Shown here: in pieces, positions 1-64,000 of the stretch
Position numbering within the stretch: position 1 is the first letter of the stretch
How the letters are laid out: every line of letters begins with the position of its first letter
Source: Planctomycetota bacterium
Lineage (GTDB): Bacteria; Planctomycetota; PLA2; JAEUHO01
Assembly: GCA_050248855.1 (NCBI GenBank)
Contig: JBFWRP010000001.1
Span: 59,134-123,133, forward strand
Length of the DNA stretch: 64,000 nucleotides
Reading direction: 5' to 3'
Position numbers and translations under genes: made by a program
Notes under the pieces: generated by a model
Told to the model about the DNA's origin: nothing
The model's database searches: none
The model's input: only the letters and a program-made list of their open reading frames with translations

Positions 1-39
1 CGCTCGTCCGGCCCCGATGCATCCGGGCCGCCCGGCGGG

Positions 40-1650
40 TCACCGGGGCGTCGCGTCCCGCAGCGCCCGCCAGGCCCGCCCCATGAGGAGGCGGTAGGGG
101 CTGGTGCGCTCGCCCCTGGCACGCGCCGAGGCCAGGGCGGCCTCCAGATGGCCCAGGGCCTCCCGCGGCCGACCGGCCTCGAGGTGGCGCCGCGCGGCGT
201 TCTGGTGCGCGGAGAGGTGCCCGGCGTCCAGCTCCAGCGCCTCCTGGAAGGCCGCAAGCGCACCGACCTCGTCACCCGCGGCCGAGCGGGCCAGGCCGCG
301 GTCCGAGCGGATGTCCGGGTCGTAGGGGTCCAGCTCGACCGCCCGGTCGTAGGCCGCCACGGCCTCGCTGGCCTGGCCGCCGACCCGGAGCGTGTTGCCC
401 AGGTTGGCCCATGCCGTCGGGTCGTCCTCGCGCGCCGCGACGAGGGCCTCCTGGGCGCGCAGGCAGCGCGCGAGCAGGCGCCCGTCCGGGGCGTCCCGGT
501 GCAGGTTCTCGTAGTCGGCGCCGGCGATGGCCCAGAGCAGGTCGCCCGCTGCCGTGGACTCCGGATCGCGCCCGAGCTCGGCGACGGCCAGCTCGACGGC
601 TTCGTCGAGATCACCGGGCTTGCCCCGGGCCGCCAAGCGCGTGGCCAGCGCGGCGTCCGCACCTGCAACCTGGGCATCGCGCCTCTTGAGCGCCCGCCAG
701 GCCTCGATGGCCTCTTCGTTGCGCCCGGCCATCCCCAGCGCCTCGGCCCGGGTCGCTTCCAGGCTCGCCGGGGCGGTCCCCGCGTGCACCAGCGGCGCCA
801 GCGCATCGGCCAAGGGGGCAGCGGCCTCGGCAAAGCGTGCGGCGCGCAGCGCCTCGGCCTGCAGCGCCGCATCGTCCGGGGAGGCCGCCAACAGCTGTCC
901 GTACAGGCGCGCCGTCTGCATGGCATCGCGTGCCGCCGCGTACGAAGCCGCCGCCCCATGCACGTTGCCGGCCTCGAGGAACGCCTCGGCCGCGCCGCGG
1001 GCGTCCCCGGCCGCGTGCCGGGCGCGGGCCAAGGCGTCGGCAACCGGCTGGCGCCAACGCTCCGGCAGGCTGCCGCGATCCACGCGACCCAGTCGTTGCG
1101 CGGCGCCTTCGGCGTCGCCCCGCAAGGTCCGCGCCCAGCCCTCGGTGAAGAGGGCGCGCGCCCGCAGCTCGCCATCCAGGCCCTCTCCGTCCACGTGCTG
1201 CGCCCAGAGAGGTGCCAAGGCGTCGAGGGCGTCGGCCAGGAGCGTCGTCACGCCAAGGCCCCGCGTCACGCCCGCGCTGATGCGACGCTGCGCTTGGCGC
1301 AGCAGGTTCTCCGCCAGCGCGATGCGGTCCGCCGGGTCGCCACGCTCGCGGACGAGCCAGCCGCGCGCGTCCAGCGCGGCGGCGTCCTCGCCGCGCGCTT
1401 CGAGTCGAGCTGCCCAGGCCGCCTCGACACGTGCAGCGTCCTCGCCGCCGATCGCGCCGCTCGCCACCTCGTCGACGAGCGCGCGCAGCGGGGCATCCTC
1501 GTTCGCCGCGACGGCCGCGTCGAAGCGCGCCGGGAAGTCGGCCGCCTCCTCGCCGGCGTGGACACGAGCCGAGGCGTGGAGCATCGCACCCAAGGCCAGA
1601 GCGGCAGCCCACAGGGGGTGGCAGCGCATCAGCGGAGTCCTCCTACTCAC
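40..1650 (-). CDS. Secreted TPR-repeat protein
   Basis: N-terminal signal peptide (MRCHPLWAAALALGAMLHASA). C-terminal TPR-like repeats (AWANLGNTLRVGGQASEAVAAYDRAVELDPYDP...). Its 5' end overlaps the stop of the upstream cytochrome gene by 8 nt. An alternative start at the second Met is near 1629. Confidence 0.6.
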   Translation of the reverse strand: MSRRTPLMRCHPLWAAALALGAMLHASARVHAGEEAADFPARFDAAVAANEDAPLRALVDEVASGAIGGEDAARVEAAWAARLEARGEDAAALDARGWLVRERGDPADRIALAENLLRQAQRRISAGVTRGLGVTTLLADALDALAPLWAQHVDGEGLDGELRARALFTEGWARTLRGDAEGAAQRLGRVDRGSLPERWRQPVADALARARHAAGDARGAAEAFLEAGNVHGAAASYAAARDAMQTARLYGQLLAASPDDAALQAEALRAARFAEAAAPLADALAPLVHAGTAPASLEATRAEALGMAGRNEEAIEAWRALKRRDAQVAGADAALATRLAARGKPGDLDEAVELAVAELGRDPESTAAGDLLWAIAGADYENLHRDAPDGRLLARCLRAQEALVAAREDDPTAWANLGNTLRVGGQASEAVAAYDRAVELDPYDPDIRSDRGLARSAAGDEVGALAAFQEALELDAGHLSAHQNAARRHLEAGRPREALGHLEAALASARARGERTSPYRLLMGRAWRALRDATPR

Positions 1651-2821
1651 CGAACGTGAACGTCACGCGATGCACGACGCGGGCGACGGTCGTGTCCTCC
1701 ACGTCGTCGGGTCCTTCGCCAGCCTTCAGGCTGTCCTCGACGAGCGCGTCGCGCGGCGTGAGCCGGTACACGAGCCAGGCCTCGCCCCGTCCCTTCGGAA
1801 GGTCCGTCACGAAGCGCCCCGGGCCCTCGCCAAGCGTCGACACACGCGCCAACGGCGGGATCTGCGTGTCGTTCTTGCCCGAGCCCCGATAGAACTTGCG
1901 GAACTTGGCGAGGAACGACCGTTCCTGGTCGGCACGCTTGAGCGGGTCCAGCACGACGCGCCCGTCGGCGTCCCACAGCTTGATGTACGTGTCGAACGAG
2001 CGGTGGCGTGCATCGGTCGGGATGGCGTGCCCGGCCCCGCGGTTGGTGACGAAGACCTCGATCTCGAACCCCCCGCCGTCGGCAGGTCGGACGTCGACGT
2101 CCAGCGCCGAGGCGCGCTGCAGCATCGCGAAGCTGTGCCCGCCGCGCCACGTGTGGCTCCGCCCCTTGCGTACCACGCCACCGGGAACCAGCGGACGCTC
2201 GACCTCCGGCATGTGGCACGTGATGCAGGTCTCGGCGGGCCGCTGGCGTGGGAGGGGCGCCTCGGGGGCATAGGGTCCGGCCAGCCACTCGTTGCCCGTG
2301 TCGTGCTGGTTGTGGCACGGGAAGCAGATCTTCACGACGTCCCGCTGGCGCGGGTCGCCCACCGGACGACACGCCCCCTCGAGGCCGCCGAACGGGCCGG
2401 CTACGTTCGCACCATCCTGATGGCACGAGAGGCACGAGATGGCATCCTCGCGCCGCGACGCGCGAGCGACCGGGGTCTCGAACTGCGCTTCACGCAGCGA
2501 CACGGGCGCGTGGCAGCGGATGCACTCCTCCTTGTTGACGACGTCCTCGGAGAGCTCGAGGAAGAGCGGGTCGGACATGGCCTGGCCGTGGAAGGACTGC
2601 TTCCACTCCTCGTAGATCGCGCCGTGGCAACGACCGCAGGCCTCGGCCGAGAGGAACGCGGGCTCCGCGGGCGCGGGGAGTCCATCGACGGGGCCCGCCG
2701 ACGGGTCGGACGGTGCGCTCTCGGGGGGTGCCTTCGGCGTGGGCTCGCCGCACGCGATGGGCAACGCGGCGAGGAGGATCACCAACGGCAGCAGATGGCG
2801 CGCGGCCCGACGGGGGGTCAT
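1643..2821 (-). CDS. Pentaheme c-type cytochrome, probable lipoprotein
   Basis: Five CxxCH haem-binding motifs: CGRCH, CIRCH, CLSCH, CFPCH, CITCH. Internal Met start MTPRRAARHLLPLVILLAALPIAC gives a signal peptide with a lipobox-like Cys. The ATG overlaps the upstream ABC ATPase stop as ATGA. The 5' part of track ORF 1643..3115 beyond this Met is R/G-rich and non-coding in appearance. Confidence 0.8.
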   Translation of the reverse strand: MTPRRAARHLLPLVILLAALPIACGEPTPKAPPESAPSDPSAGPVDGLPAPAEPAFLSAEACGRCHGAIYEEWKQSFHGQAMSDPLFLELSEDVVNKEECIRCHAPVSLREAQFETPVARASRREDAISCLSCHQDGANVAGPFGGLEGACRPVGDPRQRDVVKICFPCHNQHDTGNEWLAGPYAPEAPLPRQRPAETCITCHMPEVERPLVPGGVVRKGRSHTWRGGHSFAMLQRASALDVDVRPADGGGFEIEVFVTNRGAGHAIPTDARHRSFDTYIKLWDADGRVVLDPLKRADQERSFLAKFRKFYRGSGKNDTQIPPLARVSTLGEGPGRFVTDLPKGRGEAWLVYRLTPRDALVEDSLKAGEGPDDVEDTTVARVVHRVTFTFGE

Positions 2822-3867
2822 GCAGCCTCCAAGGGGGTGACACGCGAAACGACGACGAGACCGACGGGCGCACCGGGCCGCGCGTCGACATCGGCCAGGG
2901 CCTCGACGCGCGTCCCGGCGACATCCGCGACGACGTGCGTGCCGTGGGCCGTCTCGAAGCGGTCGACCACGGTCGCCGCCACGCCCTCGTGCGGCGCGCG
3001 CGCCCGCACGTCCGCAGGGCGCAGCGCAAGCCTGACCGCGCGACCGTCCGTGGCGCCGGGACCGCCTGCCGGCTCCAAGGGGCCGAGCACGGTATCGAGC
3101 GCGGTCCCGCGCCACGTTGCCGGCAGCAGCGTGACGGCGCCAAAGGCGCGCGCGGCGGCCTCGGTGCGCGGGGCCCGAAGGACGTCGCGCGGGACGCCCG
3201 ACTCGGCCACACGGCCTGCCTCGAGGACGGCGACCTGGTCCGCGATCTCCAGGGCGTCATCGGGATCGTGCGTCACGAGGACGGCCGTGTGACGGCGCTC
3301 GCGGGCCAGCTCGCGCAACAAGGCACGCAGGGCTTGACGCCGCGTCGGGTCGACGTGGGCCAGGGGCTCGTCGTAGAGGACGAGCCCGGGCTCGGCGGCC
3401 AGCGTCCGGGCGATGGCGACGCGCTGCCGCTCGCCACCGGACAGCGCGCCCGGCCGGCGTCGTGCAAGCGCGGGCGGCAAGCCGACGCGATCGAACCACG
3501 CCGCGACCTCCGCACGACGACCGCGACCCGTCCCCGAGGCGCGCAGCGCAAACGCCACGTGATCGCCGGCCGTGAGGTGCGGCCAGAGCTCCAGGCCTTG
3601 GAACACGACGCCCACGCGACGCGCCTCCGGGGCCACGTGTACACCCTCGCCGTCCAGCAGGCGGTCGCCCAGACGCACGGTCCCGCTTCGCGGGCGCACG
3701 AGACCGGCCAACGCCCGCAGCAGCGTCGTCTTGCCGGCGCCACTCGTGCCGAGGAGCGCCAGCGTCGTCTCCGCCTCGTGGTCGAACGTGATGCCATGGA
3801 GCACGGCCGGCGCAGCGGCGTGGGGCGCCACGACGAGCTCGCGTACGGAGAGGGACTGGCCGTTCAT
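2818..3867 (-). CDS. ABC transporter ATP-binding protein with C-terminal TOBE-like domain (ModC/FbpC/PotA-like)
   Basis: Walker A GTSGAGKTT, ABC signature LSGGERQRVAIAR, Walker B LVLYDEPLAHVD, H-loop VTHD. A C-terminal transport-associated OB-like extension of about 110 aa. Start MNGQSL at 3867 overlaps the HEAT protein stop (ATGA). Confidence 0.85.
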   Translation of the reverse strand: MNGQSLSVRELVVAPHAAAPAVLHGITFDHEAETTLALLGTSGAGKTTLLRALAGLVRPRSGTVRLGDRLLDGEGVHVAPEARRVGVVFQGLELWPHLTAGDHVAFALRASGTGRGRRAEVAAWFDRVGLPPALARRRPGALSGGERQRVAIARTLAAEPGLVLYDEPLAHVDPTRRQALRALLRELARERRHTAVLVTHDPDDALEIADQVAVLEAGRVAESGVPRDVLRAPRTEAAARAFGAVTLLPATWRGTALDTVLGPLEPAGGPGATDGRAVRLALRPADVRARAPHEGVAATVVDRFETAHGTHVVADVAGTRVEALADVDARPGAPVGLVVVSRVTPLEAA

Positions 3868-5840
3868 CGGGAACCTCGCTCGGCCAGCGCGTTCCACGCG
3901 GCGTCGACCTGCGCTCGCGTGACGTGGCGGGCCGTCTCGTCCCCCGGCTCCGACTGCGCGTCGTGGACGTGGGCCGGGAGGTCGAGGGCGCGCCGCAGCA
4001 GATCCCACCACGCGTGGCGCTGCTCGCGCGTCGGGGCCGCGAGGCCGGCCGCGACAACGCCCCACACCGCCTGCGGGCCCTCCTGCACCAGGCGCCCCAC
4101 GGTCCAGGCCCGCTGGGCGTCGCGTCCGTCCGGTGCAAGGTCCGCCAGGGCCTTCGCCACGCGCGCATCGCGCGGCGCGCCCACGAGACCGCCGAGCGCC
4201 GCGACGCGCACCTCCTCCAGGGGATCCTGCAGCAAGCGCAGCAACACCTCGAGGGCCGCGGGTACGGTGCGCGCGTAGGCCCCCAGGGCGACCGCCGCGC
4301 GCGCGCGGACCATCGGCCGTGCGTCCGTGGCCAGGTCGTCGAGCGCGGGCACGGCGCGCGGATCGCGGACGAGACCCAGCGCGAGGGCGATCTCGCTGCG
4401 GGCCACGGGGCGGACGGCCGTGGCGGCGGCCTCGACGAGTGCCGGCGTCATCGGCGGACCGATCAGCTCGATGGCGGCCTTCGAGATGATGAAGCGGCGC
4501 GCGTCGTTCTCGCGCAGGTTGTGGACGAGCTGGCGCGAAGCGGCCTGGAACGAGGGCGCCGTCTCGTCGAACGCCGTGCGCAGGAGGTCGCCCTGGTCCC
4601 GGCGCTCGTGCCACCAAGCGGCCAAGGCCTCGAACGCCGCCTGACGCTGCGGGATGCCCGCATCGGGCGTGAAGCCGTGGGCGGGAGCGCCCGGCAGATG
4701 CCGCTCGAGCGCATCCGTCGCCTCCTGCAGGACGCGGATGCGGAAACGCGCGCGACGTGGATCCAGCTGGCGCTCGATCAAGTAGCCCGCCGCACGCGGT
4801 ACGCCAAGGCGCAGCAAGGCTTCGCACGCCGCCGCATCGACGGCGAAGTAGTCGATGTTGGGCCACTCGCTCGCGGGGATGGGCGTGTCCGAGCTGCCGG
4901 GGTACTCCCAGCGATCGCGCGCGCGGATGCCGTCGCTCAGCACGCACAGGTGCCAGGCGAGGGCGGGTGCCGCCCCGGGGTCGCCGAGGTCGCCGAGCGC
5001 CGAAGCGGCCACCGTGCGCAGCCAGCCGTCGTCGGCGGCCAGCGCGCGCTCGAGATCCTCGCGCACGCGCGTGTCGCCCAGTCGACCCAGGGCCAGCGCC
5101 GCGCGGGCAGCGCGTGGCGTCCGACCGTCGGCGCCGGGGAGGTGGTTCGCCCTGCGCAGCGCGGCGAGGAGCACGTTGGCGGCGCGGCCCCGCAGCTCGT
5201 CGACGAGCCGATCGAGGCCGCGCGTCATGCGCTCGGCGTCGTCGGCCGACGCGTCGTCCAGCGCGGCGAGCGCCGGCGCCTCGCGCCGCAGGAGGTCGGT
5301 CACCGCCCCCACCGGCGAGGCGATCCCCTCCGCGAGGTCGGGGTGGAACGCCAAGTCCAGCATCAAGGCCTCCGCCACGGACGGCGAGGGGGGCCAGCGC
5401 CCCGTGATCCACGCGGGGTCGGTGTCGCGTGCGCCCAGCATCCACGCGGCGGTGGCGCGTGCGGCGCGTCGATCGGGGGCATCGACCTCGTCGGCGCGGG
5501 GCCAGGCGTCGCGGGCCGCGGCCGTCGCGAGCGATCCCACGTCCGCTTCGGTCAAGGCGCGGACCGCGAGGCCGAGCCCCACGTCGTCGTCAAACGCCGC
5601 CATGCGGGGCGCGACCTCCAGCGTGGCGACGGGGTCGGCAAGGCGCGGCTGCTCCAGGACGAGGGCCGCGGCTGCCAACCGCTCGGCGCGGCTTGCCGAC
5701 TCCCGTAGGAGGCGGTCGAGCGCGACGCGGGCCTGGGAGGCCGGAGCCTCGCCGGCCCACGCGGGAGCACGTGGTCCGCCCGCCACGGCGCATGTCACCG
5801 CCAGCAGGCCTGCTGTCACCCAAGCGCGACGGTCATGCAT
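3864..5840 (-). CDS. Secreted HEAT/PBS-lyase-repeat protein
   Basis: Internal Met MHDRRAWVTAGLLAVTCAVAGG looks like a signal peptide. Repeated ALG.LGD...A...L motifs typical of HEAT/PBS-lyase repeats. Start at 5840 overlaps the cca stop by 8 nt. Confidence 0.65.
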   Translation of the reverse strand: MHDRRAWVTAGLLAVTCAVAGGPRAPAWAGEAPASQARVALDRLLRESASRAERLAAAALVLEQPRLADPVATLEVAPRMAAFDDDVGLGLAVRALTEADVGSLATAAARDAWPRADEVDAPDRRAARATAAWMLGARDTDPAWITGRWPPSPSVAEALMLDLAFHPDLAEGIASPVGAVTDLLRREAPALAALDDASADDAERMTRGLDRLVDELRGRAANVLLAALRRANHLPGADGRTPRAARAALALGRLGDTRVREDLERALAADDGWLRTVAASALGDLGDPGAAPALAWHLCVLSDGIRARDRWEYPGSSDTPIPASEWPNIDYFAVDAAACEALLRLGVPRAAGYLIERQLDPRRARFRIRVLQEATDALERHLPGAPAHGFTPDAGIPQRQAAFEALAAWWHERRDQGDLLRTAFDETAPSFQAASRQLVHNLRENDARRFIISKAAIELIGPPMTPALVEAAATAVRPVARSEIALALGLVRDPRAVPALDDLATDARPMVRARAAVALGAYARTVPAALEVLLRLLQDPLEEVRVAALGGLVGAPRDARVAKALADLAPDGRDAQRAWTVGRLVQEGPQAVWGVVAAGLAAPTREQRHAWWDLLRRALDLPAHVHDAQSEPGDETARHVTRAQVDAAWNALAERGSR

Positions 5841-7245
5841 CGGTCGGCGGCTCCTGGTCAGGCACGGGGTACCGGTCCCGCACGGCGCGTACCGCGGCGT
5901 CGCGATCCACGAGGCGGCCCTCCAGCTGCTCGTCCTGGACCCAGGCGAGGATGCGTCCCATGTCGGGTCCCGGACGGTGGCCGAGCGCGAGCAGGTCCTT
6001 GCCCGTGAGCAGCGGCTCGGGGACGGCCGGCTCCGCGGCAAGCTCCGCGCGGGCGGCTTGCAGGAAGTCGAGCACGTCACGGGCTCCGTGCGAAGCGCCG
6101 CAGTCGGCGGCGTGGAGCCTGAGGTGCAGGTCGAAGTCCGGCTCGGCCAGGAAGCGACGCAGCGTGGCCCGGCGCATGTGCGGCGTGGCCGCAATGCGCA
6201 TGTGCTGTCCGATCAGCGCCGCCACGCGTTCGCGTGTGCGCCGGGGGAGGCGCAGTCGCTCGAGCAGCTGCTCGGCCGCGTCCACGCCCTGCGCATCGTG
6301 GCCGTGGAACACGATGCGCCCGTCGGGTTCGCGCCGGAACGTGGTGGGCTTGGCGACGTCGTGCAAGAGCGCGGCCCAGAGCAGGACCTCCTCGGCGCGA
6401 CGCGCCTCGGCCTCGGCCTCCACGTCGTCCTCGGCGGCGGCGGGTCGGGGCGGGAATCGCGTGCCGTCCAGCACCAAGGCGGTGTGCACGAACACGTCCC
6501 CCTCGGGATGCCAGCGCGGTGGCTGGGGCACGCCGCGCATGGCCTCGATCTCGGGCAGCACGACGGGCAGGAGGCGCAGGTCGCGAAGGAGCCGCAGCGC
6601 GCGGCCGCGACCGTGGCGCAGGATCTTCCCCAGCTCGTCGCGCACGCGCTCGGCCGACACCTCGGCGACACGCGGCGCCATGTCGCGCACCGCGGCTTGC
6701 GTACCGGGCTCCAGCGCGAACCCCAGCTGCAGGGCGAACCGCGCGGCGCGCAGGATCCGCAGGTGGTCCTCCTCGAAGCGATCGTGCGCGTCGCCGATGG
6801 CGCGCAGCAAGCGGGCTGCGAGGTCCGCGCGACCGCCGACGTGGTCGTGGATCGCGCCGGTCTCCGGGTCTTCGAACAACCCGTTGACCGTGAAGTCGCG
6901 GCGCGTGGCGTCCGTGGGCGCGTCGCTGAACGTGACGTCGTCCGGCCGGCGCCCGTCCACGTAGCAGCCGTCCGCGCGGAACGTCGCCACCTCGACGGGG
7001 CCGGCGGGCCGCGGGATCACGAGGACGCCGAACTTCGCGCCCACGGTCACCGCTTCGGGGAAGAGCGCCTCCCCCACCTCGGGGCGCGCACTGGTGGCGA
7101 TGTCCACGTCCAGCGGCGCTCGCCCGAGCAAGCGGTCGCGGACGGCGCCGCCGCAGAGGAGGGCCTCGTGCCCCGCGTCCCGCAGGCGACGGGCAACGCC
7201 CCGGGCTTCCTCCATGCGGCGATGGGCCAGCGGCTCGTGGCTCAT
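5833..7245 (-). CDS. cca: CCA-adding tRNA nucleotidyltransferase (class II, HD domain)
   Basis: Pol-beta nucleotidyltransferase head (LCGGAVRDRLLG, RRDFTVNGL) followed by HD-domain motifs (HDVAKP, HGHD). Confidence 0.8.
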   Translation of the reverse strand: MSHEPLAHRRMEEARGVARRLRDAGHEALLCGGAVRDRLLGRAPLDVDIATSARPEVGEALFPEAVTVGAKFGVLVIPRPAGPVEVATFRADGCYVDGRRPDDVTFSDAPTDATRRDFTVNGLFEDPETGAIHDHVGGRADLAARLLRAIGDAHDRFEEDHLRILRAARFALQLGFALEPGTQAAVRDMAPRVAEVSAERVRDELGKILRHGRGRALRLLRDLRLLPVVLPEIEAMRGVPQPPRWHPEGDVFVHTALVLDGTRFPPRPAAAEDDVEAEAEARRAEEVLLWAALLHDVAKPTTFRREPDGRIVFHGHDAQGVDAAEQLLERLRLPRRTRERVAALIGQHMRIAATPHMRRATLRRFLAEPDFDLHLRLHAADCGASHGARDVLDFLQAARAELAAEPAVPEPLLTGKDLLALGHRPGPDMGRILAWVQDEQLEGRLVDRDAAVRAVRDRYPVPDQEPPTDA

Positions 7246-7321
7246 GCCGCCTTCCGGCGGTCGATCGGTGGGAGGGTGGGCGCTCGCACGGGCCGATTGA
7301 ACCCCGCCGACGAGCCCGATC

Positions 7322-9574
7322 CTACGAGCCGGCCTGCTCCGGTGCGGTCGGCGTCAGGGCGTCCGCGAGCGCCTGGAGCTCGCTGCGCACCTCCGCGGGC
7401 CAGTGGCCGCCGCCGTAGCGGACGTGTTCCTCCCAGGCCGTCAGGCGACGCAGGGAGCGGGCAGCGCGCGGGTGGCGCGTTGCCGCCTGCGTCTCGAGCT
7501 CGCGCGGCGTGGCCGACGGGGCCCGGCGGACGCCACGAGCCCGCAGCAGGGCCAGCATCTCCGCGTACGGGCCCGTCGGGCCGGCGGCCTTCGTCGCGGG
7601 CGCACGCCGACCCGAACGCCGCCGGGCGAGGCGCAGCGCGACGAGGGCGAGGAGCACGACCAGGGGGACGCCGGCCCACGCGCTCTGCGGACCGAAGAGG
7701 AGGGCCAGCAGGCGCTCGCCGCGCTTGGCGACGCTCGTCCAGAGCCCTGTCCAGCCCTCGCGGTCCAAGTCGAACCAAGGGGCCTCGCCTCGTCCACCCT
7801 GGACTTCCACGGTGTGCGTCTGGGCGTCGACCGCGCGACGATCCGGAGGCGTGGGGTTGAGGGGAACCCAGCCGGCTCCATCGAGGTAGATCTCGGCCCA
7901 GGCGTGATAGTGCGTGCCGCGCATGACGAGGCTGCGCCGCTCGTCGCTGGTGGCGTCGCCGCCCCAGAACCCGCGCACGTAACGAGCGGGATGCCCCAGG
8001 CTGCGGAGCAGCACCACGAGGGACGTGGCGTAGCACTCGCAGTGCCCCTGCCGCACGCGGAACAGGAAGTCCGCCACGCGACGGCTGGGGTCGAGCGGCG
8101 GCTGCGCGAGGCTGTACACGAACTCGGGTCCGCGCAGCCACGCCTCCAGGCGCTGCGCCCGCAGCCACGGGTCCATCTCGCTCCCGACGACCTCGCGGGC
8201 CAACGGCAGTACCTCGGCCCGGAGGTCGTCGGGGAGCTGCAGCCACGCGCGCAACGGGCTGACCGCCGCGTCGCTCCTGCGTCCGCCAAGCCACGGCGTG
8301 TCTCGCGGCAGCGGTCGCGAGGTCTGGCGGATCTCGTCGCCTGCCTCGACGCGACGTGCAGCCGTCCACGTACCGTCGTCACGGCGGCGGACCCCTTCGC
8401 GCGTGATCGTGCGTCCGGCGCGATGGATCGAGACGTCCAGCACCTGCTCCTCGAGGAACAGGCGGCGGTGCCCGCCTTGCAGGACCTCGATCGAGAGCCG
8501 TCGGGGCGTACCGGGGCCCGGCCGCTCGTCCACCACGACCTCGCCCGCGGCGTTCGCGCGGTAGAGCAGCGGATCGCGCACGAGCGCTTCGGGTGCTCGC
8601 CAGCTGCCGTCGCTGGCCACCTGCGAGAGTGCGTTCTCGCGCAGCACGACGTCGCGCGGCGCGCCGATCTCGTCGAGGAGCCGGACTTCGAAGAACGGCC
8701 GCGCCGAGGCCTGGATCCGCGCAACGCCCCCGAACGGCACGACGGCCGCGTCGGCGTTGTCCCGTAGATCGGGACCCGTGACGCCCGTGCGCCCGCCCTC
8801 GCGCGAGCCGACGCGGGCATCTTCCTCCGCGAAGGGCGAGGGGCCCGTCTCGGCCGTGGCCACCTCGCGCACCCAGGTGGCGAGGCCGCGCGGTGCGAGC
8901 GCGTAGAGCAACAGCGTCAGGGGCAGCGCCACGACGAGGAAGCGGAGCGCGAACCCCGCGAGGGGACGGAGCCCCGGCGCCGCGCCCTCGGCGACGAGCC
9001 TGCGCACGCCCGGCACCTCGCGTCCGCGCACGGTGGCCGGGTCGCGTTCCAACAGCAGGACCGTCCAGCCGAGCGCACTTGCGAAGGCCAGCACGACGAG
9101 CAGGCCGAGGGCGCCCGGCCATGCGGCCACCGAGGCGACGACCTGCACGGCAGCAAGGAACAGGACGAGGTACGCCGCCGTCGGCCGCGGTGTACGCACG
9201 AGCAGGCCGATCTGCGCGACGCCGAGCAGCACCAGGAGCGTGGCGTAGGCGCGCTCGGGGACGTCGCGAAGCACGTGCAGCGCACCGAGCACGAGGACGG
9301 GCGCCAGCGCTGCGGCCAGGCGCGGCCCCCAGCGCCCGGCCAACAACGGCCCGTCGGCGCCCCTCCGTCGCAGCGCCCGGACCAGCACGGGCAGCGCGAC
9401 GAGCGCCGGGAGGGCCCGCGGCACGCCGGGCACGACCAGCCCGAGCGCCGTCGCCGCGACGGCCACGAGGTGCGCGCTGGTCCGTGCCGGTCCGGACAGG
9501 ACTCCGCGTACGAGGCGCGTCGCGCCGCGTTCCGCGTGTGCGGCGTGCGGGTGGGCCGGCGCGGAGACGCTCAC
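7322..9574 (-). CDS. Transglutaminase-like membrane protein (TgpA-like; DUF3488 / transglutaminase core / DUF4129 architecture)
   Basis: Several N-terminal TM helices, transglutaminase core (GHCECYATSLVVLLRSLGHPARYVRGF), and a C-terminal TM. Proposed GTG start at 9574 overlaps the DUF58 stop (GTGA). The N-terminal about 140 codons of track ORF 7322..10000 look non-coding. Confidence 0.75.
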   Translation of the reverse strand: MSVSAPAHPHAAHAERGATRLVRGVLSGPARTSAHLVAVAATALGLVVPGVPRALPALVALPVLVRALRRRGADGPLLAGRWGPRLAAALAPVLVLGALHVLRDVPERAYATLLVLLGVAQIGLLVRTPRPTAAYLVLFLAAVQVVASVAAWPGALGLLVVLAFASALGWTVLLLERDPATVRGREVPGVRRLVAEGAAPGLRPLAGFALRFLVVALPLTLLLYALAPRGLATWVREVATAETGPSPFAEEDARVGSREGGRTGVTGPDLRDNADAAVVPFGGVARIQASARPFFEVRLLDEIGAPRDVVLRENALSQVASDGSWRAPEALVRDPLLYRANAAGEVVVDERPGPGTPRRLSIEVLQGGHRRLFLEEQVLDVSIHRAGRTITREGVRRRDDGTWTAARRVEAGDEIRQTSRPLPRDTPWLGGRRSDAAVSPLRAWLQLPDDLRAEVLPLAREVVGSEMDPWLRAQRLEAWLRGPEFVYSLAQPPLDPSRRVADFLFRVRQGHCECYATSLVVLLRSLGHPARYVRGFWGGDATSDERRSLVMRGTHYHAWAEIYLDGAGWVPLNPTPPDRRAVDAQTHTVEVQGGRGEAPWFDLDREGWTGLWTSVAKRGERLLALLFGPQSAWAGVPLVVLLALVALRLARRRSGRRAPATKAAGPTGPYAEMLALLRARGVRRAPSATPRELETQAATRHPRAARSLRRLTAWEEHVRYGGGHWPAEVRSELQALADALTPTAPEQAGS

Positions 9575-10680
9575 GCGAGCCCCTCCACCCACGGCGCAAG
9601 GAGGGCAGCGTCCTCGCCCGGAACGACCAGCGAGCGGCCGTGCCGGCCCACCAGGCGCCTCAGCCCGTCTGCGAGACCCGGCTCCGGGCGGGAGGTGACG
9701 TAGACCACCGCGGTGCCCGGTCGCGGCGGCTGCGCCTTGAGGGCGCCGCGGGGGCGCCTTCCACCACGGGCCACGACGGCGAGCGCGTCCAGGCCCTGGG
9801 CGAGCGGGCGGGCCAGGGCTCCGTCCCGACGCCGTGTCACGCCGCTGCGGCCCCGGTCGAGGACGAGACGTGCAGGGCGACCGCTGGACAGCAACGCGCG
9901 CCACAACGTGGCGGTGGCGCGCACGGCGCGTTCGAAGTCCGAGCTGGTGCCTCCGGCGCCGAGCACGAGCGTGACCTCCTGGCCCTGGGCGCCGCGCCAC
10001 TCCGTGACGATGGGCTCGCCTCGACGCGCCGACGTGCGTGCGTGGACGCGACGAAGGTCATCGCCCTCGCGCCACGCCCGGACGCCGTGGAGCTCTTCCT
10101 CGGTGCGGGCACGCGCATCGAGAGCGAGCGGGTCCTGGGGGCCGCTGGCCAGCCACGCACGAAACCGCGGACCGGGACGTCCTTCGCTCGGTCGCACCAC
10201 GAGGCGATCCACGAGAGGCAGCGTCACGTTGCATCGGACCAAGCCCAACGGGAAGCGACTCGTGACGCGGGGGCCGCGCAAGGTGACGTGCCCGCGCTGG
10301 CGCCACGTCACGTTGGTCGTGATCGTCGTCGAGGCGCCGCCCGGGAGGTGCGGCACGTCGACCTCGATCGCGCGCGGCATCGAACCGCCGCCGGGGCGGT
10401 CCACCACCTTGAGGCCCAGCGCGCCGCGCCGGGCCTCGCGCTTCACCGTCCAGGCCAACGTCGCGGGTCGCCCCACCGTGGCGCGGGACGGCACGCTGCG
10501 GCGCACGCTGATGCCCTCGACGTTGGTACGTGCCAGCCGACGCGCCCACCAGGTCGCGGCCAGGATCGCGCAGGCCAGCAGCAGGAGCGGATTGCGCCCC
10601 AGCACCAGGGCCATCACCGCGAAGCCGAAGCCGCCCCACAGGTAGACCGCCCCCTCCTTCGTGAAGCGGCGCTCGAACAC
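9571..10680 (-). CDS. DUF58 family protein (vWA-like, usual MoxR/TgpA partner)
   Basis: It is the C-terminal 369 codons of the 1421-aa track ORF. N-terminal TM hairpin (LWGGFGFAVMALVLG...AILAATWWARRLA) then a DUF58-like body. GTG start at 10680 is inferred. Everything upstream in that ORF is S/R/P/A-rich shadow. Confidence 0.6.
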   Translation of the reverse strand: MFERRFTKEGAVYLWGGFGFAVMALVLGRNPLLLLACAILAATWWARRLARTNVEGISVRRSVPSRATVGRPATLAWTVKREARRGALGLKVVDRPGGGSMPRAIEVDVPHLPGGASTTITTNVTWRQRGHVTLRGPRVTSRFPLGLVRCNVTLPLVDRLVVRPSEGRPGPRFRAWLASGPQDPLALDARARTEEELHGVRAWREGDDLRRVHARTSARRGEPIVTEWRGAQGQEVTLVLGAGGTSSDFERAVRATATLWRALLSSGRPARLVLDRGRSGVTRRRDGALARPLAQGLDALAVVARGGRRPRGALKAQPPRPGTAVVYVTSRPEPGLADGLRRLVGRHGRSLVVPGEDAALLAPWVEGLA

Positions 10681-10792
10681 GGGCTCGAGGGGTCCGCTGG
10701 AGCGAGGTGCGCGCGACGACGCCGTCCCCCGGAGGGCGTCCGCGACCCGCCCGCGCCGGGCGCCCCTGCTGCGAGGCTCATCGCCTCCCGAG

Positions 10793-10837
10793 CCAGTGCC
10801 TCCGGGGCCAGTGCCTCCGGGGCCAGTGCCTCCCCGG
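10793..10837. repeat. 15-bp x3 perfect/near-perfect tandem repeat (CCAGTGCCTCCGGGG)
   Basis: Direct reading gives three head-to-tail copies, the third with one mismatch. It lies in the divergent region between the DUF58 start and the 11042 gene. Confidence 0.8.
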
Positions 10838-11041
10838 CTCGTGCGCGCCAGCCGCGGGCCGCGCAGGGGCAGCGCGTCGTGGCCGGGCGCTCGGTCGAGG
10901 GCGAGGGCGCACACGCGGATCGGTGCTCCACGGCCCGGTCCCGGGCCCGCCGGAGTATACGTCTCGACCAGCGCCGGGTTCGCCCGGCGGCCACATGCCC
11001 ACGTCGCGCCTGGCGGGCGTGCAGGGCGCGGGAGAGCACGG

Positions 11042-11708
11042 CATGGCGGTCGACGCACGGCGGCGAGAACGAACCTGGCCGTTCGTGCTCGTGCTGCTGG
11101 GCACGCTGGCCTACGCCGCCTGGCTGCTTCGAGGCCATGCCGCCGAGGGCCGCGCCCAGTCCTCTCGCGAGGACGCGGCCCACGAGGCCCTGGTGGCGTT
11201 GCGCGACGCCGAGCTGGAGCGTCGCGCTGCGCTCGGCCGCTTCGCGACGCTCGCGGAGCTGGCGTCGGAGTCGCGCCTGCCGAGCGGATTGGGCGTGACG
11301 GACGACGAGGGCGAGCCGCACGTTCTCGTGCCCGGATATCGGCTCGACGTCCTGCTGCCGTGGCGCCTGGAAGGCGGGCGACTCGTTCGCGTGGCGCGCC
11401 CTGCGCGACACGCCCCGGACCCGGAGCTGGCAGCTCGGCACATGATGGTCGTCGCACGGCCGCTACGTCCGGCTCGCGACGGGTATCGCACGTACGCCAC
11501 GGACGAGTCCGGGCTCGTCTGGGTATCCGAGGGCGTCTCGGACGACGTGACCGCGGCGCGCAACCCCCTGCCCGACGCCCATCTGTCGACATCGGCCATC
11601 GCCGACACCTCGGGCCGCGTCTGGCACCGCTTGGACCGCCTCGTTCCCTTCGGCGACGAGCGCGGCGAACGCGATGACCGCGACCACGGCGACGAGCGCG
11701 GCGAGTAG
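11042..11708 (+). CDS. Hypothetical membrane-anchored protein
   Basis: Start MAVDARRRERTWPFVLVLLGTLAYAAWLL gives one N-terminal TM helix. Its amino-acid composition is not shadow-like. An alternative start MPTSR is near 10996. Confidence 0.45.
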
Positions 11709-11828
11709 ACCCCCGGAGCCTGCGGGCGGCCCGAGGCCGGGCAGGGACCCGGGCTGGGCGGGGGGTGCGCGGGTGTGTGGCCTGCCTGGCCAGGCCGGCG
11801 CCCGAGCCGGGGATGCGTTCCCAGGCTC

Positions 11829-12863
11829 TCAGGCGTCGAGGAAGCGTACGCCCCGCGCACCGGCCGCCGTGTGACCCAGGCGCCAGGCGTCCTCGCCCGC
11901 TTCGCGCAGCACCGCGACGGCCTTGTCGGCCTGGGCCTCGTCCACGACCACGACGAGGCCGCAGCCCATGTTGAAGACGTGCCAGGCTTCGGCGGCGTCG
12001 ATGCCCGTGCGCTCGACGATCCAGCGGAAGACGGGGTTGGGCGCGAAGGACGAGCGATCGACCACCGCCTCGACGCCTTCGGGCAGCACACGCGGCACGT
12101 TGTCCTCGAGGCCGCCGCCGGTGATGTGGGCCAAGCCGCGGATCGCGACGACCTTGCGCAGCGCGCGGATGGGAGCCAGGTACGAGCGATGCGGTCGGCA
12201 CAGCGCGTCGGCGAGCGTCTCGTTCCAGCCTTCGGGCGTGGTCGCCAGGTCGATGGCGTCGCGTTCGATCAGGCGGTTGACCAGCGAGTAGCCGTTCGTG
12301 TGCAGGCCATTGGAGCGCACGCCGATCAGGGCCTGGCCCGGGGCGATGCCCCGCGGCCAGACCTCGTCGGCTTCGACCACGCCGACGAGGAAGCCCACCA
12401 GGTCCATCTCGCCGGGCAGGTAGGTCCCCGGCATCTCGGCGGTCTCGCCACCGAGCAAGGCGGCTCCCGCGGCGCGGCAGGCCTCGACCAGTCCGGTCAG
12501 CACGTCCTCGAACTGGTGCGGGTCCAGGTGGCTGGCCGCGAGGTAGTCCAGGAAGAACAGGGGCTCGGCGCCCTGCACGAGCACGTCGTTGACGCAGTGG
12601 TTGACGATGTCGTGGCCGAGCCCCTTCAGGCGGCCGGCTCGGAGCGCCAAGCGTGTCTTGGTCCCGACGCCGTCGTTGCTGGCCACCAGGATGGGATGGC
12701 GCATGCCCTCGAAGCGGCCGCTGAACATGCCGCCGAAGGCGCCGAGCTCGTGCCGGACCCCTGGCCCGAACGTGGTGCGCACGAGCGCGCCGATGTCGCG
12801 GAGCATGCGCCCCTTCTTGTCGATGTCCACGCCTGCGTCGCGATAGGTGAGCCGACTCGTCAT
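11829..12863 (-). CDS. purM: Phosphoribosylformylglycinamidine cyclo-ligase (AIR synthetase)
   Basis: MTSRLTYRDAGVDIDKKG... matches the conserved PurM N-terminus, with AIRS N and C domains. Start at 12863 is an internal Met of the track ORF. Confidence 0.9.
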   Translation of the reverse strand: MTSRLTYRDAGVDIDKKGRMLRDIGALVRTTFGPGVRHELGAFGGMFSGRFEGMRHPILVASNDGVGTKTRLALRAGRLKGLGHDIVNHCVNDVLVQGAEPLFFLDYLAASHLDPHQFEDVLTGLVEACRAAGAALLGGETAEMPGTYLPGEMDLVGFLVGVVEADEVWPRGIAPGQALIGVRSNGLHTNGYSLVNRLIERDAIDLATTPEGWNETLADALCRPHRSYLAPIRALRKVVAIRGLAHITGGGLEDNVPRVLPEGVEAVVDRSSFAPNPVFRWIVERTGIDAAEAWHVFNMGCGLVVVVDEAQADKAVAVLREAGEDAWRLGHTAAGARGVRFLDA

Positions 12864-13000
12864 GGGCCGGAAGGTAGCGCCGGGGACCCCGCTCGCCCCC
12901 CTTCGGACGCCTGATCGGGCCATGAGCGCACGGCGTGGCGTGCCCGGTCGTCGGGCCGACGAGGACGGGCGGGCCGGGAGTCCGGCGGTATCGTGGCCCG

Positions 13001-14206
13001 GTGCCCGAGCCCACCGCCCCCACCGCGGCCCGCGGGCCAAAGCTGCGCCAGCGCGTGGCCGTGCTCGGCGCCACGGGCTCCGTCGGGGGCGCGGCCCTGG
13101 ACGTGCTGGAGCAGGAGCGCGCCCGCTTCCGCACGATCGTGCTGGCGGCGTCCACGCAGGGCGACGCGCTGCTTGCCGCCGCCCGCCGCGTGGGCGCCCC
13201 CCGCATCGTCCTCGCGGATCCTGCCGCCGGCCAGGCGCTGGCCGCGCGCTTGCGCCCCGGCGATCCCGAGCTGTCCTTCGGTCCGGAGGCCGTGCGCGAC
13301 GCCGCGGCGGCCCCCGACATCGACGTCGTCGTGCAGGGCATCACGGGTGCGGCAGGGCTCGAAGCCAGCCTCGCCGCGGCACGCTCCGGCAAGCGCATCG
13401 CCCTGGCCAACAAGGAGAGCCTCGTCGTGGCGGGGCCCCTCCTCGTGCGCGCGGCGCGTGAAGGGGGAGCGACCCTGCTGCCGGTGGACAGCGAACACGC
13501 CGCGCTCCACCAGGCGCTGCGCGCCGGCCGCCCCGAGGAGGTGCGGCGCCTGGTCCTGACGGCGTCCGGCGGGCCCTTCCGCGGCAAGCGCCGCGAGGAC
13601 CTCCTCCACGTCACGCCGGCCCAAGCCCTCGCCCACCCGACCTGGACGATGGGCCCACGGATCACCGTCGACAGCGCCACCCTCATGAACAAGGCCCTCG
13701 AGGTCATCGAGGCCCGCTGGCTGTTCGACGTGGAGCCCGAGCGCATCGAGGTCGTGGTCCATCCGCAGAGCGTGGTCCACTCCCTGGTCGAGTTCGTGGA
13801 CGGCAGCGTGGTGGCCCAGATGGGACCGCCCGACATGCGCCTGCCGGTGCGCTACGCGCTGGGCTGGCCGGACCGCTTGGTCGCATCGGCGCCGCGCTTC
13901 GACCCGGCCGACTACGCCCGCCTGACCTTCGAGCCGCCCGACACGGAGACCTTCCCCGCCCTCGGGCTAGGATTCGAGGCCGCCCGTCGCGGCGGGACCG
14001 CCGGAGCCGCCCTCAACGCGGCCGACGAGGCCGCCGTTGCGCGGTTCCTGGCCGGCGACCTGGCCTTTCTCGACATCACCCGCGTCGTGGCCGACGTCCT
14101 GGCCCGCCACCCGTTCGTCGCCGAGCCCGACCTCGCCGACCTGCGTGCCGTGGACGCCTGGGCCCGCACGGAGACTGCTCTCGCATGCGAACGCGCCGTT
14201 CCCTGA
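13001..14206 (+). CDS. dxr: 1-deoxy-D-xylulose 5-phosphate reductoisomerase
   Basis: VAVLGATGSVG NADPH-binding motif, LANKESLV, and a conserved C-terminal domain. Start is uncertain (GTG 13001 or ATG 12935). Confidence 0.9.
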   Translation: MPEPTAPTAARGPKLRQRVAVLGATGSVGGAALDVLEQERARFRTIVLAASTQGDALLAAARRVGAPRIVLADPAAGQALAARLRPGDPELSFGPEAVRDAAAAPDIDVVVQGITGAAGLEASLAAARSGKRIALANKESLVVAGPLLVRAAREGGATLLPVDSEHAALHQALRAGRPEEVRRLVLTASGGPFRGKRREDLLHVTPAQALAHPTWTMGPRITVDSATLMNKALEVIEARWLFDVEPERIEVVVHPQSVVHSLVEFVDGSVVAQMGPPDMRLPVRYALGWPDRLVASAPRFDPADYARLTFEPPDTETFPALGLGFEAARRGGTAGAALNAADEAAVARFLAGDLAFLDITRVVADVLARHPFVAEPDLADLRAVDAWARTETALACERAVP

Positions 14207-14295
14207 CCCGCCGCCTCCCCCCCTACCGCGTGCTCACGCGGTGCGCCGTCGTGGCCACGGGCCTGCCGCTGGCGCTCTCGCTTCCGGGTGGGTCG

Positions 14296-16215
14296 ATGAT
14301 CCTCGCCATCCTCGGCATCGGGTTCCTGATCTTCGTGCACGAGTGGGGTCACTACGCCGCCTGTCGGCTCACGGGCACGCGCACGGAGACCTTCGCGATC
14401 GGCTTCGGCCCGCGCCTCTTCGGCTGGGAGAAGGACCGCGACGGCAAGCGCCGCTTCACGGTCGGCGAGCGCCAGCTGGACCCGGAAGACCACGCGATGG
14501 ACTTCCGCATCAGCGCGATCCCGCTCGGCGGCTACGTCAAGATGGCGGGCGAGATCCCGGGCGAGGGCACCACCGGGGCAGAGGACGAGTTCCCGCAGAA
14601 GACCGCTTCCCAGCGCGCCTTCATCATCAGCGCCGGCGTCATCATGAACCTGATCACGGCGGTCGTGTTCTACGCCCTCACCTACGGCATGGGTCGTCCG
14701 ACGCCGCCTCCCGTGATCGCGTCGGTCGAGTCGGGTGGCGGCGCCTGGGAGGCCGGGCTCCGGGCCGGCGACCGCGTGGTGAGCATCGATGGCAACGCCA
14801 TCGACAGCGACATCGACCTGCTCATGCAGGCGGCCCTGGCCAGCCACGAGCCGGCGCACATCGTCTACACGCGCGACGGCGAGCGCCGCGAGACACGCGT
14901 CCAGGCGCGCCACGACGCCGAGCTCGGCCGCATGCGCATGGGCTTCAGCCCGGCCCAGGTCGCGCTCGTCCTCGGCCGCGACGACCAGGCGCCGCGCATC
15001 GGCCCGGAGACGAAGGCCTTGGTCGGCGGCATTCCGGTCGTGGGCGGCCGCGAGGCGCTCGAGCAGCTGCACTTGCTGCTGGCACGCGGCATCGTGCCCG
15101 TCGTGGTCGAGGTGGACGGCCAGCGCGTGGAGCTCGCGCCTACGCCGCCCAAGAAGGGCGTGGAGCCCTCCGAGCCGGCGCCGCGCTTCCTCGGTCTCGA
15201 GCCGTTCCATCCGGTCGTGGTCGGCCAGGTGCTCGAGCCCGCGTCCGCCGTGTTGCGCACGGGGGATGTGCTGCTCGCTCCCGCCGCTGCCGACGGTGGC
15301 GCCACACGGCAGATCGGCTCGGCGGGCGCCTGGCTCGCCGCTGCCCAAGGCGACGCGGCGTGGACGGGGATCCGGGTCCGCCGCGGCGACACCGAGCAGA
15401 CCCTGGCGGTGAGCTTGCCCACGGTGGGCGAACGGCTGGCGTTCCTCCGCTCGGTCCACCTGGAGGACGAGGACGACGGCGGAGCCCGCGTGTCCGCCAC
15501 GCCGGGGCTCGTCCAGGTCGACGACGTCGAGGCCAACACCACTTGGTGGTACCAGGCGCCCGACTCCGCGGCCGCCGAAGGGGGCTGGCAGGACGGGGAT
15601 CGCCTCCGCCGGGTGGGCGAGATCGAGGTCGGTACGTTCGTGGGTGCGCAGGGCGTGATCCGCACGCTGCCCGCGGGCAAGGCCGTCGAGGTCGAGGTCG
15701 AGGGCGTCGATGGCACGCGCCGCACGCTCGCGATCGAGGCCCGCCCGGGCACGCTGGTGGGTCAGCTGCCCGTCGACCTGGTGCCGGCGCTCGAGACGCC
15801 GCCCGGCAAGCCCTTCCTCGGCGCGCTGGGCGCCGGTGCGCGCCGCACGTGGGTCGAGGTCGTCAACACGTTCCGCACGATCGGCGCCTTCTTCACGGGA
15901 CGGGTCTCGTTCGCGAAGAACGTGGGTGGCCCCATCATGATCGTGAAGGCGAGCAGCGATTTCGCCGACCGCGGGTTCCTGCAGCTGCTCTGGTTCCTCG
16001 CCTACGTCAGCGTGATGCTGGCCGTGCTGAACATCCTGCCCATCCCCGTCCTGGATGGCGGCCACCTGCTGTTCATCCTCATCGAGAAGATCAAGGGCTC
16101 TCCGCTCAAGGACAGCACGATGTTCAACCTCCAGAAGGTCGGCATGGTGTTGCTCCTGGCGTTGATGGTCTTCGCCTTCTGGAACGACATCCAGCGCATC
16201 ATCCTCCGTTCATGA
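14296..16215 (+). CDS. rseP: RIP zinc metalloprotease (site-2 protease)
   Basis: HEWGH zinc motif, PDZ domains, and LNILPIPVLDGGH C-terminal motif. The dxr-rseP order is a conserved neighbourhood. Confidence 0.9.
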   Translation: MILAILGIGFLIFVHEWGHYAACRLTGTRTETFAIGFGPRLFGWEKDRDGKRRFTVGERQLDPEDHAMDFRISAIPLGGYVKMAGEIPGEGTTGAEDEFPQKTASQRAFIISAGVIMNLITAVVFYALTYGMGRPTPPPVIASVESGGGAWEAGLRAGDRVVSIDGNAIDSDIDLLMQAALASHEPAHIVYTRDGERRETRVQARHDAELGRMRMGFSPAQVALVLGRDDQAPRIGPETKALVGGIPVVGGREALEQLHLLLARGIVPVVVEVDGQRVELAPTPPKKGVEPSEPAPRFLGLEPFHPVVVGQVLEPASAVLRTGDVLLAPAAADGGATRQIGSAGAWLAAAQGDAAWTGIRVRRGDTEQTLAVSLPTVGERLAFLRSVHLEDEDDGGARVSATPGLVQVDDVEANTTWWYQAPDSAAAEGGWQDGDRLRRVGEIEVGTFVGAQGVIRTLPAGKAVEVEVEGVDGTRRTLAIEARPGTLVGQLPVDLVPALETPPGKPFLGALGAGARRTWVEVVNTFRTIGAFFTGRVSFAKNVGGPIMIVKASSDFADRGFLQLLWFLAYVSVMLAVLNILPIPVLDGGHLLFILIEKIKGSPLKDSTMFNLQKVGMVLLLALMVFAFWNDIQRIILRS

Positions 16216-17096
16216 AGGCTTGGCTGCGCCTCGCGCGCGTCCCCTTCGCGTTCACGGCGGCGACCGACGCCTTGGCCGTGGGTCTCCTGGCGCACGCGGC
16301 GCTCGGCTCGGACGCGGCGAGCACGCGCTGGCCCGCCGTGCTCGGCGCGGCCGTCCTCGTCTACGCGTTCGGGATGATGCTCAACGACTGGGCAGACCGC
16401 GCGGAGGACGCCCTGGTGGCCCCGCGGCGCCCGCTTCCGTCCGGGGCGCTCCGTCCGGCCCCGGTCGCGGTCGCGATCCTGCTGGTCGCGCTGGGCGCTC
16501 TCGGCCTCGGCCATGTGGCGGGCACGTTGCCGGGCGTGGGCGCTGCGCTGGGTCTGGCGGCGCTGTACGACCTGGGCGCCAAGCGCTCCGTACGCGGGGG
16601 TGCGGTGGTGTTGGGCCTGGCGCGTGCGGCCAACGCGGCCCAGGTGCCACTGGCCGCTGCGCTGGCGGGCGCAGTCTCCTCCCCCGCGCTGCTCGCGGCC
16701 CTGGCCATCGGGACGTACGCGGCCGCGATCACGGTGCACAGTGCCCAGGCCGAAGTCGGCGTGCGGCACACGGTGCTCGTCCGCAGCCTGGTCGGCGTCG
16801 CCTTCGCCGGTGCGGCGATCCTCGCGTGGGTCGTGGCGGGCACGTTCACGTTGGCCACGATGTTCGCGTCCATGCTCGCCTTCGGCGTGGCCTCGAGCAC
16901 GGCGTTCGGACGCACCCCGCGTACGGGCCCCATCCCCAAGCAGGTCCGCGAGATGCTCTGCGGCCTGTACATGCTTGCGTACGTCGTCGCGAGCCCCGCC
17001 CTGGGCAGCAACGCCTTGCTTGCGCTGGGCGGTCTGTTCCTCGCCTGGGGCTTGGCCATCGCCAGCCAGCTTTTCGTTCGGGCGCTGGGCACCTGA
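16212..17096 (+). CDS. UbiA-family prenyltransferase
   Basis: NDWADRAEDA aspartate-rich motif and a polytopic membrane protein. ATG overlaps the rseP stop (ATGA). Confidence 0.75.
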   Translation: MKAWLRLARVPFAFTAATDALAVGLLAHAALGSDAASTRWPAVLGAAVLVYAFGMMLNDWADRAEDALVAPRRPLPSGALRPAPVAVAILLVALGALGLGHVAGTLPGVGAALGLAALYDLGAKRSVRGGAVVLGLARAANAAQVPLAAALAGAVSSPALLAALAIGTYAAAITVHSAQAEVGVRHTVLVRSLVGVAFAGAAILAWVVAGTFTLATMFASMLAFGVASSTAFGRTPRTGPIPKQVREMLCGLYMLAYVVASPALGSNALLALGGLFLAWGLAIASQLFVRALGT

Positions 17097-17222
17097 GAAG
17101 GAGTCGCAGGCTCTCGCGTCGGCCGGCGTGGCGGGGCCTGCGCGCGGCCCCGAGGCCGGCACGTTTGCGGTACGCTCGCCCCCCGGTGGTGCGGCGCGCG
17201 GTGCGCGGCCGGAGGAGCACGG

Positions 17223-18638
17223 ATGCCGTGGGCGCTGCTGGGCTTGGGCGTCGTGGTCGTGGCCGTCACGTCCGCGTTCCACGCGATCCTGCGCACGCGC
17301 ACCGCGCAGGGCGCCATGGCGTGGCTCGTGGCCCTGATCAGCATGCCGCTGCTGGCCATCCCGCTGTATTGGCTGTTCGGTCGCCGGCACTTCGCGGGCT
17401 ACACGCAGGCGTGGCGCGCCCACATGCACGAGCTGCGCCCCCTGGCCCGAGCGGCCCAGGCCAACCTCGAGGCCTTCCACGTGCCCGACGACGCCAAGCA
17501 TCCGGCCTACACGGGTCTGCAGGCGCTGGCGCACGGCCAGGTCACGCGGGGCAACGATGTCGAGCTGCTCGTGAACGGCGAGCCCACGTTCGCGAGCATC
17601 GTGGAGGGCATCGCGAAGGCCAGGAGCTATGTGCTCGTCGAGTTCTACATCGTGCGTGATGACGGCCTGGGGCGTCGCCTGCGCGATGCCCTGGTCGAGC
17701 GTGCCCGCGCGGGCGTCGACGTCTGGTTCGTCTACGACGAGCTCGGCAGCAGCAGCTTGAGCAGGCAGTACCGGAGGTCGCTCGAGGAGGCGGGCGTGCG
17801 CATCGTCGAGTTCGGAACGACGCGCGGCTGGACGAACCGCTTCCAGGTGAACTTCCGCAACCACCGCAAGATCGTCGTCGTGGACGGGGCCGTGGCCTGG
17901 ATCGGCGGGCACAACGTGGGCGACGAGTATGTCGGCCTGCACAGGAAGCTGACGCCCTGGCGCGACACGCACATCCGGCTGGAGGGACCGGCCGTGCTCG
18001 AGGCGCAAGCGGCCTTCCTCCTGGACTGGTGCTGGGCGACCGGTGAGCTGCTGGACCTCAGCTGGGAGGCCGTGCCCTCGACCACGGGCGACCGCCAGGC
18101 GTTGGTCGTGGCGACGGGCCCGGCCGACGACGTGGAGACCGGGAAGCTGCTCCACGCCCATCTCGTCAATCGCGCGCAGCATCGCCTGTGGATCGCCACG
18201 CCGTACTTCGTGCCGGAGCCCGCGGTGGCCGCGGCCCTCCAGCTCGCGGCGCTGCGCGGCGTGGACGTACGGGTCCTGGTACCGCTCCACAACGACAGCC
18301 AGCTCGTGCGCTTCGCCTCGTACTGGCATGTCCAGGAGCTGGGCGGCGTGGGCATCCGGTTCCTGCAGTACCCGCGGGGGTTCATGCACCAGAAGGTCGT
18401 GCTCGTGGACGAGGACCTCGTCTCGATCGGCACGCACAACTTCGACAACCGCTCGTTCCTGCTCAACTTCGAGGTCGCCGCCCTGGTCTTCGATCGCGAG
18501 GTCGCCAGCCGCGTGGAAGCCATGCTCGAGCGCGACATGGAGCATGCCGTGCGTCTCGACCCCGCCGCGATCGCCGCCCGCCCCCTTTGGTTCCGGCTCG
18601 CGACGCGCGCGGCGCGCCTCATGGCCCCGGTGCAGTAG
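17223..18638 (+). CDS. cls: Cardiolipin synthase (PLD superfamily)
   Basis: Two N-terminal TM helices and two HKD motifs (NHRKIVVVDG and MHQKVVLVDE). Confidence 0.9.
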   Translation: MPWALLGLGVVVVAVTSAFHAILRTRTAQGAMAWLVALISMPLLAIPLYWLFGRRHFAGYTQAWRAHMHELRPLARAAQANLEAFHVPDDAKHPAYTGLQALAHGQVTRGNDVELLVNGEPTFASIVEGIAKARSYVLVEFYIVRDDGLGRRLRDALVERARAGVDVWFVYDELGSSSLSRQYRRSLEEAGVRIVEFGTTRGWTNRFQVNFRNHRKIVVVDGAVAWIGGHNVGDEYVGLHRKLTPWRDTHIRLEGPAVLEAQAAFLLDWCWATGELLDLSWEAVPSTTGDRQALVVATGPADDVETGKLLHAHLVNRAQHRLWIATPYFVPEPAVAAALQLAALRGVDVRVLVPLHNDSQLVRFASYWHVQELGGVGIRFLQYPRGFMHQKVVLVDEDLVSIGTHNFDNRSFLLNFEVAALVFDREVASRVEAMLERDMEHAVRLDPAAIAARPLWFRLATRAARLMAPVQ

Positions 18639-18653
18639 TGACGACGGCGGGAT

Positions 18654-20138
18654 CTAGCGCGGCCTGCGACGCTCGGGCGCGACGGGCTCCCCGTCCTCGG
18701 GATCGGAGAGCAGGGCGTCCAGCTCGGCCTGCATGCGTGCGCGCAGCGCCTGGTAGCGCGGCGTGTCGCGGAGGGGGTCGAGGTCGCCGTCTTCCTCCAT
18801 CCACCCCAGGTCGCGCCATCCGGTCTCGTACGCGTTCTCGAGGCAGTCCAGGGCGTGGGTGCGCAGGACTTCGGCGTCGAGGGTTCCCGGGTCACGCGAC
18901 CAGCAGGCATAGGCGCAGGCTTGGTTGTACCAGTTGAGGGACGTGGTGGTGAACCCGAACCCGCGCAGCTCGCGCTTGTACTCGCGAATGGCCTCTGCAT
19001 AGCGGCCCGTCCGGATGAGGATCTGGGGCACCATGCCTTCCAGATCCAGGGGCCGCAGCGGGTGGTCCCACGACTCGATGATCTCGAGGAACTGGTCGAG
19101 GGCGTGTGACGTGCGCAGGGGTGCGATGTTGTAGATCGTCGTGAGCACGTCGGCCAAGAGCCCCATGCGCTCGCCCAGCGCATCCAAGCGCTCCTCGAAC
19201 CAGGATTCACGGCGCGCGTCGATGAAGCGGCGCAGATTCATGCGACGCAGACGCTCGTGGAGCTCCAGGGCCTCCACGAGATGCTGGCGGTACCAGATCT
19301 CGAGTCGGAAGAGCAGGGCCTCGTCGTCGGGTGTGGCGATCTCGCCCAGCGCGTTGAGGGCCATGTTGCGCCACTCGAAGAACCGCACGTCCTGGGGCAC
19401 CACGGGCGCGTACGCACCCAGGCCGACGGCGCGCGGCAGCGCGAGCTGTTCGTCCAGTCCGATGCCCGCCAGGACGTCCAACACGAGCTGCCGCTGCGGG
19501 TGGCTGGCCAAGACGGCGTACTGGCCGCGGTAGTAGCCCGTGTGACCTGTCGGCGACTTGCGCGACGTGAGGAGACCTTCGATCTCGGTGCGGTCCACGA
19601 GCTCGACCAGCGCGTCGAGCCGCTCGGCCTCCGCGCTGCTCCCGAGCCCCCACGCCAGGGGGTCGGCGAAGGCGCTTCGGTCGGCAGCCGCGAGCTGCGC
19701 CAAGACCGCCGAACTGGCCGGGTCCTGGGCCCAGGCCCGCAGGAGCGGATGGGCGGACGTGTCGGGCAGCGCGAGCGCCCCGCGCAGCACCTGCCGTCGG
19801 CTCTCGAGGTCCCCGTGCCGCAGGATCGCCATCCCCAGCGCCTCGCGTCCGAGATCCCCCGCCTCCGCCCAGGCCGCCAGGAGCGGGCGGGCCAGGGCGG
19901 CATCGTTTGCCAGGGCGTGTTCGAGGTCGCGACGCGCACGCTCGCGCACGGCGGCCAGGGGGCTTTCCACGCCGGAGCTCAGGGCCGCCACGCCCTCCGA
20001 CGGGGTGCTCTCGCCTTCCGCCCAGGCCACCGCCGGCGAGCGTGCCGGCGCGAGGGCGCCAACGACCACGAGGCATGCCGCCAGCAAGGCGGGCGCGCGG
20101 CGGAGGGCGGCCTTCGGCAACTTCCCCAGGGGGACCAT
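18654..20138 (-). CDS. Hypothetical secreted protein
   Basis: Signal peptide MVPLGKLPKAALRRAPALLAACLVVVGALA and coding-like composition. Convergent with cls. Confidence 0.5.
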   Translation of the reverse strand: MVPLGKLPKAALRRAPALLAACLVVVGALAPARSPAVAWAEGESTPSEGVAALSSGVESPLAAVRERARRDLEHALANDAALARPLLAAWAEAGDLGREALGMAILRHGDLESRRQVLRGALALPDTSAHPLLRAWAQDPASSAVLAQLAAADRSAFADPLAWGLGSSAEAERLDALVELVDRTEIEGLLTSRKSPTGHTGYYRGQYAVLASHPQRQLVLDVLAGIGLDEQLALPRAVGLGAYAPVVPQDVRFFEWRNMALNALGEIATPDDEALLFRLEIWYRQHLVEALELHERLRRMNLRRFIDARRESWFEERLDALGERMGLLADVLTTIYNIAPLRTSHALDQFLEIIESWDHPLRPLDLEGMVPQILIRTGRYAEAIREYKRELRGFGFTTTSLNWYNQACAYACWSRDPGTLDAEVLRTHALDCLENAYETGWRDLGWMEEDGDLDPLRDTPRYQALRARMQAELDALLSDPEDGEPVAPERRRPR

Positions 20139-20252
20139 GGGTGCATCCTACCCCCCGGCGGGCGGCCCGCCGAAAGCCGCCGGTCGGCGCGACCTGCGTC
20201 GTGGGAGCGGTTCGAGCCGATAGACAGGCGGGGGCGGGACGCACGGGAGCGG

Positions 20253-20681
20253 ATGGCGGCGAGCGAGCCGAGTGGCAGGACCTCCGAAGCGTTCGGCGCG
20301 GGCGCCGAACGGGCGACCGACCCGCGTTTCGAGGCCGAGCTGCGCCGCGGCGTCTTGCAGCTGGTCGCCCTCTTCCTGCTGGACCGGCCCCGCTACGGCT
20401 ACGACCTCGTGCGCTCGCTCACGGAGGCCGGGTTCGCCGTCGAGGAAGGCACGCTCTACCCCATCCTGCGACGCTTCGAGCAGCAGCGTTGGGTCACGTC
20501 GTCCTGGAGCACGGCGGGTGCGCGCCCGCGCAAGTACTACCGCCTGTCGGACGATGGGCGCGACGTACGCGACCGCATGGCGCACACCTGGGACCGTGTA
20601 CGCCACGCCACGGAAGCCGTGCTCGGCGCGGACGCCGCATCGCAAGCCCCCGAGGACGACGAGGAGCCGGGTGATGCATGA
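20253..20681 (+). CDS. PadR-family transcriptional regulator
   Basis: Winged-helix PadR signature (LYPILRRFEQQRWV...YYRLSDDGR). Start is an internal Met of the track ORF. Confidence 0.8.
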   Translation: MAASEPSGRTSEAFGAGAERATDPRFEAELRRGVLQLVALFLLDRPRYGYDLVRSLTEAGFAVEEGTLYPILRRFEQQRWVTSSWSTAGARPRKYYRLSDDGRDVRDRMAHTWDRVRHATEAVLGADAASQAPEDDEEPGDA

Positions 20682-21660
20682 ACCCCCTGCCAGCCCCGTG
20701 GGCCCCCAGAGCGCCGCGGCGCGCGCGTGGATCGCGCGCTTGACTGCGCTCCTGCCGGCGCCGGAGTCCGAGCGCGTGCGCGGCGACGTCGAGGCCATGA
20801 TCCTCGATCATGCCGAGGCCGCCCGCGAGGCGGATCCCGCGCTCGACGCCGACGAAGCGGAGCGCTTGGCGCTCGAGTCGCTGGGCACGCCCGAGGCCAT
20901 GGCCGACGCCTTGGTCGACCGGCCGGTCCGCATCACGTGGGCCACGTGGCGCTCCGTCCAGCGGATGCTGTGGGTCCTCGTTCCCTGCCACCTGCTGCTT
21001 TCCGTGCTGCTCACGGCGGCCGGCTCCACCACGCCGGCCTTGCCGGGCCTGCTGGGGCCGCTCCCGACCTCTTCGTGGGCGGCCACCGCCTTGGCCGTCT
21101 TCGGCGTGCTCGTGGTGGACGTCGGCTTGGTCGTGCTGCTCCACGCCGTGTTCGGCGCGCAGCTCGGACGGATCCGTCCGATCGGCGACCCGCGACTCTC
21201 GGTGACCCGCGGCGACGCCGTACGCCGCCTCGTGTTCCTCGGCCTGGTGGCCGTGCTCGTCAACGGGCTGCTGCGGCGCCTCTTCACCGTGGAGTTCGCG
21301 TCCGGCGAGGCGGCGTCGTTCCTGGTCGACGACCTGCTGGCCCTGGTGCCCTGGGCCAACGTCGTGCTGGTTTTGTTCGCCGTCCGGGATGTCGGCGCCC
21401 TGCTGCGTCCGTCGTCGGCGCGCACGCTCTGGACCGCCGACACGCTGGCGTCGGCGGCCGCCGCCGCGCTCATGGTCTTCGCCGCGGCTCGCCCCGAGCT
21501 GGTGCGGTTCCCGGCCGACCGCCTCGGCCCCGCGACGGCCAACGTCCTGACGAGCCTCGTCACGCGCCTCTTCGTGTTCCTCTTCGTGGTCGGTGCGCTG
21601 ATCAGCGCGCTGCGCGCGGTCGGCGGCGTCCGCCGCCTCCTCGCTGCCCGCCGCGGGTGA
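20674..21660 (+). CDS. HAAS/DUF1700-like membrane protein partnered with PadR
   Basis: An N-terminal soluble segment of about 80 aa (MILDHAEAAREAD...ESLGTPEAMADAL), then several TM helices. It overlaps the PadR stop by 8 nt. Confidence 0.6.
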   Translation: MHEPPASPVGPQSAAARAWIARLTALLPAPESERVRGDVEAMILDHAEAAREADPALDADEAERLALESLGTPEAMADALVDRPVRITWATWRSVQRMLWVLVPCHLLLSVLLTAAGSTTPALPGLLGPLPTSSWAATALAVFGVLVVDVGLVVLLHAVFGAQLGRIRPIGDPRLSVTRGDAVRRLVFLGLVAVLVNGLLRRLFTVEFASGEAASFLVDDLLALVPWANVVLVLFAVRDVGALLRPSSARTLWTADTLASAAAAALMVFAAARPELVRFPADRLGPATANVLTSLVTRLFVFLFVVGALISALRAVGGVRRLLAARRG

Positions 21661-22424
21661 GCGGGCGCAAGGCACCGGTCTGGACGTACCCCGGCCGCCT
21701 GGAGGAGGTCCGGCTCGTCGGACGTCGCAAGCGCTTCTTCGCGGACGTCGAGTGGCCGGACGGCCGCGCCCTCACCGTGCACTGCGCCAACCCGGGCCGC
21801 ATGACCAGCTGCGGGCGCCCGGGCGCCCGGGCGCGGATCAGCGACAGCGGCAATGCCAAGCGGACGCTGCGCTGGTCCTTGGAGCAGGTGGCCGAGCACG
21901 ACGCCTGGGTCCTGGTGAACACGGCGCGCACGAACGCCGTGGTCGAGGCCCTCGTGGCGACGGGGCGCCTACCCGCGGTGCCCGTCGACGCACCCCGGCG
22001 TCGCGAAGCGGCCGACGGCGCGGGCCATCGCTTCGACCTCCTGGTGGAACCGCCGGGCGCACCGCGCCTGTGGATCGAGGTGAAGAACGTGACGTGGCGT
22101 GTCGGCGACGAAGCACGCTTCCCCGATGCGGTCACCGCACGTGGGCGGCGCCATCTCGAGGGCCTGGCGGCTCGCGTGGAGGCCGGGGAGCGCGCCCTGC
22201 TCGTGTTCTACGTGGGGCGTGCCGACGTCCGTCGCGTGCGTCCGGCGCACGATGTGGACGCCGCCTACGCGACGGCACTCGTCGAAGCGGTCGCCCGGGG
22301 CGTCGAGGTGCTCGCGCTCGCCGGGGACATCACGGCCGAGGGCCTGGACGCGCGCGGAACGCTGCCGGTCGATCTGGGCGCCCCGCCCCCGATCCAGGAC
22401 GGCCAAGCGCCCTGCGTCCCGTAG
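21657..22424 (+). CDS. sfsA: Sugar fermentation stimulation protein A homolog
   Basis: RRKRFFADV N-terminal motif and overall SfsA-like sequence. GTG start overlaps the preceding stop (GTGA). Confidence 0.75.
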   Translation: MSGRKAPVWTYPGRLEEVRLVGRRKRFFADVEWPDGRALTVHCANPGRMTSCGRPGARARISDSGNAKRTLRWSLEQVAEHDAWVLVNTARTNAVVEALVATGRLPAVPVDAPRRREAADGAGHRFDLLVEPPGAPRLWIEVKNVTWRVGDEARFPDAVTARGRRHLEGLAARVEAGERALLVFYVGRADVRRVRPAHDVDAAYATALVEAVARGVEVLALAGDITAEGLDARGTLPVDLGAPPPIQDGQAPCVP

Positions 22425-22434
22425 CATCCGGCCC

Positions 22435-23130
22435 GTGAGCCCGACCCCGCCTGCGCTCCACGTTCGCGACCTGCGCCATGCCTTCCGCTCGCCGGAGGGG
22501 GGCGCACTGCCCGTGCTCGAGCTGCCCGAGCTCGACGTCCAAGCGGGCGAGCGCCTCGTCGTGCAGGGGGCCAGCGGCGGCGGCAAGACGACACTGCTGC
22601 ATCTGGTCGCGGGCATCTTGCCCGTCCAACACGGCACGCTGGAGGTCGCCGGCATCTCGCTGAAGGGCATGAGCGAGGCCGCGCGGGATCGCTTCCGCGC
22701 CCGACACGTCGGCTACCTCTTCCAGGCCTTCCACCTGCTGCCGCAGCTGACGGCGTTGGAGAACGTGGCCGTCGCGCTCACGTTCCAGGGCATCCGCCCG
22801 GCGGCCGCGCGCCAAGCGGCCGCCGCCTCGCTGCAGCGCGTGGGCCTGGCCGACCGTCGGGGGCACCGCCCCCACCAGCTCTCCGTCGGCCAGCAGCAGC
22901 GTGTCGCGATCGCGCGCGCGCTCGTGGGCCATCCGTCCATCGTGCTGGCCGACGAGCCGACGAGCAGCCTCGACCCACAGCGCGCCGAGGAGGCCCTTGC
23001 GCTGCTGGAGGCCTTCGCCGAGGAGCGCGGAGCGGCCCTCTTGATCGTCACCCACGACCCCGCGGTCGTGGCCCGGGCCTCGCGGGTGGTCAGGCTGGAA
23101 GCGCCGCGCCCGGCGGAGGCCGCACGATGA
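22435..23130 (+). CDS. ABC transporter ATP-binding protein (LolD/MacB-type)
   Basis: Walker A GASGGGKTT, signature LSVGQQQRVAIARAL, Walker B IVLADEPTSSLD. GTG start at 22435. Confidence 0.85.
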   Translation: MSPTPPALHVRDLRHAFRSPEGGALPVLELPELDVQAGERLVVQGASGGGKTTLLHLVAGILPVQHGTLEVAGISLKGMSEAARDRFRARHVGYLFQAFHLLPQLTALENVAVALTFQGIRPAAARQAAAASLQRVGLADRRGHRPHQLSVGQQQRVAIARALVGHPSIVLADEPTSSLDPQRAEEALALLEAFAEERGAALLIVTHDPAVVARASRVVRLEAPRPAEAAR

Positions 23131-24458
23131 GCCTGCTGGCCCTGGCGTGGCGCAGTGTGCGCGGTCGGCCCTTGGCCAGCACGCTTACGGTCGTTGCCGT
23201 GGCGCTGGGCGCGGCGCTCGTCATCGCCCTGCTCTCGCTTCGCGCTTCGACGCGCCGCTCGTTCCTGGAAGCTGCGCGCGGCTACGACGCGATCCTCGGC
23301 CCCACCGAGGGCTCGCCCCTGGACACGGTGCTCTCGACCCTCTTCCACGTCGGCGAGTCCAAGGGCACGATCCCGTGGGCGGCGTGGGATGCCGTGCAGA
23401 AGGACCCCCGCGTTGCCCTGGCCGTGCCGTATGCGCTGGGGGACAGCTTCCGCGGGCGCCACATCGTGGGTACCAGCAACGACCTCTTCCGTGCCCTGCA
23501 CGGGGCGGACGGCAAGCCCCTCGGCGAGGGCGTCGTCGGAGCCCTCTTCGAAGACGGGTCCTTCGAGGCCGTCGTCGGCAGCGCCGCAGCCGCTTCCACG
23601 GGGCTCCGCCGCGGCTCGCAGTTCCGTGCGGCGCATGGCGTCGAGGTGGTGACGCACGAGCACGAGGAGCTCTGGACGGTCGTCGGCATCCTGCGGCCCA
23701 CGGGCACCCCGGCCGACCGCGCCATCTTCATTCCCTGGAAGACGTTCTACGCCATCGGCGGGCACGAGGAAGGTGCCGAAGCCTTGCGCGCGCGCCGCGC
23801 CGCCCAAGCGGAGGCGGGCGGTGAGCCGCCCCCTGGCGCGGGCGCCCACGACGAGGACCCGGACGGTGGTCACGACCACGAGGCGGACGCTCCCACGGCC
23901 GAGGAAACGCTGGGGCTCTCGGCGATCGGCATCCGCCTCGTGAGCCCGGGTCTGCGCATCGCCTACTTGGCGGAGCTGCGCCAAGACCGCGACGACCTCG
24001 ACCCCGTGCAGCCGCTCGAGGTCATCCACGACCTGTTGCAGATCGTAGGCTCCGTCGACCAGGTGTTCGAGCTGCTCGCCTGGGCGGTCGTCGTCGTGTC
24101 GTCGCTCGGCATCCTCGTGGGCCTCTACAACACGATCCACGGGCGGCGCCGCGAGATCGCGATCCTGCGTGCCCTGGGGGCGCGCGCACGTCACGTGTTC
24201 GTCGTCATCGTGCTGGAGGCCGTGTTGCTCGTGCTGGCGGGAGGCGTCCTGGGTCTCTTGCTAGGCCACTTCGCGTTGGCGGCCGCCGCGCCCGAGCTGC
24301 TCCGTGAGTATGCGATCCGCGCCGACGTGGCACCGGGCATGCGCGACCTCGCGGTGCTCGGGGCGTTGCTCGGGCTCGGGCTGCTGGCCGGGTTGCTGCC
24401 GGCCCTCCGGGGTCTGCAGACCCCGGTGGCACGCAACCTGCAGCCGCAGGATGCGTGA
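23127..24458 (+). CDS. ABC transporter permease, FtsX/MacB-like
   Basis: N-terminal TM, a large periplasmic domain, and a C-terminal FtsX-type 3-TM bundle. Overlaps the ATPase stop by 4 nt. Confidence 0.8.
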   Translation: MSLLALAWRSVRGRPLASTLTVVAVALGAALVIALLSLRASTRRSFLEAARGYDAILGPTEGSPLDTVLSTLFHVGESKGTIPWAAWDAVQKDPRVALAVPYALGDSFRGRHIVGTSNDLFRALHGADGKPLGEGVVGALFEDGSFEAVVGSAAAASTGLRRGSQFRAAHGVEVVTHEHEELWTVVGILRPTGTPADRAIFIPWKTFYAIGGHEEGAEALRARRAAQAEAGGEPPPGAGAHDEDPDGGHDHEADAPTAEETLGLSAIGIRLVSPGLRIAYLAELRQDRDDLDPVQPLEVIHDLLQIVGSVDQVFELLAWAVVVVSSLGILVGLYNTIHGRRREIAILRALGARARHVFVVIVLEAVLLVLAGGVLGLLLGHFALAAAAPELLREYAIRADVAPGMRDLAVLGALLGLGLLAGLLPALRGLQTPVARNLQPQDA

Positions 24459-24467
24459 GCCCGGCCG

Positions 24468-25112
24468 ATGGGGCGCCTCGACAGCCTGCTGCTGGTGACG
24501 GCACTCCTCGTGGCGCTGGGCGCCGTCGGCTACGGCGTCATGGAGGCCGCGCGGCCCGCCGGCGAGGCGGGGTCGACGACCCTGCTCGGCGGCGTGCTGG
24601 GCGGGCAGCTGCACGCGGGCGTGGACCCCCTGCGGCCGCCTGGCCTGCCCGAGGGGGCCCGGATCGACCCGGCGACGGGCCGCTTGGTGGGCGTCCGGGC
24701 GGCTGACGGCGACGGCGCCCGGGGACTCGCGTGGGAGGACCTCGCGCTGCCAGACGGCCTCGTGGACATGGCCGAGATGCCGGCCGCCGTCCGGGCGCTC
24801 GAGGGTCAGCGCATCGCGCTGATCGGGTTCGTGTCGCCGGCGTTCGATCCCGTCGCGTTCCGCCATTTCTTCCTGGTGGCGTCCACCTTCGCCTGCTGCT
24901 TCGGTCAGCCACCGGGGCTCGACGGCCTGCTCGAGGTGCGCCTCGCGGAGTCGGCAAGCCCGCTCGACATGGACCCACGGCCCCACGTCGTCAGCGGCAT
25001 CCTGCGCATCGAGCCGCTGCGCCTGCGCGAGTCCCCCGACGCGCCGATCGTCCTGCTCTTCCATCTGGACGAGGCCCGGGCGTGGGCGCTCGGCGGTGAC
25101 TCCGGCGGGTAG
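24468..25112 (+). CDS. DUF3299 family protein (paralog 1)
   Basis: N-terminal TM anchor and a conserved CC motif (FACCFGQPPG). This family is typically encoded next to FtsX/MacB-like ABC systems. Confidence 0.7.
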   Translation: MGRLDSLLLVTALLVALGAVGYGVMEAARPAGEAGSTTLLGGVLGGQLHAGVDPLRPPGLPEGARIDPATGRLVGVRAADGDGARGLAWEDLALPDGLVDMAEMPAAVRALEGQRIALIGFVSPAFDPVAFRHFFLVASTFACCFGQPPGLDGLLEVRLAESASPLDMDPRPHVVSGILRIEPLRLRESPDAPIVLLFHLDEARAWALGGDSGG

Positions 25113-25121
25113 GGTAGGTCC

Positions 25122-25754
25122 GTGCCTCGCCGCCGTTTCGACGTGCTGTTCGTGCTCCTGGTGATCGGCGGTGTCATCGCCGCCTGGGGGCATGCCTTTG
25201 CGCGCACGGCGTCCGATCCCGCCGCACGCCTGCGCGCGGACGGACGGCTTCCACCGCGGCGCATCGTCATGGCCCAGGACCCGCTTGGCGGCATGAGCGC
25301 ACAGGCGCAGCTTCCCGAGGGCGTGTCCATCGACCCCGTCACCGGAGCGCTCGTCGGCTTGGCGCTGGAGGCCGAGCCCGGCGTGACGCCGCTGCCGTGG
25401 GAGGTGCTGCGCGCCTACGAGGTGCAGCCGGGCCTCGCCGGGCTCCCCGAGGACATCCGTGCGCTGGACGGCCAGCGCGTCGTGATGCTGGGCTTCCTGC
25501 AGCCCGAGTACGACTACGAGGACATCGCCCGGTTCACGCTCGTCGAGAGCCATTGGAGCTGCTGCTACGGCGTGCCCGCAGGACTCAACGGAAGCGTCTA
25601 CGTGCAGCTGGCCGACGAGGCCCCCCGTCTGCACCTGACCGTCCAGCCCGTGCGCGTGAAGGGCACCTTCCGGGTGCGCGAGCAGAAGGAGGGGCGCATC
25701 GTCTTCAGCGTGTTCGCCCTCGACGACGCCGAGGGGCAGATCCTGGGCTGGTGA
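25122..25754 (+). CDS. DUF3299 family protein (paralog 2)
   Basis: Same architecture with CC motif HWSCCYGVPAG. A tandem paralog of the 24468 gene. Confidence 0.7.
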   Translation: MPRRRFDVLFVLLVIGGVIAAWGHAFARTASDPAARLRADGRLPPRRIVMAQDPLGGMSAQAQLPEGVSIDPVTGALVGLALEAEPGVTPLPWEVLRAYEVQPGLAGLPEDIRALDGQRVVMLGFLQPEYDYEDIARFTLVESHWSCCYGVPAGLNGSVYVQLADEAPRLHLTVQPVRVKGTFRVREQKEGRIVFSVFALDDAEGQILGW

Positions 25755-25755
25755 C

Positions 25756-25857
25756 CCGTACGGAGGCGGGAAAACATGTTGCAGGCGGCTCGGGCGGCGC
25801 CGCGGGCGTCGGGCGTGCGCCTGGCAGCCTGCAACAAGATTTCCCGCCTCCGTACCC
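25756..25857. repeat. About 100-bp palindromic element, MITE/REP-like, copy 1
   Basis: Arms CCGTACGGAGGCGGGAAAACATGTTGCAGG and CCTGCAACAAGATTTCCCGCCTCCGTACC are near-perfect inverted repeats around a spacer of about 45 nt. It sits right after the DUF3299 stop and upstream of the tmRNA. Confidence 0.7.
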
Positions 25858-25978
25858 TCGCCTCCGCACTACCCTGCGCCGCTGCTCCTTGACAAACCGA
25901 CGACGACGCACGCTCCCGCGAGCCACGTCCCTGCCCACTTGGCGGGAGGTGTGGACCGCGGGACGCCACGGCCCTCGA

Positions 25979-26332
25979 GGGGGCGAACGGATTCGACCGG
26001 AAGCCGGTCGGTTCGGGTGGCGCGCCGGGGGGCCGGACGAACCCCGTCAACAAGCGCCCGGAAACCACAGTTGCCAACAGCAACTACGCTCTCGCCGCCT
26101 AGTCGCGGCGCGGCCCCTCCTCTCTGCCCACCAGGGGAGTCGGGCCGCCATACGGTGGGCTGGTCGAGGTGTCGCCGCGGGTCGGCAGCTTGACGAGACT
26201 CTACCCGCTGGCCTTCGGCGAAGCCTGTCCCGGGCGTTTCCGCGGGTGAGACCTGAAGTACACGGACTACGCGCGTAGAGGCTCGGCTCGGCCCTTCTCG
26301 GGACGGGGGTTCGATTCCCCCCGCCTCCACCA
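25979..26332 (+). ncRNA. ssrA: tmRNA (transfer-messenger RNA)
   Basis: 5' GGGGGCGAACGGATTCGAC. Tag reading frame GCCAACAGCAACTACGCTCTCGCCGCCTAG (ANSNYALAA-stop) at about 26073..26102. 3' tRNA-like T-arm and acceptor GGGGGTTCGATTCCCCCCGCCTCCACCA. Confidence 0.9.
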
Positions 26333-26413
26333 TCCTCGCGGTCCTTGCGTCGTCGTCGTTGCGGAGCCAGGGCTCCCTCGTGCGAACCGACCGGTTCGCT
26401 AGCGCTTGACGCT

Positions 26414-27256
26414 TCAGCCGAACGGCTGGGTCGTCGCCTCTTCGACGGGCTTGCCGGCACGCACTGCCGCGATCGCATCCTTGAGGTAGTCGCGGCGTTC
26501 GTCGCCCTCCAGGACCTCGTGCAGGTCGTTGTCGAGCGCGCCCCGGTAGCGGACCACACCGTCCTTGTCGACCAGGATGTAGTGGGGTGTGCTCGTTGCG
26601 CCCAGCGGCCCGCCCAGGGCGAAGTCGGGGTCCTGCAGCACGCGCAGCGGGAACCCGTAGCGCTCCTGGAACTTGCGGACGGCTTCCGCGTCATCGGGCT
26701 TGTTCACCAGGACGCCGAAGGCGCGAACGCCGGTGCTGGCCAAGGCGGCCTGCGTACGCTGGTTGAGCTTCTTGCACGTCGCACACTTGGGTGACCAGGC
26801 GATGTACACCGTCGGCTGGCCCGCGGCGCCGGCCACCCAGGACTTGAGGTCCTCGAGCGTCGTGAGGCTCGCGAGCTGCTCCTCCGTGGCGATCCGACCG
26901 ACATGCGAGCCCGCGCGGTTGACCAGGGCCAGGAGCCGGTCCTCGTCGACCGCCCCGTCCTCGTCCTTGACGCCCGCGAGATCGCGCAGGGGCGTGCTCC
27001 ACGGACAGTCGGCCCCCGCGCCGGCGTCGACAGCCACCTTGCGCACGAGGGCCTCCACGGCAGCGGCGGGAACATCGAGCGCGGCGCTGTCGAAGGCCTG
27101 GTCGTCGACGTCCTTGGTCTGGAGGCGGGGCAGCTTGTCCCCGATGGCCGTCGGCGCGGGCGGCGCCTCGGTGGCCGTCTCCTCCGCCGCGACGGGGGCA
27201 GCTCCGACGAGTGCCCAGACGAGGGCTGCGGCGAGCAGGTAGCGGATCGGCTTCAT
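26414..27256 (-). CDS. Secreted thioredoxin-fold protein (TlpA/redoxin-like)
   Basis: Signal peptide, then CATC (CxxC) in a thioredoxin-fold context (WSPKCATCKK). Confidence 0.75.
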   Translation of the reverse strand: MKPIRYLLAAALVWALVGAAPVAAEETATEAPPAPTAIGDKLPRLQTKDVDDQAFDSAALDVPAAAVEALVRKVAVDAGAGADCPWSTPLRDLAGVKDEDGAVDEDRLLALVNRAGSHVGRIATEEQLASLTTLEDLKSWVAGAAGQPTVYIAWSPKCATCKKLNQRTQAALASTGVRAFGVLVNKPDDAEAVRKFQERYGFPLRVLQDPDFALGGPLGATSTPHYILVDKDGVVRYRGALDNDLHEVLEGDERRDYLKDAIAAVRAGKPVEEATTQPFG

Positions 27257-27606
27257 GAATCACTCCTGGGAGGCGCATCGGCAACCCCGATTCCTGGGGG
27301 GGCGCCGTCAGCTGGGCCCCAGGGTACGCCCGGACCGCGGCCCGGCGGCAGTTCGGTGCGCCCCGCGGCCGTCGAGTCGTCCACCTGGGCGTCGGGCGCG
27401 CGGCGGACGGGCTTGGCCGCCCGCACCCACAGCACCATGACGGTGAGCAGCCCGAGGAAGGACCACAGCTCGACGTCGTTCCAGGCGAGGCGTCCGTGCG
27501 CCAAGCGATACAGCACGCGCAGCAACCAGAGCGTGCCGACGCCGGCCGCCACGTAGGCGATCGTCTTCCGTACCCGGTCCGCCGCTCGAGGAGAGAGGCC
27601 GCTCAT
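27253..27606 (-). CDS. Small membrane protein (2 TM), hypothetical
   Basis: Internal Met MSGLSPRAAD... of track ORF 27253..28437. Two hydrophobic helices. ATGA overlaps with rlmI upstream and the thioredoxin-like gene downstream. Confidence 0.5.
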   Translation of the reverse strand: MSGLSPRAADRVRKTIAYVAAGVGTLWLLRVLYRLAHGRLAWNDVELWSFLGLLTVMVLWVRAAKPVRRAPDAQVDDSTAAGRTELPPGRGPGVPWGPADGAPPGIGVADAPPRSDS

Positions 27607-28823
27607 GCCGAGTCGTCCTCGGGGTCCACGGCGAGCAGCCAGCCGGCCAGGTAGCGACCGACCTCGCCATCGCCCGCGCGCGGGTGATCGGGCCCGGCCT
27701 CCAAGGAACGCAGCACGCGGAAGCTGCGGCGGCAGTCGCGCGCCGCGCTGCGGACCGTCTCCAGCAGCTCGGCGGCGCCCATCCGTGCACTGCAGACGAA
27801 CGTGGCGAGGACGCCGCCCCGAGCCGCGATGCGCCCGAGCGCCTTCACGTTGAGCTCGCGGTACGCCTTCCACGCCGCACGCGCCTCCCCGCGTCGCGGG
27901 AAGAAGCTCGGCGGGTCCACGACCACCACGTCGAACCGCCGCCGCTGGTCGCGCAGCAGGGCCAGCGCTTCGCGGACGTCCGCTACGTGGACCTCGAAAC
28001 GATCGGCGGCGTCCGCCAGGGCGGCGTGCTCGCGGGCGCGCGCCACGCTGCGCTCGCTTGCATCGACCGCGATGCTGCTGTCCGCACCCGCGCGGAGGGC
28101 CTGGACGGAGAAGCCTCCGGTGCCGGCGTAAAGGTCCAGCAGGGTGCGCCCCGCGCAAAGCTCGGCCACGCGCAGGCGGTTCTCGCGTTGGTCCACGAAG
28201 TGACCGGTCTTCTGGCCGACGCGGGGCTCCACGACCAGGCGCATCCCCGCCTCCACGACGTCCACGCGCTCGGGGCACGGCTCGCCCAGCGCGAAGGCGG
28301 GGCCGCCCTCGTCCGCGTCGAGGCCCTCCTCGGCTTCGTAGCCCGAGGGCCTCGACACCAAGCAGCGGGCTCCGCTCGCACGCAGGAGGTGTGCACCGAG
28401 CGCCTCGCGCCGCGCCGCCATGGGCGCCGTCGCCCACTGCGCGACGAGCACGTCACCGTAGCGGTCCACGACGAGCCCCGGCAGCCGGTCGCCTTCCGCG
28501 TGGACCAAGCGGTACGCGCTCGTGACGTCGGGATCGGGGAACAGCCGGGCCCGGAGCGCCACCGCGGCGTCGATGCGCGCGGCGAGCAGCGTGTCCACGT
28601 CCGGCCGGCTGGAGCCCCAGCAGAGGAGCCGCACGCGCAGCGCGCTGCCCGGGCTCTCCAGCCCGTAGCCGATGACGCGTCCCTCTTCGTCGTCGACGCG
28701 GACGACGTCGTCGTCGCCCGCGGCGTCGTCGTCGCGTGCGCCGACGACGCTCTGCGCATGCACCCACGGGTGTCCATGCCAAAGGGGACGGGCATGTCCA
28801 CGGCCCACGGTCAGGATGCGCAC
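27603..28823 (-). CDS. rlmI: Class I SAM-dependent rRNA methyltransferase (RlmI-like, PUA+MTase)
   Basis: SAM-binding motif LDLYAGTGGFS, motif IV DPPSF, and an N-terminal PUA-like domain. Confidence 0.75.
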   Translation of the reverse strand: MRILTVGRGHARPLWHGHPWVHAQSVVGARDDDAAGDDDVVRVDDEEGRVIGYGLESPGSALRVRLLCWGSSRPDVDTLLAARIDAAVALRARLFPDPDVTSAYRLVHAEGDRLPGLVVDRYGDVLVAQWATAPMAARREALGAHLLRASGARCLVSRPSGYEAEEGLDADEGGPAFALGEPCPERVDVVEAGMRLVVEPRVGQKTGHFVDQRENRLRVAELCAGRTLLDLYAGTGGFSVQALRAGADSSIAVDASERSVARAREHAALADAADRFEVHVADVREALALLRDQRRRFDVVVVDPPSFFPRRGEARAAWKAYRELNVKALGRIAARGGVLATFVCSARMGAAELLETVRSAARDCRRSFRVLRSLEAGPDHPRAGDGEVGRYLAGWLLAVDPEDDSA

Positions 28824-28833
28824 GGCTCGCTCC

Positions 28834-29931
28834 TCATCGCGACCGCCGCCGCCCGAAGCGGGATCGCCAGGTCGCCAGCCACGCGGCCTCCTCGGCCTCG
28901 AGCGAACGCCCGAGGAGGCCCTCGACGGAGCCGGGCGAGCGGCCCGCCAACAGCTCGCGGACGGCGACGAGAACGCGCGCGGTGCGCTCGGGGTCCTCGG
29001 CGGTGAGCAGCACGCTCATCCAGCTGGCGGTCTGGTCGTAGTGCCGGCCCTCGAAGTCGCGGGCCTCCCGCGCCACGAGGTCGCGAAGCGGGGCCCACTG
29101 CCCCATGAGCAGGCGGCGACGAAAGCGGCCGTAACGCGCGATGTTCGTGGGCCGCGATCCGCTGTCGCCGAGCTGCTCGGCGTGGATGGCGATCCCCTCC
29201 CACAGCCAGAACCACGGCTGGCCGAACGCTTGCCCCCGACGCCCCGGCGGTCGCGCGAGGTCCAGCAGCTGATGCGTCATCTCGTGCCGGAGGTCCGCGA
29301 CCCACGGCAGCGCCCCACGCGGCGCGGGCTCCGCGCACACGTTCACGATGCCCGTGGAGGCGTCGTAGAAGGCGCCCCACCCGACCGGCCCGGCCACGCG
29401 ATGGGCGAGGTGCAACGCGAACTCGTCGCGGTCGGCCATCAGCAACACGACGACCGCATCGGCGGGAAAGCGCAGGTCCAGCGCATCGCCCCACGCCTCG
29501 TACACGCGCACGACGTGCTGCTCGGCCTCGCGTGCGACCGCGAGCGCGAAGTCGTACGCGACGTTGGTCCTGAGGACGACGTGGTCCGTCCGCACGACGT
29601 AGCCTGCCTCGACGGGCGTCTCGGGCGGGAGCGGCTGCTCTCGCGGCACGAGGTCGGGACCGACGCGCACGAGGCCCTGCGCGTACGCCTCCGCGTCGTC
29701 GCGAGCCACGTAGTGGAGGTCGTCCACGCGCACCCATCCCGCCTCCAACGGATCGGGAGCGGCACGTGCTGGCAGGCGCTCGCCCTCGGCCCGCCACGCC
29801 GGAAGACCCGGCGACACGCGGTCGGGGTGCAGACGGCCGAGCGGAAGGCCTCGGCAGCCCCCGGCAGCCAGCACGAGCAGCCACGCACCAAGTAGTGCGC
29901 GGCGCCAGACGGAGAGCAGGATCGCAGGCAC
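28834..29931 (-). CDS. Putative zinc metallopeptidase lipoprotein (HExxH; DUF1570-like)
   Basis: Lipoprotein signal LLVLAAGGC and an HEMTH zinc-binding motif. GTG start at 29931 is preferred. A longer ATG start at 30015 would share a CATG palindrome with the smpB start. Confidence 0.6.
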   Translation of the reverse strand: MPAILLSVWRRALLGAWLLVLAAGGCRGLPLGRLHPDRVSPGLPAWRAEGERLPARAAPDPLEAGWVRVDDLHYVARDDAEAYAQGLVRVGPDLVPREQPLPPETPVEAGYVVRTDHVVLRTNVAYDFALAVAREAEQHVVRVYEAWGDALDLRFPADAVVVLLMADRDEFALHLAHRVAGPVGWGAFYDASTGIVNVCAEPAPRGALPWVADLRHEMTHQLLDLARPPGRRGQAFGQPWFWLWEGIAIHAEQLGDSGSRPTNIARYGRFRRRLLMGQWAPLRDLVAREARDFEGRHYDQTASWMSVLLTAEDPERTARVLVAVRELLAGRSPGSVEGLLGRSLEAEEAAWLATWRSRFGRRRSR

Positions 29932-30013
29932 GAGCGGACGAGTCTCGCCCGATCCCGCGGTCGGGCCGCTGTTTCGTCCGCGCCCAGGCCCAAGGCCGTA
30001 CGATCTGCCGCCC

Positions 30014-30538
30014 ATGCCGGCCCGGCGCCCCCCCTCCCCCTCCGGTCGCGAGCGCCGGGCTGCCGACGCCGGAGGCGCCAAGGCGCCGAAGAAGGTCCTC
30101 CTCGCGACCAACCGCAAGGCGCGTCACACCTACGCGATCTCGCAGACGCTGGAGGCGGGCCTGGTGCTGCTGGGCAGCGAAGTGCGCTCGCTGCGCAATG
30201 GCCGCGCCAGCATTGCCGAGGGGTACGCGCAGCTCCGCGGCCAGGAGCTGTGGTTGCTCGGGATCCACATCCCGCCGCTGCCGCAGGCGGCCGGCTTCGG
30301 TCACGAGCCGCTGCGGCCGCGTCTGTGCCTCTTGCACAAGGCCGAGCTGCGCAAGTGGCACCGCCTGCTCGAGGCGCCGGGGACCACCGTGGTTCCGCTC
30401 TCGCTGTACTTCCTCGGGAGCAAGATCAAGGTCGAGCTGGGCTTGGCGACCGGTCGCGGCAAGGGGGACCGCCGCGAGCGCGAGAAGGAGAAGGAGGCGC
30501 GGCGCGAGATCCGCGACGCCAGCCGCCGGGACCGCTGA
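30014..30538 (+). CDS. smpB: SsrA-binding protein
   Basis: KVLLATNRKARHTYAI...GSEVRSLR...AWLLGIHIPP...HEPLRPRLCLLHK...LYFLGSKIKVELGLA closely follows the SmpB consensus. Start is uncertain, with a possible 20-aa N-terminal extension. Confidence 0.85.
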   Translation: MPARRPPSPSGRERRAADAGGAKAPKKVLLATNRKARHTYAISQTLEAGLVLLGSEVRSLRNGRASIAEGYAQLRGQELWLLGIHIPPLPQAAGFGHEPLRPRLCLLHKAELRKWHRLLEAPGTTVVPLSLYFLGSKIKVELGLATGRGKGDRREREKEKEARREIRDASRRDR

Positions 30539-30588
30539 CGCACCGACCGTCCCGCCTCCTGCAGAATGCGCCCAGGTTCCGTCGTCGT

Positions 30589-32097
30589 ATGCGCCGAAAG
30601 GTGTACGAGCGTCCCCGTCCCGCCATGACCCTGACACCGCGCTATCGCCTGGGCCTCGCCCTGCTCGCCGCCCTCGCGGTGACGGACCTCTTCGTGTGGC
30701 TGTTCGTGCTGCCGGCCCGCCGCGGAAGCGCGGTGGCCGCGTCCGACACGCGCTTTGCCGCTTGGGAGCCCGAGGCGCCCCCCGACGAGCCCCTACCGGG
30801 GGCCGCGACCGCCGCCGGCTCGGGCCTGCGCGGCAGCGGGGACGGTCGCCCGGCCTCCTCGCGTCCCGCCGACCGGGACGGCGGCCCGGCGCCGCGCATG
30901 GAGCTGGTCGGCGCGCGCGTGGAGCTTCGTGCTGCGCTGGGTCGCCAGCCGACGGACTGGAACCGGATCCGCGAGGTGCTCGCGGCTCGCCCCGACGCGC
31001 TCGACGACGAGCTCGTGGAGACGCTGCTCGAGCGCTTCGAGGAGGCACCGCTGGGGCGCGGACTGGTCGAAGCCTTCGCCGAGGCGCGCCATCCGAAGCT
31101 GTTCGACGAGCTGCTGGCGATCGCCGAGGAGCAGCTCGGCCGCGGCACGCTCGGCCAGATGGCCCTCGAGGCCCTCGGGGCCCTTCCCGACGTCGATCCT
31201 TCGCGCGCCGTCGATGCGATCGCGCCCCACTTGGGGGATGACCCCCGCGAGGACGCCCCCTGGCTGACCGCGCTCGCGCGCCTGGGCGGAGAGCCGGGGC
31301 TCGCCACGCTCGTGCAGTACCTGGCCCGTAGCGACCATCCGGAGCGCATTCCCCAGAGCGCGGTGCAGGGGCTTCGCGTCGCGGACCGCGCGGCGGCCGG
31401 GCGCGTGTTGGCGGAGGCGTTCGAAGCCGCGCGCTCGGACGACGAGCGCGCCGTGCTTGCTCTCGTGGCCGGTGCCGTGAAGGCCGAAGGGCTCGAGCCC
31501 CGCCTGGTGGAGCTGCTGACCTCGACGGAGCAGGCCCACGTCGCAACGAACAGCGCACGCGCCCTGGCCGAGCAGCGGACCGCATCTGCCGTGGACGCCC
31601 TGGTCCGCGTGGGGCGATCCGACGGACCTGGCGCGCCGCAAGCGCGCTCCGCCCTGAACCAGATGCGCGGTGGCGAGATCGAACCCGATGCGCTGGATCG
31701 CCTGCGCGATCTGCTGCGCGAGGATGCGCCGTCGGCCACCACGATCATGGTCCAAGGCATCGCCATGGGGGTCCTCGGTGCGCAAGGCGACCTCTCGTCC
31801 CTGCCCCTCGTGGGCGAGCGCGTGGCCGCCGACGACGAAGCCGTGGCCGCTCCGGCCATCACGGCACTCGGGGCCTATGGGGCGCACGCGCGCGGCGAGG
31901 TCGGCCGCCTCGTGGCGCGCTTCGATCGCTCGTCCGCGCCGGTGCAGGCCTCGATCGTGCAGGCCCTCGGGCGGATCGGAGGCGGAGACGCCGTCGAGGC
32001 GCTGCGCGGCTGGAGCGAGTCCAGCTCCACCCCTGCAACCCTGCGCAACCACATCCTGCATGCCTTGCGCGGAGCGCGTACGGTCGGCGGGCCGTAG
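30589..32097 (+). CDS. Membrane-anchored HEAT-repeat protein
   Basis: N-terminal TM helix (LGLALLAALAVTDLFVWLFVL), then repeated HEAT-like helical units. Alternative start near 30625. Confidence 0.55.
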   Translation: MRRKVYERPRPAMTLTPRYRLGLALLAALAVTDLFVWLFVLPARRGSAVAASDTRFAAWEPEAPPDEPLPGAATAAGSGLRGSGDGRPASSRPADRDGGPAPRMELVGARVELRAALGRQPTDWNRIREVLAARPDALDDELVETLLERFEEAPLGRGLVEAFAEARHPKLFDELLAIAEEQLGRGTLGQMALEALGALPDVDPSRAVDAIAPHLGDDPREDAPWLTALARLGGEPGLATLVQYLARSDHPERIPQSAVQGLRVADRAAAGRVLAEAFEAARSDDERAVLALVAGAVKAEGLEPRLVELLTSTEQAHVATNSARALAEQRTASAVDALVRVGRSDGPGAPQARSALNQMRGGEIEPDALDRLRDLLREDAPSATTIMVQGIAMGVLGAQGDLSSLPLVGERVAADDEAVAAPAITALGAYGAHARGEVGRLVARFDRSSAPVQASIVQALGRIGGGDAVEALRGWSESSSTPATLRNHILHALRGARTVGGP

Positions 32098-32121
32098 AGG
32101 CCGACGCCGCGGCGCACGGAC

Positions 32122-32442
32122 CTAGGGGAGGGGCCGGAAGTGCGGGAAGCGGCGCGTGGACTCGGCGAGGTCGGCGAGCGGGGGGAAATCGGCGACCTCC
32201 CCCATCTCGTTCCAGAGCGCCCCGACGACGGGGTGCTCATGGGCCTTCTGCGCCGCGTCGGCGTCCTTCCATTCGAAGATCTCGAGGATGGCGCCGTCGC
32301 TGCTGCGCGCCAACACGAACGGTCGATCGGTCACGAGCCCCGCCGCGACCAACGCGGGGCGGTGGCGCGCGACGAGGGCGTCCAGCGCGGCCTCGCGGCC
32401 ACGGCGCGGACGGTAGATGGCGATGACGATCTCGCTTCCCAT
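32122..32442 (-). CDS. ABM/Dabb-family small monooxygenase-like protein
   Basis: A 106-aa protein. IEIFEWKD...AHEHP fits the antibiotic-biosynthesis-monooxygenase fold. Confidence 0.5.
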   Translation of the reverse strand: MGSEIVIAIYRPRRGREAALDALVARHRPALVAAGLVTDRPFVLARSSDGAILEIFEWKDADAAQKAHEHPVVGALWNEMGEVADFPPLADLAESTRRFPHFRPLP

Positions 32443-32522
32443 GGGGTCGGGATGATACTCGACGGCGCCATGGCCTCCCGCTTCCGCGTTCGCGTCCCCA
32501 CCCGCCTCGGCCGAGCCTCGCC

Positions 32523-33314
32523 GTGAAGCGTGTCGTGGGCATCGACGTGGTCGAGGACCGCACCGACGGCGCGCGCTGCGACGAGGGCTTCCTGCACCTG
32601 CGCCGCCTGCGTCTTGCCAACGTCTACGCCGACGGCACCCGCTCGGCGCCCTACGCCTGCGACGTCGTGACGCGGCGCCATGCCGACGCGGTCGCCGTGG
32701 CGCTCTACGACCACGACTCGGCGGGCCAGGTCCTCGTGTTGCTCCGCGCGGGCCTCAGGCCGCCGGTCGCGCTGCGCGGGAAGCGCCACGATCTCGTCCA
32801 GCCGGACCCGCGGACCTGGTTGCTGGTGCCGGAGGTCGTGGCGGGTGTCCTGGAAGACGACGACCGGGGCGCCGACGGCTTGCTCCGCCGCGCCCGCCTG
32901 GAGATCGCGGAAGAGGCTGGCCTCGACGTGCCGTTGGAGGCCATCGCCGTCCTGGGAGGGGCCTTCTTCCCCATGCCCGGAGCCGCCGAGGAGCGCGTCC
33001 ACGTCGTGGCGGCGCCGTTCGACGCCGCGGCCCCGCGTGCGCCGACGGGTGACGGCAGTCCCATGGAGGAGGGCGGCCAGCTCATCGTGCTGCCGCTGGA
33101 CGAAGCGATCCGCCGCTGTCGGCGCGGTGACGTGCCGGACGCGAAGAGCGAGATCGCGCTGCTGCGCCTGGCCGACCGCCTGGGCTACAGCGTGCACCAC
33201 GGCCGACGCTGGTCGGACCTTCCCGCGGATGCGCAGCCCTCGGCAAGTCGGTGTGCGTGGCTGCTCGGCGACGACGTCAGGCAAACAGGTCCAGCTGCCC
33301 CGTCGGAAGCGTGA
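32523..33314 (+). CDS. NUDIX hydrolase
   Basis: Nudix-box-like RLEIAEEAGL. GTG start. Its 3' end overlaps the convergent DUF72 gene by about 38 nt. Confidence 0.6.
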   Translation: MKRVVGIDVVEDRTDGARCDEGFLHLRRLRLANVYADGTRSAPYACDVVTRRHADAVAVALYDHDSAGQVLVLLRAGLRPPVALRGKRHDLVQPDPRTWLLVPEVVAGVLEDDDRGADGLLRRARLEIAEEAGLDVPLEAIAVLGGAFFPMPGAAEERVHVVAAPFDAAAPRAPTGDGSPMEEGGQLIVLPLDEAIRRCRRGDVPDAKSEIALLRLADRLGYSVHHGRRWSDLPADAQPSASRCAWLLGDDVRQTGPAAPSEA

Positions 33315-34203
33315 TGGCGGCCAGCTCGGGGTAGTGCCGGACGAGGCTGGCCGGGACGGGGCGCTTCCTGCCGTCCGTCCGGAACGCCAGCTGCAACGAC
33401 GCGGCGATCGCCTGGCCCCGCGGGTGGTTGTTGGCGATCACGACGGTCCGTTCGCTCGACGCCGCGATGGCTCGGATGCGCGTGGCAAGCGCGTCGAGCG
33501 ACGACGCGTCGTAGTGGTGGTCGTAGCGTGCGTCGCGACCGATGCCCGGCGTGAACCACGTGCGGTCGTTGCGACCATGGAGGCGCAGGTACCCCCAGGT
33601 CCCGAACCCGGGGGTGTCGTCGGGCAGGTGGTCCGGGGAGGCCGGCCAGTCCAGATGGACCCGGGAAGCCCCCGTGGCCGCGAGCGCCTCGAGCACGTCG
33701 GGCTCGGCATGGCTTGCGTGTCGAAGCTCCAAGGCCACGGCGTGGGGCGCGAGGGCGTCGACGAGGTGGCGCAGGCGATCCACCTGCTGGCGCGTCGCGC
33801 GCGCGTGGGCGGGCAGCTGGACCAGGACGCCCGCCAGTCGTCCGATGGCGGCGAGCGGCGTCAACGACGCCACGAAGGGGGCCAGGTCCCGGGGCGTGAC
33901 GCCGGCACCCTCGTGGGAGACGTCCCGCGGCGCCTTGACGACGACGATCAGCCGGGGGTGGCGCGCCACGACCTCGGCCCAGCGGGCCACGACCTCGACC
34001 GGGACCGGGCGGTAGAAGGTCACGTTGACCTCGATCGCATCCACCAGACGGGCGACGGCGTCCAGCAACGGGGGCCCGCTGCGCAGCGTCGCCGGGTGCA
34101 CGATGCCGGCCCAGTCCGGATAGGACCACCCGGCGACGCCGACGTGGAGCGCGGCGCGCAGGGAGGCGGGAAACGTCGTCGCAGATGGCCGGTCCACGCC
34201 CAC
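33277..34203 (-). CDS. DUF72 (YecE/UPF0759) family protein
   Basis: GWSYPDW N-terminal motif and FYR motif. The true start is probably downstream of 34203, because the first about 14 codons overlie the palindromic element. Confidence 0.7.
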   Translation of the reverse strand: MGVDRPSATTFPASLRAALHVGVAGWSYPDWAGIVHPATLRSGPPLLDAVARLVDAIEVNVTFYRPVPVEVVARWAEVVARHPRLIVVVKAPRDVSHEGAGVTPRDLAPFVASLTPLAAIGRLAGVLVQLPAHARATRQQVDRLRHLVDALAPHAVALELRHASHAEPDVLEALAATGASRVHLDWPASPDHLPDDTPGFGTWGYLRLHGRNDRTWFTPGIGRDARYDHHYDASSLDALATRIRAIAASSERTVVIANNHPRGQAIAASLQLAFRTDGRKRPVPASLVRHYPELAAITLPTGQLDLFA

Positions 34204-34255
34204 CAGGGAACGGGCCCCAGGCGCGGCTGCAACAAGATTTCCCGCCTCCGTACCG
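34160..34255. repeat. About 100-bp palindromic element, copy 2
   Basis: GGGAGGCGGGAAA...(about 60 nt)...CTGCAACAAGATTTCCCGCCTCCGTACC. The right arm is 28/28 identical to 25829..25856. Confidence 0.7.
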
Positions 34256-34355
34256 CGTCCGTACCGCGTTCGGGGTCCAAGGCCCGGTTCCGCTTGCCTT
34301 GGGCGGCGGTGCCAGCCGATGGTGAAGCGCGGCTGCCTCGCGGCAGCGCTCGACC

Positions 34356-35510
34356 ATGGGCCCCTCCCGCACCCCCACCGCGTGGCATGTCGCCGCGATC
34401 GACGACCTGGACACGCTGGCGGCCTGGGGCCCGGCGTGGGACGACCTCGCCCTGCGTACGCGACCGGCGCAGCCGACGCTCTCCTACAGCTGGGTCCGCG
34501 CCCAGCTGGAGCACCTCCAGCCGGCCGGCACGCCGTGGTGCGTCACGTTCGCAAGCCGCGGTACGCGCGTCGTGGGTGTGTTGCCGTTGGTCCGCGCCGC
34601 CGGAGCGCGGGGAGTCGGCCGCTGGCTCCCCGTCCTGCGCTCCCTGGCCGACGACCACACACCCATCGCAGGACCGCTGCTGGGCGAGGTCGACGACCCG
34701 CACCATGTGCTGGAGCTGCTCGTCCGGGCCCACTTCCAGCGCCGCCCCCATCCCGCTTCCATCGTGCTCGAGGGTCTCACGGCGTGGTCGCCGGCCTCGA
34801 TCGCCTTGCGCGAGGGGCTCCCACCGTGGCGCGTCCAGCGCTTTGCCGACGTCGCCGAGGGCAGCACGGTCGACGCGCGCGTGCCCTACGCCGAGCACCT
34901 CGCGGCGCTGAGCGGCAACGCGCGCTCCCAGCTGCGCCGGGCGGCCAAGGCGATCGGCCGGCAGGGTCGCCTGCGCTTCGAGATCGAAGACGGTCGCGAA
35001 CGCTTCGCGGAGCGCTTCGAGGCGTACAAGGCGCTGGAAGCCAGCGGCTGGAAGGGGCGTGCCGGAACCGCGCTCGCCCATCGTCCGCGCGACGAGGCCT
35101 TCTTCCGCGCGCTCTACGGCCGTCTCGCGAATGCGGGCCACCTGCGCTGGCACCTGCTGTCGGCCGGTGAGCAGCCCGTGGCCATGGAGGTCATCGTGCG
35201 CTTCGGACGCCGCGTCGTCGTGCACAAGGTCGCCTACGACGAGATGTGGCGTTCTTCGAGCCCGGGCCACGTCGTGTGGTCCCACACGTTGGAGGCCGCC
35301 TGCGAGGACCCCGGCATCCGCACCGTGGACCTGCTCACCTACGACTCCCTGGCCGATCGCTGGAAGGCCGTGCCCTACCCGTACGACCGGGTCCTGATCC
35401 ACCGCACGGGACTCGTGCCCCTGCTCTTCGCGCACGCGCCCTCCAAGGCGCGTGCCGCGGTCCGCCGCTGGAGCGAACGTTGGCGCGAGCGCCAGGGGAA
35501 CGTGACGTGA
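34356..35510 (+). CDS. GNAT-fold acyltransferase, CelD/FemAB-like
   Basis: A protein of about 380 aa with BioF2/CelD-like acetyltransferase signatures in its C-terminal half. Confidence 0.5.
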   Translation: MGPSRTPTAWHVAAIDDLDTLAAWGPAWDDLALRTRPAQPTLSYSWVRAQLEHLQPAGTPWCVTFASRGTRVVGVLPLVRAAGARGVGRWLPVLRSLADDHTPIAGPLLGEVDDPHHVLELLVRAHFQRRPHPASIVLEGLTAWSPASIALREGLPPWRVQRFADVAEGSTVDARVPYAEHLAALSGNARSQLRRAAKAIGRQGRLRFEIEDGRERFAERFEAYKALEASGWKGRAGTALAHRPRDEAFFRALYGRLANAGHLRWHLLSAGEQPVAMEVIVRFGRRVVVHKVAYDEMWRSSSPGHVVWSHTLEAACEDPGIRTVDLLTYDSLADRWKAVPYPYDRVLIHRTGLVPLLFAHAPSKARAAVRRWSERWRERQGNVT

Positions 35511-35523
35511 TGCCGCGCGGCCG

Positions 35524-36078
35524 TCAGACGGCCCGGACTTCGAGCACCTCGGGAATCGTCTGGCGCAGGCGCGCCTCGATGCCCTGCTTGAGCGTGGCGA
35601 GCGACGAGGGGCAGCCCGCGCAGCTGCCCTTCATCCGCAGGTAGACGACGCCGTCGTCGAAGCGGTCGAACACGATGTCGCCGCCGTCACGGGCCACGGC
35701 GGGGCGGATCTGCGCGTCGAGGATCTCGATGACCTGCTGCGCCACGTCGTCGTAGTCGCCCGCGTGATCGCGGTCGGCCCAGGCGCTGGTCACCACCTCC
35801 ACGCCTTGCTCGAGCCAGGCGGGCAGGTCGCGCAGGACCGCGGCATGCACGTCCCCCATCACCGCGGGGTCGGAGACGGTCAGCGTGACGAAGTCGCGCC
35901 CGATCATCACCGCCGTGACGCCGCGGATGCCCAAGAGGCGCGCCCCCAGGGGCGACAGCGGCTCGGCCTCCGCCGCGCTGTCGAACGAGGCCGCACCGCG
36001 CTCGAGCAGGGGCCGCGAGACGGTGTACTTGAGCGTGTCGGGGTTGGGCGTGAACTCGAGCTGCACGTGGACGGTCAT
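35524..36078 (-). CDS. Nfu/NifU-type Fe-S cluster scaffold/carrier protein
   Basis: Nfu N-domain plus a NifU C-domain with the GSCAGCPSS CxxC motif. Start MTVHVQLEF at 36078 overlaps the acnA stop (ATGA). Confidence 0.8.
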   Translation of the reverse strand: MTVHVQLEFTPNPDTLKYTVSRPLLERGAASFDSAAEAEPLSPLGARLLGIRGVTAVMIGRDFVTLTVSDPAVMGDVHAAVLRDLPAWLEQGVEVVTSAWADRDHAGDYDDVAQQVIEILDAQIRPAVARDGGDIVFDRFDDGVVYLRMKGSCAGCPSSLATLKQGIEARLRQTIPEVLEVRAV

Positions 36079-38798
36079 GACGCGCTCCTTCCGGCGGCCC
36101 ACACCTGACGCAGCACGTAGGGCAGGATCCCGCCGTGTCGGTAGTACTCGACTTCGTCGGGGGTGTCGATGCGGCTGCGTACCTCGAACGAGGCGCGCGA
36201 GCCGTCCGCGCGATGGACGACCAGCTCCAGGCGCTGGCCGGGCGCGAGCCCCGCGGCGATGCCCGTCAGGTCGAACGTCTCCGTGCCCTCGAGCCCCAGG
36301 GCTTCCGCGGGGTCGCTGCCGTGGGCCATCTCCAGCGGCAGGACGCCCATGCCGATCAGGTTGCTGCGGTGGATCCGCTCGTAGGAGCGGGCCAGCACGG
36401 CACGCACGCCCAGCAGCAGGGTGCCCTTGGCCGCCCAGTCCCGGGACGAGCCCATGCCGTACCCTTCGCCGGCCACCAGCAGGGTCGGCACGCCTTCCTT
36501 CGCGTAGCGCAAGGACGCCTCGTAGATCGACATCACGTCGCCACCGGGCTGGTGCGTCGTGAAGCCGCCCTCCGTGCCCGGCGCCAAGCGGTTGCGCAAG
36601 CGCACGTTGCCGAACGTGCCGCGCACCATGACCTCGTGGTTGCCGCGGCGGCTGCCGTAGCTGTTGAAGTCCTTCGGCTCCACGCCGTGCTCGACGAGCC
36701 AGCGGCCTGCGGGACCCTTCGCTTGGATGGAGCCGGCCGGCGAGATGTGGTCCGTGGTGACGAAGTCCCCCAGCAGGGCGAGGAGGCGCGCACCGTGGAT
36801 GTCGCCCGGCTCGCTCGCCCCCGACGGCACGTCCTCGAGGAACGAGGGGCGGCGCACGTACGTGCTCTCCGGGTCCCAGGCGAAGCGATCCCCCTTCGGC
36901 ACGGGCAGGCCGCGCCACACGTCGTCGCCGTCGAACACCGAGGCGTACTCGTCGGCAAACTGCGCGGGCTTCACGGCGGTCCGCACGGCATCCGCGACCT
37001 CCTGCGGCGTGGGCCAGAGATCGGCCAGGTGCACGGGACGCCCCTCGGCGTCCTCGCCAAGCGGCTCCTTCACGAGGTCCAGGTCGACGGTGCCGGCGAG
37101 CGCGTAAGCCACGACCAACGGAGGCGAAGCGAGGTAGTTCGACTTGACCTGCGCGTTGACGCGGCCCTCGAAGTTGCGGTTGCCGGACAACACGGAGACC
37201 ACGTGCAAGTCCTCGTCGGCCACGCGCTTGCCCACGTGCGGGATGAGCGGGCCGCTGTTGCCGATGCACGTGGTGCAGCCGTAGCCCACCAGCGAGAAGC
37301 CGACAGCCGCCAGGTCGTCGAGCAGGCCGGCCTCCTCGAGGTAGCGCGTGACGACGCGCGATCCCGGCGCGAGGCTCGTCTTGACCCAGCTCTTGGCCTT
37401 CAGGCCGCGCGCGCGAGCCTTCCTGGCCACGAGCCCGGCGGCCAGCATCACGCTGGGGTTGCTCGTGTTCGTGCAGGACGTGATGGCGGCGATCACCACG
37501 CTTCCGTGCGTCAGCGTGTCCGGCGCCGTCGCGACGGCCATGGGCGCTGCGGTCGGGGCATCCGAGGTCATCGCGCCCGCCTCGCCCTGGACGTAGGCCG
37601 CGCGGAAGCTCTCCTGCATCGCGCCGAGCGGCACGCGGTCCTGGGGGCGCTTGGGACCCGCCAGGCTCGGCTCGACCGTGGCGAGGTCCAGCTCGATGAC
37701 CTCGCTGAAGACCGGCTCGTCCGTGGGACTCGCGAACAGCCCTTGCGCCTTGGCGTACGCCTCGACCCGGCGCACGTGCGCTTCGCTGCGACCCGTGAAG
37801 CGCAGGTAGGCCAGCGTCTCGCCGTCGATCGGGAAGAAGCCCATCGTGGCGCCGTACTCGGGCGCCATGTTGGCGAGCGTGGCGCGATCGGCCAGCGTGA
37901 GCGCAGGGAGGCCGGGGCCGAAGAACTCCACGAACTTGCCCACGACGCCCGCCTTGCGCAGGCGCTGCGTCACGGTGAGCACGAGGTCCGTGGCCGTCGT
38001 GCCGGCCGGAAGCGTGCCGACGAGGCGTAAGCCCACGACCTGCGGCACGAGCATCGTGACGGGCTGGCCCAGCATGGCCGCCTCGGCCTCGATGCCGCCC
38101 ACGCCCCAGCCCAGCACGCCGAGGCCGTTGACCATCGTCGTGTGGCTGTCGGTGCCGACGAGCGTGTCGGGCCACAGCGCGGGCTGGCCGTCCTGCCGGC
38201 CCTCGAACACCACGCTGGCCAGGTGTTCGAGGTTGATCTGGTGCACGATGCCCGTGCCCGGCGGCACCACGCGGAATCCGTCGAAGGCTCCGGCGGCCCA
38301 GCGCAGGAGCTCGTAGCGCTCGCGGTTGCGCTCGTACTCCAGCGCCACGTTCTGCGCGTAGGCCGTGGCGTCCCCGAAGTGATCCACCTGGACGCTGTGG
38401 TCGATCACCAGGTCGACGGGGATGTGCGGGTTGATGCGCCGCGGGTCGACGCCGCGCTCGGCGCTGGCGTCGCGCATGGCGGCGAGGTCCACGACACACG
38501 GCACCCCGGTGAAGTCCTGCAGCAGGACCCGGGCGGGCATGAAGGCGATCTCCGTCGTGGGATCGGCTTGGGGGTCCCAGCCGAGCAGGGCCTCGATGTG
38601 GTCCCGCGTCACGGTCCGGCCGTCCTCCCGCCGCAGCAGGTTCTCGAGCAGCACCTTCAGCGAGAAGGGCAGCCGTCGGACCTGCGGGTGCTTGCCCTCG
38701 GCCAGGGCCGCGAGGCTGGCCATGGCGTACGACGTGCCTTCGACCTCCAGGGTGGTCCGGGCGCCGAAGGAGTCGAGGAGGACAGGCGAGGAGCTCAT
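36075..38798 (-). CDS. acnA: Aconitate hydratase A
   Basis: 907 aa, with the three Fe-S ligand cysteines (SCTNTSNP, GCTTCIGNSG) and a swivel-domain SRRGNHEVMVRGTF motif. Confidence 0.95.
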   Translation of the reverse strand: MSSSPVLLDSFGARTTLEVEGTSYAMASLAALAEGKHPQVRRLPFSLKVLLENLLRREDGRTVTRDHIEALLGWDPQADPTTEIAFMPARVLLQDFTGVPCVVDLAAMRDASAERGVDPRRINPHIPVDLVIDHSVQVDHFGDATAYAQNVALEYERNRERYELLRWAAGAFDGFRVVPPGTGIVHQINLEHLASVVFEGRQDGQPALWPDTLVGTDSHTTMVNGLGVLGWGVGGIEAEAAMLGQPVTMLVPQVVGLRLVGTLPAGTTATDLVLTVTQRLRKAGVVGKFVEFFGPGLPALTLADRATLANMAPEYGATMGFFPIDGETLAYLRFTGRSEAHVRRVEAYAKAQGLFASPTDEPVFSEVIELDLATVEPSLAGPKRPQDRVPLGAMQESFRAAYVQGEAGAMTSDAPTAAPMAVATAPDTLTHGSVVIAAITSCTNTSNPSVMLAAGLVARKARARGLKAKSWVKTSLAPGSRVVTRYLEEAGLLDDLAAVGFSLVGYGCTTCIGNSGPLIPHVGKRVADEDLHVVSVLSGNRNFEGRVNAQVKSNYLASPPLVVAYALAGTVDLDLVKEPLGEDAEGRPVHLADLWPTPQEVADAVRTAVKPAQFADEYASVFDGDDVWRGLPVPKGDRFAWDPESTYVRRPSFLEDVPSGASEPGDIHGARLLALLGDFVTTDHISPAGSIQAKGPAGRWLVEHGVEPKDFNSYGSRRGNHEVMVRGTFGNVRLRNRLAPGTEGGFTTHQPGGDVMSIYEASLRYAKEGVPTLLVAGEGYGMGSSRDWAAKGTLLLGVRAVLARSYERIHRSNLIGMGVLPLEMAHGSDPAEALGLEGTETFDLTGIAAGLAPGQRLELVVHRADGSRASFEVRSRIDTPDEVEYYRHGGILPYVLRQVWAAGRSAS

Positions 38799-38953
38799 GG
38801 GTTCTCCGGGGGGACGGGCGCGGCCGCACCGCAGCGGCGGTCGCGCTCCCTTCCCCGGCAGGCTAGGACTGCGCTAGCCCCTTCCCAAGGGAAGGCGGCG
38901 CGACGGACGGGAACCCGCGCACCCTTCACGGGTCCAACCCGATCCGCCCGGAC

Positions 38954-38958
38954 GGAGG
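38954..38958 (+). promoter_or_regulatory. Shine-Dalgarno (GGAGG) for the giant ORF
   Basis: GGAGGAACCCCCTGATG places GGAGG 9 nt upstream of the ATG at 38968. Confidence 0.5.
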
Positions 38959-38967
38959 AACCCCCTG

Positions 38968-41900
38968 ATGCGCGCCCTGGGTCTCGTTTCGCTGGCCATC
39001 GTGCTGACTGCCGTCGTGCTGCCGCCGCTGCTGGCGGGCGGACGCATCGGCGAAGCCGGGGACGACGACCATCCCCCGGTGGCCGACGACGGTCGGGCCG
39101 GGACCGTGCGCACCGCGCAGGGCACCGTGCTGGTGCGCCCGGCCGGCAGCCTGCGCTTCACGCCGCTCGCCCGGGGCGACCTGCTCGCGGTCGGCGACTT
39201 CGTCCGCACGGCGGTGCCCGGCGCCCACCTCGCCGAGCTCGATCTCGTCGGCTCGCGCGTCGTCCTCGGCCCGGGAACGACCGTGCGGCTGGCGGCCCGC
39301 GATGCCGTGCACGTCGTCCAGGGCGAGCTCGAGGTCGTGCCCGCGCCCGGGGCCTCCGTCCAGGTGACGGGACCGGGGAGCTTCGCGCGGACCGTCACGG
39401 GGGCGCCTGCCGCCGAGGGCGGCCTCGCTCCCCGCCTGCAGCTCCGCTCCGACGGACGCGGCGTGGTCGAGCTCGAGAAGGAGCCGCGCTGGCTGACCAG
39501 CTGGCGGGCTGCGGCGGGTGCCGCGTGGGCCGGTGGCCTGACGGCGCAGATCGACGGTCGCGACGTGGACCTCGCCGTGGTCCGCCACGAGGTGACGGTC
39601 GAAGTCCGCGACCAGCTCGCGCGGACGACCATCGAGCAGGTCTTCCGCAACGCGACCGACGTTCGTACCGAAGGCACGTTCCGTTTCCCGCTTCCGGCCG
39701 GCGCCAGCATCAGCGGCTTCGCGATGTGGATCGGCGACGAGATGGTCGAAGCCGACATCGTCGAGCGCCAGCGCGCCCGGCAGATCTACGAGGACATCCT
39801 GCGTCGCAAGAAGGACCCGGGCCTCCTCGAGTGGGAGGGCGGCAACCTCTTCCAGGCTCGCGTGTTCCCGATCGAGGCACGTAGCACCAAGCGCGTCCGC
39901 GTGCGCTACACGCAAGTCCTGCCGCTCCAGGGCCAGGCCTACCGCTACCGCGTGCCGCTGACCAGCGAGCTGCTGCGCCAGAAGCCGCTCGAGCACCTCT
40001 CCGTCAAGCTGCGGCTGCAGAGCGAGACGCCGATTGCCCGCGTGACGTCCCCGACCCATCCGGTCAACGCGCGCACGACGGCCCACACGGCCGACGTCGA
40101 GTACATGCTCGAGGGTGCCTCGCCGGACCGCGATTTCGAGGTGGAGGTCGCCCTCACGTCACCGCCGGACTTGGTGCTGCTCCCCCACCGCCGTGGCGAC
40201 GATGGCTACTTCCTCGTCCAGCTGCGCCCGCCCACGCCGGAGGCCCAGGGGTTCGAGCGCACCTTGGTGCCCGAGGGCAAGCCTCTGGACGTCGTGCTCG
40301 TGGCCGACACGTCCGGCTCGATGTCCGCGTCGGCCCGTGAGGCGCAGGACCAGCTCTTCCGCGCGTTCGTGGCCCTGCTCGGCGCCGAGGACCGCGTGCG
40401 CCTGCTGGCCTACGACGTGAAGCCCGTGTGGCTCCTCGAGGAGCCGGCGGCTCCCGACGCCCAGGAGCTGGCCGGCGCGCTCGACGCACTGGCCGCGCGT
40501 CGCTCGCTCGGCTGGAGCGACGTGGACGCCGGCCTGGAAGCCGCGCTGGCGGCGGCCCCCGCAGGGGGCCTCGTGGTGCATGTCGGCGACGGCATCGTCA
40601 CCACGGGCGACGCCGATCCGCAGGCGGGGGCCGCGCGCTTGGCGGCGCTCGGCGAGCGCTTTCCGGGACGTGCGGTCCACGCCGTGGCGCCGTCCTCCAC
40701 GTACGAGGCGCCCGTGCTCGAGGCCCTGGCGCGCATCGGCGGCGGCTCGATGCGCACGACCGATCCCGCGGCGCCGGCCAGCACCGCGGCGGCCCTGCTG
40801 CGCGACGCGCTGCTGCCGCAGTGGAAGAACCTGAAGCTGCGCATCGAGGGCGTGCCGACGGCTCGCGTGTACCCCGAGGTGCTGCCCAACACGCCGGCGG
40901 GCACGCAGCTGATGGTGCTGGGGCGCTTCGCGCCCACCCAGGGCGACACGCAGGTCACCGTGCACGTCGAGGGGGACGGCCCCGAGGGTCCGGTCCGTGT
41001 CTCGACCCGGGCGGTGCTCCCCGGCACCGACGGCGGCAACGACTTCTTGCCGCGCCTCTGGGCCCGTCGTCACCTCGACGCCCTGCTCGAACAAGGGCCC
41101 GACGCGGAGACGCAGGCCGAGATCGTCGAGTTCAGCGAGCGCTTCGGCATCCTCACGCCGTACACCTCCCTGCTGGTGCTGGAGAGCGACGAGGACCGCG
41201 AGCGCTACGGCGTGGGTCGTCGTGTCCACATGCGCGACGGCGAGCGCTTTTTCGCCGAGGCCCGCGACACCGCCGTGCTCGAGGCGCGCCGCGCCGCGCT
41301 GCGCGAGGCGAGCGGCTGGCGCACGTGGCTGCGCGCGGCGGCGATGCAGGAGATCGCCGGACTGGGGCGTGACTTCGGCGTGCCGTTCCCGCCCCCGGAC
41401 CCGGGCGTCGTGACGCGGGGCGAGGGCGCCGACTCGGCGCTTGGCGAGCTCCTGGACGCCACGCTCGGCCTGCGCGACCAGCTGCAGGCCGGGAAGCTGC
41501 TCGAGCTGAAGCACGAGGGCGGCGAGTGGGCCGGCGGCTTGGAGGAAGAAGCCGAAGGGTCGTTCGGCCGCCGAGGGGGCGCGTCTCCCGGAAGCGGCGG
41601 CATGCCCCCGCCGGCGTCCGCCCCCAGGCCGAGGGCAGCCACGCGTGCCATGGACCAGGGCGACTCGGTCGATGGGCGGCTGGCCGACCGGGGCCTCTAC
41701 GCGAGCGAAGAGAGCGAGGAAGGCCTGGAGGCCGCAGCCGCCGAGCCCCAGCTCGCCGGCCCGTCCATCGAGGACCTCGACTTCGAAACGGACAACGACG
41801 ACTACGCCCCGGCCGACCGCCGTGCGTCGCTGCAGCGGGCCCGCAAGAGGCCGTCTGGGCGCCGCGAGGACCCGCGGCTGGCGCAGTCCAGCTCGCTCTG

Positions 41901-44900
41901 GGCCTCGCTGCGCACGAGCCCCTGGTGGGATGGCCTGGGGTGGCGCGAGCGCCCGGCACCGGGGCCGTCCGCGACGTCGCTCGGCTTCCCGCACGTACCG
42001 CCTGATCTGCCCGTGGCCGAGCCCGAGGCGCCCGAGACGCCCTGGCCCGCCGACCTCCGCGAACGCCTGGGTGCGCTGCTCCGTCGCGCTCGCTTCGTGC
42101 CCACCGCGGGCGCCTGGCACGTGACGGTGCTCGAGCGCACGATGCACCCGCTGCGTGGCATCCCCACACATGCCCGTCGCAGCGAGTCGTGGGTAGCGGC
42201 CGATGGCTGGTACCAGACGCTGCGCCAGGCAACGTCCGGCAGCGAGGCGGCCCAGTGGTGGCTGCTCGGCCGGCGCGGCGCCGTCGACGTGATCACGCGG
42301 CTGGCCATGACGCGCGCCGGCTCCGCGCGGGACGCGGGCGACTGGGGTCTTCCGCTCGCCGACCTCGAGAACGACCGCCTGGTGGCGGCGCTCGAGCACT
42401 CGCACGACGTCCGCATCACGAGCGACACCGAGGGCCGGGTGACGTTCCGGTTCACGCCGCGCGGTCCGCGCCCGGGGACCTGGCGCGAATGGGTCGTGGA
42501 CACGGCGCGCAAGGCCCTCGTGGAAGAGCGCATGGGCGACGAGCGCACGGGCCGCGTCCACTGGCGTCGCGTGCACGAGGGGCTCGTCGAGGTGGCCGGG
42601 GTCACGCTCCCGTCGCGCACGGTGAGCTACGACCGGGACGGTCGCGTCAACGCCGACCAGGCCTTCACGTGGGAGCTCGTGGATGCGACCGCGTGGACCG
42701 CCGCCGCGGCGCGCCTGGCGAACCCGGGCGAGGACGTGCTCGTGCTGGATGCGGAGCTGGCTTCGCTCGACGACGCCCGACTCGCCGTGGCCGAGGGCAA
42801 GGCCGGGCTCCGGGACCACCTCTCGTTGCTCGTGGACGCGGCCTCGCGGGCCGACGGCGACGCCGTGGCCACCCACCTTCGCGCCGCGCGCGGCGCGAAC
42901 CCCGCCACGCCGGAGGCCTTCGACGCGATTGCCCTGGGCGTGCTGGGCCGCGTGCGCCGGCCCGACGACATGGCCGCTCTCCGGCCGCGCTTGCTGGCCG
43001 ACGCCAAGGCCTCGCCGCCGTCCCGCGCCATCGCCCGGGCGCTTCGTGCGCTGCGCGGTCTGGGCGCGCAACTGGGCGCCAACGAGGTCCTCGCCCTGCT
43101 CGAGAGCGTGGCCGGCCTCTTGACGTCGGATCAGGACGTGGTCGTGGCCGAGGAGGCCGCGTGGCGCGACCTCGTCCACGACCGGGCCCGCCTGCAGGCG
43201 CTGGCGCGCGCCGAGCGGCGCCGCGAGGCCGTCGCGTTCCTGGCCGAGCTCGCGGAGCGCTGGCCCGCCGAGCTGGACCTCCAGCTCGCGTGGTCACGAG
43301 CGCTGCGCGAGCGCGGCGACCGGGCCGCTGCGCGTGCGTGGCTGACAGGAGCCCTCGAGCGTGGCGCACCGTGGCTGGACCACGAGCTGGACTCGCTCTA
43401 CACGACGATCACCGATGGCCTCTGGCAGGACCGCCTGCTGGACGACCTCGTCCAAGCCACGACGGCCTGGACCAGCAAGCGCCCGGACAACCCGGAGAGC
43501 TGGAAGCGCGCGGCCACCATCGCGTACTTGACCGGACGCGATGCCGAGACCGACGCCGAGCAGCTCGGGCTCCTGGCAGCACCTCCGGCCGGCCACGACG
43601 ACGACGTCCTCGCCGCGCGCCAGCAGACGGCCGTATGGCTCCTGCTGGGCGACGGCTGGCTCTTCGACGTGCAAGGCATCCTGCCGCAGCACGCCGAGGC
43701 GCTCGCACGCTTCGCGGCGGCTGCGTTCGCACAGGATGGCAGCCCTCCGCCCCGCATGTGGTCGCTGGCCGGGCGTATCGCCACCCACTGGCGCTTCCGC
43801 CGCACCGAAGGCAACCGCCTGCTCGAGGCCGCCCTGCGCGAGCAGCTGCTGGAGGGCGTCACGTCGGCGACCACCGAGCGTCTGCGCGTCCTCCTGGGGC
43901 GCGTCGTCCTTCGCGGCGACGCCCGCGGCGAAGACCGTGCTCGCGTCCTGGAGGCGCTGCGCGCGCGCCACGCTGCCGCCGAGGCACTCGACGAGCGCGA
44001 TGCGCTCGCGGACATGCTCCTTGGCTTGCTCGACCAGGCAGGAGAGGGCGAGGCCGCCCTGGACTTCCAGCGCGGGCGCCTGGCACGCCGTCGCGCGGCC
44101 GGGGAACCGGTCGAGGCAATCGTGCGCGACCTCGTGGAGCGCTTGCTGCGCACGGACGATGGCGACGCCGCCCGCGAAGACGAAGTCGTCGCCCTCGTGG
44201 GCACGTTCGCCGGCACCCAGGAAGACCACCGTGCCGCCACGGCCGATGCGGCCTCGTGGTCACGTCGCTTGGCGGGACGCTTCGAGGACTGGCGCGAGCG
44301 CACGGCGCTCGGTTCGCTCGAGGACCTCGCCAAGCTGTCGCGCGAGGCCCAGCGCGAAGCCCGGCGCGAAGCGCGGGATGCGGCACGGAGCCAGCTCGTG
44401 ACGCGCCTTCCCGCGTTGGCCCCGGCGCTGCCGGACGCCTTTGCCACGTGGCTCGAACTCGAGGCCCTGGCCGCAAGCGTCCAGTCCGGTACCGACATCG
44501 AGGCGCGCACGGCTGCGGCTCTTGGGCGCCTGGGCGCCGAGTGGGCGCGTGATCGGCGCCCGTCCGAACGGGTCCAGCGTGAGCGCTTGGCCACGGCGAT
44601 CGCGTTCGCCGCGCTGCGCAGGTCGCCGCCCGAAGGCTTGGCCGACCGCCTGCTGGCGGTCCTGGATGCGATCCACGAAGCCGATGCGTTCGCCCTCGAG
44701 GTCGGGGCCGACGAGGAGGTCGTCGAGATCCTCCTCGATGCCCGCTACCACGTGGCCCGACTCCTGGTGGCCCTGGATCGCGGGAGCGAGGTCCGCGAGC
44801 GCCTTGCCGCGTGGGTCGGCACCGAGGGCTCGTCGTCGCGTTGGACGGTGCTCTTGGCGCACCTCGAGGCCGAAGCCGGCGATCTCGCGGCGGCCGTCGC

Positions 44901-47775
44901 ACGTCTGGAGCCCCTGCGCACGAGCGGGGCACTCGGCGCGGACGTGCTCGCGCGCATCGGGACGTGGCAGCTCGCCCTTGGCGACGACTCCGCCCGCGAG
45001 CAGGCACGCCAAGCCGAGATCCAGGCCCTGCAGCCCTGGCAGCTGCGCAACCAGATCCGCTCGCACGCACGCAGCTTGTCGCGGCGGGGCGAGGCCGCCG
45101 GTGGCGAGCTCGAGCCCGCGGCGCTCCAGCTCGTGGAGGCCCTCCTGGCCCGCGTGCCGGACCCGGCTTCGTACACCGGCGACCTGCTCTCCCTCTACAT
45201 GCCCACCAAGGACCACCGCGTCGTGGCCATGCTCGCGCCGGGCCTCGTCGGGTTCACCACGGAACGGGCCTACAGCACGCTCGCAGCGCTGTCCGCCATC
45301 GTGGCGTCGGTCCACGAGGAGGCCACGATCGACGTCCTGCGCGAAGCGCTTGCCGGGCTTCGCGATCGGGCGCAGAGCCCCGTCGACCGCCGCGTGCTCG
45401 ATCTCGCCGAAGCCCGCGTGGCCGCGCGCGCGGCCGAGGTCCTGATGGCGGACCCGGCCCATGCGCGGGCCGCCGTGGCCGCGCTCGAGCGGGCGCTGGT
45501 CGCCGAACCGGTCGAGGGCGAGAGGTTGCTGCTCGCACGCCACCTCGTCAGCCTCGGGGCCCAGCGCGACCACGCGCTTGTCGACGTCGTCGTGCGCGGG
45601 CTCCGCGGGCTGATGGAGGGTCTGCCGGCGGCTGGCGAGGAGCGCCTGCGCATCGGCACGATGCTCGCGGGGCTGTTCGGCAACCTGAAGCGCTTCGACG
45701 CCCAGGAAGACCTCCTGGCCGGCCTGTGGGGCGAGGTCCGTGCGGCGCGGCCCGCGGAGCTCGATGTCGCGTCGAGCGAGTTGCTGCGCGCCCTCGTGGA
45801 CGCGCGGCTGGCGCGAGGACACGCGGAGCGCGCCGAAGCCGCCCTGCTGGCCGAGCTTGCCGAGCGCCCGGAAGCCCCGGCCGTCGACAGCTGGCGCGAG
45901 AAGCTCTTCGACGTGCGCGTGAACGCCCTGCAGCGCGGTCTCAGGACGAGACTCGGCGAGGGTGCCACCCTGTACCGCGCGCTGCGCGACGCACTCCGGT
46001 CGCGACTCGACGAGGAGGCCGACCGCGCCAGCGAGATCGCGTCGCGACTGGCCCAGGTGCACCAGGTCGCCGCGCTGCACGCGGCGTTGAAGGCCGTCGC
46101 CCGCGACGACCTGGAGGCCTGGTCGCAACAGGCGCTGCCGGCCGTACTGCGCCGCTTGCCCCAACAGGCCACGGGGGTAGCCGGCACGTTTGCGGGCGCC
46201 CTGGCCCAGCTCGGGGACCCGGCCGCGGGCCTCGCCCTGCTGCTGGATCGGGCCGAGGCCGAGCCGCGCTTCCTGGAGCGCGTGGAGTGGGACGTCGCGT
46301 CCCGTCAGCTGGATGCGATGGCCGTGTGGCGCCACGACGCGGGGGCCGTGGCCCGACCGCTGGTGGCGCGCCTCTTCGCGCTGGTGGAAGCCGCGCTCGA
46401 AGCGGCCCTCACGACCGGCGAGCGACACGGCAGTCGATTCTGGAACGCCCATGACCGGTACGGCTGGTCCGAGCGCTTCGACGACATGCAGGCGTTGATC
46501 GAGCGCGTCGTGGAGCGCGAGAGCGACAACGCCTCGGTGGCGTGGCGTGGCGCGCAGATCCTGCACGGCCCGATGCGCCGTCCGGGTGCCGGCATCGACG
46601 TGCTCGAGGCCGCCGTCGGTCGTCTGCCCGACGAGGACAACCTGCGCCGGTCGCTGGCGGGGTGGCTCCTGGAAGCGGGTCGCGCCTCGCGTGCGCGCCC
46701 GCATGCCGAGCTCCTCGTGAAGCAGCGCCCCGACCACTGGAACGACCGCGACCTGCTCGCGCGCGTCTTGATCGCCGTGCGCGACCAAGCGGCGCTCGGC
46801 GAGCTGCTCGACGAGACGGCGCGTCTCTGGCGGGAGAAGAAAGCCTTCCCCTCGGGCACGGCCCGGCACCTCGGGGAGCGCGCCACCGAGGGTGGCCTGG
46901 GCGATCGTGCCCTGGCCTGGCTGGACGAAGCCGTGCGGCTGAGGCGCGAGGAGCGCGGCGATGTGGGCGGCCAGGACCACTGGTTGGCCGACACCTACAC
47001 GTTGCTCGCCCGGGCCCGATCCGCTGCGGGCGACGACGCAGGGGCGTTCGAAGCCTCGCGGGCCGCGCTCGTGATGACGTCCGCGCGCGATGCCAACCGC
47101 GTCCGCGAGGCGCGTCAGGAGATCGAGAAGGTCCTCGCGGGCGCGCGGGACCTCGCCTCCTTGGACGCGGCCTACGAGGCGGAGGTCGCCGAGTCGGGCT
47201 TGGACGCGGCCGTCCTGCGGCAGGCGTTCGCCGCGGTCTGGCGCCAGCAGGGCAGGCTGGAGCGGGCGGAGCACCACCTGCTCGAGGCCCGCGACGTCGA
47301 GCCCGACGACGCCAGCGTGCACGGCGCGTTGGTGGCGCTGTACGACGAGATGAAGCGGCCGGCGGATGCGGTGGCCGCGCTCTACGGCTCGATCGAGCTG
47401 GCCCCGCTCGGCTACGACGCCTACGAAGACCTCGCGCGGCGTTTGGCGGCTCTCGGCGACGAGGCCGGGCGAGAACGCGCGCTCACGTCCCTGGCCGAGC
47501 CCGCGCCGCACCAGGCGGAAGGACATCGTCGTCTGGGCCGTGCGTTCACGGGCGACGGTCGGTTGGACGCCGCGCTCGTGCAGTGGGCGCAGGTCGTTCG
47601 CACCGAGCGCCTGGATCCCACCGGCTGGCTCGAGTACGCGGAGGCCGCCGTACGCGCGGGCGACACGGCCACGGCACGCAAGGCGTTGCAGCACGTCCTG
47701 GAAGGAAGCTGGGAAGAGCGCTTCGGCCCCGTCAAGCAACAGGCCGCCGCGCGACTCGCCCGCCTGCCCTCATGA
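38968..47775 (+). CDS. Giant secreted VIT-vWA protein with an alpha-helical (TPR/HEAT-like) C-terminal extension of about 2,100 aa
   Basis: 8,808-nt uninterrupted frame with a good SD. Signal peptide MRALGLVSLAIVLTAVVLPPLLAGG. VIT domain (FRFPLPAGASISGFAMWIGDEMVEADIVERQRARQIYEDIL...NLFQARVFPI...RVRYTQVLP). vWA domain with MIDAS (VVLVADTSGSMS). Then an acidic disordered linker and a helical region of about 2,100 aa with no P-loop. Confidence 0.85.
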   Translation: MRALGLVSLAIVLTAVVLPPLLAGGRIGEAGDDDHPPVADDGRAGTVRTAQGTVLVRPAGSLRFTPLARGDLLAVGDFVRTAVPGAHLAELDLVGSRVVLGPGTTVRLAARDAVHVVQGELEVVPAPGASVQVTGPGSFARTVTGAPAAEGGLAPRLQLRSDGRGVVELEKEPRWLTSWRAAAGAAWAGGLTAQIDGRDVDLAVVRHEVTVEVRDQLARTTIEQVFRNATDVRTEGTFRFPLPAGASISGFAMWIGDEMVEADIVERQRARQIYEDILRRKKDPGLLEWEGGNLFQARVFPIEARSTKRVRVRYTQVLPLQGQAYRYRVPLTSELLRQKPLEHLSVKLRLQSETPIARVTSPTHPVNARTTAHTADVEYMLEGASPDRDFEVEVALTSPPDLVLLPHRRGDDGYFLVQLRPPTPEAQGFERTLVPEGKPLDVVLVADTSGSMSASAREAQDQLFRAFVALLGAEDRVRLLAYDVKPVWLLEEPAAPDAQELAGALDALAARRSLGWSDVDAGLEAALAAAPAGGLVVHVGDGIVTTGDADPQAGAARLAALGERFPGRAVHAVAPSSTYEAPVLEALARIGGGSMRTTDPAAPASTAAALLRDALLPQWKNLKLRIEGVPTARVYPEVLPNTPAGTQLMVLGRFAPTQGDTQVTVHVEGDGPEGPVRVSTRAVLPGTDGGNDFLPRLWARRHLDALLEQGPDAETQAEIVEFSERFGILTPYTSLLVLESDEDRERYGVGRRVHMRDGERFFAEARDTAVLEARRAALREASGWRTWLRAAAMQEIAGLGRDFGVPFPPPDPGVVTRGEGADSALGELLDATLGLRDQLQAGKLLELKHEGGEWAGGLEEEAEGSFGRRGGASPGSGGMPPPASAPRPRAATRAMDQGDSVDGRLADRGLYASEESEEGLEAAAAEPQLAGPSIEDLDFETDNDDYAPADRRASLQRARKRPSGRREDPRLAQSSSLWASLRTSPWWDGLGWRERPAPGPSATSLGFPHVPPDLPVAEPEAPETPWPADLRERLGALLRRARFVPTAGAWHVTVLERTMHPLRGIPTHARRSESWVAADGWYQTLRQATSGSEAAQWWLLGRRGAVDVITRLAMTRAGSARDAGDWGLPLADLENDRLVAALEHSHDVRITSDTEGRVTFRFTPRGPRPGTWREWVVDTARKALVEERMGDERTGRVHWRRVHEGLVEVAGVTLPSRTVSYDRDGRVNADQAFTWELVDATAWTAAAARLANPGEDVLVLDAELASLDDARLAVAEGKAGLRDHLSLLVDAASRADGDAVATHLRAARGANPATPEAFDAIALGVLGRVRRPDDMAALRPRLLADAKASPPSRAIARALRALRGLGAQLGANEVLALLESVAGLLTSDQDVVVAEEAAWRDLVHDRARLQALARAERRREAVAFLAELAERWPAELDLQLAWSRALRERGDRAAARAWLTGALERGAPWLDHELDSLYTTITDGLWQDRLLDDLVQATTAWTSKRPDNPESWKRAATIAYLTGRDAETDAEQLGLLAAPPAGHDDDVLAARQQTAVWLLLGDGWLFDVQGILPQHAEALARFAAAAFAQDGSPPPRMWSLAGRIATHWRFRRTEGNRLLEAALREQLLEGVTSATTERLRVLLGRVVLRGDARGEDRARVLEALRARHAAAEALDERDALADMLLGLLDQAGEGEAALDFQRGRLARRRAAGEPVEAIVRDLVERLLRTDDGDAAREDEVVALVGTFAGTQEDHRAATADAASWSRRLAGRFEDWRERTALGSLEDLAKLSREAQREARREARDAARSQLVTRLPALAPALPDAFATWLELEALAASVQSGTDIEARTAAALGRLGAEWARDRRPSERVQRERLATAIAFAALRRSPPEGLADRLLAVLDAIHEADAFALEVGADEEVVEILLDARYHVARLLVALDRGSEVRERLAAWVGTEGSSSRWTVLLAHLEAEAGDLAAAVARLEPLRTSGALGADVLARIGTWQLALGDDSAREQARQAEIQALQPWQLRNQIRSHARSLSRRGEAAGGELEPAALQLVEALLARVPDPASYTGDLLSLYMPTKDHRVVAMLAPGLVGFTTERAYSTLAALSAIVASVHEEATIDVLREALAGLRDRAQSPVDRRVLDLAEARVAARAAEVLMADPAHARAAVAALERALVAEPVEGERLLLARHLVSLGAQRDHALVDVVVRGLRGLMEGLPAAGEERLRIGTMLAGLFGNLKRFDAQEDLLAGLWGEVRAARPAELDVASSELLRALVDARLARGHAERAEAALLAELAERPEAPAVDSWREKLFDVRVNALQRGLRTRLGEGATLYRALRDALRSRLDEEADRASEIASRLAQVHQVAALHAALKAVARDDLEAWSQQALPAVLRRLPQQATGVAGTFAGALAQLGDPAAGLALLLDRAEAEPRFLERVEWDVASRQLDAMAVWRHDAGAVARPLVARLFALVEAALEAALTTGERHGSRFWNAHDRYGWSERFDDMQALIERVVERESDNASVAWRGAQILHGPMRRPGAGIDVLEAAVGRLPDEDNLRRSLAGWLLEAGRASRARPHAELLVKQRPDHWNDRDLLARVLIAVRDQAALGELLDETARLWREKKAFPSGTARHLGERATEGGLGDRALAWLDEAVRLRREERGDVGGQDHWLADTYTLLARARSAAGDDAGAFEASRAALVMTSARDANRVREARQEIEKVLAGARDLASLDAAYEAEVAESGLDAAVLRQAFAAVWRQQGRLERAEHHLLEARDVEPDDASVHGALVALYDEMKRPADAVAALYGSIELAPLGYDAYEDLARRLAALGDEAGRERALTSLAEPAPHQAEGHRRLGRAFTGDGRLDAALVQWAQVVRTERLDPTGWLEYAEAAVRAGDTATARKALQHVLEGSWEERFGPVKQQAAARLARLPS

Positions 47776-47809
47776 CCCCTCCACGGCGGCGTCCGGCTAC
47801 CCTGGAGGC

Positions 47810-48115
47810 ATGCCCGAGGCCCCCGTCGTCGAACCGGAGCAGACGACCGACACCACGACGCAGGACGCGCCGCGGTGGAAGGTCCTGCTCCACGACGACG
47901 ACGTCACGACCATCGACTTCGTCGTGTGGCTCTTGATGCGCGTCTTTGCCAAGCCGGCGGAGGAAGCCGTGGAGCTGACGCTCAAGGTGCACCGCACGGG
48001 CGTGGCCATCGTGGCCGTCACCAGCTTCGAGCGCGCCGAGCTCTACGTGGAGCAGGTCCACTCGCTGGCCCGCCCCCGCGGCTATCCCCTCACCGCCACC
48101 CTCGAACAGGCCTAG
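47810..48115 (+). CDS. clpS: ATP-dependent Clp protease adaptor
   Basis: RWKVLLHDDDVTTIDFVVWLLMRVF...HRTGVAIVAVTSFERAELYVEQV matches the ClpS core. 35 nt downstream of the giant ORF. No clpA follows. Confidence 0.85.
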   Translation: MPEAPVVEPEQTTDTTTQDAPRWKVLLHDDDVTTIDFVVWLLMRVFAKPAEEAVELTLKVHRTGVAIVAVTSFERAELYVEQVHSLARPRGYPLTATLEQA

Positions 48116-48202
48116 GTGGGTGCACGATTTGGGGTGCGAGCGTGCGGCTCGCCAGATGCTTGGTCCCGCGCCTCCATCGGCTCCTCGAGTCCGTAGCACC
48201 TT

Positions 48203-48229
48203 GCGCGGCCGGCCAAGGCCGGCCGACGC
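48203..48229 (+). terminator. GC-rich hairpin (GGCCGGCC-AA-GGCCGGCC) downstream of clpS
   Basis: Perfect 8-bp stem with a 2-nt loop and flanking partial pairing. No U-tract, as expected in high-GC genomes. Confidence 0.35.
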
Positions 48230-48310
48230 AGACCACGAGTCGTCGCCGATGGAGGCGCGCTACCGTCGCCCTGGCGACCCGATGCGATGTCATTGCCCAT
48301 CCAGGAAACC

Positions 48311-48400
48311 GTGTGTACGGAGGCGGGGCTTCCTTCCGCAGCTTGCCGATCGGTGCCCGCGCCTGGGAGGGATTCCTTCGGCAGGCTGCGGAAGGATTCC
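48311..48400. repeat. Degenerate third copy of the palindromic element
   Basis: Left terminus TGTGTACGGAGGCGGGG and right terminus GGATTCCCCGCCACC resemble the GTACGGAGGCGGGAAA / TTTCCCGCCTCCGTAC ends. An internal CCTTCCGCAGC / GCTGCGGAAGG stem is also present. Confidence 0.45.
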
Positions 48401-48664
48401 CCGCCACCTGCTGCCTCTGGTCCGCGGGTTCATCCCCCGCGCCGAAGGCGCAACCTGGCTTCTCATCCCCATGCCCAGGCCCCGATTGTCCAAGGGGCCG
48501 CCTACGCCGGCGGGCGACATGTCGCTCGACTACGTGATCGGGGCGCCAGGGCGAGGGCCGCGGGCAGCCGCGCGGTCTGTCCACGCAAGGACCCAGCGCG
48601 GCAATCCGCGGCCCCGCACCTGACGCGCCGCACCTTCGCGCGACACGAGCTTCGACCGACCCAG

Positions 48665-48805
48665 CTAGCAGGGCTCGTCGAGGAGGTCGCACGGCTCGTA
48701 GCAGGACCACGGGTCGTTGCAGCGAGCCTTCATGCAGCCGGCCAGCGTGAGCGTGCCGAGCGCGAGGGCGAGAACGGCGAGGATGCGGAAGTTACGAGCG
48801 CGCAT
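48665..48805 (-). CDS. Tiny cysteine-rich lipoprotein (46 aa)
   Basis: MRARNFRILAVLALALGTLTLAGC lipobox, then a 23-aa mature peptide with 5 Cys (CMKARCNDPWSCYEPCDLLDEPC). Confidence 0.5.
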   Translation of the reverse strand: MRARNFRILAVLALALGTLTLAGCMKARCNDPWSCYEPCDLLDEPC

Positions 48806-48858
48806 GGAGACTCCAGGGGATGGGTGCCGGTAGGACGCGCCACCACGAAGCCCCTTGG

Positions 48859-49050
48859 TCAGGGGCAACAGCGATCCGGAGGCGGGTCCTGACACAGGGA
48901 CGGACAGACCGGGCCGAAGCGCCCCGGGGGCCACGCCTCGCACTCGCAGTCCACGGACCGGCTGGCACAGCCCCCCAGGCCCAGCAGGGCCAGGAGCAGC
49001 AGTGCCAGCACGGCGCGGCCAGGAAGCGAACGGTGGTCGACGGTACGCAC
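48859..49050 (-). CDS. Tiny cysteine-rich lipoprotein (63 aa)
   Basis: GTG start, signal and lipobox LLALLGLGGC, then a 36-aa mature peptide with 8 Cys (CASRSVDCECEAWPPGRFGPVCPSLCQDPPPDRCCP). Confidence 0.45.
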   Translation of the reverse strand: MRTVDHRSLPGRAVLALLLLALLGLGGCASRSVDCECEAWPPGRFGPVCPSLCQDPPPDRCCP

Positions 49051-49192
49051 GGACGAGCCCTCCCTCGCATCGGCTGTCAGGCCCTGGCGACTTTACCGCC
49101 CGGCGGATCGGACCGGTAGCGAAGAGGCTTCGCGGCCCTACGGCCTCTCCCCCACGCGATGGCCGGGTGGCGGGGCCACCGCGGAGCCCGCT

Positions 49193-50887
49193 ATGCTCCG
49201 CCCGATGCACCGCGCCTTCCTGCTGCTCACGCTTGCCTCGTGCCTCACGGCCGCTTCCGCCTGGGCGCGCGACGACGATGTCGAGGCCCTCGTCGCCCAG
49301 CTCGAGAAGAACGCGCGGGATCCCTTCGAGCAGCGCGAGCGCGAGGCGGCGATCCGCAAGCTGGCCGACGTGGCCACCCCTTCGGCGGCCGAGGCCCTGG
49401 TCCCGATCCTCGACGACCCCTTCGAGCACCTCCACGATCGCGTCGTGTCCGCATGGATCGAGATGCTGCGCACGAACCGTAGCGGCGACCTGCACACGAT
49501 GTTCGCCCAGCGCCTCCTGAAGCACCGCAACCCGGCGGTTCGCGCCGGAGCGGCCACTGCGCTCGGGCTGTCCAGCGGTGCGGAGATGGCCGAGGACTTC
49601 CGCGGCTCGCTTCGCTCCGAGAAGGACGCGAGCGTTCTCGTGCGCCTCTGCCAGGGCGCCCTGAAGCTGCGGGAGAAGCCGGATCTGGCGGGTGCCTTCG
49701 TGCCCTTGCTCGGCCACAAGGACGGCGCCGTCGTCGAGGCGGCCGCCCTGGCTTGCGTGCGGTACGAGCCCGGCGACGAGACGGACGCCGCCCTGCGCAA
49801 GGCGCTCGCGCGCCACAGGGACCCGCTGGCGCGCGCGGGCGCGCTGCAGGCACTGGCGGCACGCGGAACGCTGGCGGCGGCCGACTTCGGCGAAGGGTTC
49901 TCCGACGACGCGATCGAGACACGCGTGGCCCTTGCCCGTGCGTTGCCCTCCCCATCCCCCCATCTCGCGGTTCCCGGACCGGGGCGCGATGTGCTCGTGT
50001 CCCTCTTGGGCGACCCGTCGTGGCGTGTGCGGGTGGCGGCGGTGCAAGCAGCGCTTCGGCTCTGGCACGCGGACGTCGTCATGCCCCTGATCGCGCGTCT
50101 GGAGGTCGAGACCGGCCGCGTGCGCGACGACGTGCACCGGGCCCTGGTCACGCTGACGGGCGCCGATGTCGCCGCGGACGCGCAGCTGTGGACCGTGTGG
50201 TGGGCGGCGCGGGGCGAGACGTTCGACCCCGGCGAGCGCCCGGATGCGGACGCCGGGGGGCGGATCCGCTTCCGGGAGCCGCAGCACGGCAACGGCTCAC
50301 CCGGTACGAAGACGGTCGCCTTCTACGACCTGCCGCTCGCGAGCGAGAGGCTGGTCTTCGTGTTCGATCTCTCGGGCAGCATGGGCAAGGCGGACGGCGA
50401 TGCCGCGGGACGCAGCAAGCTCGACGTGCTGCGCGAGCGGTTTGCGACCGTCCTGGCCGAGCTCCCCGAGTCGACGCACTTCGACGTGTGGGTGTGGCGC
50501 TACCCCAGCTCCTACCCGCCCAAGCCGAAGCTGGAGCGCGCCTTCGACAAGCTCCAGCCGCTGACGGCAGGCAACCGTGCCAAGGCCCAGAAGTGGATGG
50601 CCAAGCAGGAAGCCAAGGGCTGGGGCGCGTTCTTCGAGCCCATCGAGGCCGCCCTCACCGAGGACATCGACACGCTGGTCCTCCTCTCGGACGGTGTACC
50701 CAGCCGAGGCCGCTACGAGCGCCGCGATCGCCTGCTCGTCGAAGTCGCCCAGGCCAACCGCTACGCGGGCCTTCGCGTGGACACGATCCTCGCCGGGACC
50801 AAGGGCACCGACCGCGCCTTCATGGACGACCTCGCCGCTTCGACGGGAGGCCGTTCCCGGGCCGTTGCCGGCCGCGAAGATCGCTGA
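49193..50887 (+). CDS. Secreted HEAT-repeat + vWA domain protein
   Basis: Signal peptide, an N-terminal HEAT/PBS-lyase repeat region of about 330 aa, and a C-terminal vWA with MIDAS (VFVFDLSGSMGK). Confidence 0.75.
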   Translation: MLRPMHRAFLLLTLASCLTAASAWARDDDVEALVAQLEKNARDPFEQREREAAIRKLADVATPSAAEALVPILDDPFEHLHDRVVSAWIEMLRTNRSGDLHTMFAQRLLKHRNPAVRAGAATALGLSSGAEMAEDFRGSLRSEKDASVLVRLCQGALKLREKPDLAGAFVPLLGHKDGAVVEAAALACVRYEPGDETDAALRKALARHRDPLARAGALQALAARGTLAAADFGEGFSDDAIETRVALARALPSPSPHLAVPGPGRDVLVSLLGDPSWRVRVAAVQAALRLWHADVVMPLIARLEVETGRVRDDVHRALVTLTGADVAADAQLWTVWWAARGETFDPGERPDADAGGRIRFREPQHGNGSPGTKTVAFYDLPLASERLVFVFDLSGSMGKADGDAAGRSKLDVLRERFATVLAELPESTHFDVWVWRYPSSYPPKPKLERAFDKLQPLTAGNRAKAQKWMAKQEAKGWGAFFEPIEAALTEDIDTLVLLSDGVPSRGRYERRDRLLVEVAQANRYAGLRVDTILAGTKGTDRAFMDDLAASTGGRSRAVAGREDR

Positions 50888-50956
50888 CGGGCGGGCATCG
50901 TGGACCTCGAGGTGGGCGGTGGTAGCGTGCCGCCCGCCGTTGGACGGGAGAACCGC

Positions 50957-52057
50957 ATGCGCCAGACGCCGCTCCGTGACCAGCATGTCGCCCTGGGGGC
51001 GCGCATGGTCGATTTCCACGGGTGGGAGATGCCCGTCCAGTACCGGGGCATCCTCGACGAGACCCGTTGCGTGCGCACGCGCGGCGGGATCTTCGACCTG
51101 TGCCACATGGGACGTCTCGAGATCACGGGGCCCGACCGCGAGCGTCTCGTCGAGCATGTCTTCAGCGCCAACCTCGGCAAGCTGAAGCATGGGCGTGCCA
51201 AGTACGGCTTCCTGCTCGACGAGGGCGGCTTCCCGCTCGATGACGTCCTCGTCTATCGCGACCACGACCTCGTCCACATGGTGATCAACGCCACCGGGCG
51301 CGGGCACGACGGCGCCTGGATCGAGTCCCGGCGCGACGCTGCGGGACTGGACGCGCACGTGCGCGAGGTCTCCGACCAGCAGGCGATGATCGCGTTGCAG
51401 GGCCCCGTCTCCGAGGCCGTGCTGCAGCCGCTCTGCGACGCGGACCTGGGCAAGCTCCGCTACTACGCGTTCACCAACGCCACGGTTCGCGACGTCCCGA
51501 CGCTGATCGCGCGCACGGGCTACACCGGGGAGGACGGCTTCGAGCTGTTCTTCGACCCGGCCGAGGCCGTGGCCACGTGGAAGGCCTTGCTGGCGACCGG
51601 CGCCGACCACGGGCTCGAGCCCATCGGCCTGGGCGCCCGGGACCTGCTGCGTCTCGAGGCCGGCATGCCTCTCTACGGTCAGGAGATCAACACGTCGATC
51701 GACCCGCTCGAGGCCGACTTGGCCTTCGGCGTGGACCTGGCCAAGACGGGCACCGTGGGCATTCCCGCGCTCGCCGACCGAAAGGCGCGGGGTCAGGCTC
51801 GCCACGCGGTCTCCCTCGCGGCCGAGGGTGGGCGCGTGCCGCGCACCGACACCGAGCTGTTCGATGCGCCCGAGAACGGCGAGCGCGTCGGGCGCGTCAC
51901 GAGCGGCGGCGTCAGCCCGACGCTCGGGCGCACGATCGCACGAGCCCTCGTCCAGACGGGCCACGAGAGCCTGGGCACGACGCTCTGGGCCGACGTACGC
52001 GGCAAGCGCTGGCCCCTGCAGGTCGTCCCCCACCCCTTCTACCGACGCGGCGCTTGA
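50957..52057 (+). CDS. gcvT: Glycine cleavage system T protein (aminomethyltransferase)
   Basis: MRQTPLRDQHVALGARMVDFHGWEMPVQY N-terminus and a full-length GcvT-like sequence. Confidence 0.9.
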   Translation: MRQTPLRDQHVALGARMVDFHGWEMPVQYRGILDETRCVRTRGGIFDLCHMGRLEITGPDRERLVEHVFSANLGKLKHGRAKYGFLLDEGGFPLDDVLVYRDHDLVHMVINATGRGHDGAWIESRRDAAGLDAHVREVSDQQAMIALQGPVSEAVLQPLCDADLGKLRYYAFTNATVRDVPTLIARTGYTGEDGFELFFDPAEAVATWKALLATGADHGLEPIGLGARDLLRLEAGMPLYGQEINTSIDPLEADLAFGVDLAKTGTVGIPALADRKARGQARHAVSLAAEGGRVPRTDTELFDAPENGERVGRVTSGGVSPTLGRTIARALVQTGHESLGTTLWADVRGKRWPLQVVPHPFYRRGA

Positions 52058-52181
52058 CACCCCCGGGGGGCGGCCTCGTCCCAGGCGCCGGGCACGGCTT
52101 CCGCGGCCCGTCCCGGACGCACGCGGAGCGCGAGGTCCGTGGCAGGATGTGCCGCTCGTCCAAGGCTCCCGGGAGGGTTCC

Positions 52182-52565
52182 ATGTCCGATCGTCCGAACG
52201 ACATCCGCTACACGTCGTCCCACGAGTGGGTCCGCAAGGAGGGCGGTGTCGCCACCATCGGCATCACCGACTTCGCCGTGGAGCACCTCGGCGACCTCGT
52301 GTTCGTCCAGCTCCCCGAGGTCGGTGACGAGGTCTCGGCCGGCGACAGCGTCTGCGAGGTGGAGAGCGTCAAGGCCGTTGGCGAGGTCTACAGCCCGGTC
52401 TCCGGAGAGGTCGTCGAAGTGAACGCGGCACTGGGCGACGACCAAGGCCCGCTCGCCGGCGACCCGTTTGGTGCGGGCTGGCTGTTCAAGGTGAAGACCG
52501 ACGACGACGTCTCCTCGCTGATGGACGTCGCCGCGTACGAGGCGCAGCTCGGCACGGCTTCCTGA
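52182..52565 (+). CDS. gcvH: Glycine cleavage system H protein
   Basis: YTSSHEWV...ESVKAV lipoyl-lysine motif context. Confidence 0.9.
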   Translation: MSDRPNDIRYTSSHEWVRKEGGVATIGITDFAVEHLGDLVFVQLPEVGDEVSAGDSVCEVESVKAVGEVYSPVSGEVVEVNAALGDDQGPLAGDPFGAGWLFKVKTDDDVSSLMDVAAYEAQLGTAS

Positions 52566-52615
52566 GAGGCGGACCAGCGTAGGGCGTTCCACGGGCGTCG
52601 CACGAAGGGGAAGGC

Positions 52616-53422
52616 ATGCACCCGGTCCTCGTCGACATCTCCGAGTCGATCAAGATCTACAGCTTCGGCACGTTCATCGTGCTCGCCTTCCTCGTGGCGT
52701 CGTGGTTCGCGCGTCGGCGCGCTTCCAAGCTGCTCGGCGTGGACAAGGAGCGCGTCTTCTCCGTCTGCTTCACGCTGCTCTTCATCGGGCTGCTCGGGGC
52801 GCGGATGGCCTACGTCTTCCTCAAGTACGAGGAGTTCGCCGCCCGACCGATGTCGTTCCTCGAGATCTGGAACGGCGGGCTCGTCTGGTACGGGGGGCTG
52901 ATCGCCTGCTTGCTGTGGCTCTCGTGGTACCTGCCTCGCAGGCCCGAGCTCAAGGGCTTCGCCCTTCTCGACATCCTGGCGCTTGCGGCCTGCTTGGCCA
53001 TCTTCGTGGGTCGCCAGGCAAGCTTCCTCAGCGGTGAGAACTACGGCAAGATTGCCCCCGGCCTCCCGTGGGCGGTCACCTTTCCCCCCGTCGCCTACAC
53101 GCAGGTTCCCGGCAGCCACATCGGCCAGCCGCTCCACCCGACGCAGCTCTACCACGCGTTGCATGGCCTCGTGCTGTTCGGGCTGCTGCTCGTGGTCGCC
53201 AAGCGCAAGCCCGGCCCCGGTGCGCTCACCGGCCTGTTCCTCGTGCTGTACGCCGTCGGGCGCGCCGTGATCGAGATCTGGCGCGATGACGATGTCGCGC
53301 GCGGCATGGCGTTCGGCGGTCGCGTCAGCACGAGCCAGCTGATCTCGATCCCCATCTTCTTCCTCGGCCTCGCCCTGCTGCTGTCGCGCTGGCGCAAGCG
53401 TGCCTCCCGGCAGGAGGCCTGA
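52616..53422 (+). CDS. lgt: Prolipoprotein diacylglyceryl transferase
   Basis: Lgt signature region (LGARMAYVF...WNGGLVWYGGLI...) in a polytopic membrane protein. Confidence 0.9.
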   Translation: MHPVLVDISESIKIYSFGTFIVLAFLVASWFARRRASKLLGVDKERVFSVCFTLLFIGLLGARMAYVFLKYEEFAARPMSFLEIWNGGLVWYGGLIACLLWLSWYLPRRPELKGFALLDILALAACLAIFVGRQASFLSGENYGKIAPGLPWAVTFPPVAYTQVPGSHIGQPLHPTQLYHALHGLVLFGLLLVVAKRKPGPGALTGLFLVLYAVGRAVIEIWRDDDVARGMAFGGRVSTSQLISIPIFFLGLALLLSRWRKRASRQEA

Positions 53423-53498
53423 TCCTCCGGTGGACGACGGGCGAGATCCTCGTCCCGCCAGCCAGGACCCGGCCAACGGCCCGGCAGCTGCGCCGCCC

Positions 53499-53930
53499 AT
53501 GTACCGCGGCCCCGACCGCCGCAAGCGGGCTACGCCCATGCTCTCGCGGTACTTGTTCCGCGGCCGCCGTCGCGCCGGCCGTCGCAAGGACGAACGCGAC
53601 CTCATCTACGTCGATCGGCCTGGCGGCTGGATCCTTGGCGCGTTCATCGGCGTGGTCGGCCTCTCCCTGCTCGACGCGTGGTACACGCTGGACCTCCTGA
53701 AGAGCGGCGCGACCGAGGCGAACCCCGTCATGCGGGCCGCGCTGCACCTAGGCGATCAGCACTTCGTCCTCATCAAGACGGTGGTCACCATCGTGGCAAC
53801 GTCGTTCCTGTGCCTGCACAAGAACTGGCCGCTCGGCCGCGTCTGCTTGGCCGCCGCGCTGCTCGGCTACAGCGCGCTCGTGCTCTACCACCTCCATGCC
53901 CAGGCCCTCGTCCGCGCCTTCGAGGGGTGA
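53499..53930 (+). CDS. Hypothetical small membrane protein (DUF5658-like)
   Basis: An Arg-rich N-terminus (YRGPDRRK, RGRRRAGRRKDER) followed by three hydrophobic helices. Start is uncertain (53499 or 53538). Confidence 0.45.
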   Translation: MYRGPDRRKRATPMLSRYLFRGRRRAGRRKDERDLIYVDRPGGWILGAFIGVVGLSLLDAWYTLDLLKSGATEANPVMRAALHLGDQHFVLIKTVVTIVATSFLCLHKNWPLGRVCLAAALLGYSALVLYHLHAQALVRAFEG

Positions 53931-53988
53931 TCGCACGCCACTGCCGATGCTCGCGGCCAGCGCTCCGTGGAACGCGCCGCCTGGCGTC

Positions 53989-55659
53989 TCAACGCCAGCT
54001 GGAGGGCGTGCAACGCGCGTAACGGGGTGCCGTCAGACGCAAGCGCTCCGACAGGCTGCCCGCCGCACGCCAGAGCTCGGCCTCGGCGACGCGCGTGTCG
54101 ATCTGGGCCCGGGCCAGCCGGGTCTGGGCCTCGGTCAGGAGCTCTTCCTGCTCGAGGACGCGGTACGGGGTGGACTTGCTCTCCGCGAGGCGCTGGCGCT
54201 CGCCGTCCAGTGACTCCCGGGCGGCCGCCACCTCGGCCTCGGCGGCGCGCCGCACGGCACTGGCCGTGCCCATCGCGCGGTGGGCGCGGCGCACGTCCTG
54301 CACGATCTGGTTCTCGAGCTGGCGCATCCTGAGCTGCGTCTGTTCGCGCGACCAGCCGGCCGCACGGAAGCGGGCCTTGGCGGCGCGCTGGCCCACGTAC
54401 AGCGAGACCTCGAGGCCCAAGCCCATGGAGAGCACCTCGCCGCCGGCGGCGTCCTTCACGCTGTCGAACCATCCCTCGCGAAAGCCGACCGTGCTGGCCG
54501 AGCCGACGAGGTCCACCGTCGGACGGAGCGCGTCGCGGGCTTCGAGCACCTCCACGCCGCGCGTGGCCAGCTCCGCTTGCAGCGCACGCAGCTCCGGCCG
54601 CGCCCCGAGAGCGAGGGCGACGGCCCGGGCCACGGGTAGCTGGTCGCCCGCCTGCAGCAGCGTGGCGGCGTCCGGATCGTCGACCGCCACGATGCGCGGC
54701 GCCGCCGTGGCATCCCGGAAGGGCCGAACCAGGGCCAGCAGGGCATCCGATGCATCGTCGAGGCTGCGCTCCGCCAAGAGCCGCTCGCTGCGGCGACGCT
54801 CCAGCCCCGCACGCGCCTCGGCGGCGTCCAGCGGCGTGGCCACCTCGGCTTGGATGCGGGCTTGGATGTCGTCGAGGAGCTCGGCGGCCACCGCCTCCGA
54901 GGCCACTCGCGCGGCCATGTCGCGCTGGGCGAACGCAAGCTCCCAGTAGGCGCGAAGGACGGCGAGGACGAGATCCTCGACGGCCGCGTCCTCGCCCGCG
55001 CGCGCGGCCGCCATGCCGTTGTGCGCCTTGAGGATCTCGCTCCGCGCGATGGAGCCGCCGCCTTGGCCCAGCGGCACGCGGAAGTCCACCGAGACACCAT
55101 GCCGCCACGCCGGGTCGACCGTGGACAGCGGGCGTGTGGTGTCGATGCGGTCCGCGCGATAGAGGAGGGAGATCTCGCCCCCCGTCGGGAGGCGTCGGCG
55201 GACACCGCCGTAGGCGGACCAGGTCGTGGTCCGGATCGCACCGCTGCCGAAGAAGGTCGAGGTGCTCGGTTCCTCGTCGCGACGCAGCTCGACGCCCGCC
55301 GTGAGCAGCCGATCGAAGCCGGCCTCGGCCTGCAGGCGCTGCTGGGCGGCAATCGGCGTGTCGAGGCGACGCTCGGCCAGCCCCAGGTCCGAGAGCAGGG
55401 CCTGCTCCAGGGCCTCGCGCAGCGTGAGCGGAAGCTCGTCGGCTGCGACCGACCCGGCCAGCGGGTCCGCGTCCGCCAGCGGGTCCGCGTCCGCCGGCGG
55501 GGCCACGTCCTGCCCGGCACCACCCTCCGCGCCGGTGGCCTCGCCGGCAACGCCTGCCGGCGGCGGCCCGTTCGGAGCCTGCGCCTCGTCCGCGACCGCG
55601 TCGGCAGCGAACAGGAGCGCCAGCACCGCGGCGGCAAGAAGCGGTCGGATGCCAGGCAT
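53989..55659 (-). CDS. TolC-family outer-membrane efflux protein
   Basis: Signal peptide, two-repeat OEP architecture with coiled-coil segments, and a DADPLA-DADPLA low-complexity insert. Confidence 0.75.
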   Translation of the reverse strand: MPGIRPLLAAAVLALLFAADAVADEAQAPNGPPPAGVAGEATGAEGGAGQDVAPPADADPLADADPLAGSVAADELPLTLREALEQALLSDLGLAERRLDTPIAAQQRLQAEAGFDRLLTAGVELRRDEEPSTSTFFGSGAIRTTTWSAYGGVRRRLPTGGEISLLYRADRIDTTRPLSTVDPAWRHGVSVDFRVPLGQGGGSIARSEILKAHNGMAAARAGEDAAVEDLVLAVLRAYWELAFAQRDMAARVASEAVAAELLDDIQARIQAEVATPLDAAEARAGLERRRSERLLAERSLDDASDALLALVRPFRDATAAPRIVAVDDPDAATLLQAGDQLPVARAVALALGARPELRALQAELATRGVEVLEARDALRPTVDLVGSASTVGFREGWFDSVKDAAGGEVLSMGLGLEVSLYVGQRAAKARFRAAGWSREQTQLRMRQLENQIVQDVRRAHRAMGTASAVRRAAEAEVAAARESLDGERQRLAESKSTPYRVLEQEELLTEAQTRLARAQIDTRVAEAELWRAAGSLSERLRLTAPRYARCTPSSWR

Positions 55660-55782
55660 GGGCCCTCCCGTGGGGCAGTCGGACGTCGGGCCCCTCTCGA
55701 ACCCGGCTCCTACCCGGTTGCGGATCGTACGCCGGGGCGCGAGGCCGCGGCAGGAACCTCCCCCGCGCCGGTACCTGCCTGT

Positions 55783-57084
55783 CTACCGGCCGTCCGCTTG
55801 GACGAAGAGCTCCGAGAGCAGGTGGTCGAGCCAGGCCAGCCGCTCGCCGTCCTCGCCCCGCGCCAGGCAGGCCGAACGCTCCCGCCGCAGCCAGCCGAGC
55901 GCATCGGCTGTCCGCACGCGCGCAAGCGCCAGCGTCGCCGCGTACCACAGGTCGGACCGTTCCAGACGCGCCGCCAACCAGGGCACGTCCTCGCCGCGGC
56001 GGGAGAGCCCCACGCCGCGCACGAGCGCCTCGAGCACGGGCAGGCTCTCCTCCCGGGCGTAGAAGGCCTGCCACTCCGCCGCGTCGGCGGGTGCCGCACG
56101 GGGCCCGAGCGTGCGCAGCCACGCCAGGCGGGCCTCGGGGCCCGCCGACCACCACCCCCAGCGCAAGTCGTCCCAGGCCGCACGTCGCCCTTCGCCACGT
56201 GCCTCGGCATGGCGCGCGGCCAAGAGGCGGGCCTGGGCGGCAGGGTCCTCCGCCCGCTCGAAGGCGGCCCTCCAGCGGTCCGAGGCGGTCCACGGCCCGC
56301 GCGGCGCGGGCGGGGGTGGGCTGGCACCCAGGTCGGCCAGCGCACGCGCCAGGTACTCGCGCTGGGGGCGACTCGTGGGGCCGGCCGCCACGCGGCGCAG
56401 CTCGAGCCGGGCTCGTTCGTCGAGGAGACGTGGGTGGTGGCGCGCGATCCACGCCATCTCGCGCGCCGCGTTCTCGCGCGTCCAGTGCCGCTCGTCGGCG
56501 AAGGCCCGGAACAGGCTTGCGAGCGTGGCGCGTACGCGCTCTGCGGGATCCTCGATGGCCAGCTGCACCTGGAGCCGCGACAGCGCCTCGACCTTCTGCT
56601 CGCCCTCGAGGCCGTCGGCGGAGAACAGGGCCAGCACCTCGTAGGCCCGGCCGCTCGCGGAGGCGGAAAGGAAGAGCGCGTGCCGGCCCCGGTCGGCGGG
56701 CGCCAGCATGGGAGCCGACGGAGCGCGCGGGTCCAGCGTGGGCTCGGGACCCGGCACCCACGCCACGATCGTGTCGCCAGCCGTGAGACCGGACTGGCCC
56801 GGCGGCGGCTCGGGACGCTTGAGCACGCGCTCGACATCGGCGCGCAGCAGCATCGGCCCCAGCGGGGCCCGACGGTCCTGGCGGATGTCGCGCACGCTCA
56901 CGACCACCACGACCGCGGCCGTGGACCAGGGCCCGGTCTCGGCCTCCAGCAGCGGCGGCCGGAAGGCCTCCGCCGCATCCGCGTCCGGCACCGCCACGAT
57001 GCTCGCGACGAGCAGCGCGGCGAGGAACGAGATGCGGCGCACGGCGCGCTGCCGCAGCGGCTCCTGGAGCTCCGGACGACCCAT
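55783..57084 (-). CDS. Hypothetical secreted protein
   Basis: Signal peptide, coding-like composition, about 430 aa. Confidence 0.45.
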   Translation of the reverse strand: MGRPELQEPLRQRAVRRISFLAALLVASIVAVPDADAAEAFRPPLLEAETGPWSTAAVVVVVSVRDIRQDRRAPLGPMLLRADVERVLKRPEPPPGQSGLTAGDTIVAWVPGPEPTLDPRAPSAPMLAPADRGRHALFLSASASGRAYEVLALFSADGLEGEQKVEALSRLQVQLAIEDPAERVRATLASLFRAFADERHWTRENAAREMAWIARHHPRLLDERARLELRRVAAGPTSRPQREYLARALADLGASPPPPAPRGPWTASDRWRAAFERAEDPAAQARLLAARHAEARGEGRRAAWDDLRWGWWSAGPEARLAWLRTLGPRAAPADAAEWQAFYAREESLPVLEALVRGVGLSRRGEDVPWLAARLERSDLWYAATLALARVRTADALGWLRRERSACLARGEDGERLAWLDHLLSELFVQADGR

Positions 57085-57132
57085 GGACCGAGGGTCGCTG
57101 CGCTACGTCACCGACCGACCATCGGCACGCGC

Positions 57133-57348
57133 CTAGCCTTGCATGCGCAGCGCGCGGTACGTCCGGACCGAGACCGGCCGGCCCCGCTGCGGGCGGAGGT
57201 CACCGAGGTGCTCCTCGCGGACCTTGGCGGCATGCACGTCGCGGTAGCGACGGCACTCCGACTCGGTGCCGACGAACAGCTCCTGGCCGTTCTGCCACAC
57301 CCCGTAGTAGCGCTTGCCATCGGCGAGACACTTGAAGACGAATTCCAT
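57133..57348 (-). CDS. Hypothetical small protein (71 aa)
   Basis: Internal Met MEFVFKCLADGKRYYGVWQNGQELFVGTESECRRY... has non-shadow composition. The upstream part of the track ORF is shadow-like. Confidence 0.35.
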   Translation of the reverse strand: MEFVFKCLADGKRYYGVWQNGQELFVGTESECRRYRDVHAAKVREEHLGDLRPQRGRPVSVRTYRALRMQG

Positions 57349-57615
57349 GGCGCGGGACTCCGGGCCGCGGGGGCCCTGGCGGTGGGAGGAGGAGGGGTGC
57401 GCGGGGCACCGCGCGCCGCTCGCGGCTCCCCCGAACCGCGCAAGCGACGTCCGGCCCGCCGCGCTCTCCATCGATCGTGATCGGCCGTCCACCGCGCGCG
57501 CATGAGCCCCAAGCCGCAAGAAGCGCGCAGCCGCTGGCAACCCGGTGGCGAAGTGCCCCGGGGAAGCGCTCGGGGCGCCGGCCTGCCTGGGCAGGCCGCG
57601 CCAGCAGGCACCTGG

Positions 57616-57644
57616 AGGCTGAGCCTGCAGTCCTGCTCAGCCTC
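57616..57644 (-). terminator. Hairpin immediately downstream of the anti-sigma stop
   Basis: GAGGCTGAG-(11 nt)-CTCAGCCTC is a perfect 9-bp stem. It abuts the stop codon at 57645..57647. Confidence 0.35.
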
Positions 57645-59033
57645 TCAGTAGGTGCGGTAGGCGGCCTGCCAGGCCAGCACGTCGAGGATGCGCGCCAGTG
57701 GCTGATCGGGGACGGCCACGGCCTGCGGCTGGGGCGGTGCCTGCGTGCCGTTCCCGGCGAGACGGCGCCATACACCCGCCGTGATGCCCTCGAGCGCGGC
57801 CAAGCCCGTGCTCGCAGCCGGCGTGGGGCTGGCCACCCCCGCCGCCCAGCTCGGGAAGCCCACCTCACCGGCGCGCAGCGGCCGGATGCCGGCGCGCGCC
57901 GCGGCGTCGGCCGCCCACACGCGCCAGGGGCTGGTCGCGTCGGCGGCGGCCGGCACCGCATCCAGCAAGGCGCGGATCTCCGCCGTGCGACGACGGACCT
58001 CCCCGACACCGAGCTGACCGTAGGCCAGCATGTAGTCCTCGGCGAGGGCCAACGCGGCCGGGGCAAGCGCGTCGCGCGGTGCCTCCTGCCGCACGTGGAG
58101 GCCGTTGCGGTCCGAGGCGAGCAGCGTGCGCCGGACGTGGTCCGCGGCGCGCGCCAGCCAAGCCGCGTCCGCGGCGTCGGCGCCGGCAGCGAGCGAGTGC
58201 CGCCCCTCGGCGAGGAACGGCAGCATGCCGAGCGCCGTCACGGCAGGGCTGCTCAGGGCCGCGGCGGCGTCGGCCGGCAGCGCCCCGTCTTCGTCCTGGT
58301 TCACGCGGAGCCAGGCCAGCGTCCGCTGGACGCGGCGGGCCGTGGCCGCGCCGTCCCAGCCAAGCCTCTCGAGGCGCGCCTGCCGCAGGCCATCGAGGCG
58401 ACGCACGAGCATCGGGATGGCCACCGCGGGCGGGTGCTCGGCGACCGCCGTACGCGCGCGCGGACCGATCACCTGCAACACGGCGGCGAGGTCCTCGTCG
58501 TGCGCGCCCCCGCGGTCGTCGTCGCGTCGCGCGATGCCCAGGCCGCCTCCCGTGATCGAGGAGGGCACTTCGGCGAGCCCTTCGGGCGTCGCAGCCCGGT
58601 CGCTCAACCACTCCGCGACCTCGAGCATCTCGAGCGCCGGAACCTCGCCGTCGCTCTCCGCCTCGATGCGCGCGGTCAGCGGCGCCTCGCGCTCCGCCGC
58701 TCCACGTCCCCCACCGTGTCCGGCCCACGCCGCGAGGAGAACGAGCGCCGCGGCGTGTGCGACCACCGACGCAGCCAGGAGCCGCGGCAAGAGGCGCCAG
58801 CGGCGTCCCGCGCGCCGACCCTCGACCCGGCCGCCACCCCGGGCGGGCGTGCGCTCTTCGGCCTCGACGTGGAGCCGCACGCTCCGCGCCACGGCGAACG
58901 CGTCGGCCTGGGCTTGGGCGAGCAAGGGAGCCAAGCGCGCCTCGTCCGCAGCACGCAGACGCTCGGCGTAGCGCTCGAGCTCGCGCTCGTCGGCGTCCGG
59001 GGCGGGCAGGTTGGGGTCGGCGGGTCGGCTCAC
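57645..59033 (-). CDS. Putative anti-sigma factor (single-pass membrane protein)
   Basis: Encoded directly downstream of the ECF sigma. A cytoplasmic N-terminus of about 75 aa, a single TM (LLPRLLAASVVAHAAALVLLAAWAG), and a large periplasmic domain. Confidence 0.5.
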   Translation of the reverse strand: MSRPADPNLPAPDADERELERYAERLRAADEARLAPLLAQAQADAFAVARSVRLHVEAEERTPARGGGRVEGRRAGRRWRLLPRLLAASVVAHAAALVLLAAWAGHGGGRGAAEREAPLTARIEAESDGEVPALEMLEVAEWLSDRAATPEGLAEVPSSITGGGLGIARRDDDRGGAHDEDLAAVLQVIGPRARTAVAEHPPAVAIPMLVRRLDGLRQARLERLGWDGAATARRVQRTLAWLRVNQDEDGALPADAAAALSSPAVTALGMLPFLAEGRHSLAAGADAADAAWLARAADHVRRTLLASDRNGLHVRQEAPRDALAPAALALAEDYMLAYGQLGVGEVRRRTAEIRALLDAVPAAADATSPWRVWAADAAARAGIRPLRAGEVGFPSWAAGVASPTPAASTGLAALEGITAGVWRRLAGNGTQAPPQPQAVAVPDQPLARILDVLAWQAAYRTY

Positions 59034-59142
59034 GGGTCCCGGGTTCGTACCTCGGCGGGTGGGAGGGTCACGGGAGCCGGCCGCGGGACGGTGGGTCCGC
59101 CCGGCCGGGCTCTCTCCGTGCCCTTGGAACGGGACACGGGGC

Positions 59143-59826
59143 TCATGGTTCGAACCCCCGCGCCGAAAGCCAGGCCCGCAGGCGTCGGACGGCCGCGTGG
59201 ACCCGCGACTTCACGGTGCCGACGGGGATCTCGAGGATCTCCCCGATCTCCTGGTAGCGCAGCCCCTCGACCTGGGACAGGGTCCAGACCTCCAGCAGGT
59301 CGGGCGGCAGGCTCGCGAGGGCCTCCTCCAAGGCCCGGCCAAGCTCCCCGCCGGCCAGGCTCTCCGGCGGAGGCGCCTCCGTCCCGGGCAGGCGCGAGGC
59401 CAGGGTGCTGCCCTCCTCGGCGTCGCCGCGCAGGTCCGCGGAGATCGTGTTCGGCTGGATGCCCTCGTGGCGCAACCGGTCGATCCAGTGGTTGCGCGCG
59501 ATGCGGAAGGCGTACGTCGTGAAACGGGCCTTCGCGACGTAGCTGCGCCGCGCCCGGTAGACCTTGACCAGGACCTCCTGCGCACCGTCCTCGGCCTCGT
59601 CCGGGCGTGCTCCCAAGCGGCGGAAGTAGCCGACGAGACGCGGGTAGACCAGCTCGACGAGCGGCGCGAACGCAGCTCGGTCGCCGGCGGCGACGCGGAG
59701 CATCAGCTCGGTCAGGGGGTCCTGCACGCTCGGGAGGATACGGAGGCCGTAGATGCGACGGCCGGAATCGTCGCTGGGGAGCTGGCGTGCAGGAGACTCG
59801 CGTCGACTCGCGTCGACTCGCGTCAA
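59143..59826 (-). CDS. ECF-subfamily RNA polymerase sigma-70 factor
   Basis: Region 2 (AQEVLVKVYR...FTTYAFRIARNHWIDRLR) and region 4 (LEVWTLSQVEGLRYQEIGEILEIPVGTVKSRVHAAVRRLR). The true start may be the internal MLRV near 59700. Confidence 0.85.
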   Translation of the reverse strand: MTRVDASRRESPARQLPSDDSGRRIYGLRILPSVQDPLTELMLRVAAGDRAAFAPLVELVYPRLVGYFRRLGARPDEAEDGAQEVLVKVYRARRSYVAKARFTTYAFRIARNHWIDRLRHEGIQPNTISADLRGDAEEGSTLASRLPGTEAPPPESLAGGELGRALEEALASLPPDLLEVWTLSQVEGLRYQEIGEILEIPVGTVKSRVHAAVRRLRAWLSARGFEP

Positions 59827-62800
59827 CGGGGAGCGGTCAGGTCGAACGGCACGACCAGGGGCTCGCCTTCCCCCACCTCGACCTCCATGCGGGAAGGTGC
59901 TTCGCGGGGCGCCGGAACGACTTCCACCGCGTAGGTCCCCGGCGCGAGGTCCGGGACGGCGACGATGCCGCTGCCTTCCTCGAGCTCGTCTTCACCGGGC
60001 CGCTGACGGCGCGGTCGCTCGCCCTCGGCCAGCACCGCCCCGTCGGCCAGCCGGACGACGGCAACGCGCACGGCCGCTACGGCCGCATCGCTTGGGCCCG
60101 TGACGAGCACGTGCAGCGCACCGGGTGCGACGAGCTCGATCTCGACCTCCGAGACCAGCCCCTCGCGCACCTGGACCGCGCGCGCCGGCGGGGAGCCCAA
60201 GCCCCGGCGAGCGACGAGCACGTACCACGTGCCTTCCGGCACGCCGCGTACCTCGACGCGTCCGAAGGCCGCCGTACGTCGCGGCCACGCAAGCAGTGCG
60301 CGTCCGGCGGCATCCACGATCTGCACCTGCGCGTAGGACACGCCCTGGCCCCACTCGTCGACGGCCGTGACGAGCACGCTGCCGCCGCGGCCCAGGGTGA
60401 TCACCGTCTCGCGCTCGCCGCTCGGCGGGTCGGGCCGTACCCCGTAGGCGCGCCCTGGCGGCATGCCGATCGCGGTGGCGCGAACGTCCACGTCTTCCAG
60501 CGCGAGACCCACGAGTCGGAAGCGGCCACGCGCGTCCGTCTTCCCTTGGGCCAGCGCAGGCACGCGATCGGGCGTGCCCGGTCGACGTGCCTCGACCCAC
60601 GCGCCCGTCACGGGTCGGCCGTCGAGATCCTGCACGCGGCCCACGATGCGACCATCGTGCACCTCGATGTCCACGACCTCCTCGTCGTGTTCCTCGAGGA
60701 GGAAGCGGCGCACGATGCGTGTCGCATCGACGGCGACCTCGAGGCGCGCACGACCCACGGCCACGCCCTCGAACCGGAACCGCCCATACGGGTCGGACGT
60801 GGCATGCCACGCACCGGGCGCCTCCTCGGCCTCCGACTCCTCGGCGCGTACCTCCAGGAGGACGCGCGCTCCCGCGACGGGCCGACCCGCGCGCACGATC
60901 TCGCCGCGGACGGCGGCCGTGCCCGCCGGGCCCAGCTCGACCTCGGTCTCCTCGTCGTGGCGCAGGGTCACCGTGACGGCTTGACGACCCTCTCCGCCCA
61001 GGCCCCGGGCGACTTCGACGATCCACGAGCCCGGCGCGAGATGCTCGACGCGAAAGCGACCGTCCGGCCCGGTGCGAACCCGCCGTGCCGAGGCGGTGCC
61101 CTCGAGCGGACGCACGATCACCAAGGAACCGTCCGAGCCGAGTCCCGATGCGTCGAGCACGGTGCCGAGGAGCGTCCCACCGGCTTCGACGACCCAGTCG
61201 TCCAGCACGCGTCGCTCGCCTTCCTCCAGCACCACGACGCGGTCGGTGGACGCCCGGCGCGGGTCATCGACGACGATGCGCCAGCGCCCGGCAGCCAGGC
61301 TGTCGAAGGCGACGTCGCCCGCGTCGTCCGCAAGCACGACGTGGATGTCCGACGCGGCCGGGCGGCGCGGCAGGTCCCGCAACGCGTCCCCCTCCTCGCC
61401 CTCGTCGGCCCAGGCCAGCACACGCAGGCCCGGCACGCCGACACCGGCCCCGTCGACGGCCCGGAACGCGAGCGACGCCTCGCCCGGCACATGCAGGCGT
61501 ACGTCCTGCACGTCGTCCTCGCGCACCACGACGATCTCCGGCGGGGAGGTACGACCGCCTTGCCGCGCGCGCAAGGCGTACACGCCGGAAGGCAGGCCGC
61601 CGACGCGGAACTCGGCTTCGACGACACGCGGCTCGAGGCGCAGACGCAGGACCGTGCGCCACGCCGGCGCCTGGACGTCGTCGTCGTCCGCCGGCACGGG
61701 CTGCGCGACCAACAGCTCGGTCGTGCCGCCGCGGCGCTCGAGGCCCGACACGCTGCCGGCGACGGCGGCGCGCGGCGCCAGGGCGATCTCCACTTCGTCT
61801 TCGGCACCGGGCACGACGCCGTCGAGCACGGCCAAGGGCAGTCCGGCGCCGCCCTCGTCCTCGTGGACTTCCAGGCGGTGCGTGACCCCGCGCAGCCCCG
61901 GGAAGCGGAAGCGACCATCGGCTCCCGTGCGCAGCCCCAGGTAGGCCGACGCGTCGTCGGCCGGGCGCGCGATCACGACCCACGGACCGCGGCGCGGATC
62001 GCGCGGGTCCGCCGTGAGGACGCGACCGGCCAAGGGCTCCGCGGGCACCAGGTCGATCTTGACCGGCCGGCCGCTCTTGACCGTGGCGGCGTCGACCACG
62101 ACACGGGCCGGTCGCCAGCCCGCCGCGCGGGCCACCACGACCAAGTCGACGAGGGGGACGGCCGCGAAGCGCGCCTCGCCGTCGGCATCGGCCACGGCGT
62201 GGGCCCGCAGGCCCTCCAGCGCGTCGTCGCCGAACGCCTGACGGCGGTCCCGCGGCGCGACCTCCATCTCGATACCGGGCGGAGCCCGACCATCGGGCCC
62301 CGTTGCGCGCACGCGGAGCGACGTGCTGCGATCGAGCTCGATGTCGCCCAGGTCGTCGTTGGTGTCGTTGGAGCGATCCTCGACCGGACCCAGCCAGGGC
62401 GGGGCCGTCGGTGCCATGACCAGCACGCGGAAGGGGCGATCCGGGCGCACGCCGGCAAGCACGAAGCGCCCGTCCTCCCCGCTGGTCGCACGTGCACGCA
62501 GCGGATCGTCCGGCGCCGGGTCGGCGCCCGCGTCCACGACTTCGATGCGCGCGTTGGCGACGGGCTTCCCCGCGGCATCCAGCACGCGTCCCCGATACGT
62601 ACGTCGGGGCACGACGACCCACGTCGCACTCACGACGCGGCCGGGGCGGTCGACGACGATGCGCGGCGGCGGACCGGACCAGATCCAACGCTCGTCGTCC
62701 AGACGTACGTCGTACGCGCCTTCCTCCAAGCGGGACACCAGCACGCGGCCTTCGTCGTCGGAAAGGCCCGTGGACACCGCGGCGCTCCCGTCGCGCGCCA

Positions 62801-63470
62801 CGACGCTCACGCGCACGCCGCGCACGGGTCCGTCCTCTTCGCGATCGGGCAAGAGGAGGGCCACGAGCTCCGCGGACGTGGAGATCTCGAAGTCGGCGGC
62901 CTCTCCCGAGCGGGCGAGGCCGATGGTCTGCCAGCGCGCGTCCGGGCGCAGGAACGACAGGCGCCATACGCCTGCATGGAGGCGGTCGAAGCGATAGCGC
63001 CCGGTCTCGTCCGTGCTCGTGCGGTGGGCGATCCCGCTGAGCGAGGGCACGGCGCGCGCTTCCACGACGGCGCCCGCCAGCGTGACGCCGTCCCGCGTCA
63101 GGCGGCCCCCCACCTCCGCGGCAGGCAGCAAGCGAACGACGTCGGAGCCGGACGCGGTCGCCCGCCAGCGCGCCGGGGCATGGCCCGGTGCCGACCAGAC
63201 GAACGCGCCCGCGCGGGCCCGGGCCGCGAGATCGCCGCGCATCACGAGGCGTCCTCCGGCGTCGGCTCGCGCGACTTCCTCCCCGGCGCCCGCGAGGACG
63301 AGCGCCTCGCGCTCGAGAGGCGGCGCGACGAGGACCGCGCCGGCCAGCGGCCGTCCGCGGGCGTCGAGCACCACGACGGACGCATCCTCGCCCTCGGCCC
63401 GGCCCGCGCGCAGGCCCCCCGCCACGCACGTGACGAACACCAGGAGCAGCCCGGCGCGGACGCGCGTCAT
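59823..63470 (-). CDS. Large secreted protein of tandem carboxypeptidase-regulatory-like / Ig-like beta-sandwich domains
   Basis: Signal peptide MTRVRAGLLLVFVTCVAGG. At least 8 repeats of a D(E/A)xGRFR(F)xx(L/V) motif: TDETGRYRFDRL, SGEDGRFVLAGV, TGADGRFRFPGL, TGPDGRFRVEHL, SDPYGRFRFEGV, TDARGRFRLVGL. Start at 63470 overlaps the tsaE stop (ATGA), and the stop overlaps the sigma start. Confidence 0.75.
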   Translation of the reverse strand: MTRVRAGLLLVFVTCVAGGLRAGRAEGEDASVVVLDARGRPLAGAVLVAPPLEREALVLAGAGEEVARADAGGRLVMRGDLAARARAGAFVWSAPGHAPARWRATASGSDVVRLLPAAEVGGRLTRDGVTLAGAVVEARAVPSLSGIAHRTSTDETGRYRFDRLHAGVWRLSFLRPDARWQTIGLARSGEAADFEISTSAELVALLLPDREEDGPVRGVRVSVVARDGSAAVSTGLSDDEGRVLVSRLEEGAYDVRLDDERWIWSGPPPRIVVDRPGRVVSATWVVVPRRTYRGRVLDAAGKPVANARIEVVDAGADPAPDDPLRARATSGEDGRFVLAGVRPDRPFRVLVMAPTAPPWLGPVEDRSNDTNDDLGDIELDRSTSLRVRATGPDGRAPPGIEMEVAPRDRRQAFGDDALEGLRAHAVADADGEARFAAVPLVDLVVVARAAGWRPARVVVDAATVKSGRPVKIDLVPAEPLAGRVLTADPRDPRRGPWVVIARPADDASAYLGLRTGADGRFRFPGLRGVTHRLEVHEDEGGAGLPLAVLDGVVPGAEDEVEIALAPRAAVAGSVSGLERRGGTTELLVAQPVPADDDDVQAPAWRTVLRLRLEPRVVEAEFRVGGLPSGVYALRARQGGRTSPPEIVVVREDDVQDVRLHVPGEASLAFRAVDGAGVGVPGLRVLAWADEGEEGDALRDLPRRPAASDIHVVLADDAGDVAFDSLAAGRWRIVVDDPRRASTDRVVVLEEGERRVLDDWVVEAGGTLLGTVLDASGLGSDGSLVIVRPLEGTASARRVRTGPDGRFRVEHLAPGSWIVEVARGLGGEGRQAVTVTLRHDEETEVELGPAGTAAVRGEIVRAGRPVAGARVLLEVRAEESEAEEAPGAWHATSDPYGRFRFEGVAVGRARLEVAVDATRIVRRFLLEEHDEEVVDIEVHDGRIVGRVQDLDGRPVTGAWVEARRPGTPDRVPALAQGKTDARGRFRLVGLALEDVDVRATAIGMPPGRAYGVRPDPPSGERETVITLGRGGSVLVTAVDEWGQGVSYAQVQIVDAAGRALLAWPRRTAAFGRVEVRGVPEGTWYVLVARRGLGSPPARAVQVREGLVSEVEIELVAPGALHVLVTGPSDAAVAAVRVAVVRLADGAVLAEGERPRRQRPGEDELEEGSGIVAVPDLAPGTYAVEVVPAPREAPSRMEVEVGEGEPLVVPFDLTAPR

Positions 63471-64000
63471 GCCGCCCCCCCGCACGTCTCGGCGAGCAGC
63501 CTCGACCACGCGGCGAGCACGCGGGCGGCTACGGGGCCTTGCGCTGCGGCCTCGAGGTGGCGGGGATCGCCGCGCTCCGGGTCCGCGGACGAGGCCAGGA
63601 GAGGCCCGCCGACCGGCTGGAGCTCGAGCACGAGGTGGTCCTCCCCCAGGGCGCCGGTCACGCGATCGCCCCATTCGACGGCAACGAGCGCTTCGTCCTG
63701 CAGCAGATCCGGGAATCCGATGGCTTCCAGGTCCTCGGCGCCCCCCAGGCGGTAGGCATCGAGGTGGTGCAAGGTCCATGGGCCCCCCGGACCGTCGGCG
63801 AGCGGGAGGGTGCGCAGCAGCGTGAACGTCGGACTGGTGACGCGAGCCCCGGGGGGCAGGCCGAGCGCGGTGGCCAGGGCGCGCACGAAGGCGGTCTTGC
63901 CGCTCCCCAGCGGCCCGCGCAGGTCGATCACGAAGCGTCGGCACGCGCTCGTGCGGAGTGCGGAAGCCAGTGCCGCGGCGACGCGGGCCGTCGTGGGGAG
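63467..64000 (-). CDS. tsaE: tRNA t6A37 threonylcarbamoyladenosine biosynthesis protein TsaE (5' end outside window)
   Basis: P-loop GPLGSGKTAF, SPTFTL, and YHLDAYRL motifs. The reading frame stays open to the window edge with a TsaE-like N-terminal segment (LASALRTSA). Confidence 0.8.
   Translation of the reverse strand, partial: LPTTARVAAALASALRTSACRRFVIDLRGPLGSGKTAFVRALATALGLPPGARVTSPTFTLLRTLPLADGPGGPWTLHHLDAYRLGGAEDLEAIGFPDLLQDEALVAVEWGDRVTGALGEDHLVLELQPVGGPLLASSADPERGDPRHLEAAAQGPVAARVLAAWSRLLAETCGGAA

Follow-up and report, generated by a model that had tools for sequence, protein, structure and literature searches.

The low-potential pentahaem cytochrome c552 of Thermochromatium tepidum (PDB 5ZE8), whose function is itself unassigned (PMC11976967), has the same fold as a cytochrome encoded in the DNA stretch analysed here, a 64,000-nucleotide segment from a Planctomycetota bacterium (the window). 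The window protein differs from c552 in being a lipoprotein encoded after an ABC ATPase and in missing a c552 insertion of roughly 80 residues, which appears as an alignment gap. ExtKL and c552 were placed in one pentahaem family, PHC (PMC11976967), and MccSep/ExtKL of Geobacter is a pentahaem selenoprotein polysulfide reductase with a His/Cys haem (PDB 9WT8; bioRxiv 10.1101/2025.11.18.688581). MccSep is laid out like the window cytochrome, with a pentahaem cap and an Ig-like stem, but in sequence the two barely match (E 0.036, confined to the region of haem 1). MccSep is moreover a selenoprotein encoded with an outer-membrane conduit, whereas the Ig-like domain of the window protein has no selenocysteine and no cysteine at all and its gene accompanies an ABC ATPase.

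The ATPase resembles those of type-I importers of the FbpABC/PhnS2T2U2 type. The top Foldseek match of its AF2 model (pLDDT 92.5) is T. thermophilus FbpC in FbpBC (PDB 9J4R; chain 9j4r_B), alike over the full length including the regulatory beta domain (TM 0.87, 37% identity). Relatives of the window cluster (type A, see below) carry the matching substrate-binding protein (SBP) and fused two-domain permease; the window operon has neither, and has a pentahaem cytochrome, a HEAT-repeat protein and a TPR protein instead. MsmX, MsmK and MsiK are likewise type-I importer ATPases with a C-terminal regulatory domain whose genes lie away from any permease (PMC7658222), and MsmX (6yir) is among the structural matches of the ATPase model. 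Those ATPases serve sugar importers of Firmicutes and Actinobacteria from stand-alone genes, while the gene of the window ATPase is coupled in translation to those of secreted proteins on both sides and is always paired with a cytochrome gene. A last likeness is one of concept only. In EfeUOB-type iron uptake a periplasmic haem protein oxidises Fe(II) ahead of import, a redox step that prepares the solute for its dedicated importer. There is no kinship between the protein families (a DyP peroxidase, a cupredoxin and an OFeT permease there, a pentahaem cytochrome and an ABC system here), and iron, the EfeUOB substrate, is only a candidate for the window system.

Five genes follow each other head to tail on the minus strand of the window, where the preliminary description had placed them; all five ORFs were found at the same positions. 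They and their upstream neighbours are:

40..1629, minus strand: secreted TPR protein, 529 aa from ATG 1629 (536 aa from the alternative GTG 1650), conserved downstream of the cytochrome
1639..1644, minus strand: Shine-Dalgarno-like AGGAGG, seen directly in the sequence, 9 nt ahead of the ATG of the TPR gene and overlapping the stop codon of the cytochrome gene
1643..2821, minus strand: pentahaem c-type cytochrome lipoprotein, 392 aa, T. tepidum c552 fold
2818..3867, minus strand: type-I ABC importer ATPase, 349 aa, nucleotide-binding domain and C-terminal TOBE-like beta domain, 4-nt overlap at each end
3864..5840, minus strand: secreted HEAT-repeat protein, 658 aa, start overlapping the cca stop by 8 nt
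5833..7245, minus strand: cca, class II tRNA nucleotidyltransferase with HD domain, probable CCA-adding enzyme, 470 aa, first gene of the tightly packed unit
7322..9574, minus strand: TgpA-like membrane transglutaminase, outside the five-gene unit, 76-nt gap to cca
9571..10680, minus strand: DUF58-family protein, 4-nt overlap with the TgpA start; usual upstream pair DUF58-TgpA

The preliminary description had all five genes joined by overlaps. Three of these stand: 8 nt between cca and the HEAT gene (ATGCATGA at 5833-5840) and 4 nt on either side of the ATPase gene (ATGA at 3864-3867 and at 2818-2821). The fourth, at 1643/1650, depends on the TPR start codon, GTG 1650 giving an 8-nt overlap and ATG 1629 a 13-nt gap. 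The public gene call starts at ATG 1629, and a 13-nt gap behind the AGGAGG is more likely than an overlap; the cytochrome and TPR genes are tightly packed with either start. Gene overlaps are ordinary in this window of 75% GC (others are found at 16212/16215 and 21657/21660) and thus indicate operon membership, nothing more unusual. Together the five genes make up a single operon with coupled translation. This unit is real but incomplete, being part of a larger conserved cluster of the order (DUF58-TgpA)-cca-HEAT-ABC-cyt-(X)-TPR-sec541-MFS/SpdSyn-anchored protein. The cluster continues past the window edge with sec541, a fused MFS/spermidine-synthase protein and an anchored 232-aa protein, and usually has DUF58 and TgpA ahead.

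The domain identities proposed earlier were borne out by Pfam and NCBIfam. The cca product matches PolyA_pol, PolyA_pol_RNAbd, HD and tRNA_NucTran2_2, and its top NCBIfam matches are CCA tRNA nucleotidyltransferase models, every one under its equivalog cut-off. The TgpA-like protein has Transglut_core and DUF4129 domains (public call) and 8 predicted TM segments, while the window copy of DUF58 gives only a weak Pfam match. HEAT_2 is found in four stretches of the HEAT protein (E 3.6e-23), and TPR_1, TPR_2, TPR_16 and related models match residues about 390-500 of the TPR protein; both proteins carry Sec-type signal peptides as judged directly from their sequences. HEAT_2 proteins are common in this genome (two others lie within the window), so that this component is a weak functional clue. 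The cytochrome has two parts, a helical domain with the five haems and, C-terminal to it, an Ig-like beta-sandwich. Its family has five invariant CXXCH motifs, a near-invariant lipobox Cys, a near-invariant extra Cys outside the haem motifs and an invariant His (H265) within a conserved GAGH-x-x-PTD loop. The extra Cys adds to the likeness with MccSep. Haem ligation is not readable from its AF2 model, which is haem-free and of moderate confidence (pLDDT 75.8).

The window ATPase is a type-I importer motor of the FbpC/PhnT2/CysA/MalK class. Pfam ABC_tran matches with E 1.5e-29, in NCBIfam PhnT2 scores best and GlcV, PotA and CysA models come next, none of them reaching its cut-off, and the Walker A, Walker B, Q-loop, LSGG signature, D-loop and H-loop motifs are invariant in 34 orthologues. 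Its C-terminus gave no match in the Pfam search, but some orthologues carry PF08402 and the predicted structure confirms the TOBE-like domain. The statement that no permease or SBP is encoded nearby holds, since no type-I permease or SBP was found in the 64-kb window and 8.4 kb beyond its start.

Conservation of the block was assessed in related Planctomycetota. Wherever contigs reach, the order cca-HEAT-ABC-cyt-(X)-TPR-sec541-MFS/SpdSyn is identical in 27/27 species representatives, as expected of the single coupled unit first proposed, and the junctions are equally tight among the genes called in four independent assemblies. In every relative with a contig long enough, the TPR gene lies downstream of the cytochrome and cca directly precedes the HEAT gene, the latter also in the distant loci L043 and L049 (cca-HEAT overlaps of 4 nt and 31 nt). 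TgpA is found upstream in most relatives; L002/L012 and L024 lack it, and there too the block begins with cca. The window HEAT family is confined to this clade (19 matches in a search of 5.8 billion proteins), but in L041, L043 and L049 diverged HEAT proteins of 28-32% identity stand in its position, as diverged HEAT proteins also do in type C loci (see below). That unrelated genes are chance neighbours in one narrow lineage is very improbable as a general reading. The purM-to-DHH neighbourhood of about 20 kb is largely syntenic within the close clade, and part of this conservation is inertia; housekeeping genes also head the clusters (cca in type B, ruvA in type C). Gene order is nevertheless retained in lineages whose proteins are only 25-49% identical (L041: ABC 41%, cyt 38%, HEAT 28%, sec541 25%; L043 and L049: cca 48-49%, HEAT 32%; L049: ABC 39%, cyt 40%), at least five rearrangements fall in the flanks and none within the block, and among metagenome loci sampled independently 57/61 have the ATPase-cytochrome pair. 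Chance neighbourhood is largely refuted for the core HEAT-ABC-cyt-TPR, a verdict that does not cover cca; cca is probably a housekeeping gene and an old passenger under the promoter of the cluster, functional coupling being the alternative.

Loci were retrieved with cytochrome-only patterns, which introduce no bias towards ABC genes. An ABC ATPase gene on the same strand, at most 400 nt upstream of the cytochrome, was present in 25/25 genome loci and in 57/61 metagenome loci; counted by cytochrome cluster, it was found in 31/33 at 70% identity and 9/9 at 50% identity. Nearly all members of this gene-cluster family observed in the analysis come from Planctomycetota (named MAGs, DUF1559-type neighbours). 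The part that stays constant is an ABC-importer ATPase gene with, directly after it, the gene for a membrane-tethered pentahaem cytochrome c that has the T. tepidum c552 fold; periplasmic HEAT-repeat proteins, and usually TPR proteins too, go with this core. Three architectures form three separate clades in a neighbour-joining (NJ) tree of the cytochrome. Type A, one sister clade, encodes an entire importer (SBP, fused 2xBPD_transp_1 permease, ATPase) and after it the cytochrome and HEAT, with 4-nt overlaps at the permease/ATPase and ATPase/cytochrome junctions; its upstream genes encode SBP_bac_6/8/11/1 proteins and PhnS/PhnU2/ThiP/ModB-like fused permeases. Types B (this window) and C have a secreted HEAT protein where type A has SBP and permease, and no BPD_transp_1 permease was found within 7-10 kb of their clusters. 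With midpoint rooting of the tree, a single gain of the permease explains the pattern about as well as two losses do. The window ATPase shares 45% identity with that of type A locus L068 (178 bits), as against 92 bits with an unrelated MacB-type ATPase in the same stretch.

The same pair inside a complete importer operon indicates that "permease-less" applies to this clade's version and not to the whole system, and that the module is built on an importer; the export module suggested in the preliminary description is not supported, given this and the class of the motor. A reading in which a CcmA-like ATPase, a CcmH/CycH-like TPR factor and a PBS-lyase-like HEAT protein attach or deliver haem during cytochrome c maturation is disfavoured and has very little probability. 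It is suggested by weak matches to TPR_CcmH_CycH (26 bits, cut-off 42) and to HEAT_PBS, CpcE and NblB, but these are all below cut-off and typical of generic repeats. The importer-class ATPase with its TOBE-like domain is unlike CcmA, CcmB and CcmC are absent, and type A relatives have an SBP and a BPD_transp_1 permease.

The best overall explanation, to which we give an about even chance, is an importer-based ATPase-cytochrome cluster in which a solute undergoes redox conditioning before ABC import. Anchored to the inner membrane on its periplasmic side, the cytochrome would oxidise or reduce the solute to be transported, or else the carrier of that solute; candidates are iron, or a sulfur or other oxyanion species. 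A role as periplasmic scaffolds or adaptors may fall to the HEAT and TPR solenoids. In the window lineage the ATPase retains all its catalytic motifs and most likely powers a permease whose gene lies elsewhere in the genome; MsmX and MsmK are precedents for such orphan importer ATPases (PMC7658222). Polysulfide reduction by MccSep/ExtKL, a precedent for redox chemistry in the wider pentahaem family, counts for such a mechanism. No substrate can be assigned, since the SBP, permease and ATPase matches all score far under the equivalog cut-offs of NCBIfam and point variously to iron, phosphonate, thiamine, polyamine and oxyanion families.

It is possible, with appreciably lower probability, that the ATPase is an orphan "multitask" motor serving one or more SBP-permease sets elsewhere, kept in the operon by history or co-expression, and that the HEAT, cytochrome and TPR proteins carry out periplasmic electron transfer unrelated to transport. 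Orphan type-I ATPases apart from their permeases are established (MsmX, MsmK, MsiK; PMC7658222), no membrane partner is common to type B and type C clusters (MFS/SpdSyn occurs in type B only), and P0116, distantly homologous to the cytochrome, is the first gene of a Rieske/cytochrome b operon, where the context is electron transfer alone. However, no known multitask ATPase has its gene between genes for secreted proteins, and the adjacency of ATPase and cytochrome, usually with overlapping stop and start codons, persists in all three architectures and in every cluster at 50% identity, which is hard to explain without a functional link.

We regard as unlikely that the ATPase of types B and C drives a non-canonical membrane partner (the 13-TM MFS/SpdSyn fusion, TgpA or small TM proteins), forming with HEAT, TPR and cytochrome an ATP-driven periplasmic assembly or redox device. 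This would account for an intact ATPase with invariant motifs in two independent clades whose clusters have no nearby BPD_transp_1 permease, for the HEAT protein in the position of SBP and permease, for the constant presence of MFS/SpdSyn in type B and for a small 2-3 TM protein directly after the cytochrome in L043 and L049. The argument is nonetheless built on permease absence within short flanks, type C without MFS/SpdSyn leaves no candidate partner in common, and we know of no MalK/FbpC-class ATPase that works without an EAA-loop permease.

The cca-HEAT-ABC-cytochrome-TPR arrangement was held from the outset not to be a recognised one, and our literature search found no description of it. 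The window operon is the permease-less form of a widespread, undescribed Planctomycetota gene cluster.

The window has a GC content of ~75%; an exact match to its cytochrome places it on the reverse strand of contig JBFXDE010000011.1 (GCA_050181445.1, a Planctomycetota MAG). The five minus-strand ORFs put forward in the preliminary description were all found in place, with the following coordinates and strand:

5833-7245 (-): cca
3864-5840 (-): HEAT-repeat protein
2818-3867 (-): ABC ATPase
1643-2821 (-): pentahaem c-type cytochrome
40-1629 (-; alternative 40-1650): TPR protein

Joining of the genes by 4- or 8-nt overlaps, originally proposed for all four junctions, holds for the first three but probably not for the last. 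The cca/HEAT junction is ATGCATGA (8-nt overlap) while the HEAT/ABC and ABC/cytochrome junctions are each ATGA (4-nt overlaps). The cytochrome/TPR junction is probably a 13-nt gap rather than an 8-nt GTG overlap, because AGGAGG is found 9 nt ahead of the ATG at 1629 and the public annotation starts the TPR gene at this same ATG. Overlaps of 4 nt are seen elsewhere in the window too; they indicate an operon, nothing more unusual. Scans for sigma-70 promoters and intrinsic terminators (window positions 1-11000 and locus L001) gave no signal over shuffled background and the operon limits are therefore set by gene spacing alone. The five-gene operon is real. The sole match of an Rfam scan of the whole window, distant from the five-gene locus, was a tmRNA gene (25979-26332, +; RF00023, 136.8 bits; tag peptide ANSNYALAA).

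Additional genes accompany the operon beyond the window start:

beyond the window start: sec541, a secreted protein of 541 aa with a C-terminal TPR-like pair
beyond the window start, downstream of the TPR gene (14744-16999 in L001): MFS/SpdSyn, a fused MFS/spermidine-synthase protein of 751 aa with ~13 TM segments (NF037959, 172.7 bits)
beyond the window start: a signal-peptide protein of 232 aa, anchored at its C-terminus

Synteny across related genomes, suggested at the outset as a check, was inspected in the close clade using one genome per species, which gave 27 species, all uncultured Planctomycetota. The order (DUF58-TgpA)-cca-HEAT-ABC-cytochrome-X-TPR-sec541-MFS/SpdSyn-anchored protein is kept on a single strand wherever the contig reaches, and conservation extends to distant lineages (see below). 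Overlapping or abutting junctions are likewise present in the called genes of four assemblies. Gene X, located between the cytochrome and TPR genes, codes for a small HEAT-like (alphaRep-like) lipoprotein of ~240 aa (L002 11365-12330, L003 11242-11994, L004 11215-11928, and 20 other loci); the window and the three relatives nearest to it (L009, L010, L011) lack this gene. The flanks vary: L002/L012 and L024 lack DUF58-TgpA, and L004 and L009 have different genes downstream, yet no break was found within the block. Synteny in the close clade alone is no proof of functional coupling, since much of the 20-kb neighbourhood is syntenic there.

The ATPase of the window has intact Walker A, Q-loop, LSGG signature, Walker B with its catalytic Glu, D-loop and H-loop. 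Residues G40, S42, G43, G45, K46, T48, Q90, L142-S143-G144-G145, D166-E167-P168, D173 and H200 are invariant among 34 orthologues. From residue 246 onwards its AF2 model (pLDDT 92.5) consists of beta structure only, and along its entire length the model superposes on FbpC from FbpBC, the ferric importer of Thermus thermophilus (9j4r_B; TM 0.87), with further structural matches to AlgS, GlcV, PotA, MalK, CysA and MsmX. Neither the whole ATPase nor residues 230-349 alone matched Pfam TOBE or TOBE_2 at E up to 1; PF08402 is carried by some of the orthologues. Because the model matches FbpC from end to end, the predicted TOBE-like C-terminal regulatory beta-barrel is taken as real despite the Pfam miss. 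The ATPase is a type-I importer-class motor (FbpC/MalK/CysA/PotA class), not an exporter. It scores 178 bits (45% identity) against the ATPase of the permease-bearing locus L068 (type A, see below) versus 92 bits against an unrelated MacB-type ATPase of the same window. The latter belongs to a self-contained MacB/FtsX-type pair (22435-24458), the one other ABC system encoded in the window, composed of a 231-aa ATPase and a 433-aa permease with MacB_PCD and followed by a DUF3299 protein (22435-25112, +, for the three genes).

The cytochrome is composed of a helical haem domain and a C-terminal Ig-like beta-sandwich. Its five CXXCH motifs, at C62, C100, C130, C166 and C199, do not vary across 29 close and 36 distant sequences. 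With both features it fits the PHC family of pentahaem cytochromes, to which T. tepidum c552 belongs. An extra cysteine, Cys151 (G-A-C-R-P), lies between haem motifs 3 and 4 and is near-invariant, and the Ig-like domain features an invariant N-x-G-A-G-H-x-x-P-T-D-A-R-H-R stretch (N260-R274) with H265 in a loop. All the cytochromes have a predicted membrane tether, a lipid anchor in type B (the window protein has a lipobox cysteine) but an N-terminal one in types A and C. In a set of 5.8 billion proteins the cytochrome has 116 homologues, nearly all 55-90% identical to it and assigned to Planctomycetota. The family proved far larger when 1.84 billion representative proteins were searched with a profile, which retrieved 1246 representatives at E up to 1e-10.

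The c552 of T. tepidum, which has no assigned role, forms one pentahaem cytochrome family with Geobacter ExtKL and Gsu2801 (PMC11976967). ExtKL is MccSep, which reduces polysulfide and combines a His/Cys-ligated haem with a selenocysteine contributed by the Ig-like domain (bioRxiv 10.1101/2025.11.18.688581). Judging from the sequence, Cys151 and the G-A-G-H loop may recall the His/Cys haem and the Sec loop of MccSep, the window protein having His where MccSep has Sec. The window cytochrome cannot itself be an MccSep, because its Ig-like domain lacks both Sec and Cys (the ORF has no in-frame TGA, residues 230-392 contain no Cys, and the loop reads G-A-G-H265 instead of D-G-U-P) and the protein matches MccSep only marginally in sequence; no alignment set Cys151 opposite MccSep C239. 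An outer-membrane conduit of the Ext kind was also considered; no porin-like gene was recognised on inspection of the cluster listings.

To look beyond the close clade, 80 metagenome loci were fetched by cytochrome-only patterns and all their ORFs were scored with HMMs built from the cluster of the window. A same-strand ABC ATPase gene lies at most 400 nt upstream of the cytochrome gene in 57 of the 61 metagenome loci with enough upstream sequence and in all 25 genome loci. Counted by cytochrome cluster, the pairing is found in 31/33 clusters at 70% identity and 9/9 at 50%. Even on the short contig of the distant L040, a TOBE-like C-terminal fragment overlaps the cytochrome start by 4 nt. L041 keeps HEAT-ABC-cytochrome-...-TPR-sec541 at 41% (ABC), 38% (cytochrome), 28% (HEAT) and 25% (sec541) identity to the window. 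The outer limit of the association is marked by four distant cytochrome homologues (P0114, P0115, P0116, P0266) found in unrelated gene contexts without ABC genes. The gene of P0116 (31% identity) is the first of a Rieske-cytochrome b-multihaem cytochrome operon, beside which lies a type II CRISPR-Cas system (1145-aa HNH/RRXRR Cas9-like protein, Cas1, Cas2, Cas4); the two are located at L006/L007 10001-13618 and 2289-7885.

The genes upstream of the ATPase define three architectures:

Type A (21 loci): signal-peptide SBP_bac_6/8/11/1 protein, then a 508-630-aa BPD_transp_1 protein with 12-15 TM segments, ATPase, cytochrome
Type B (the window arrangement and the distant loci L043 and L049): TgpA-cca-HEAT-ABC-cytochrome-...-TPR
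Type C: ruvA, HEAT protein (~450-490 aa), ATPase (244 aa, without TOBE), cytochrome, HEAT lipoprotein (~540 aa), TPR

In a neighbour-joining tree of the cytochromes these architectures correspond to three separate clades. Type A operons have 4-nt overlaps at the permease/ATPase and ATPase/cytochrome junctions, with a HEAT protein gene often next; their substrate-binding proteins and permeases are nearest to PhnS, PhnU2, ThiP, ModB and sfuA (NCBIfam), all far under cut-off. Within type B, L043 and L049 are 48-49% (cca) and 32% (HEAT) identical to the window and retain the cca/HEAT overlap; sec541 and MFS/SpdSyn follow TPR in L043, while the L049 locus ends in sec541. Directly after their cytochrome genes, L043 (8009-8518) and L049 (7919-8491) code for a protein of 169-190 aa, possibly a small membrane component, whose N-terminus resembles a zinc ribbon (CxxC...CxxC) and which has 2-3 TM segments. 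The HEAT-ATPase-cytochrome-(HEAT)-TPR core is conserved far past what inertia would lead one to expect, and a sister clade, type A, encodes a complete importer in one operon with the cytochrome. The preliminary description was accurate in what it observed, and the gene order is conserved as its synteny check asked; its idea of an assembly or export module is not supported.

Neither a BPD_transp_1 permease nor a substrate-binding protein was found by gene inspection and HMMs in the 64-kb window, the 8.4 kb beyond it, or any type B locus. A permease gene just outside the window, initially envisaged as an argument against a permease-less unit, is therefore absent from the genes beyond the window start. 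Two of these genes were considered as substitutes. No Pfam, NCBIfam or PDB support was obtained for sec541 as a hidden substrate-binding protein. MFS/SpdSyn, always present in type B clusters and confined to them, belongs to NF037959 and not to BPD_transp_1, and its absence from types A and C speaks against a role as the missing permease. The permease may have been lost twice or gained once in the history of the family. The window ATPase would most likely dock to a permease encoded elsewhere in the genome, by analogy with MsmX, MsmK and MsiK, orphan multitask ATPases that do so (PMC7658222). The missing permease could also be taken at face value: in types B and C, a MalK/FbpC-class ATPase without an EAA-loop permease would drive a new HEAT/TPR/cytochrome envelope machine, possibly via MFS/SpdSyn or small TM proteins, and in the family as a whole ABC import would be obligatorily coupled to electron transfer in the periplasm. 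This appears improbable to us.

The cca product has the Pfam PolyA_pol head, RNA-binding and HD domains, and its translation displays GGAVRD, DVD, RRDFTVN and EDHLR (class motifs GGxVRD, DxD, RRD and EDxxR). Its sequence makes it a probable CCA-adding enzyme (class II tRNA nucleotidyltransferase), an assignment kept at this level because the best NCBIfam match (TIGR02692, 227.5 bits) is below the equivalog cut-off of 438.8 and PcnB models score too. A scan of the window asking whether its tRNA genes encode CCA found no tRNA genes. The gene fits better as a housekeeping passenger than as a functional partner, since ruvA heads the type C cluster instead, although the position of cca in type B is old. 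The HEAT protein carries a signal peptide, and HEAT_2 matches it in four stretches; a homologue search in which other phyla were sought returned 19 matches, all from the same clade. It is a weaker specific clue to function because the genome commonly encodes envelope proteins with HEAT repeats. HEAT_2 proteins with N-terminal hydrophobic/signal sequences are encoded at 30589-32097 (+) and 49193-50887 (+). Other large proteins of the window are a giant 2935-aa secreted protein (38968-47775, +) with N-terminal VIT and VWA domains and ~2300 residues without a Pfam match, and a 1228-aa protein (59823-63509, -) with five CarboxypepD_reg-like repeats and SdrD_B/SpaA-like domains. The TPR protein is secreted and has its repeats close to the C-terminus; its TPR_CcmH_CycH match is below cut-off. 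A function of the cluster in haem export for cytochrome c maturation (Ccm), or as a haem lyase, was rejected: it contains no CcmB or CcmC, and its ATPase is of the importer class with a regulatory domain, not of the short CcmA type.

We conclude that this is a family of type-I ABC importer operons in which a pentahaem cytochrome is an integral part; the window carries a permease-less form. The solute being transported, or its carrier, would probably undergo a redox step in the periplasm carried out by the tethered cytochrome, and the HEAT and TPR proteins are putative scaffolds. A sulfur compound or an oxyanion is as plausible a substrate as iron, given that the extra Cys is near-invariant and that MccSep, from the wider pentahaem family, performs sulfur chemistry.

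Multihaem cytochromes are usually read as parts of respiratory or extracellular electron-transfer systems, and ABC importers as redox-blind. No account of the ATPase-cytochrome pairing was found in the literature on multihaem cytochromes, Planctomycetota, HEAT proteins and ABC/iron uptake, within an incomplete coverage. The association, whose carriers are all uncultured, is robust, unexpected and testable. Should the core prove to be no more than a transporter to which an electron carrier is accessory, the gain would be the modest one of a better annotation for several "hypothetical" Planctomycetota families. Pentahaem cytochromes akin to T. tepidum c552 now have a genomic context. The existence of one core with and without a permease provides a natural experiment that could reveal the role of an importer ATPase once its permease gene is gone. 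The persistence of the multihaem cytochrome and ABC importer pairing in an under-studied phylum, at more than 80 loci and in three architectures, suggests that solute uptake is linked to a redox step in the periplasm.

Follow-up and report, generated by a model that had tools for sequence, protein, structure and literature searches.

Palindromic elements beside tmRNA and DUF72 genes of a Planctomycetota bacterium as probable REP/RAYT-type repeats, with arms that flank Y1 transposase genes in related contigs

What are the palindromic elements of about 100 bp that lie at gene boundaries in the genome of a Planctomycetota bacterium, and how might they have come to be there? The question arises from a contiguous stretch of 64,000 nucleotides (hereafter the window; 74 % GC), in which a first-pass annotation, made by reading the letters, had described a family of MITE- or REP-like palindromes in three copies. 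On the evidence set out below, the elements are, with a probability of roughly 0.8, non-autonomous repeats of the REP/RAYT type, the arm of which constitutes the TIRs of a Y1 transposase gene in related Planctomycetota. They form a new family within a class of elements that is already known, and the finding opens no new category of biology.

Each element is a head-to-head doublet of an arm of approximately 30 nt and is thus REPIN-like (Table 1). Copy 1 possesses perfect termini of 16 nt, GTACGGAGGCGGGAAA...TTTCCCGCCTCCGTAC, together with an inner inverted repeat, TTGCAGGC/GCCTGCAA. The degenerate left arm of copy 2 reads GCAGGGAGGCGGGAAA, and its right arm is identical to that of copy 1 at 28 of 28 nt, the two loci lying 8.4 kb apart. 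Copy 3, with the arms GTACGGAGGCGGGG-CTTCCTTCCGCAGC and the inverse GCAGGTGGCGGGGAATCCTTCCGCAGC, follows the same plan of two inverted arms, each ending in CCGCAGC, and has a 19-bp inner stem of its own; what it has in common with copies 1 and 2 is only GTACGGAGGCGGG, at its left. It is a diverged relative and not a member of the same subfamily. When the 64-kb window was searched with an arm profile, the four arms of copies 1 and 2 and the left end of copy 3 were the only matches, and within copy 3 only the first 13 nt scored.

Table 1. Positions of the palindromic elements and of the genes next to them (numbered from the first letter of the window)
Feature	Position	Strand	Remarks
DUF3299-type ORF	25122-25754	+	Homologues carry PF11736; stop codon abuts copy 1
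Copy 1	25758-25855 (GTAC...GTAC)	.	Intact doublet with two inverted arms
Copy 1 arms	Left 25758-25788, right 25825-25855		GC-rich spacer between the arms
tmRNA (ssrA) gene	25979-26332	+	Rfam RF00023, 136.8 bits; downstream of copy 1
DUF72 ORF	33277-34203	-	First 18 codons encoded by copy 2
Copy 2	34157-34254	.	Doublet; left arm 34159-34188 degenerate, right arm 34225-34254 intact
Tandem reiteration	34248-34269	+	11 nt, CCGTACCGCGT x2; overlaps right terminus of copy 2; read directly
Copy 3	48315-48411	.	Diverged relative; 200 nt past the end of the clpS-frame ORF

Repetition of this kind far exceeds what the composition of the window would yield. Relative to dinucleotide-preserving shuffles of the window, the 17-mer with up to three mismatches occurs five times (0.20 expected), the 12-mer core five times (0.26 expected) and the 28-mer three times (0.00 expected), and none of the shuffles reached the observed counts. 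A generic repeat finder run over the whole window did not list the element and returned 3413 inverted-repeat pairs, which are GC-rich noise. Upon folding, copy 1 gives a z of -8.7 both as RNA (-78.1 kcal/mol) and as DNA (-47.1 kcal/mol); the fold of copy 3 reaches a z of about -6, and the weakest fold is that of copy 2, with z between -2 and -4.5. Two inverted units with a spacer between them, able to form one long hairpin, are what characterizes a REPIN in REPIN/RAYT systems. A single arm, by comparison, folds no better than its shuffles (z +0.8) and is not self-palindromic, and the same holds for the single arms found close to transposase genes in contigs L238 and L239 (z +0.9). Hence, the palindromes described earlier are real, as two clear copies and one degenerate copy, and their inverted-repeat termini and long hairpins stand for copies 1 and 3 (z of about -6 to -9) and, in weaker form, for copy 2. 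The 28-nt identity of the right arms was likewise borne out, and the positions first given for copies 1 and 2 were right to within a few bases; the third copy is genuine and degenerate, and it runs to 48411 instead of 48400.

The surroundings of the elements were also largely read correctly, in that DUF3299, tmRNA, a divergent pair of DUF72 and GNAT-like genes and a clpS-frame ORF (ending at 48115) were all confirmed. Copies 1 and 3 are intergenic, as had been said of all three, but copy 2, which sits between the divergent DUF72 and GNAT-like genes, extends into the DUF72 ORF at its 5' end. Both candidate GTG starts of that ORF (34203 and 34197, minus strand) are located within copy 2, and the window ORF shows homology to its orthologue in contig L127 from residue 19 onwards only. 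Copy 1 starts 3 nt past the stop codon (TGA) of the DUF3299-type ORF; at its other end, 33 nt lie between it and a conserved TTGACA box upstream of the tmRNA gene, and the sequence right after its hairpin is CCTCGCCTCC. Between 25500 and 26400, neither a terminator-like site nor a T-run was found in a search for intrinsic terminators. In the window, nothing but the tmRNA reaches an Rfam gathering threshold, and a permissive comparison of the element with Rfam gave sub-threshold matches to generic miRNA-precursor hairpins (no more than 35 bits, against 89-168). GGAGG/CCTCC could also be read as a Shine-Dalgarno/anti-Shine-Dalgarno motif; this reading was rejected, since the motif is part of a mobile repeat and orthologous sites lack that repeat.

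That absence was established by comparison with relatives. Among the named relatives of the DUF3299 protein, the closest, with 86 % identity, belongs to a Planctomycetes MAG. Three contigs are syntenic with the window, namely L127 and L128, with DUF3299 proteins 86 % identical to that of the window, and L134, with one that is 75 % identical; the shared order runs from a MacB/FtsX ABC transporter through DUF3299, tmRNA, redoxin and SmpB to the GNAT-like gene, and DUF72 is present at the syntenic locus in L127/L128 only, not in L134. An arm-profile search across the 20-kb L127/L128 and L134 loci found neither the motif nor the arm. In alignments, copy 1 (approximately 100 nt) is missing from the orthologous spacer of both L127 and L134, and around the missing element the sequence of the window is conserved in L127 at the coding ends and at the box ahead of the tmRNA; copy 2, in turn, is missing between the DUF72 and GNAT genes of L127. 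The first-pass annotation had stated that its reading would fall if the motif proved to be conserved within regulatory regions of orthologous loci. The comparison gave the contrary result, with orthologous sites empty in two species, and since the syntenic sites of sister species are empty, the elements are not conserved regulatory sequences. In contig L240, from a near-identical strain whose DUF3299 protein is identical to that of the window, copy 1 occupies the same site; the two strains differ at 7 of the 98 positions of the element, compared with 0 of 75 in adjacent coding sequence, 4 of 123 in the rest of the spacer and 0 of 121 in the tmRNA. Judged from these alignments, the element is a lineage-specific insertion that drifts fast. 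Two smaller features of the same spacer may be recorded here. A box, CTACCCT..GCCGCTGCTCCTTGACA, ~85 nt upstream of the tmRNA (25889-25978), is conserved between the window and L127 and not clearly so in L134, and it likely represents the ssrA promoter region. Additionally, the window has a 20-nt insertion (~25932-25951) just upstream of the tmRNA relative to both L127 and L134.

Beyond the window, the unit that is conserved across loci is the arm of about 30 nt, GTACGGAGGCGGGAAA-N4-GT(T/C)GCAG. Its boundary is sharp, (G/A)TAC being conserved and the next outward base random; its tag is GTAC, not GTAG; and the arm in the form GTACGGAGGCGGGAAA-N4-GTYGCAG had no match in the literature searched. 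In other Planctomycetota contigs, the arm occurs as singlets, doublets and tandem arrays. Contig L060 holds eight arms within 8 kb, including a compact doublet of 70 nt and an array of arms in direct tandem (4400-4515) that immediately follows the end of a gene, has a period of 42 nt and resembles BIME-like REP clusters. A CRISPR-like reading of these tandem arms was discarded, as the period is too short, spacers are lacking and the arms are inverted elsewhere. The same contig contains an IS110-like transposase fragment (2736-2990). Four further contigs, L138 (with two copies), L164, L209 and L224, show the same (G/A)TACGGAGGCGGGAAC termini, and those in L138, L164 and L224 enclose a near-identical, perfectly palindromic interior of 50 nt that is unrelated to the interior of the window's elements. 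This subfamily, with the same 15-nt termini, occupies four different insertion sites (two in L138, one each in L164 and L224). The combination of conserved termini with interchangeable interiors indicates that the termini are the part recognised by a protein.

In a collection of genomes, the 16-mer TTTCCCGCCTCCGTAC gave at least 117 matches, which were mostly single, by chance and in unrelated taxa; the few with extra similarity were recognised from their extended context as an ABC-transporter coding motif and set aside, and L025 and L060 were shown to be genuine among these loci by a re-scan with a looser core. Against viral contigs, the 16-mer gave nine single chance matches only. A scan of metagenomes with the pattern GGAGGCGGGAA-N45-75-TTCCCGCCTCC returned 100 loci, and (G/A)TAC-tagged termini were found among them only in L138, L164, L209 and L224. 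Most of the 100 were rejected as unrelated sequences sharing the 11-mer, comprising CGTC-tagged REP doublets and GGGAAGC-type simple repeats. Short reiterations lie at the outer end of some elements; contig L025 has repeated CGTAC/CCTCCGTAC beside an element end (5526-5565) and L164 has ACTAGTACGGAGGCGGG twice in the like position (3678-3710). Together with the reiteration in the window, these outer-terminus repeats at three independent loci may be footprints of cleavage and rejoining, or they may stem from slippage.

The arm is physically associated with Y1/HUH transposase genes. In five independent contigs (L025, L235, L238, L239 and L241), it lies 30-80 nt upstream or on both sides of such a gene, and four of these (all but L025) were retrieved by protein homology alone, starting from the L025 ORF. 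L025, from a Planctomycetota MAG, contains a truncated ORF of 90 aa that resembles the N-terminal half of a Y1 transposase (Pfam Y1_Tnp, E 0.055); it is enclosed by two inverted arms, at 5154-5184 and 5506-5536, with some 350 nt between them. L235 has arms on both sides of the gene (1-23 and 946-976). The upstream arm is seen in L238 (arm 370-399, gene start 445), in L239 (arm 1-31, gene start ~66), which begins exactly with GTACGGAGGCGGGAAAACTCGTCGCAAG, and, in degenerate form, in L241 (arm 1272-1293, about 50 nt before the gene start at 1341), these three contigs ending before the downstream side. Two contigs start in or at an arm, where an assembly would be expected to break if the repeat is multi-copy.

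The encoded proteins match the NCBIfam model NF047646 (REP-associated tyrosine transposase) with E values from 5e-14 to 5e-6, at 27-55 bits and hence below the curated cut-off of 80 bits; P0019 and P0022 match over the whole profile (E 2e-11 to 5e-14) and keep both the HUH motif (HFH) and the tyrosine motif (RYIxHNP). Matches to Pfam Y1_Tnp are weak, with only P0017 and P0025 passing 23 bits, and the JGI name for one homologue is RayT. A sequence search of P0022 against the PDB gave no match, and tblastn found no Y1 transposase gene in the 64-kb window. Most of the arm-flanked genes (L025, 5206-5478; L235, 69-930; L238, 445-810) are cut short or shift out of frame ahead of the catalytic-Tyr motif, and P0019 and P0022 are the only proteins among those inspected in which both motifs are kept. 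With most arm-adjacent transposase copies decayed, current activity is uncertain.

How far do these observations favour a REP/RAYT-type repeat over other kinds of palindrome? GC-rich DNA does generate many spurious inverted repeats, as the 3413 pairs in the window attest, and the 16-mer alone matches many unrelated genomes by chance; an accident of low complexity in a 74 % GC genome can nevertheless be practically discounted, given that the shuffles never attained the observed counts, that arms 8.4 kb apart are identical over 28 nt and that the same 30-nt arm turned up in contigs retrieved through protein homology alone. A structure under selection in the host, such as a factor-independent terminator or attenuator, a structured small RNA or a palindromic protein-binding site, is quite unlikely. 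It would accord with the very stable hairpin that copy 1 places directly behind a stop codon and ahead of ssrA, with the position of every copy at a gene boundary and with the precedent of enterobacterial REP-type repeats co-opted for mRNA stabilisation and termination, to which a passage in PMC3733652 refers. However, the element is absent in the orthologous spacers of two relatives that keep the flanking genes and the probable ssrA promoter box, it diverges faster than its surroundings between near-identical strains, it has no T-run, no terminator-like site and no Rfam family at threshold, and the three loci share no functional theme.

It is very unlikely, also, that the elements are classical MITEs derived from an IS with a DDE transposase, for example an IS630/Tc1-like one inserting at TA, in which case the element proper would be CGGAGG...CCTCCG and the TA a target duplication. 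TA does bracket every intact copy (TAC...GTA), and the elements resemble MITEs in their size and their terminal inverted repeats. Yet the base outside the TA is itself conserved, with C after GTA in all of the intact right ends listed and G/A before TAC, which is not expected of target flanks. Direct repeats longer than TA flank none of the approximately 12 intact copies, and the TA is part of the conserved (G/A)TAC terminus. In the retrieved loci, moreover, the only coding sequences found between or beside arms are Y1 transposase genes (five contigs), and the sole DDE-type relic, the IS110-like fragment in L060, has no matching pair of arms to bound it. With neither a target-site duplication nor a DDE parent found, the DDE-type MITE is not supported. 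The broader reading as MITE- or REP-like palindromic repeats, by contrast, gains from the empty orthologous sites, the recurrence in other Planctomycetota and the flanking of Y1 genes, and 'REP-like' proves the better half of the label given that the arm flanks REP-type tyrosine transposase genes.

The REP/RAYT-type repeats to which the elements are thus compared differ among themselves. Like REPINs, the elements are doublets of inverted units, about 100 nt long, able to form a long hairpin, non-autonomous, intergenic and without target duplication. REPIN-RAYT systems are reportedly also treated in work by Nunvar et al. from 2010. As in the REPIN-RAYT systems of Bertels & Rainey 2011 (PMC3116915; also PMC3337134), the units flank a transposase gene in inverted orientation, here in the related contigs. 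Classical REPs, however, are imperfect palindromes with a 5' GTAG or GTGG tag, whereas here a single unit does not fold and the tag is GTAC. RAYTs are typically single-copy and conserved (in proteobacteria), whereas several decayed transposase copies were encountered here in metagenomes, and REPIN/RAYT systems attain tens to hundreds of copies per genome, compared with two plus one degenerate copy within 64 kb.

A variant of such systems, the TIR repeats and TIRtrons with TIRYT transposases, was described by Di Nocera, De Gregorio & Rocco 2013 (PMC3733652). It comprises RAYT-like genes with long, non-palindromic inverted repeats that also occur dispersed as singlets, dimers and clusters, in families that are moderately abundant in the genome, and tyrosine transposases with flanking repeats were noted in the planctomycete Rhodopirellula baltica (PMC3733652). 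TIR repeats and TIRYTs probably correspond, tentatively, to TnpA_REP subclass 2.1 (Quentin et al. 2018, PMC6006769). The related contigs agree with this variant in that long inverted repeats without self-complementarity lie on either side of a RAYT-like Y1/HUH gene, in that the same repeats are dispersed (as doublets in the window, as a tandem array and a doublet in L060 and as two copies in L138), and in the RAYT-type HUH and catalytic-Tyr motifs of P0019 and P0022, at an NF047646 score that is below the cut-off. The C-terminal HTH domain of TIRYTs (Bac_DnaA_C, HTH_23 or HTH_28) has at most a possible counterpart here, the ORF downstream of the core in L235 matching HTH_23 marginally, with E 0.065 and 13.5 bits against a cut-off of 24.6 bits. 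The motif GGGGWSAS is found in most, not all, TIRYT repeats (PMC3733652), and, unlike these, the present arm is without it in all arms read directly. L242, a contig with a distant, 45 %-identical Y1 transposase (P0031) that passes Pfam Y1_Tnp, has GGTGCCTGACCCCA, which contains GGGGWSAS, on both sides of the gene (150-290 and 940-1000). An arm that is not self-palindromic and a GTAC tag make the TIR repeat/TIRYT variant a better fit than classical REPs. Several transposase copies are truncated or frame-shifted, and assemblies break at the arms; it is conceivable, though doubtful, that the arm-flanked Y1 unit is itself multi-copy and decaying, in which case the family would be intermediate between 'TIRtrons', autonomous and IS-like, and domesticated RAYTs that are single-copy and have a REPIN population; if the unit is multi-copy, the reiterated GTAC termini could be cleavage/rejoining footprints.

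Two further systems invite comparison. With IS200/IS605 insertion sequences and their palindrome-associated derivatives, the family shares a Y1 HUH transposase, the lack of target duplication and, presumably, single-stranded DNA hairpins as substrates; the ends of IS200/IS605 are not mutual inverted repeats and carry subterminal hairpins, unlike the arms here, and NCBIfam scores the proteins as REP-type, the one IS200 match listed (P0025) having E 0.004 as opposed to 1e-14 for the REP-type model. The CGTC-tagged REP doublets treated in the 2013 study have in common with the elements the 11-mer GGAGGCGGGAA and the doublet architecture. In that family, however, the units are CGTC-tagged and the 11-mer makes up one half of a short self-palindrome, TTCCCGC-GGAG-GCGGGAA; neither flanks nor interiors are related to those of the elements, and the host contigs are of lower GC. 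The CGTC doublets dominated the metagenome scan because of the shared 11-mer and architecture, and the resemblance is an artefact of the search, not homology. CGTC repeats are without a dedicated transposase (Di Nocera et al. 2013, PMC3733652). One CGTC-tagged doublet, in L163 (4039-4123), lies some 550 nt from a Y1-transposase-like ORF (4663-4869, minus strand) that matches the L025 fragment in tblastn with E 5e-7.

If the elements are REP/RAYT-type repeats, a doublet would fold into a long hairpin on single-stranded DNA, for example on the lagging-strand template, and an enzyme of the RAYT/TIRYT type, presumably encoded elsewhere in the source genome, would act on it in trans. The transposase would recognise the conserved outer 16-30 nt or so of the arm, and would cut and rejoin at the GTAC ends, leaving no target duplication. 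Copies would in this way insert into intergenic DNA and subsequently decay. Effects on the expression of neighbouring genes can also be envisaged. The hairpin of copy 1 could stabilise the 3' end of the upstream mRNA or block read-through into ssrA, and the 5' end of the DUF72 gene appears to have been replaced by copy 2, which would now supply the start codon.

The window offers two cases in which an element reshapes the end of a gene, one as a stop-abutting hairpin upstream of ssrA and the other as the donor of a start codon to DUF72. More broadly, the arm consensus and the candidate cognate transposases extend the catalogue of REP/RAYT-type (TIR/TIRYT) systems to high-GC Planctomycetota, give annotators a means of recognising these hairpins and explain breaks in the assembly of such metagenomes. 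Elsewhere in the window, the plus strand between 38968 and 47775 is taken up by a single, very large ORF of 2935 aa with a signal-anchor-like N-terminus.

Follow-up and report, generated by a model that had tools for sequence, protein, structure and literature searches.

A stretch of 64,000 nucleotides from a Planctomycetota bacterium (hereafter the window) contains a stop-free reading frame of 2,935 codons. The locus raises the question of whether so long a frame is one gene and, if so, what its product does in the cell.

The giant frame is one gene

The frame and the signal preceding it are as follows.

38968..47775, + strand: complete gene of 2,935 codons plus stop, with an ATG start (codon-position GC, dN/dS, homologues)
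38954..38959, + strand: Shine–Dalgarno-like GGAGGA, 8 nt before the ATG (read from the sequence)

The stop-to-stop frame opens at 38878, with an in-frame stop codon 90 nt before the ATG. Position 38968 is the first start codon in the frame, so the protein has no possible further N-terminal extension. The GGAGGA and a hydrophobic stretch at amino acids (aa) 1–25 bear out an earlier proposal, made from the sequence alone (the sequence-only reading), that the start carries a Shine–Dalgarno sequence and an N-terminal signal sequence. The same reading had taken the 8.8-kb stop-free frame as strong evidence of coding. The frame does code, but the argument from length is weaker than was supposed, given that two shadow ORFs, of 1,159 and 1,006 codons, occur on the antisense strand within the gene, where the DNA is 74% GC. 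Better evidence came from composition and selection. GC at the three codon positions was 0.80/0.53/0.90 overall, and GC3 stayed between 0.72 and 0.94 across all 600-nt windows of the gene. When compared with the reference orthologue L001, which is about 80% identical to the window protein, dN/dS was 0.03–0.36 in all 15 windows of 200 codons; values against L005 (58% identical) were uninformative, as dS was distorted by extreme GC3. We also found a protein identical to the window product in NCBI (P0001, ‘VIT domain-containing protein’, from a Planctomycetota MAG). Scans for sigma-70 promoters and terminators around the ends of the gene gave nothing useful.

The giant ORF is therefore a genuine gene with a single continuous coding frame, as had been proposed, and encodes a protein of about 310 kDa. 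That it is an artefact, either an ORF arisen by chance in high-GC DNA or a joining of two genes through an assembly or frameshift error, is effectively refuted already: shadow ORFs of about 1,000–1,160 codons do arise here by chance and the homologous gene is in pieces in some MAG assemblies (L010, L046, L081, L085 and L087), but GC3 is frame-specific, purifying selection acts over the entire length, and full-length colinear homologues with the same domain order occur in many bacterial families.

The N-terminal third is an exported VIT–vWA head

From the N terminus to the end of a variable linker, the protein contains the following features.

38968..39042, + strand: hydrophobic segment, aa 1–25, read as a Sec signal peptide (hydropathy scan)
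39085..39387, + strand: tentative FecR-like beta domain, aa ~40–140, motif DGR.G.V...QG (family profile A4)
39583..39909, + strand: VIT domain, aa 206–314 (PF08487, 102.4 bits against a cutoff of 26.5, 2e-29)
40288..40752, + strand: vWA domain, aa 441–595, with complete MIDAS D447/S449/S451/S517/D541 (PF13768, VWA_3, 38.7 bits against 27, 1.3e-9)
40753..41337, + strand: post-vWA region, aa 596–790, homologous to the C-terminal part of inter-alpha-trypsin-inhibitor heavy chains (ITIH) and of bacterial VIT–vWA proteins
41365..41967, + strand: linker, aa ~800–1000, Pro/Gly/Ser-rich, net acidic, probably disordered (composition, alignment)

The hydropathy scan revealed one hydrophobic segment, starting at residue 3. 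With two residues before this segment, the window protein has no cytoplasmic domain. Homologues that lack an adjoining sigma factor gene (see below) have classical signal-peptide-like N termini with A-x-A-type sites, although the hydrophobic stretch of about 21 residues in the window protein could be an uncleaved signal anchor instead of a cleaved signal peptide. In the N-terminal 196 aa we found no significant Pfam or NCBIfam match, and Pfam gave no FecR (PF04773) match at E ≤ 1. The FecR-like assignment comes from profile A4, which weakly matched the N-terminal domain of MtxA (4z29; a single match, E = 0.0035), a domain that we take to be FecR-like.

Both the VIT and the vWA domains scored above their Pfam cutoffs, which confirms the complete VIT–vWA head with a DTSGS MIDAS that had been read from the sequence. 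DTSGS at 447 is the sole DxSxS motif of the giant protein. MIDAS residues D447, S449, S451 and D541 were invariant in 61 of 61 sequences, and position 517 was T in 49 and S in 12 of them. The VIT domain is the most conserved part of the family, with a mean consensus identity of 0.85–0.89 (61 sequences), and is matched by the VIT domain of PARP4. ITIH4 (9c4f) matched aa 434–790 (E = 3.2e-9), and TIGR03788 aligned with aa 337–744 at 162.4 bits, against a curated cutoff of 551.65. The window protein thus has in common with ITIH heavy chains and bacterial VIT–vWA proteins the succession of a VIT and a vWA domain, the complete MIDAS of the latter and homology in the post-vWA region. By contrast, a DP[HF]F search did not find the DPHF motif at which ITIH proteins are processed for covalent transfer, and the window protein differs from the marine proteobacterial sortase targets of TIGR03788 in falling below their cutoff and in having no LPXTG. 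Beyond the ITIH and TIGR03788 proteins, it adds the FecR-like domain and about 2,100 residues comprising the linker, a LolA-like domain and a TPR superhelix. The sequence-only reading had described such heads as usually stand-alone secreted proteins of 700–900 aa; the homologues recovered with the N-terminal 800 aa as query were mostly fragments of 450–1,400 aa, from which genuine stand-alone relatives of that size were not demonstrable.

The disordered linker had been placed at aa 780–900. Its character stood, and its position shifts to the gappy, poorly conserved span at ~800–1000, where consensus identity was 0.11–0.23 with 37–68% gaps. Linker length varies from 82 to 284 aa across the family, the linker carries the highest dN/dS in the gene (0.36 against L001), and its modelled end had pLDDT <50.

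The C-terminal part combines a LolA-like domain with a TPR superhelix

Downstream of the linker, we distinguished three features.

42112..42681, + strand: LolA-like beta domain, aa ~1049–1238, 13 strands
42766..47772, + strand: TPR-type alpha/alpha superhelix, aa ~1267–2935, about 90 helices (predicted structure)
47122..47697, + strand: sole stretch with a sequence-recognisable canonical TPR, aa ~2720–2910 (profile A3 against PDB)

This part had been described as a helical tail of more than 2,000 aa without an NTPase motif. A very long helical stretch is indeed predicted, and no Walker A motif was found in the giant protein, but the tail is not purely helical, because the 13-strand beta domain precedes the helices. 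This domain is an unclosed beta half-barrel superposable on LolA/LolB; unlike LolA/LolB/RseB-type half-barrels, the fold here sits inside a giant polypeptide. Sequence similarity to LolA is marginal: a profile of the domain had no match among PDB sequences, Pfam and NCBIfam gave no significant match, and the best LolA Pfam hit reached E = 0.004 in relatives, with none in the window protein.

The superhelix spans ~1,665 residues, within a family range of 1,379–1,723 aa (median 1,654), and the C-terminal models had pLDDT of 84 and 90. After aa 1000, 135 positions were at least 90% conserved across the family. For both modelled halves, the best-matching structures were Ski3, Ctr9, IFT-A, the OGT TPR and APC/C subunits. 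The likeness to Ski3, Ctr9, IFT-A and OGT TPR is one of generic fold, at 10–17% identity and TM-scores of 0.15–0.4, and Ski3, Ctr9, IFT-A subunits and OGT TPR are eukaryotic cytoplasmic or nuclear scaffolds, unlike the exported window protein. From these models, the functional reading of the likeness would be limited to that of a protein-binding platform. Profile A3 matched engineered or consensus TPRs and the OGT TPR in PDB (E = 1e-49 to 1e-14), whereas PrsT/PilW-type NCBIfam matches in the same stretch were sub-threshold. The other ~1,450 helical residues are TPR-like from predicted structure alone.

The protein belongs to a large family

By sequence, the window protein is a member of a large conserved family whose carriers are mainly Planctomycetota. 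The middle region was matched by at least 484 clusters (50% identity) at E ≤ 1e-30 and by 1,464 representatives at E ≤ 1e-3. A scan of GTDB species genomes with the full-length family alignment confirmed 486 stretches encoding relatives. Among those examined, relatives were mostly Planctomycetota, and carriers include Gemmataceae, Thermoguttaceae, Pirellulaceae, Singulisphaera, Phycisphaerae and the cultured Zavarzinella formosa DSM 19928 (L024), which has the sigma-linked form described below. The alignment contains 60 full-length colinear homologues of 2,693–3,892 aa as extracted; the largest lengths are first-start over-extensions, and called genes encode about 2,700–3,300 aa. In the full-length listed proteins, which fall into two length modes, the middle region lies at about residues 850–1,350, and the shorter middle-region entries look like fragments. 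The order of parts is fixed: signal peptide, FecR-like domain, VIT, vWA, ITIH-like region, variable linker, LolA-like domain and TPR superhelix. A full-text literature search found no published description of a giant VIT–vWA–TPR family, in agreement with the sequence-only reading, which had not recognised the architecture; with so many colinear relatives, however, the architecture is not an unusual, one-off fusion. Sigma-less forms were basal in a neighbour-joining tree that was midpoint-rooted and unbootstrapped.

Half of the classifiable loci carry an adjoining ECF sigma gene

We found an ECF sigma gene adjoining the giant gene upstream in 34 of 68 classifiable loci. De novo clustering of neighbours at 87 loci placed this gene in a cluster of 35 loci, always upstream and on the same strand, with matches to Pfam Sigma70_r2 and r4_2 and to TIGR02937. 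The sigma stop and the giant ATG overlapped by 4 nt in 14 of the 35 loci, and the gap was −11 to +30 nt in 26. Besides this cluster and overlapping shadow ORFs (13–23 loci), no neighbour cluster occurred in more than 8 of 87 loci; the clustering returned no conserved downstream partner and no conserved secretion-system genes, and a search of annotated neighbourhoods for MoxR/Bat-type partners found nothing MoxR-like.

In about half of the classifiable loci, the giant body is preceded by a conserved cytoplasmic segment of ~40 residues and one TM helix. The segment has the motif DEEQIAALL...PPD.AFL.RLRE.S, and the whole cytoplasmic N terminus of a linked member measures ~60–100 residues. The helix lies at residues ~56–108 in sigma-linked members, and most sigma-less members have a hydrophobic helix at 1–22. 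The cytoplasmic segments had no significant match in Pfam or NCBIfam. Gene order and topology, which are the basis for this assignment, suggest a role as single-pass anti-sigma factors for the sigma-linked members, whose periplasmic part we infer to be about 2,850–3,100 residues long. They share with FecR-type and other single-pass ECF anti-sigma factors the upstream, translationally coupled ECF sigma gene, and with the FecR-type layout a short cytoplasmic N terminus and one TM helix, followed in the periplasm by the domain tentatively assigned as FecR-like. Their conserved cytoplasmic segment, however, falls short of a class I anti-sigma domain in length. FecR is about 320 aa in total, and the periplasmic part of the linked relatives is roughly ten times FecR's.

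Another parallel in layout is the anti-sigma factor DdvA, whose periplasmic, TPR-containing region of ~900 residues was called ‘unusually large’ and was proposed by its authors to block RseP sterically until its removal (PMC11506125). The linked relatives share with DdvA an anti-sigma layout with a very large TPR-containing periplasmic part, and the periplasmic body of the giant family is about three times DdvA's. Unlike DdvA, the window protein had no CHAT match in Pfam and has a VIT–vWA head and a LolA-like domain instead. All 2,935 of its residues are free of cysteine, so a DdvA-type His–Cys dyad is impossible.

A promoter-like motif, CGACA[CG]A-N12-14-GCGCAAA, had 12 matches in 1.8 Mb, all upstream of linked sigma genes, and was not found in the window or in sigma-less loci.

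Separately, long sigma-linked members contain an extra N-terminal domain. Its profile had no match among PDB sequences, and hhalign gave a probability of 1% for its relation to the LolA-like beta domain; both domains give weak LolA matches.

A periplasmic scaffold or receptor is the favoured role

The explanation that we consider best for the locus as a whole, and on balance probable, is that of a Sec-exported periplasmic giant of a VIT–vWA–LolA–TPR family that acts as a scaffold or receptor. For the window protein itself, our best guess is a periplasmic scaffold that binds in a metal-dependent way. Its periplasmic location is argued from the lack of an LPXTG or PEP-CTERM signal and from the homologous body being tethered to the inner membrane in sigma-linked members. 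The conserved VIT–vWA head would capture a conserved envelope ligand, possibly by way of an acidic side chain that the MIDAS metal coordinates, an analogy taken from integrin I-domains and ITIH. The LolA-like domain may provide a hydrophobic cavity that binds a lipid or lipoprotein, and partner proteins could dock on, or be spaced by, the rigid TPR superhelix of fixed length. Regulated proteolysis of the anchor might relay the assembly's state in sigma-coupled relatives; in the window copy the assembly would act in the envelope as an unanchored scaffold or receptor. Interaction modules as generic as a TPR superhelix and a vWA domain would also fit many other roles.

The protein could alternatively be a cell-surface or extracellular adhesin in which the VIT–vWA head binds an outside substrate and the TPR tail forms a stalk, in line with the adhesion or sensing role suggested by the sequence-only reading. 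VIT–vWA proteins do include surface-anchored sortase targets such as those of TIGR03788, and an intact MIDAS, a signal peptide and the absence of cysteines would all suit such a role. We nevertheless consider it unlikely. Pfam and NCBIfam matched no surface-sorting or secretion domain in the window protein, which also has neither an LPXTG nor a PEP-CTERM motif, and the conserved neighbours include no secretion-system genes. In half of the family an N-terminal TM helix holds the protein in the cytoplasmic membrane, with the head membrane-proximal, and the solenoid, fixed in length and conserved at specific positions, differs from the expandable repeats of adhesins.

The neighbouring genes reflect lineage-restricted synteny

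The genes that follow the giant gene were these.

47810–48115, + strand: clpS, starting 35 nt after the giant stop
− strand: two mini-ORFs bearing a lipobox
49193–50887: HEAT protein, with a vWA match of 18 bits against a cutoff of 27 and a DLSGS motif

The sequence-only reading had grouped these genes with the giant gene as a coherent module containing a second vWA+HEAT protein. For that protein the HEAT part held, and the vWA part is sub-threshold, albeit with its DLSGS motif. An operon-like module of clpS, the HEAT+vWA gene, two Cys-rich mini-lipoproteins and the giant gene acting together would fit the position and strand of clpS, and L001, L005 and L010 keep the order acnA, giant gene, clpS, two small ORFs, HEAT, gcvT and lgt, of which L023, L026 and L035 keep a part. 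However, tblastn against 88 loci found these neighbours in 4–8 loci, depending on the gene, all in the clade closest to the window (best-segment identities about 49–81%), which rules out a family-level linkage and leaves the proposed module without support. Housekeeping acnA, gcvT, gcvH and lgt are conserved equally, as plain synteny predicts, and six more distant members have unrelated neighbours. In the window the mini-lipoprotein genes run opposite to the giant gene, and in L005 they are inverted. ClpS is a cytoplasmic adaptor, whereas the giant protein is exported. Concerted action of these genes is thus quite improbable, and the neighbourhood is lineage-restricted synteny.

The window copy has no linked sigma factor

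In the window, the upstream neighbour of the giant gene is a divergent acnA, and the only ECF gene lies far downstream.

59176–59712, − strand: only ECF gene in the window, 11 kb away, 25–32% identical to the linked sigmas

The window protein might itself be an anti-sigma factor for an ECF sigma encoded elsewhere, since it is homologous over its whole length to sigma-linked members and the window does contain this one ECF gene. We regard this as very improbable. With two residues before the hydrophobic segment, there is no cytoplasmic segment that could bind a sigma factor; the ECF gene is distant in sequence and position and on the other strand; and the window does not contain the promoter-like motif seen in the linked operons. 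In contrast to single-pass ECF anti-sigma factors, the window protein lacks a cytoplasmic segment, a TM helix other than the signal sequence and an adjacent sigma gene. We infer that it is a free, secreted form equal to the periplasmic part alone of the sigma-linked relatives, and that it therefore most likely acts in the periplasm without direct sigma control, consistent with the favoured scaffold or receptor role.

Significance

For the window alone the gain is modest, an annotation being corrected and a spurious module removed. More broadly, an anonymous ‘VIT domain-containing protein’ becomes a defined family with an eight-part architecture, hundreds of members, and free and sigma-coupled states. 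ECF sigma factors are very numerous in Planctomycetota and giant genes are frequent; to our knowledge almost all of them lack known signals or functions. The sigma-coupled operons bear a candidate autoregulated promoter motif, which would permit regulon prediction. Should the coupled members prove to be genuine anti-sigma factors, the sensor that they place in the periplasm would be about three times the size of DdvA's, itself described as ‘unusually large’ (PMC11506125). The ~87% consensus identity of the VIT–vWA head over the aligned, diverse planctomycete lineages points to a conserved envelope ligand.

A bolder reading, which we rate as rather unlikely, is that the family comprises undescribed envelope-surveillance machines of PVC bacteria, in which an ancestral periplasm-spanning structural element or receptor of ~2,900 residues and fixed length, made up of the VIT–vWA head, a lipid sensor in the LolA-like domain and a TPR rod, was repeatedly coupled to or uncoupled from an ECF sigma factor. 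Were this true, no known anti-sigma factor would come near the coupled forms in size, and the sigma-less copies would perform a structural or binding role specific to the planctomycete envelope.

The giant ORF encodes a continuous, exported multidomain protein

The ORF at 38968..47775 (+) begins with ATG and, by ORF listing and translation, encodes 2,935 residues. The sequence-only reading had taken its length as strong evidence of coding. The ORF is indeed coding, but the length argument is weaker than it appears because the window has a GC content of 69-76% and the giant gene itself contains antisense shadow ORFs of 1,159 and 1,006 codons. Its coding nature is shown by three independent tests: codon-position GC, dN/dS and the presence of colinear full-length homologues. 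GC at the three codon positions was 0.80/0.53/0.90, and GC3 stayed at 0.72-0.94 throughout fifteen 600-nt windows. Compared with its orthologue in L001, a homologous locus from another genome (~80% identical), the gene had a dN/dS of 0.03-0.36 across all 200-codon windows, with the minimum in the VIT domain and the maximum in the linker. A Shine-Dalgarno-like GGAGGA (38954-38959, +) lies 8 nt 5' of the ATG, and an N-terminal extension is impossible because the stop-to-stop frame opens at 38878 and its earliest possible start codon is 38968. A hydropathy scan revealed one hydrophobic segment only (aa 1-25). Together, these results show an exported, continuous and strongly constrained multidomain protein.

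Domain features of the window protein
aa 206-314, VIT domain (Pfam, 2e-29)
aa 337-744, TIGR03788 alignment (NCBIfam, score far under cutoff)
aa 434-790, ITIH4 match (PDB sequence search, E=3e-9)
aa 441-595, vWA domain (Pfam)
~aa 1049-1238, beta domain of 13 strands (AlphaFold2 model)
beta domain to C terminus, ~90 helices in regular hairpins (AlphaFold2 model)

The VIT-vWA head and the linker were essentially as first described. The PDB sequence search also matched the VIT domain of PARP4, and the MIDAS residues D447, S449, S451 and D541 were invariant in all 61 full-length family members, with T or S at position 517. From 40 homologues we built a profile of aa ~37-200. It gave one weak PDB match, to the MtxA N-terminal domain (E=0.0035), which we take to be FecR-like; we tentatively assign aa ~37-200 as a FecR-like beta domain. 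The linker (aa ~800-1000) is rich in Pro, Gly and Ser, net acidic and barely conserved, with a length of 82-284 residues in different family members.

We modelled the C-terminal part with AlphaFold2, using alignments of nine sequences (mean pLDDT 84.3 over aa 985-2050 and 89.6 over aa 1950-2935). The models contained the long helical repeat expected from the earlier claim of an alpha-solenoid of about 2,100 residues, but the helical part comprises ~1,665 residues, and the remainder is linker and the 13-strand beta domain, which is LolA-like (weak Pfam LolA_like matches in 5 of 19 homologues). In structural comparisons, the helical part resembled long TPR/HAT scaffolds, including Ski3, Ctr9, IFT-A, OGT-TPR and APC/C subunits, and canonical TPRs were recognizable by sequence only at aa ~2720-2910. 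Walker A, HExxH, LPXTG and PEP-CTERM motifs were absent from the window protein. It also contains no cysteine in 2,935 residues (1-5 in close relatives and 4-26 in more distant ones); extreme GC may partly explain this, yet it is striking at such size.

The architecture is shared by a large, colinear family

The window protein is not the one-off fusion that it had seemed. Searching with its C-terminal 1,986 residues returned the identical protein, named 'VIT domain-containing protein' by NCBI and encoded on a 315,850-bp contig of a Planctomycetota MAG, and 13 homologues; 11 of these (2,701-3,189 aa) all had an N-terminal VIT domain and most also a vWA domain, and the other two (1,328 and 2,272 aa) were incomplete gene calls. 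When the middle region (aa 985-2050) was used in an exhaustive HMM search, 1,464 representatives matched at E<=1e-3 and 484 at E<=1e-30. Among the matches listed, this region lay at residues ~850-1,350 of full-length proteins, and lengths were bimodal (~2,800-2,900 and ~3,100-3,200 aa). Scanning one genome per GTDB species, we identified 486 stretches that encode relatives. Nearly all of the best 80 span aa ~38-2925; they came from Gemmataceae, Thermoguttaceae, Pirellulaceae, Lacipirellulaceae, Singulisphaera, Phycisphaerae and the cultured Zavarzinella formosa DSM 19928, with a few from MAGs labelled Verrucomicrobia, Kiritimatiellae, Blastocatellia or other groups.

In the 61-sequence alignment, consensus identity of the VIT domain was 0.85-0.89, and the solenoid was nearly free of gaps, with >=90% conservation at 135 positions beyond aa 1000. 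The length of the solenoid is nearly fixed (median 1,654, range 1,379-1,723), which sets it apart from an expandable repeat adhesin. At five loci from MAG assemblies (L010, L046, L081, L085 and L087), the giant ORF was split into pieces of 887-1,246 aa across which tblastn similarity ran on, the two pieces in L010 joining at ~aa 665-670. Assembly frameshifts are the probable cause, and they swell the database count of 'partial VIT domain-containing proteins'.

Half of the homologues are operonic with an ECF sigma factor

All-against-all clustering of the ORFs flanking the giant genes yielded a single dominant cluster, present at 35 loci and always upstream on the same strand. Its members matched Sigma70_r2, Sigma70_r4_2 and TIGR02937, identifying them as ECF sigma genes. 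Of the 68 loci in which the 5' end was complete and the upstream DNA long enough, 34 were sigma-linked, two degraded copies included. The sigma stop and giant ATG overlapped by 4 nt in 14 of the 35 loci, and the gap was -11 to +30 nt in 26. Sigma-linked proteins open with a conserved segment of ~40 residues (consensus ...D.E.IAALL...DA.PPD.AFL.RLRE.ST..F), followed by a basic cluster and a TM helix at residues ~56-108. Half of the homologues are thus anchored in the membrane and share an operon with an ECF sigma factor. Many carry an additional ~190-residue domain between the TM helix and the FecR-like/VIT/vWA body, with weak LolA matches in 2 of 21 sequences; a precomputed LolA (PF03548) match N-terminal to VIT in the 711-aa database protein P0275 supports a LolA-like identity. 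Another database protein, P0170 (1,292 aa), combines Sigma70_r2, VIT and vWA; it is a fusion of a sigma with a giant gene, or else a merged gene call.

The motif CGACA[CG]A-N12-14-GCGCAAA occurred 12 times in 1.8 Mb of loci searched on both strands, each time on the coding strand just 5' of a sigma gene preceding a sigma-linked giant (L004, e.g. L004:9216-9241, L018, L044, L046, L055, L059, L066, L069, L072, L075, L077 and L085), and was absent from the window and the sigma-less loci. Such a pattern would fit an autoregulated ECF promoter.

Sigma-less members, including the window protein, have signal-peptide-like N termini, with VIT at about residues 172-200. The sole ECF gene of the window (59176-59712, -; Sigma70_r2, r4_2 and Sigma70_ECF) encodes a protein that shares just 25-32% identity with the linked sigmas. 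In a midpoint-rooted NJ tree built from the head region, the sigma-linked forms made up one large clade that also enclosed three sigma-less members, and the other sigma-less forms, window included, belonged to the remaining clades; any polarity read from this tree is tentative.

Possible functions and comparison with known systems

We infer that the anchored forms act as anti-sigma factors and that their periplasmic part corresponds to the body of the window protein. The window protein is therefore most likely itself periplasmic and would not hold a sigma factor. From its domains, the VIT-vWA head could capture a conserved ligand in a metal-dependent manner, the LolA-like domain could offer a pocket for a hydrophobic ligand, and the TPR part could serve as a rigid platform. 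For the anchored forms, a relay of the DdvA type would be plausible by analogy. The anti-sigma factor DdvA has an 'unusually large' periplasmic region of ~900 residues, and its bulky periplasmic TPR-containing domain is proposed to keep RseP blocked as long as it stays in place (PMC11506125). By comparison, the giant-family bodies are ~3 times longer and lack the CHAT domain, and the window protein lacks cysteine.

The window protein has the defining features of VIT-vWA proteins and lacks those of TIGR03788 sortase targets, ITIH processing and DdvA-like TPR-CHAT proteins; unlike anti-sigma factors, it has neither a cytoplasmic segment nor a sigma neighbour. We rate it as related to known kinds, namely VIT-vWA exported proteins and giant relatives of single-pass anti-sigma factors. 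No description of the giant-family architecture was found in the full-text literature searched, including the ECF re-classification (PMC7826278); an earlier mention of the sigma-linked group may exist. The nearest mentions are ECF289, with a DUF3520-vWF anti-sigma, and ECF267, with a FecR-like anti-sigma bearing TPRs, in Proteobacteria (PMC7826278). The family-level finding outweighs the sigma-less copy of the window in interest.

The gene neighbourhood reflects lineage synteny

Neighbours of the giant gene
36075-38798, acnA, divergent from the giant gene
47810-48115, clpS, starting 35 nt past the giant-gene stop
48665-48805 (-), Cys-rich mini-ORF, ~46 aa, lipobox-like LAGC
48859-49050 (-), Cys-rich mini-ORF, ~63 aa, lipobox-like LGGC
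49193-50887 (+), HEAT-repeat protein with signal peptide

The sequence-only reading had proposed a coherent extracytoplasmic module of the giant gene with clpS, the vWA+HEAT gene and the two mini-lipoproteins. The HEAT repeats and signal peptide of the HEAT protein were borne out; its vWA identity rests on DLSGS and a sub-threshold VWA_3 match (18 bits vs 27) in the C-terminal ~190 aa. Using tblastn of the neighbour proteins, gcvT and lgt products included, against all 88 loci, we found matches to AcnA in 9, ClpS in 8, HEAT-vWA in 7, GcvT in 5, and Lgt and each mini-lipoprotein in 4. All of these loci belong to the window's own clade, to which HEAT orthologues are confined, and housekeeping genes were kept equally. 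Gene order was retained in L001 and L005 (~58% identical overall), and neighbours were unrelated in six members at 29-38% overall identity. The grouping is thus ordinary lineage synteny rather than a functional module. L001, L005 and L010 also have the conserved mini-ORFs, which in L005 share the giant gene's strand, indicating a local inversion. The ~550-bp stretch that separates clpS from the nearer mini-lipoprotein gene (48116-48664) showed neither a clear codon-position GC signal nor an Rfam match.

Elsewhere in the window, a tmRNA gene lies at 25979-26332 (+; Rfam 136.8 bits; ARAGORN tag peptide ANSNYALAA), and smpB is located in the syntenic region of L001. At two distant sigma-less loci, a PMT_2-type glycosyltransferase gene lies directly 5' of the giant gene (L003:4498-5478 and L006:7820-9832), which may be coincidental.
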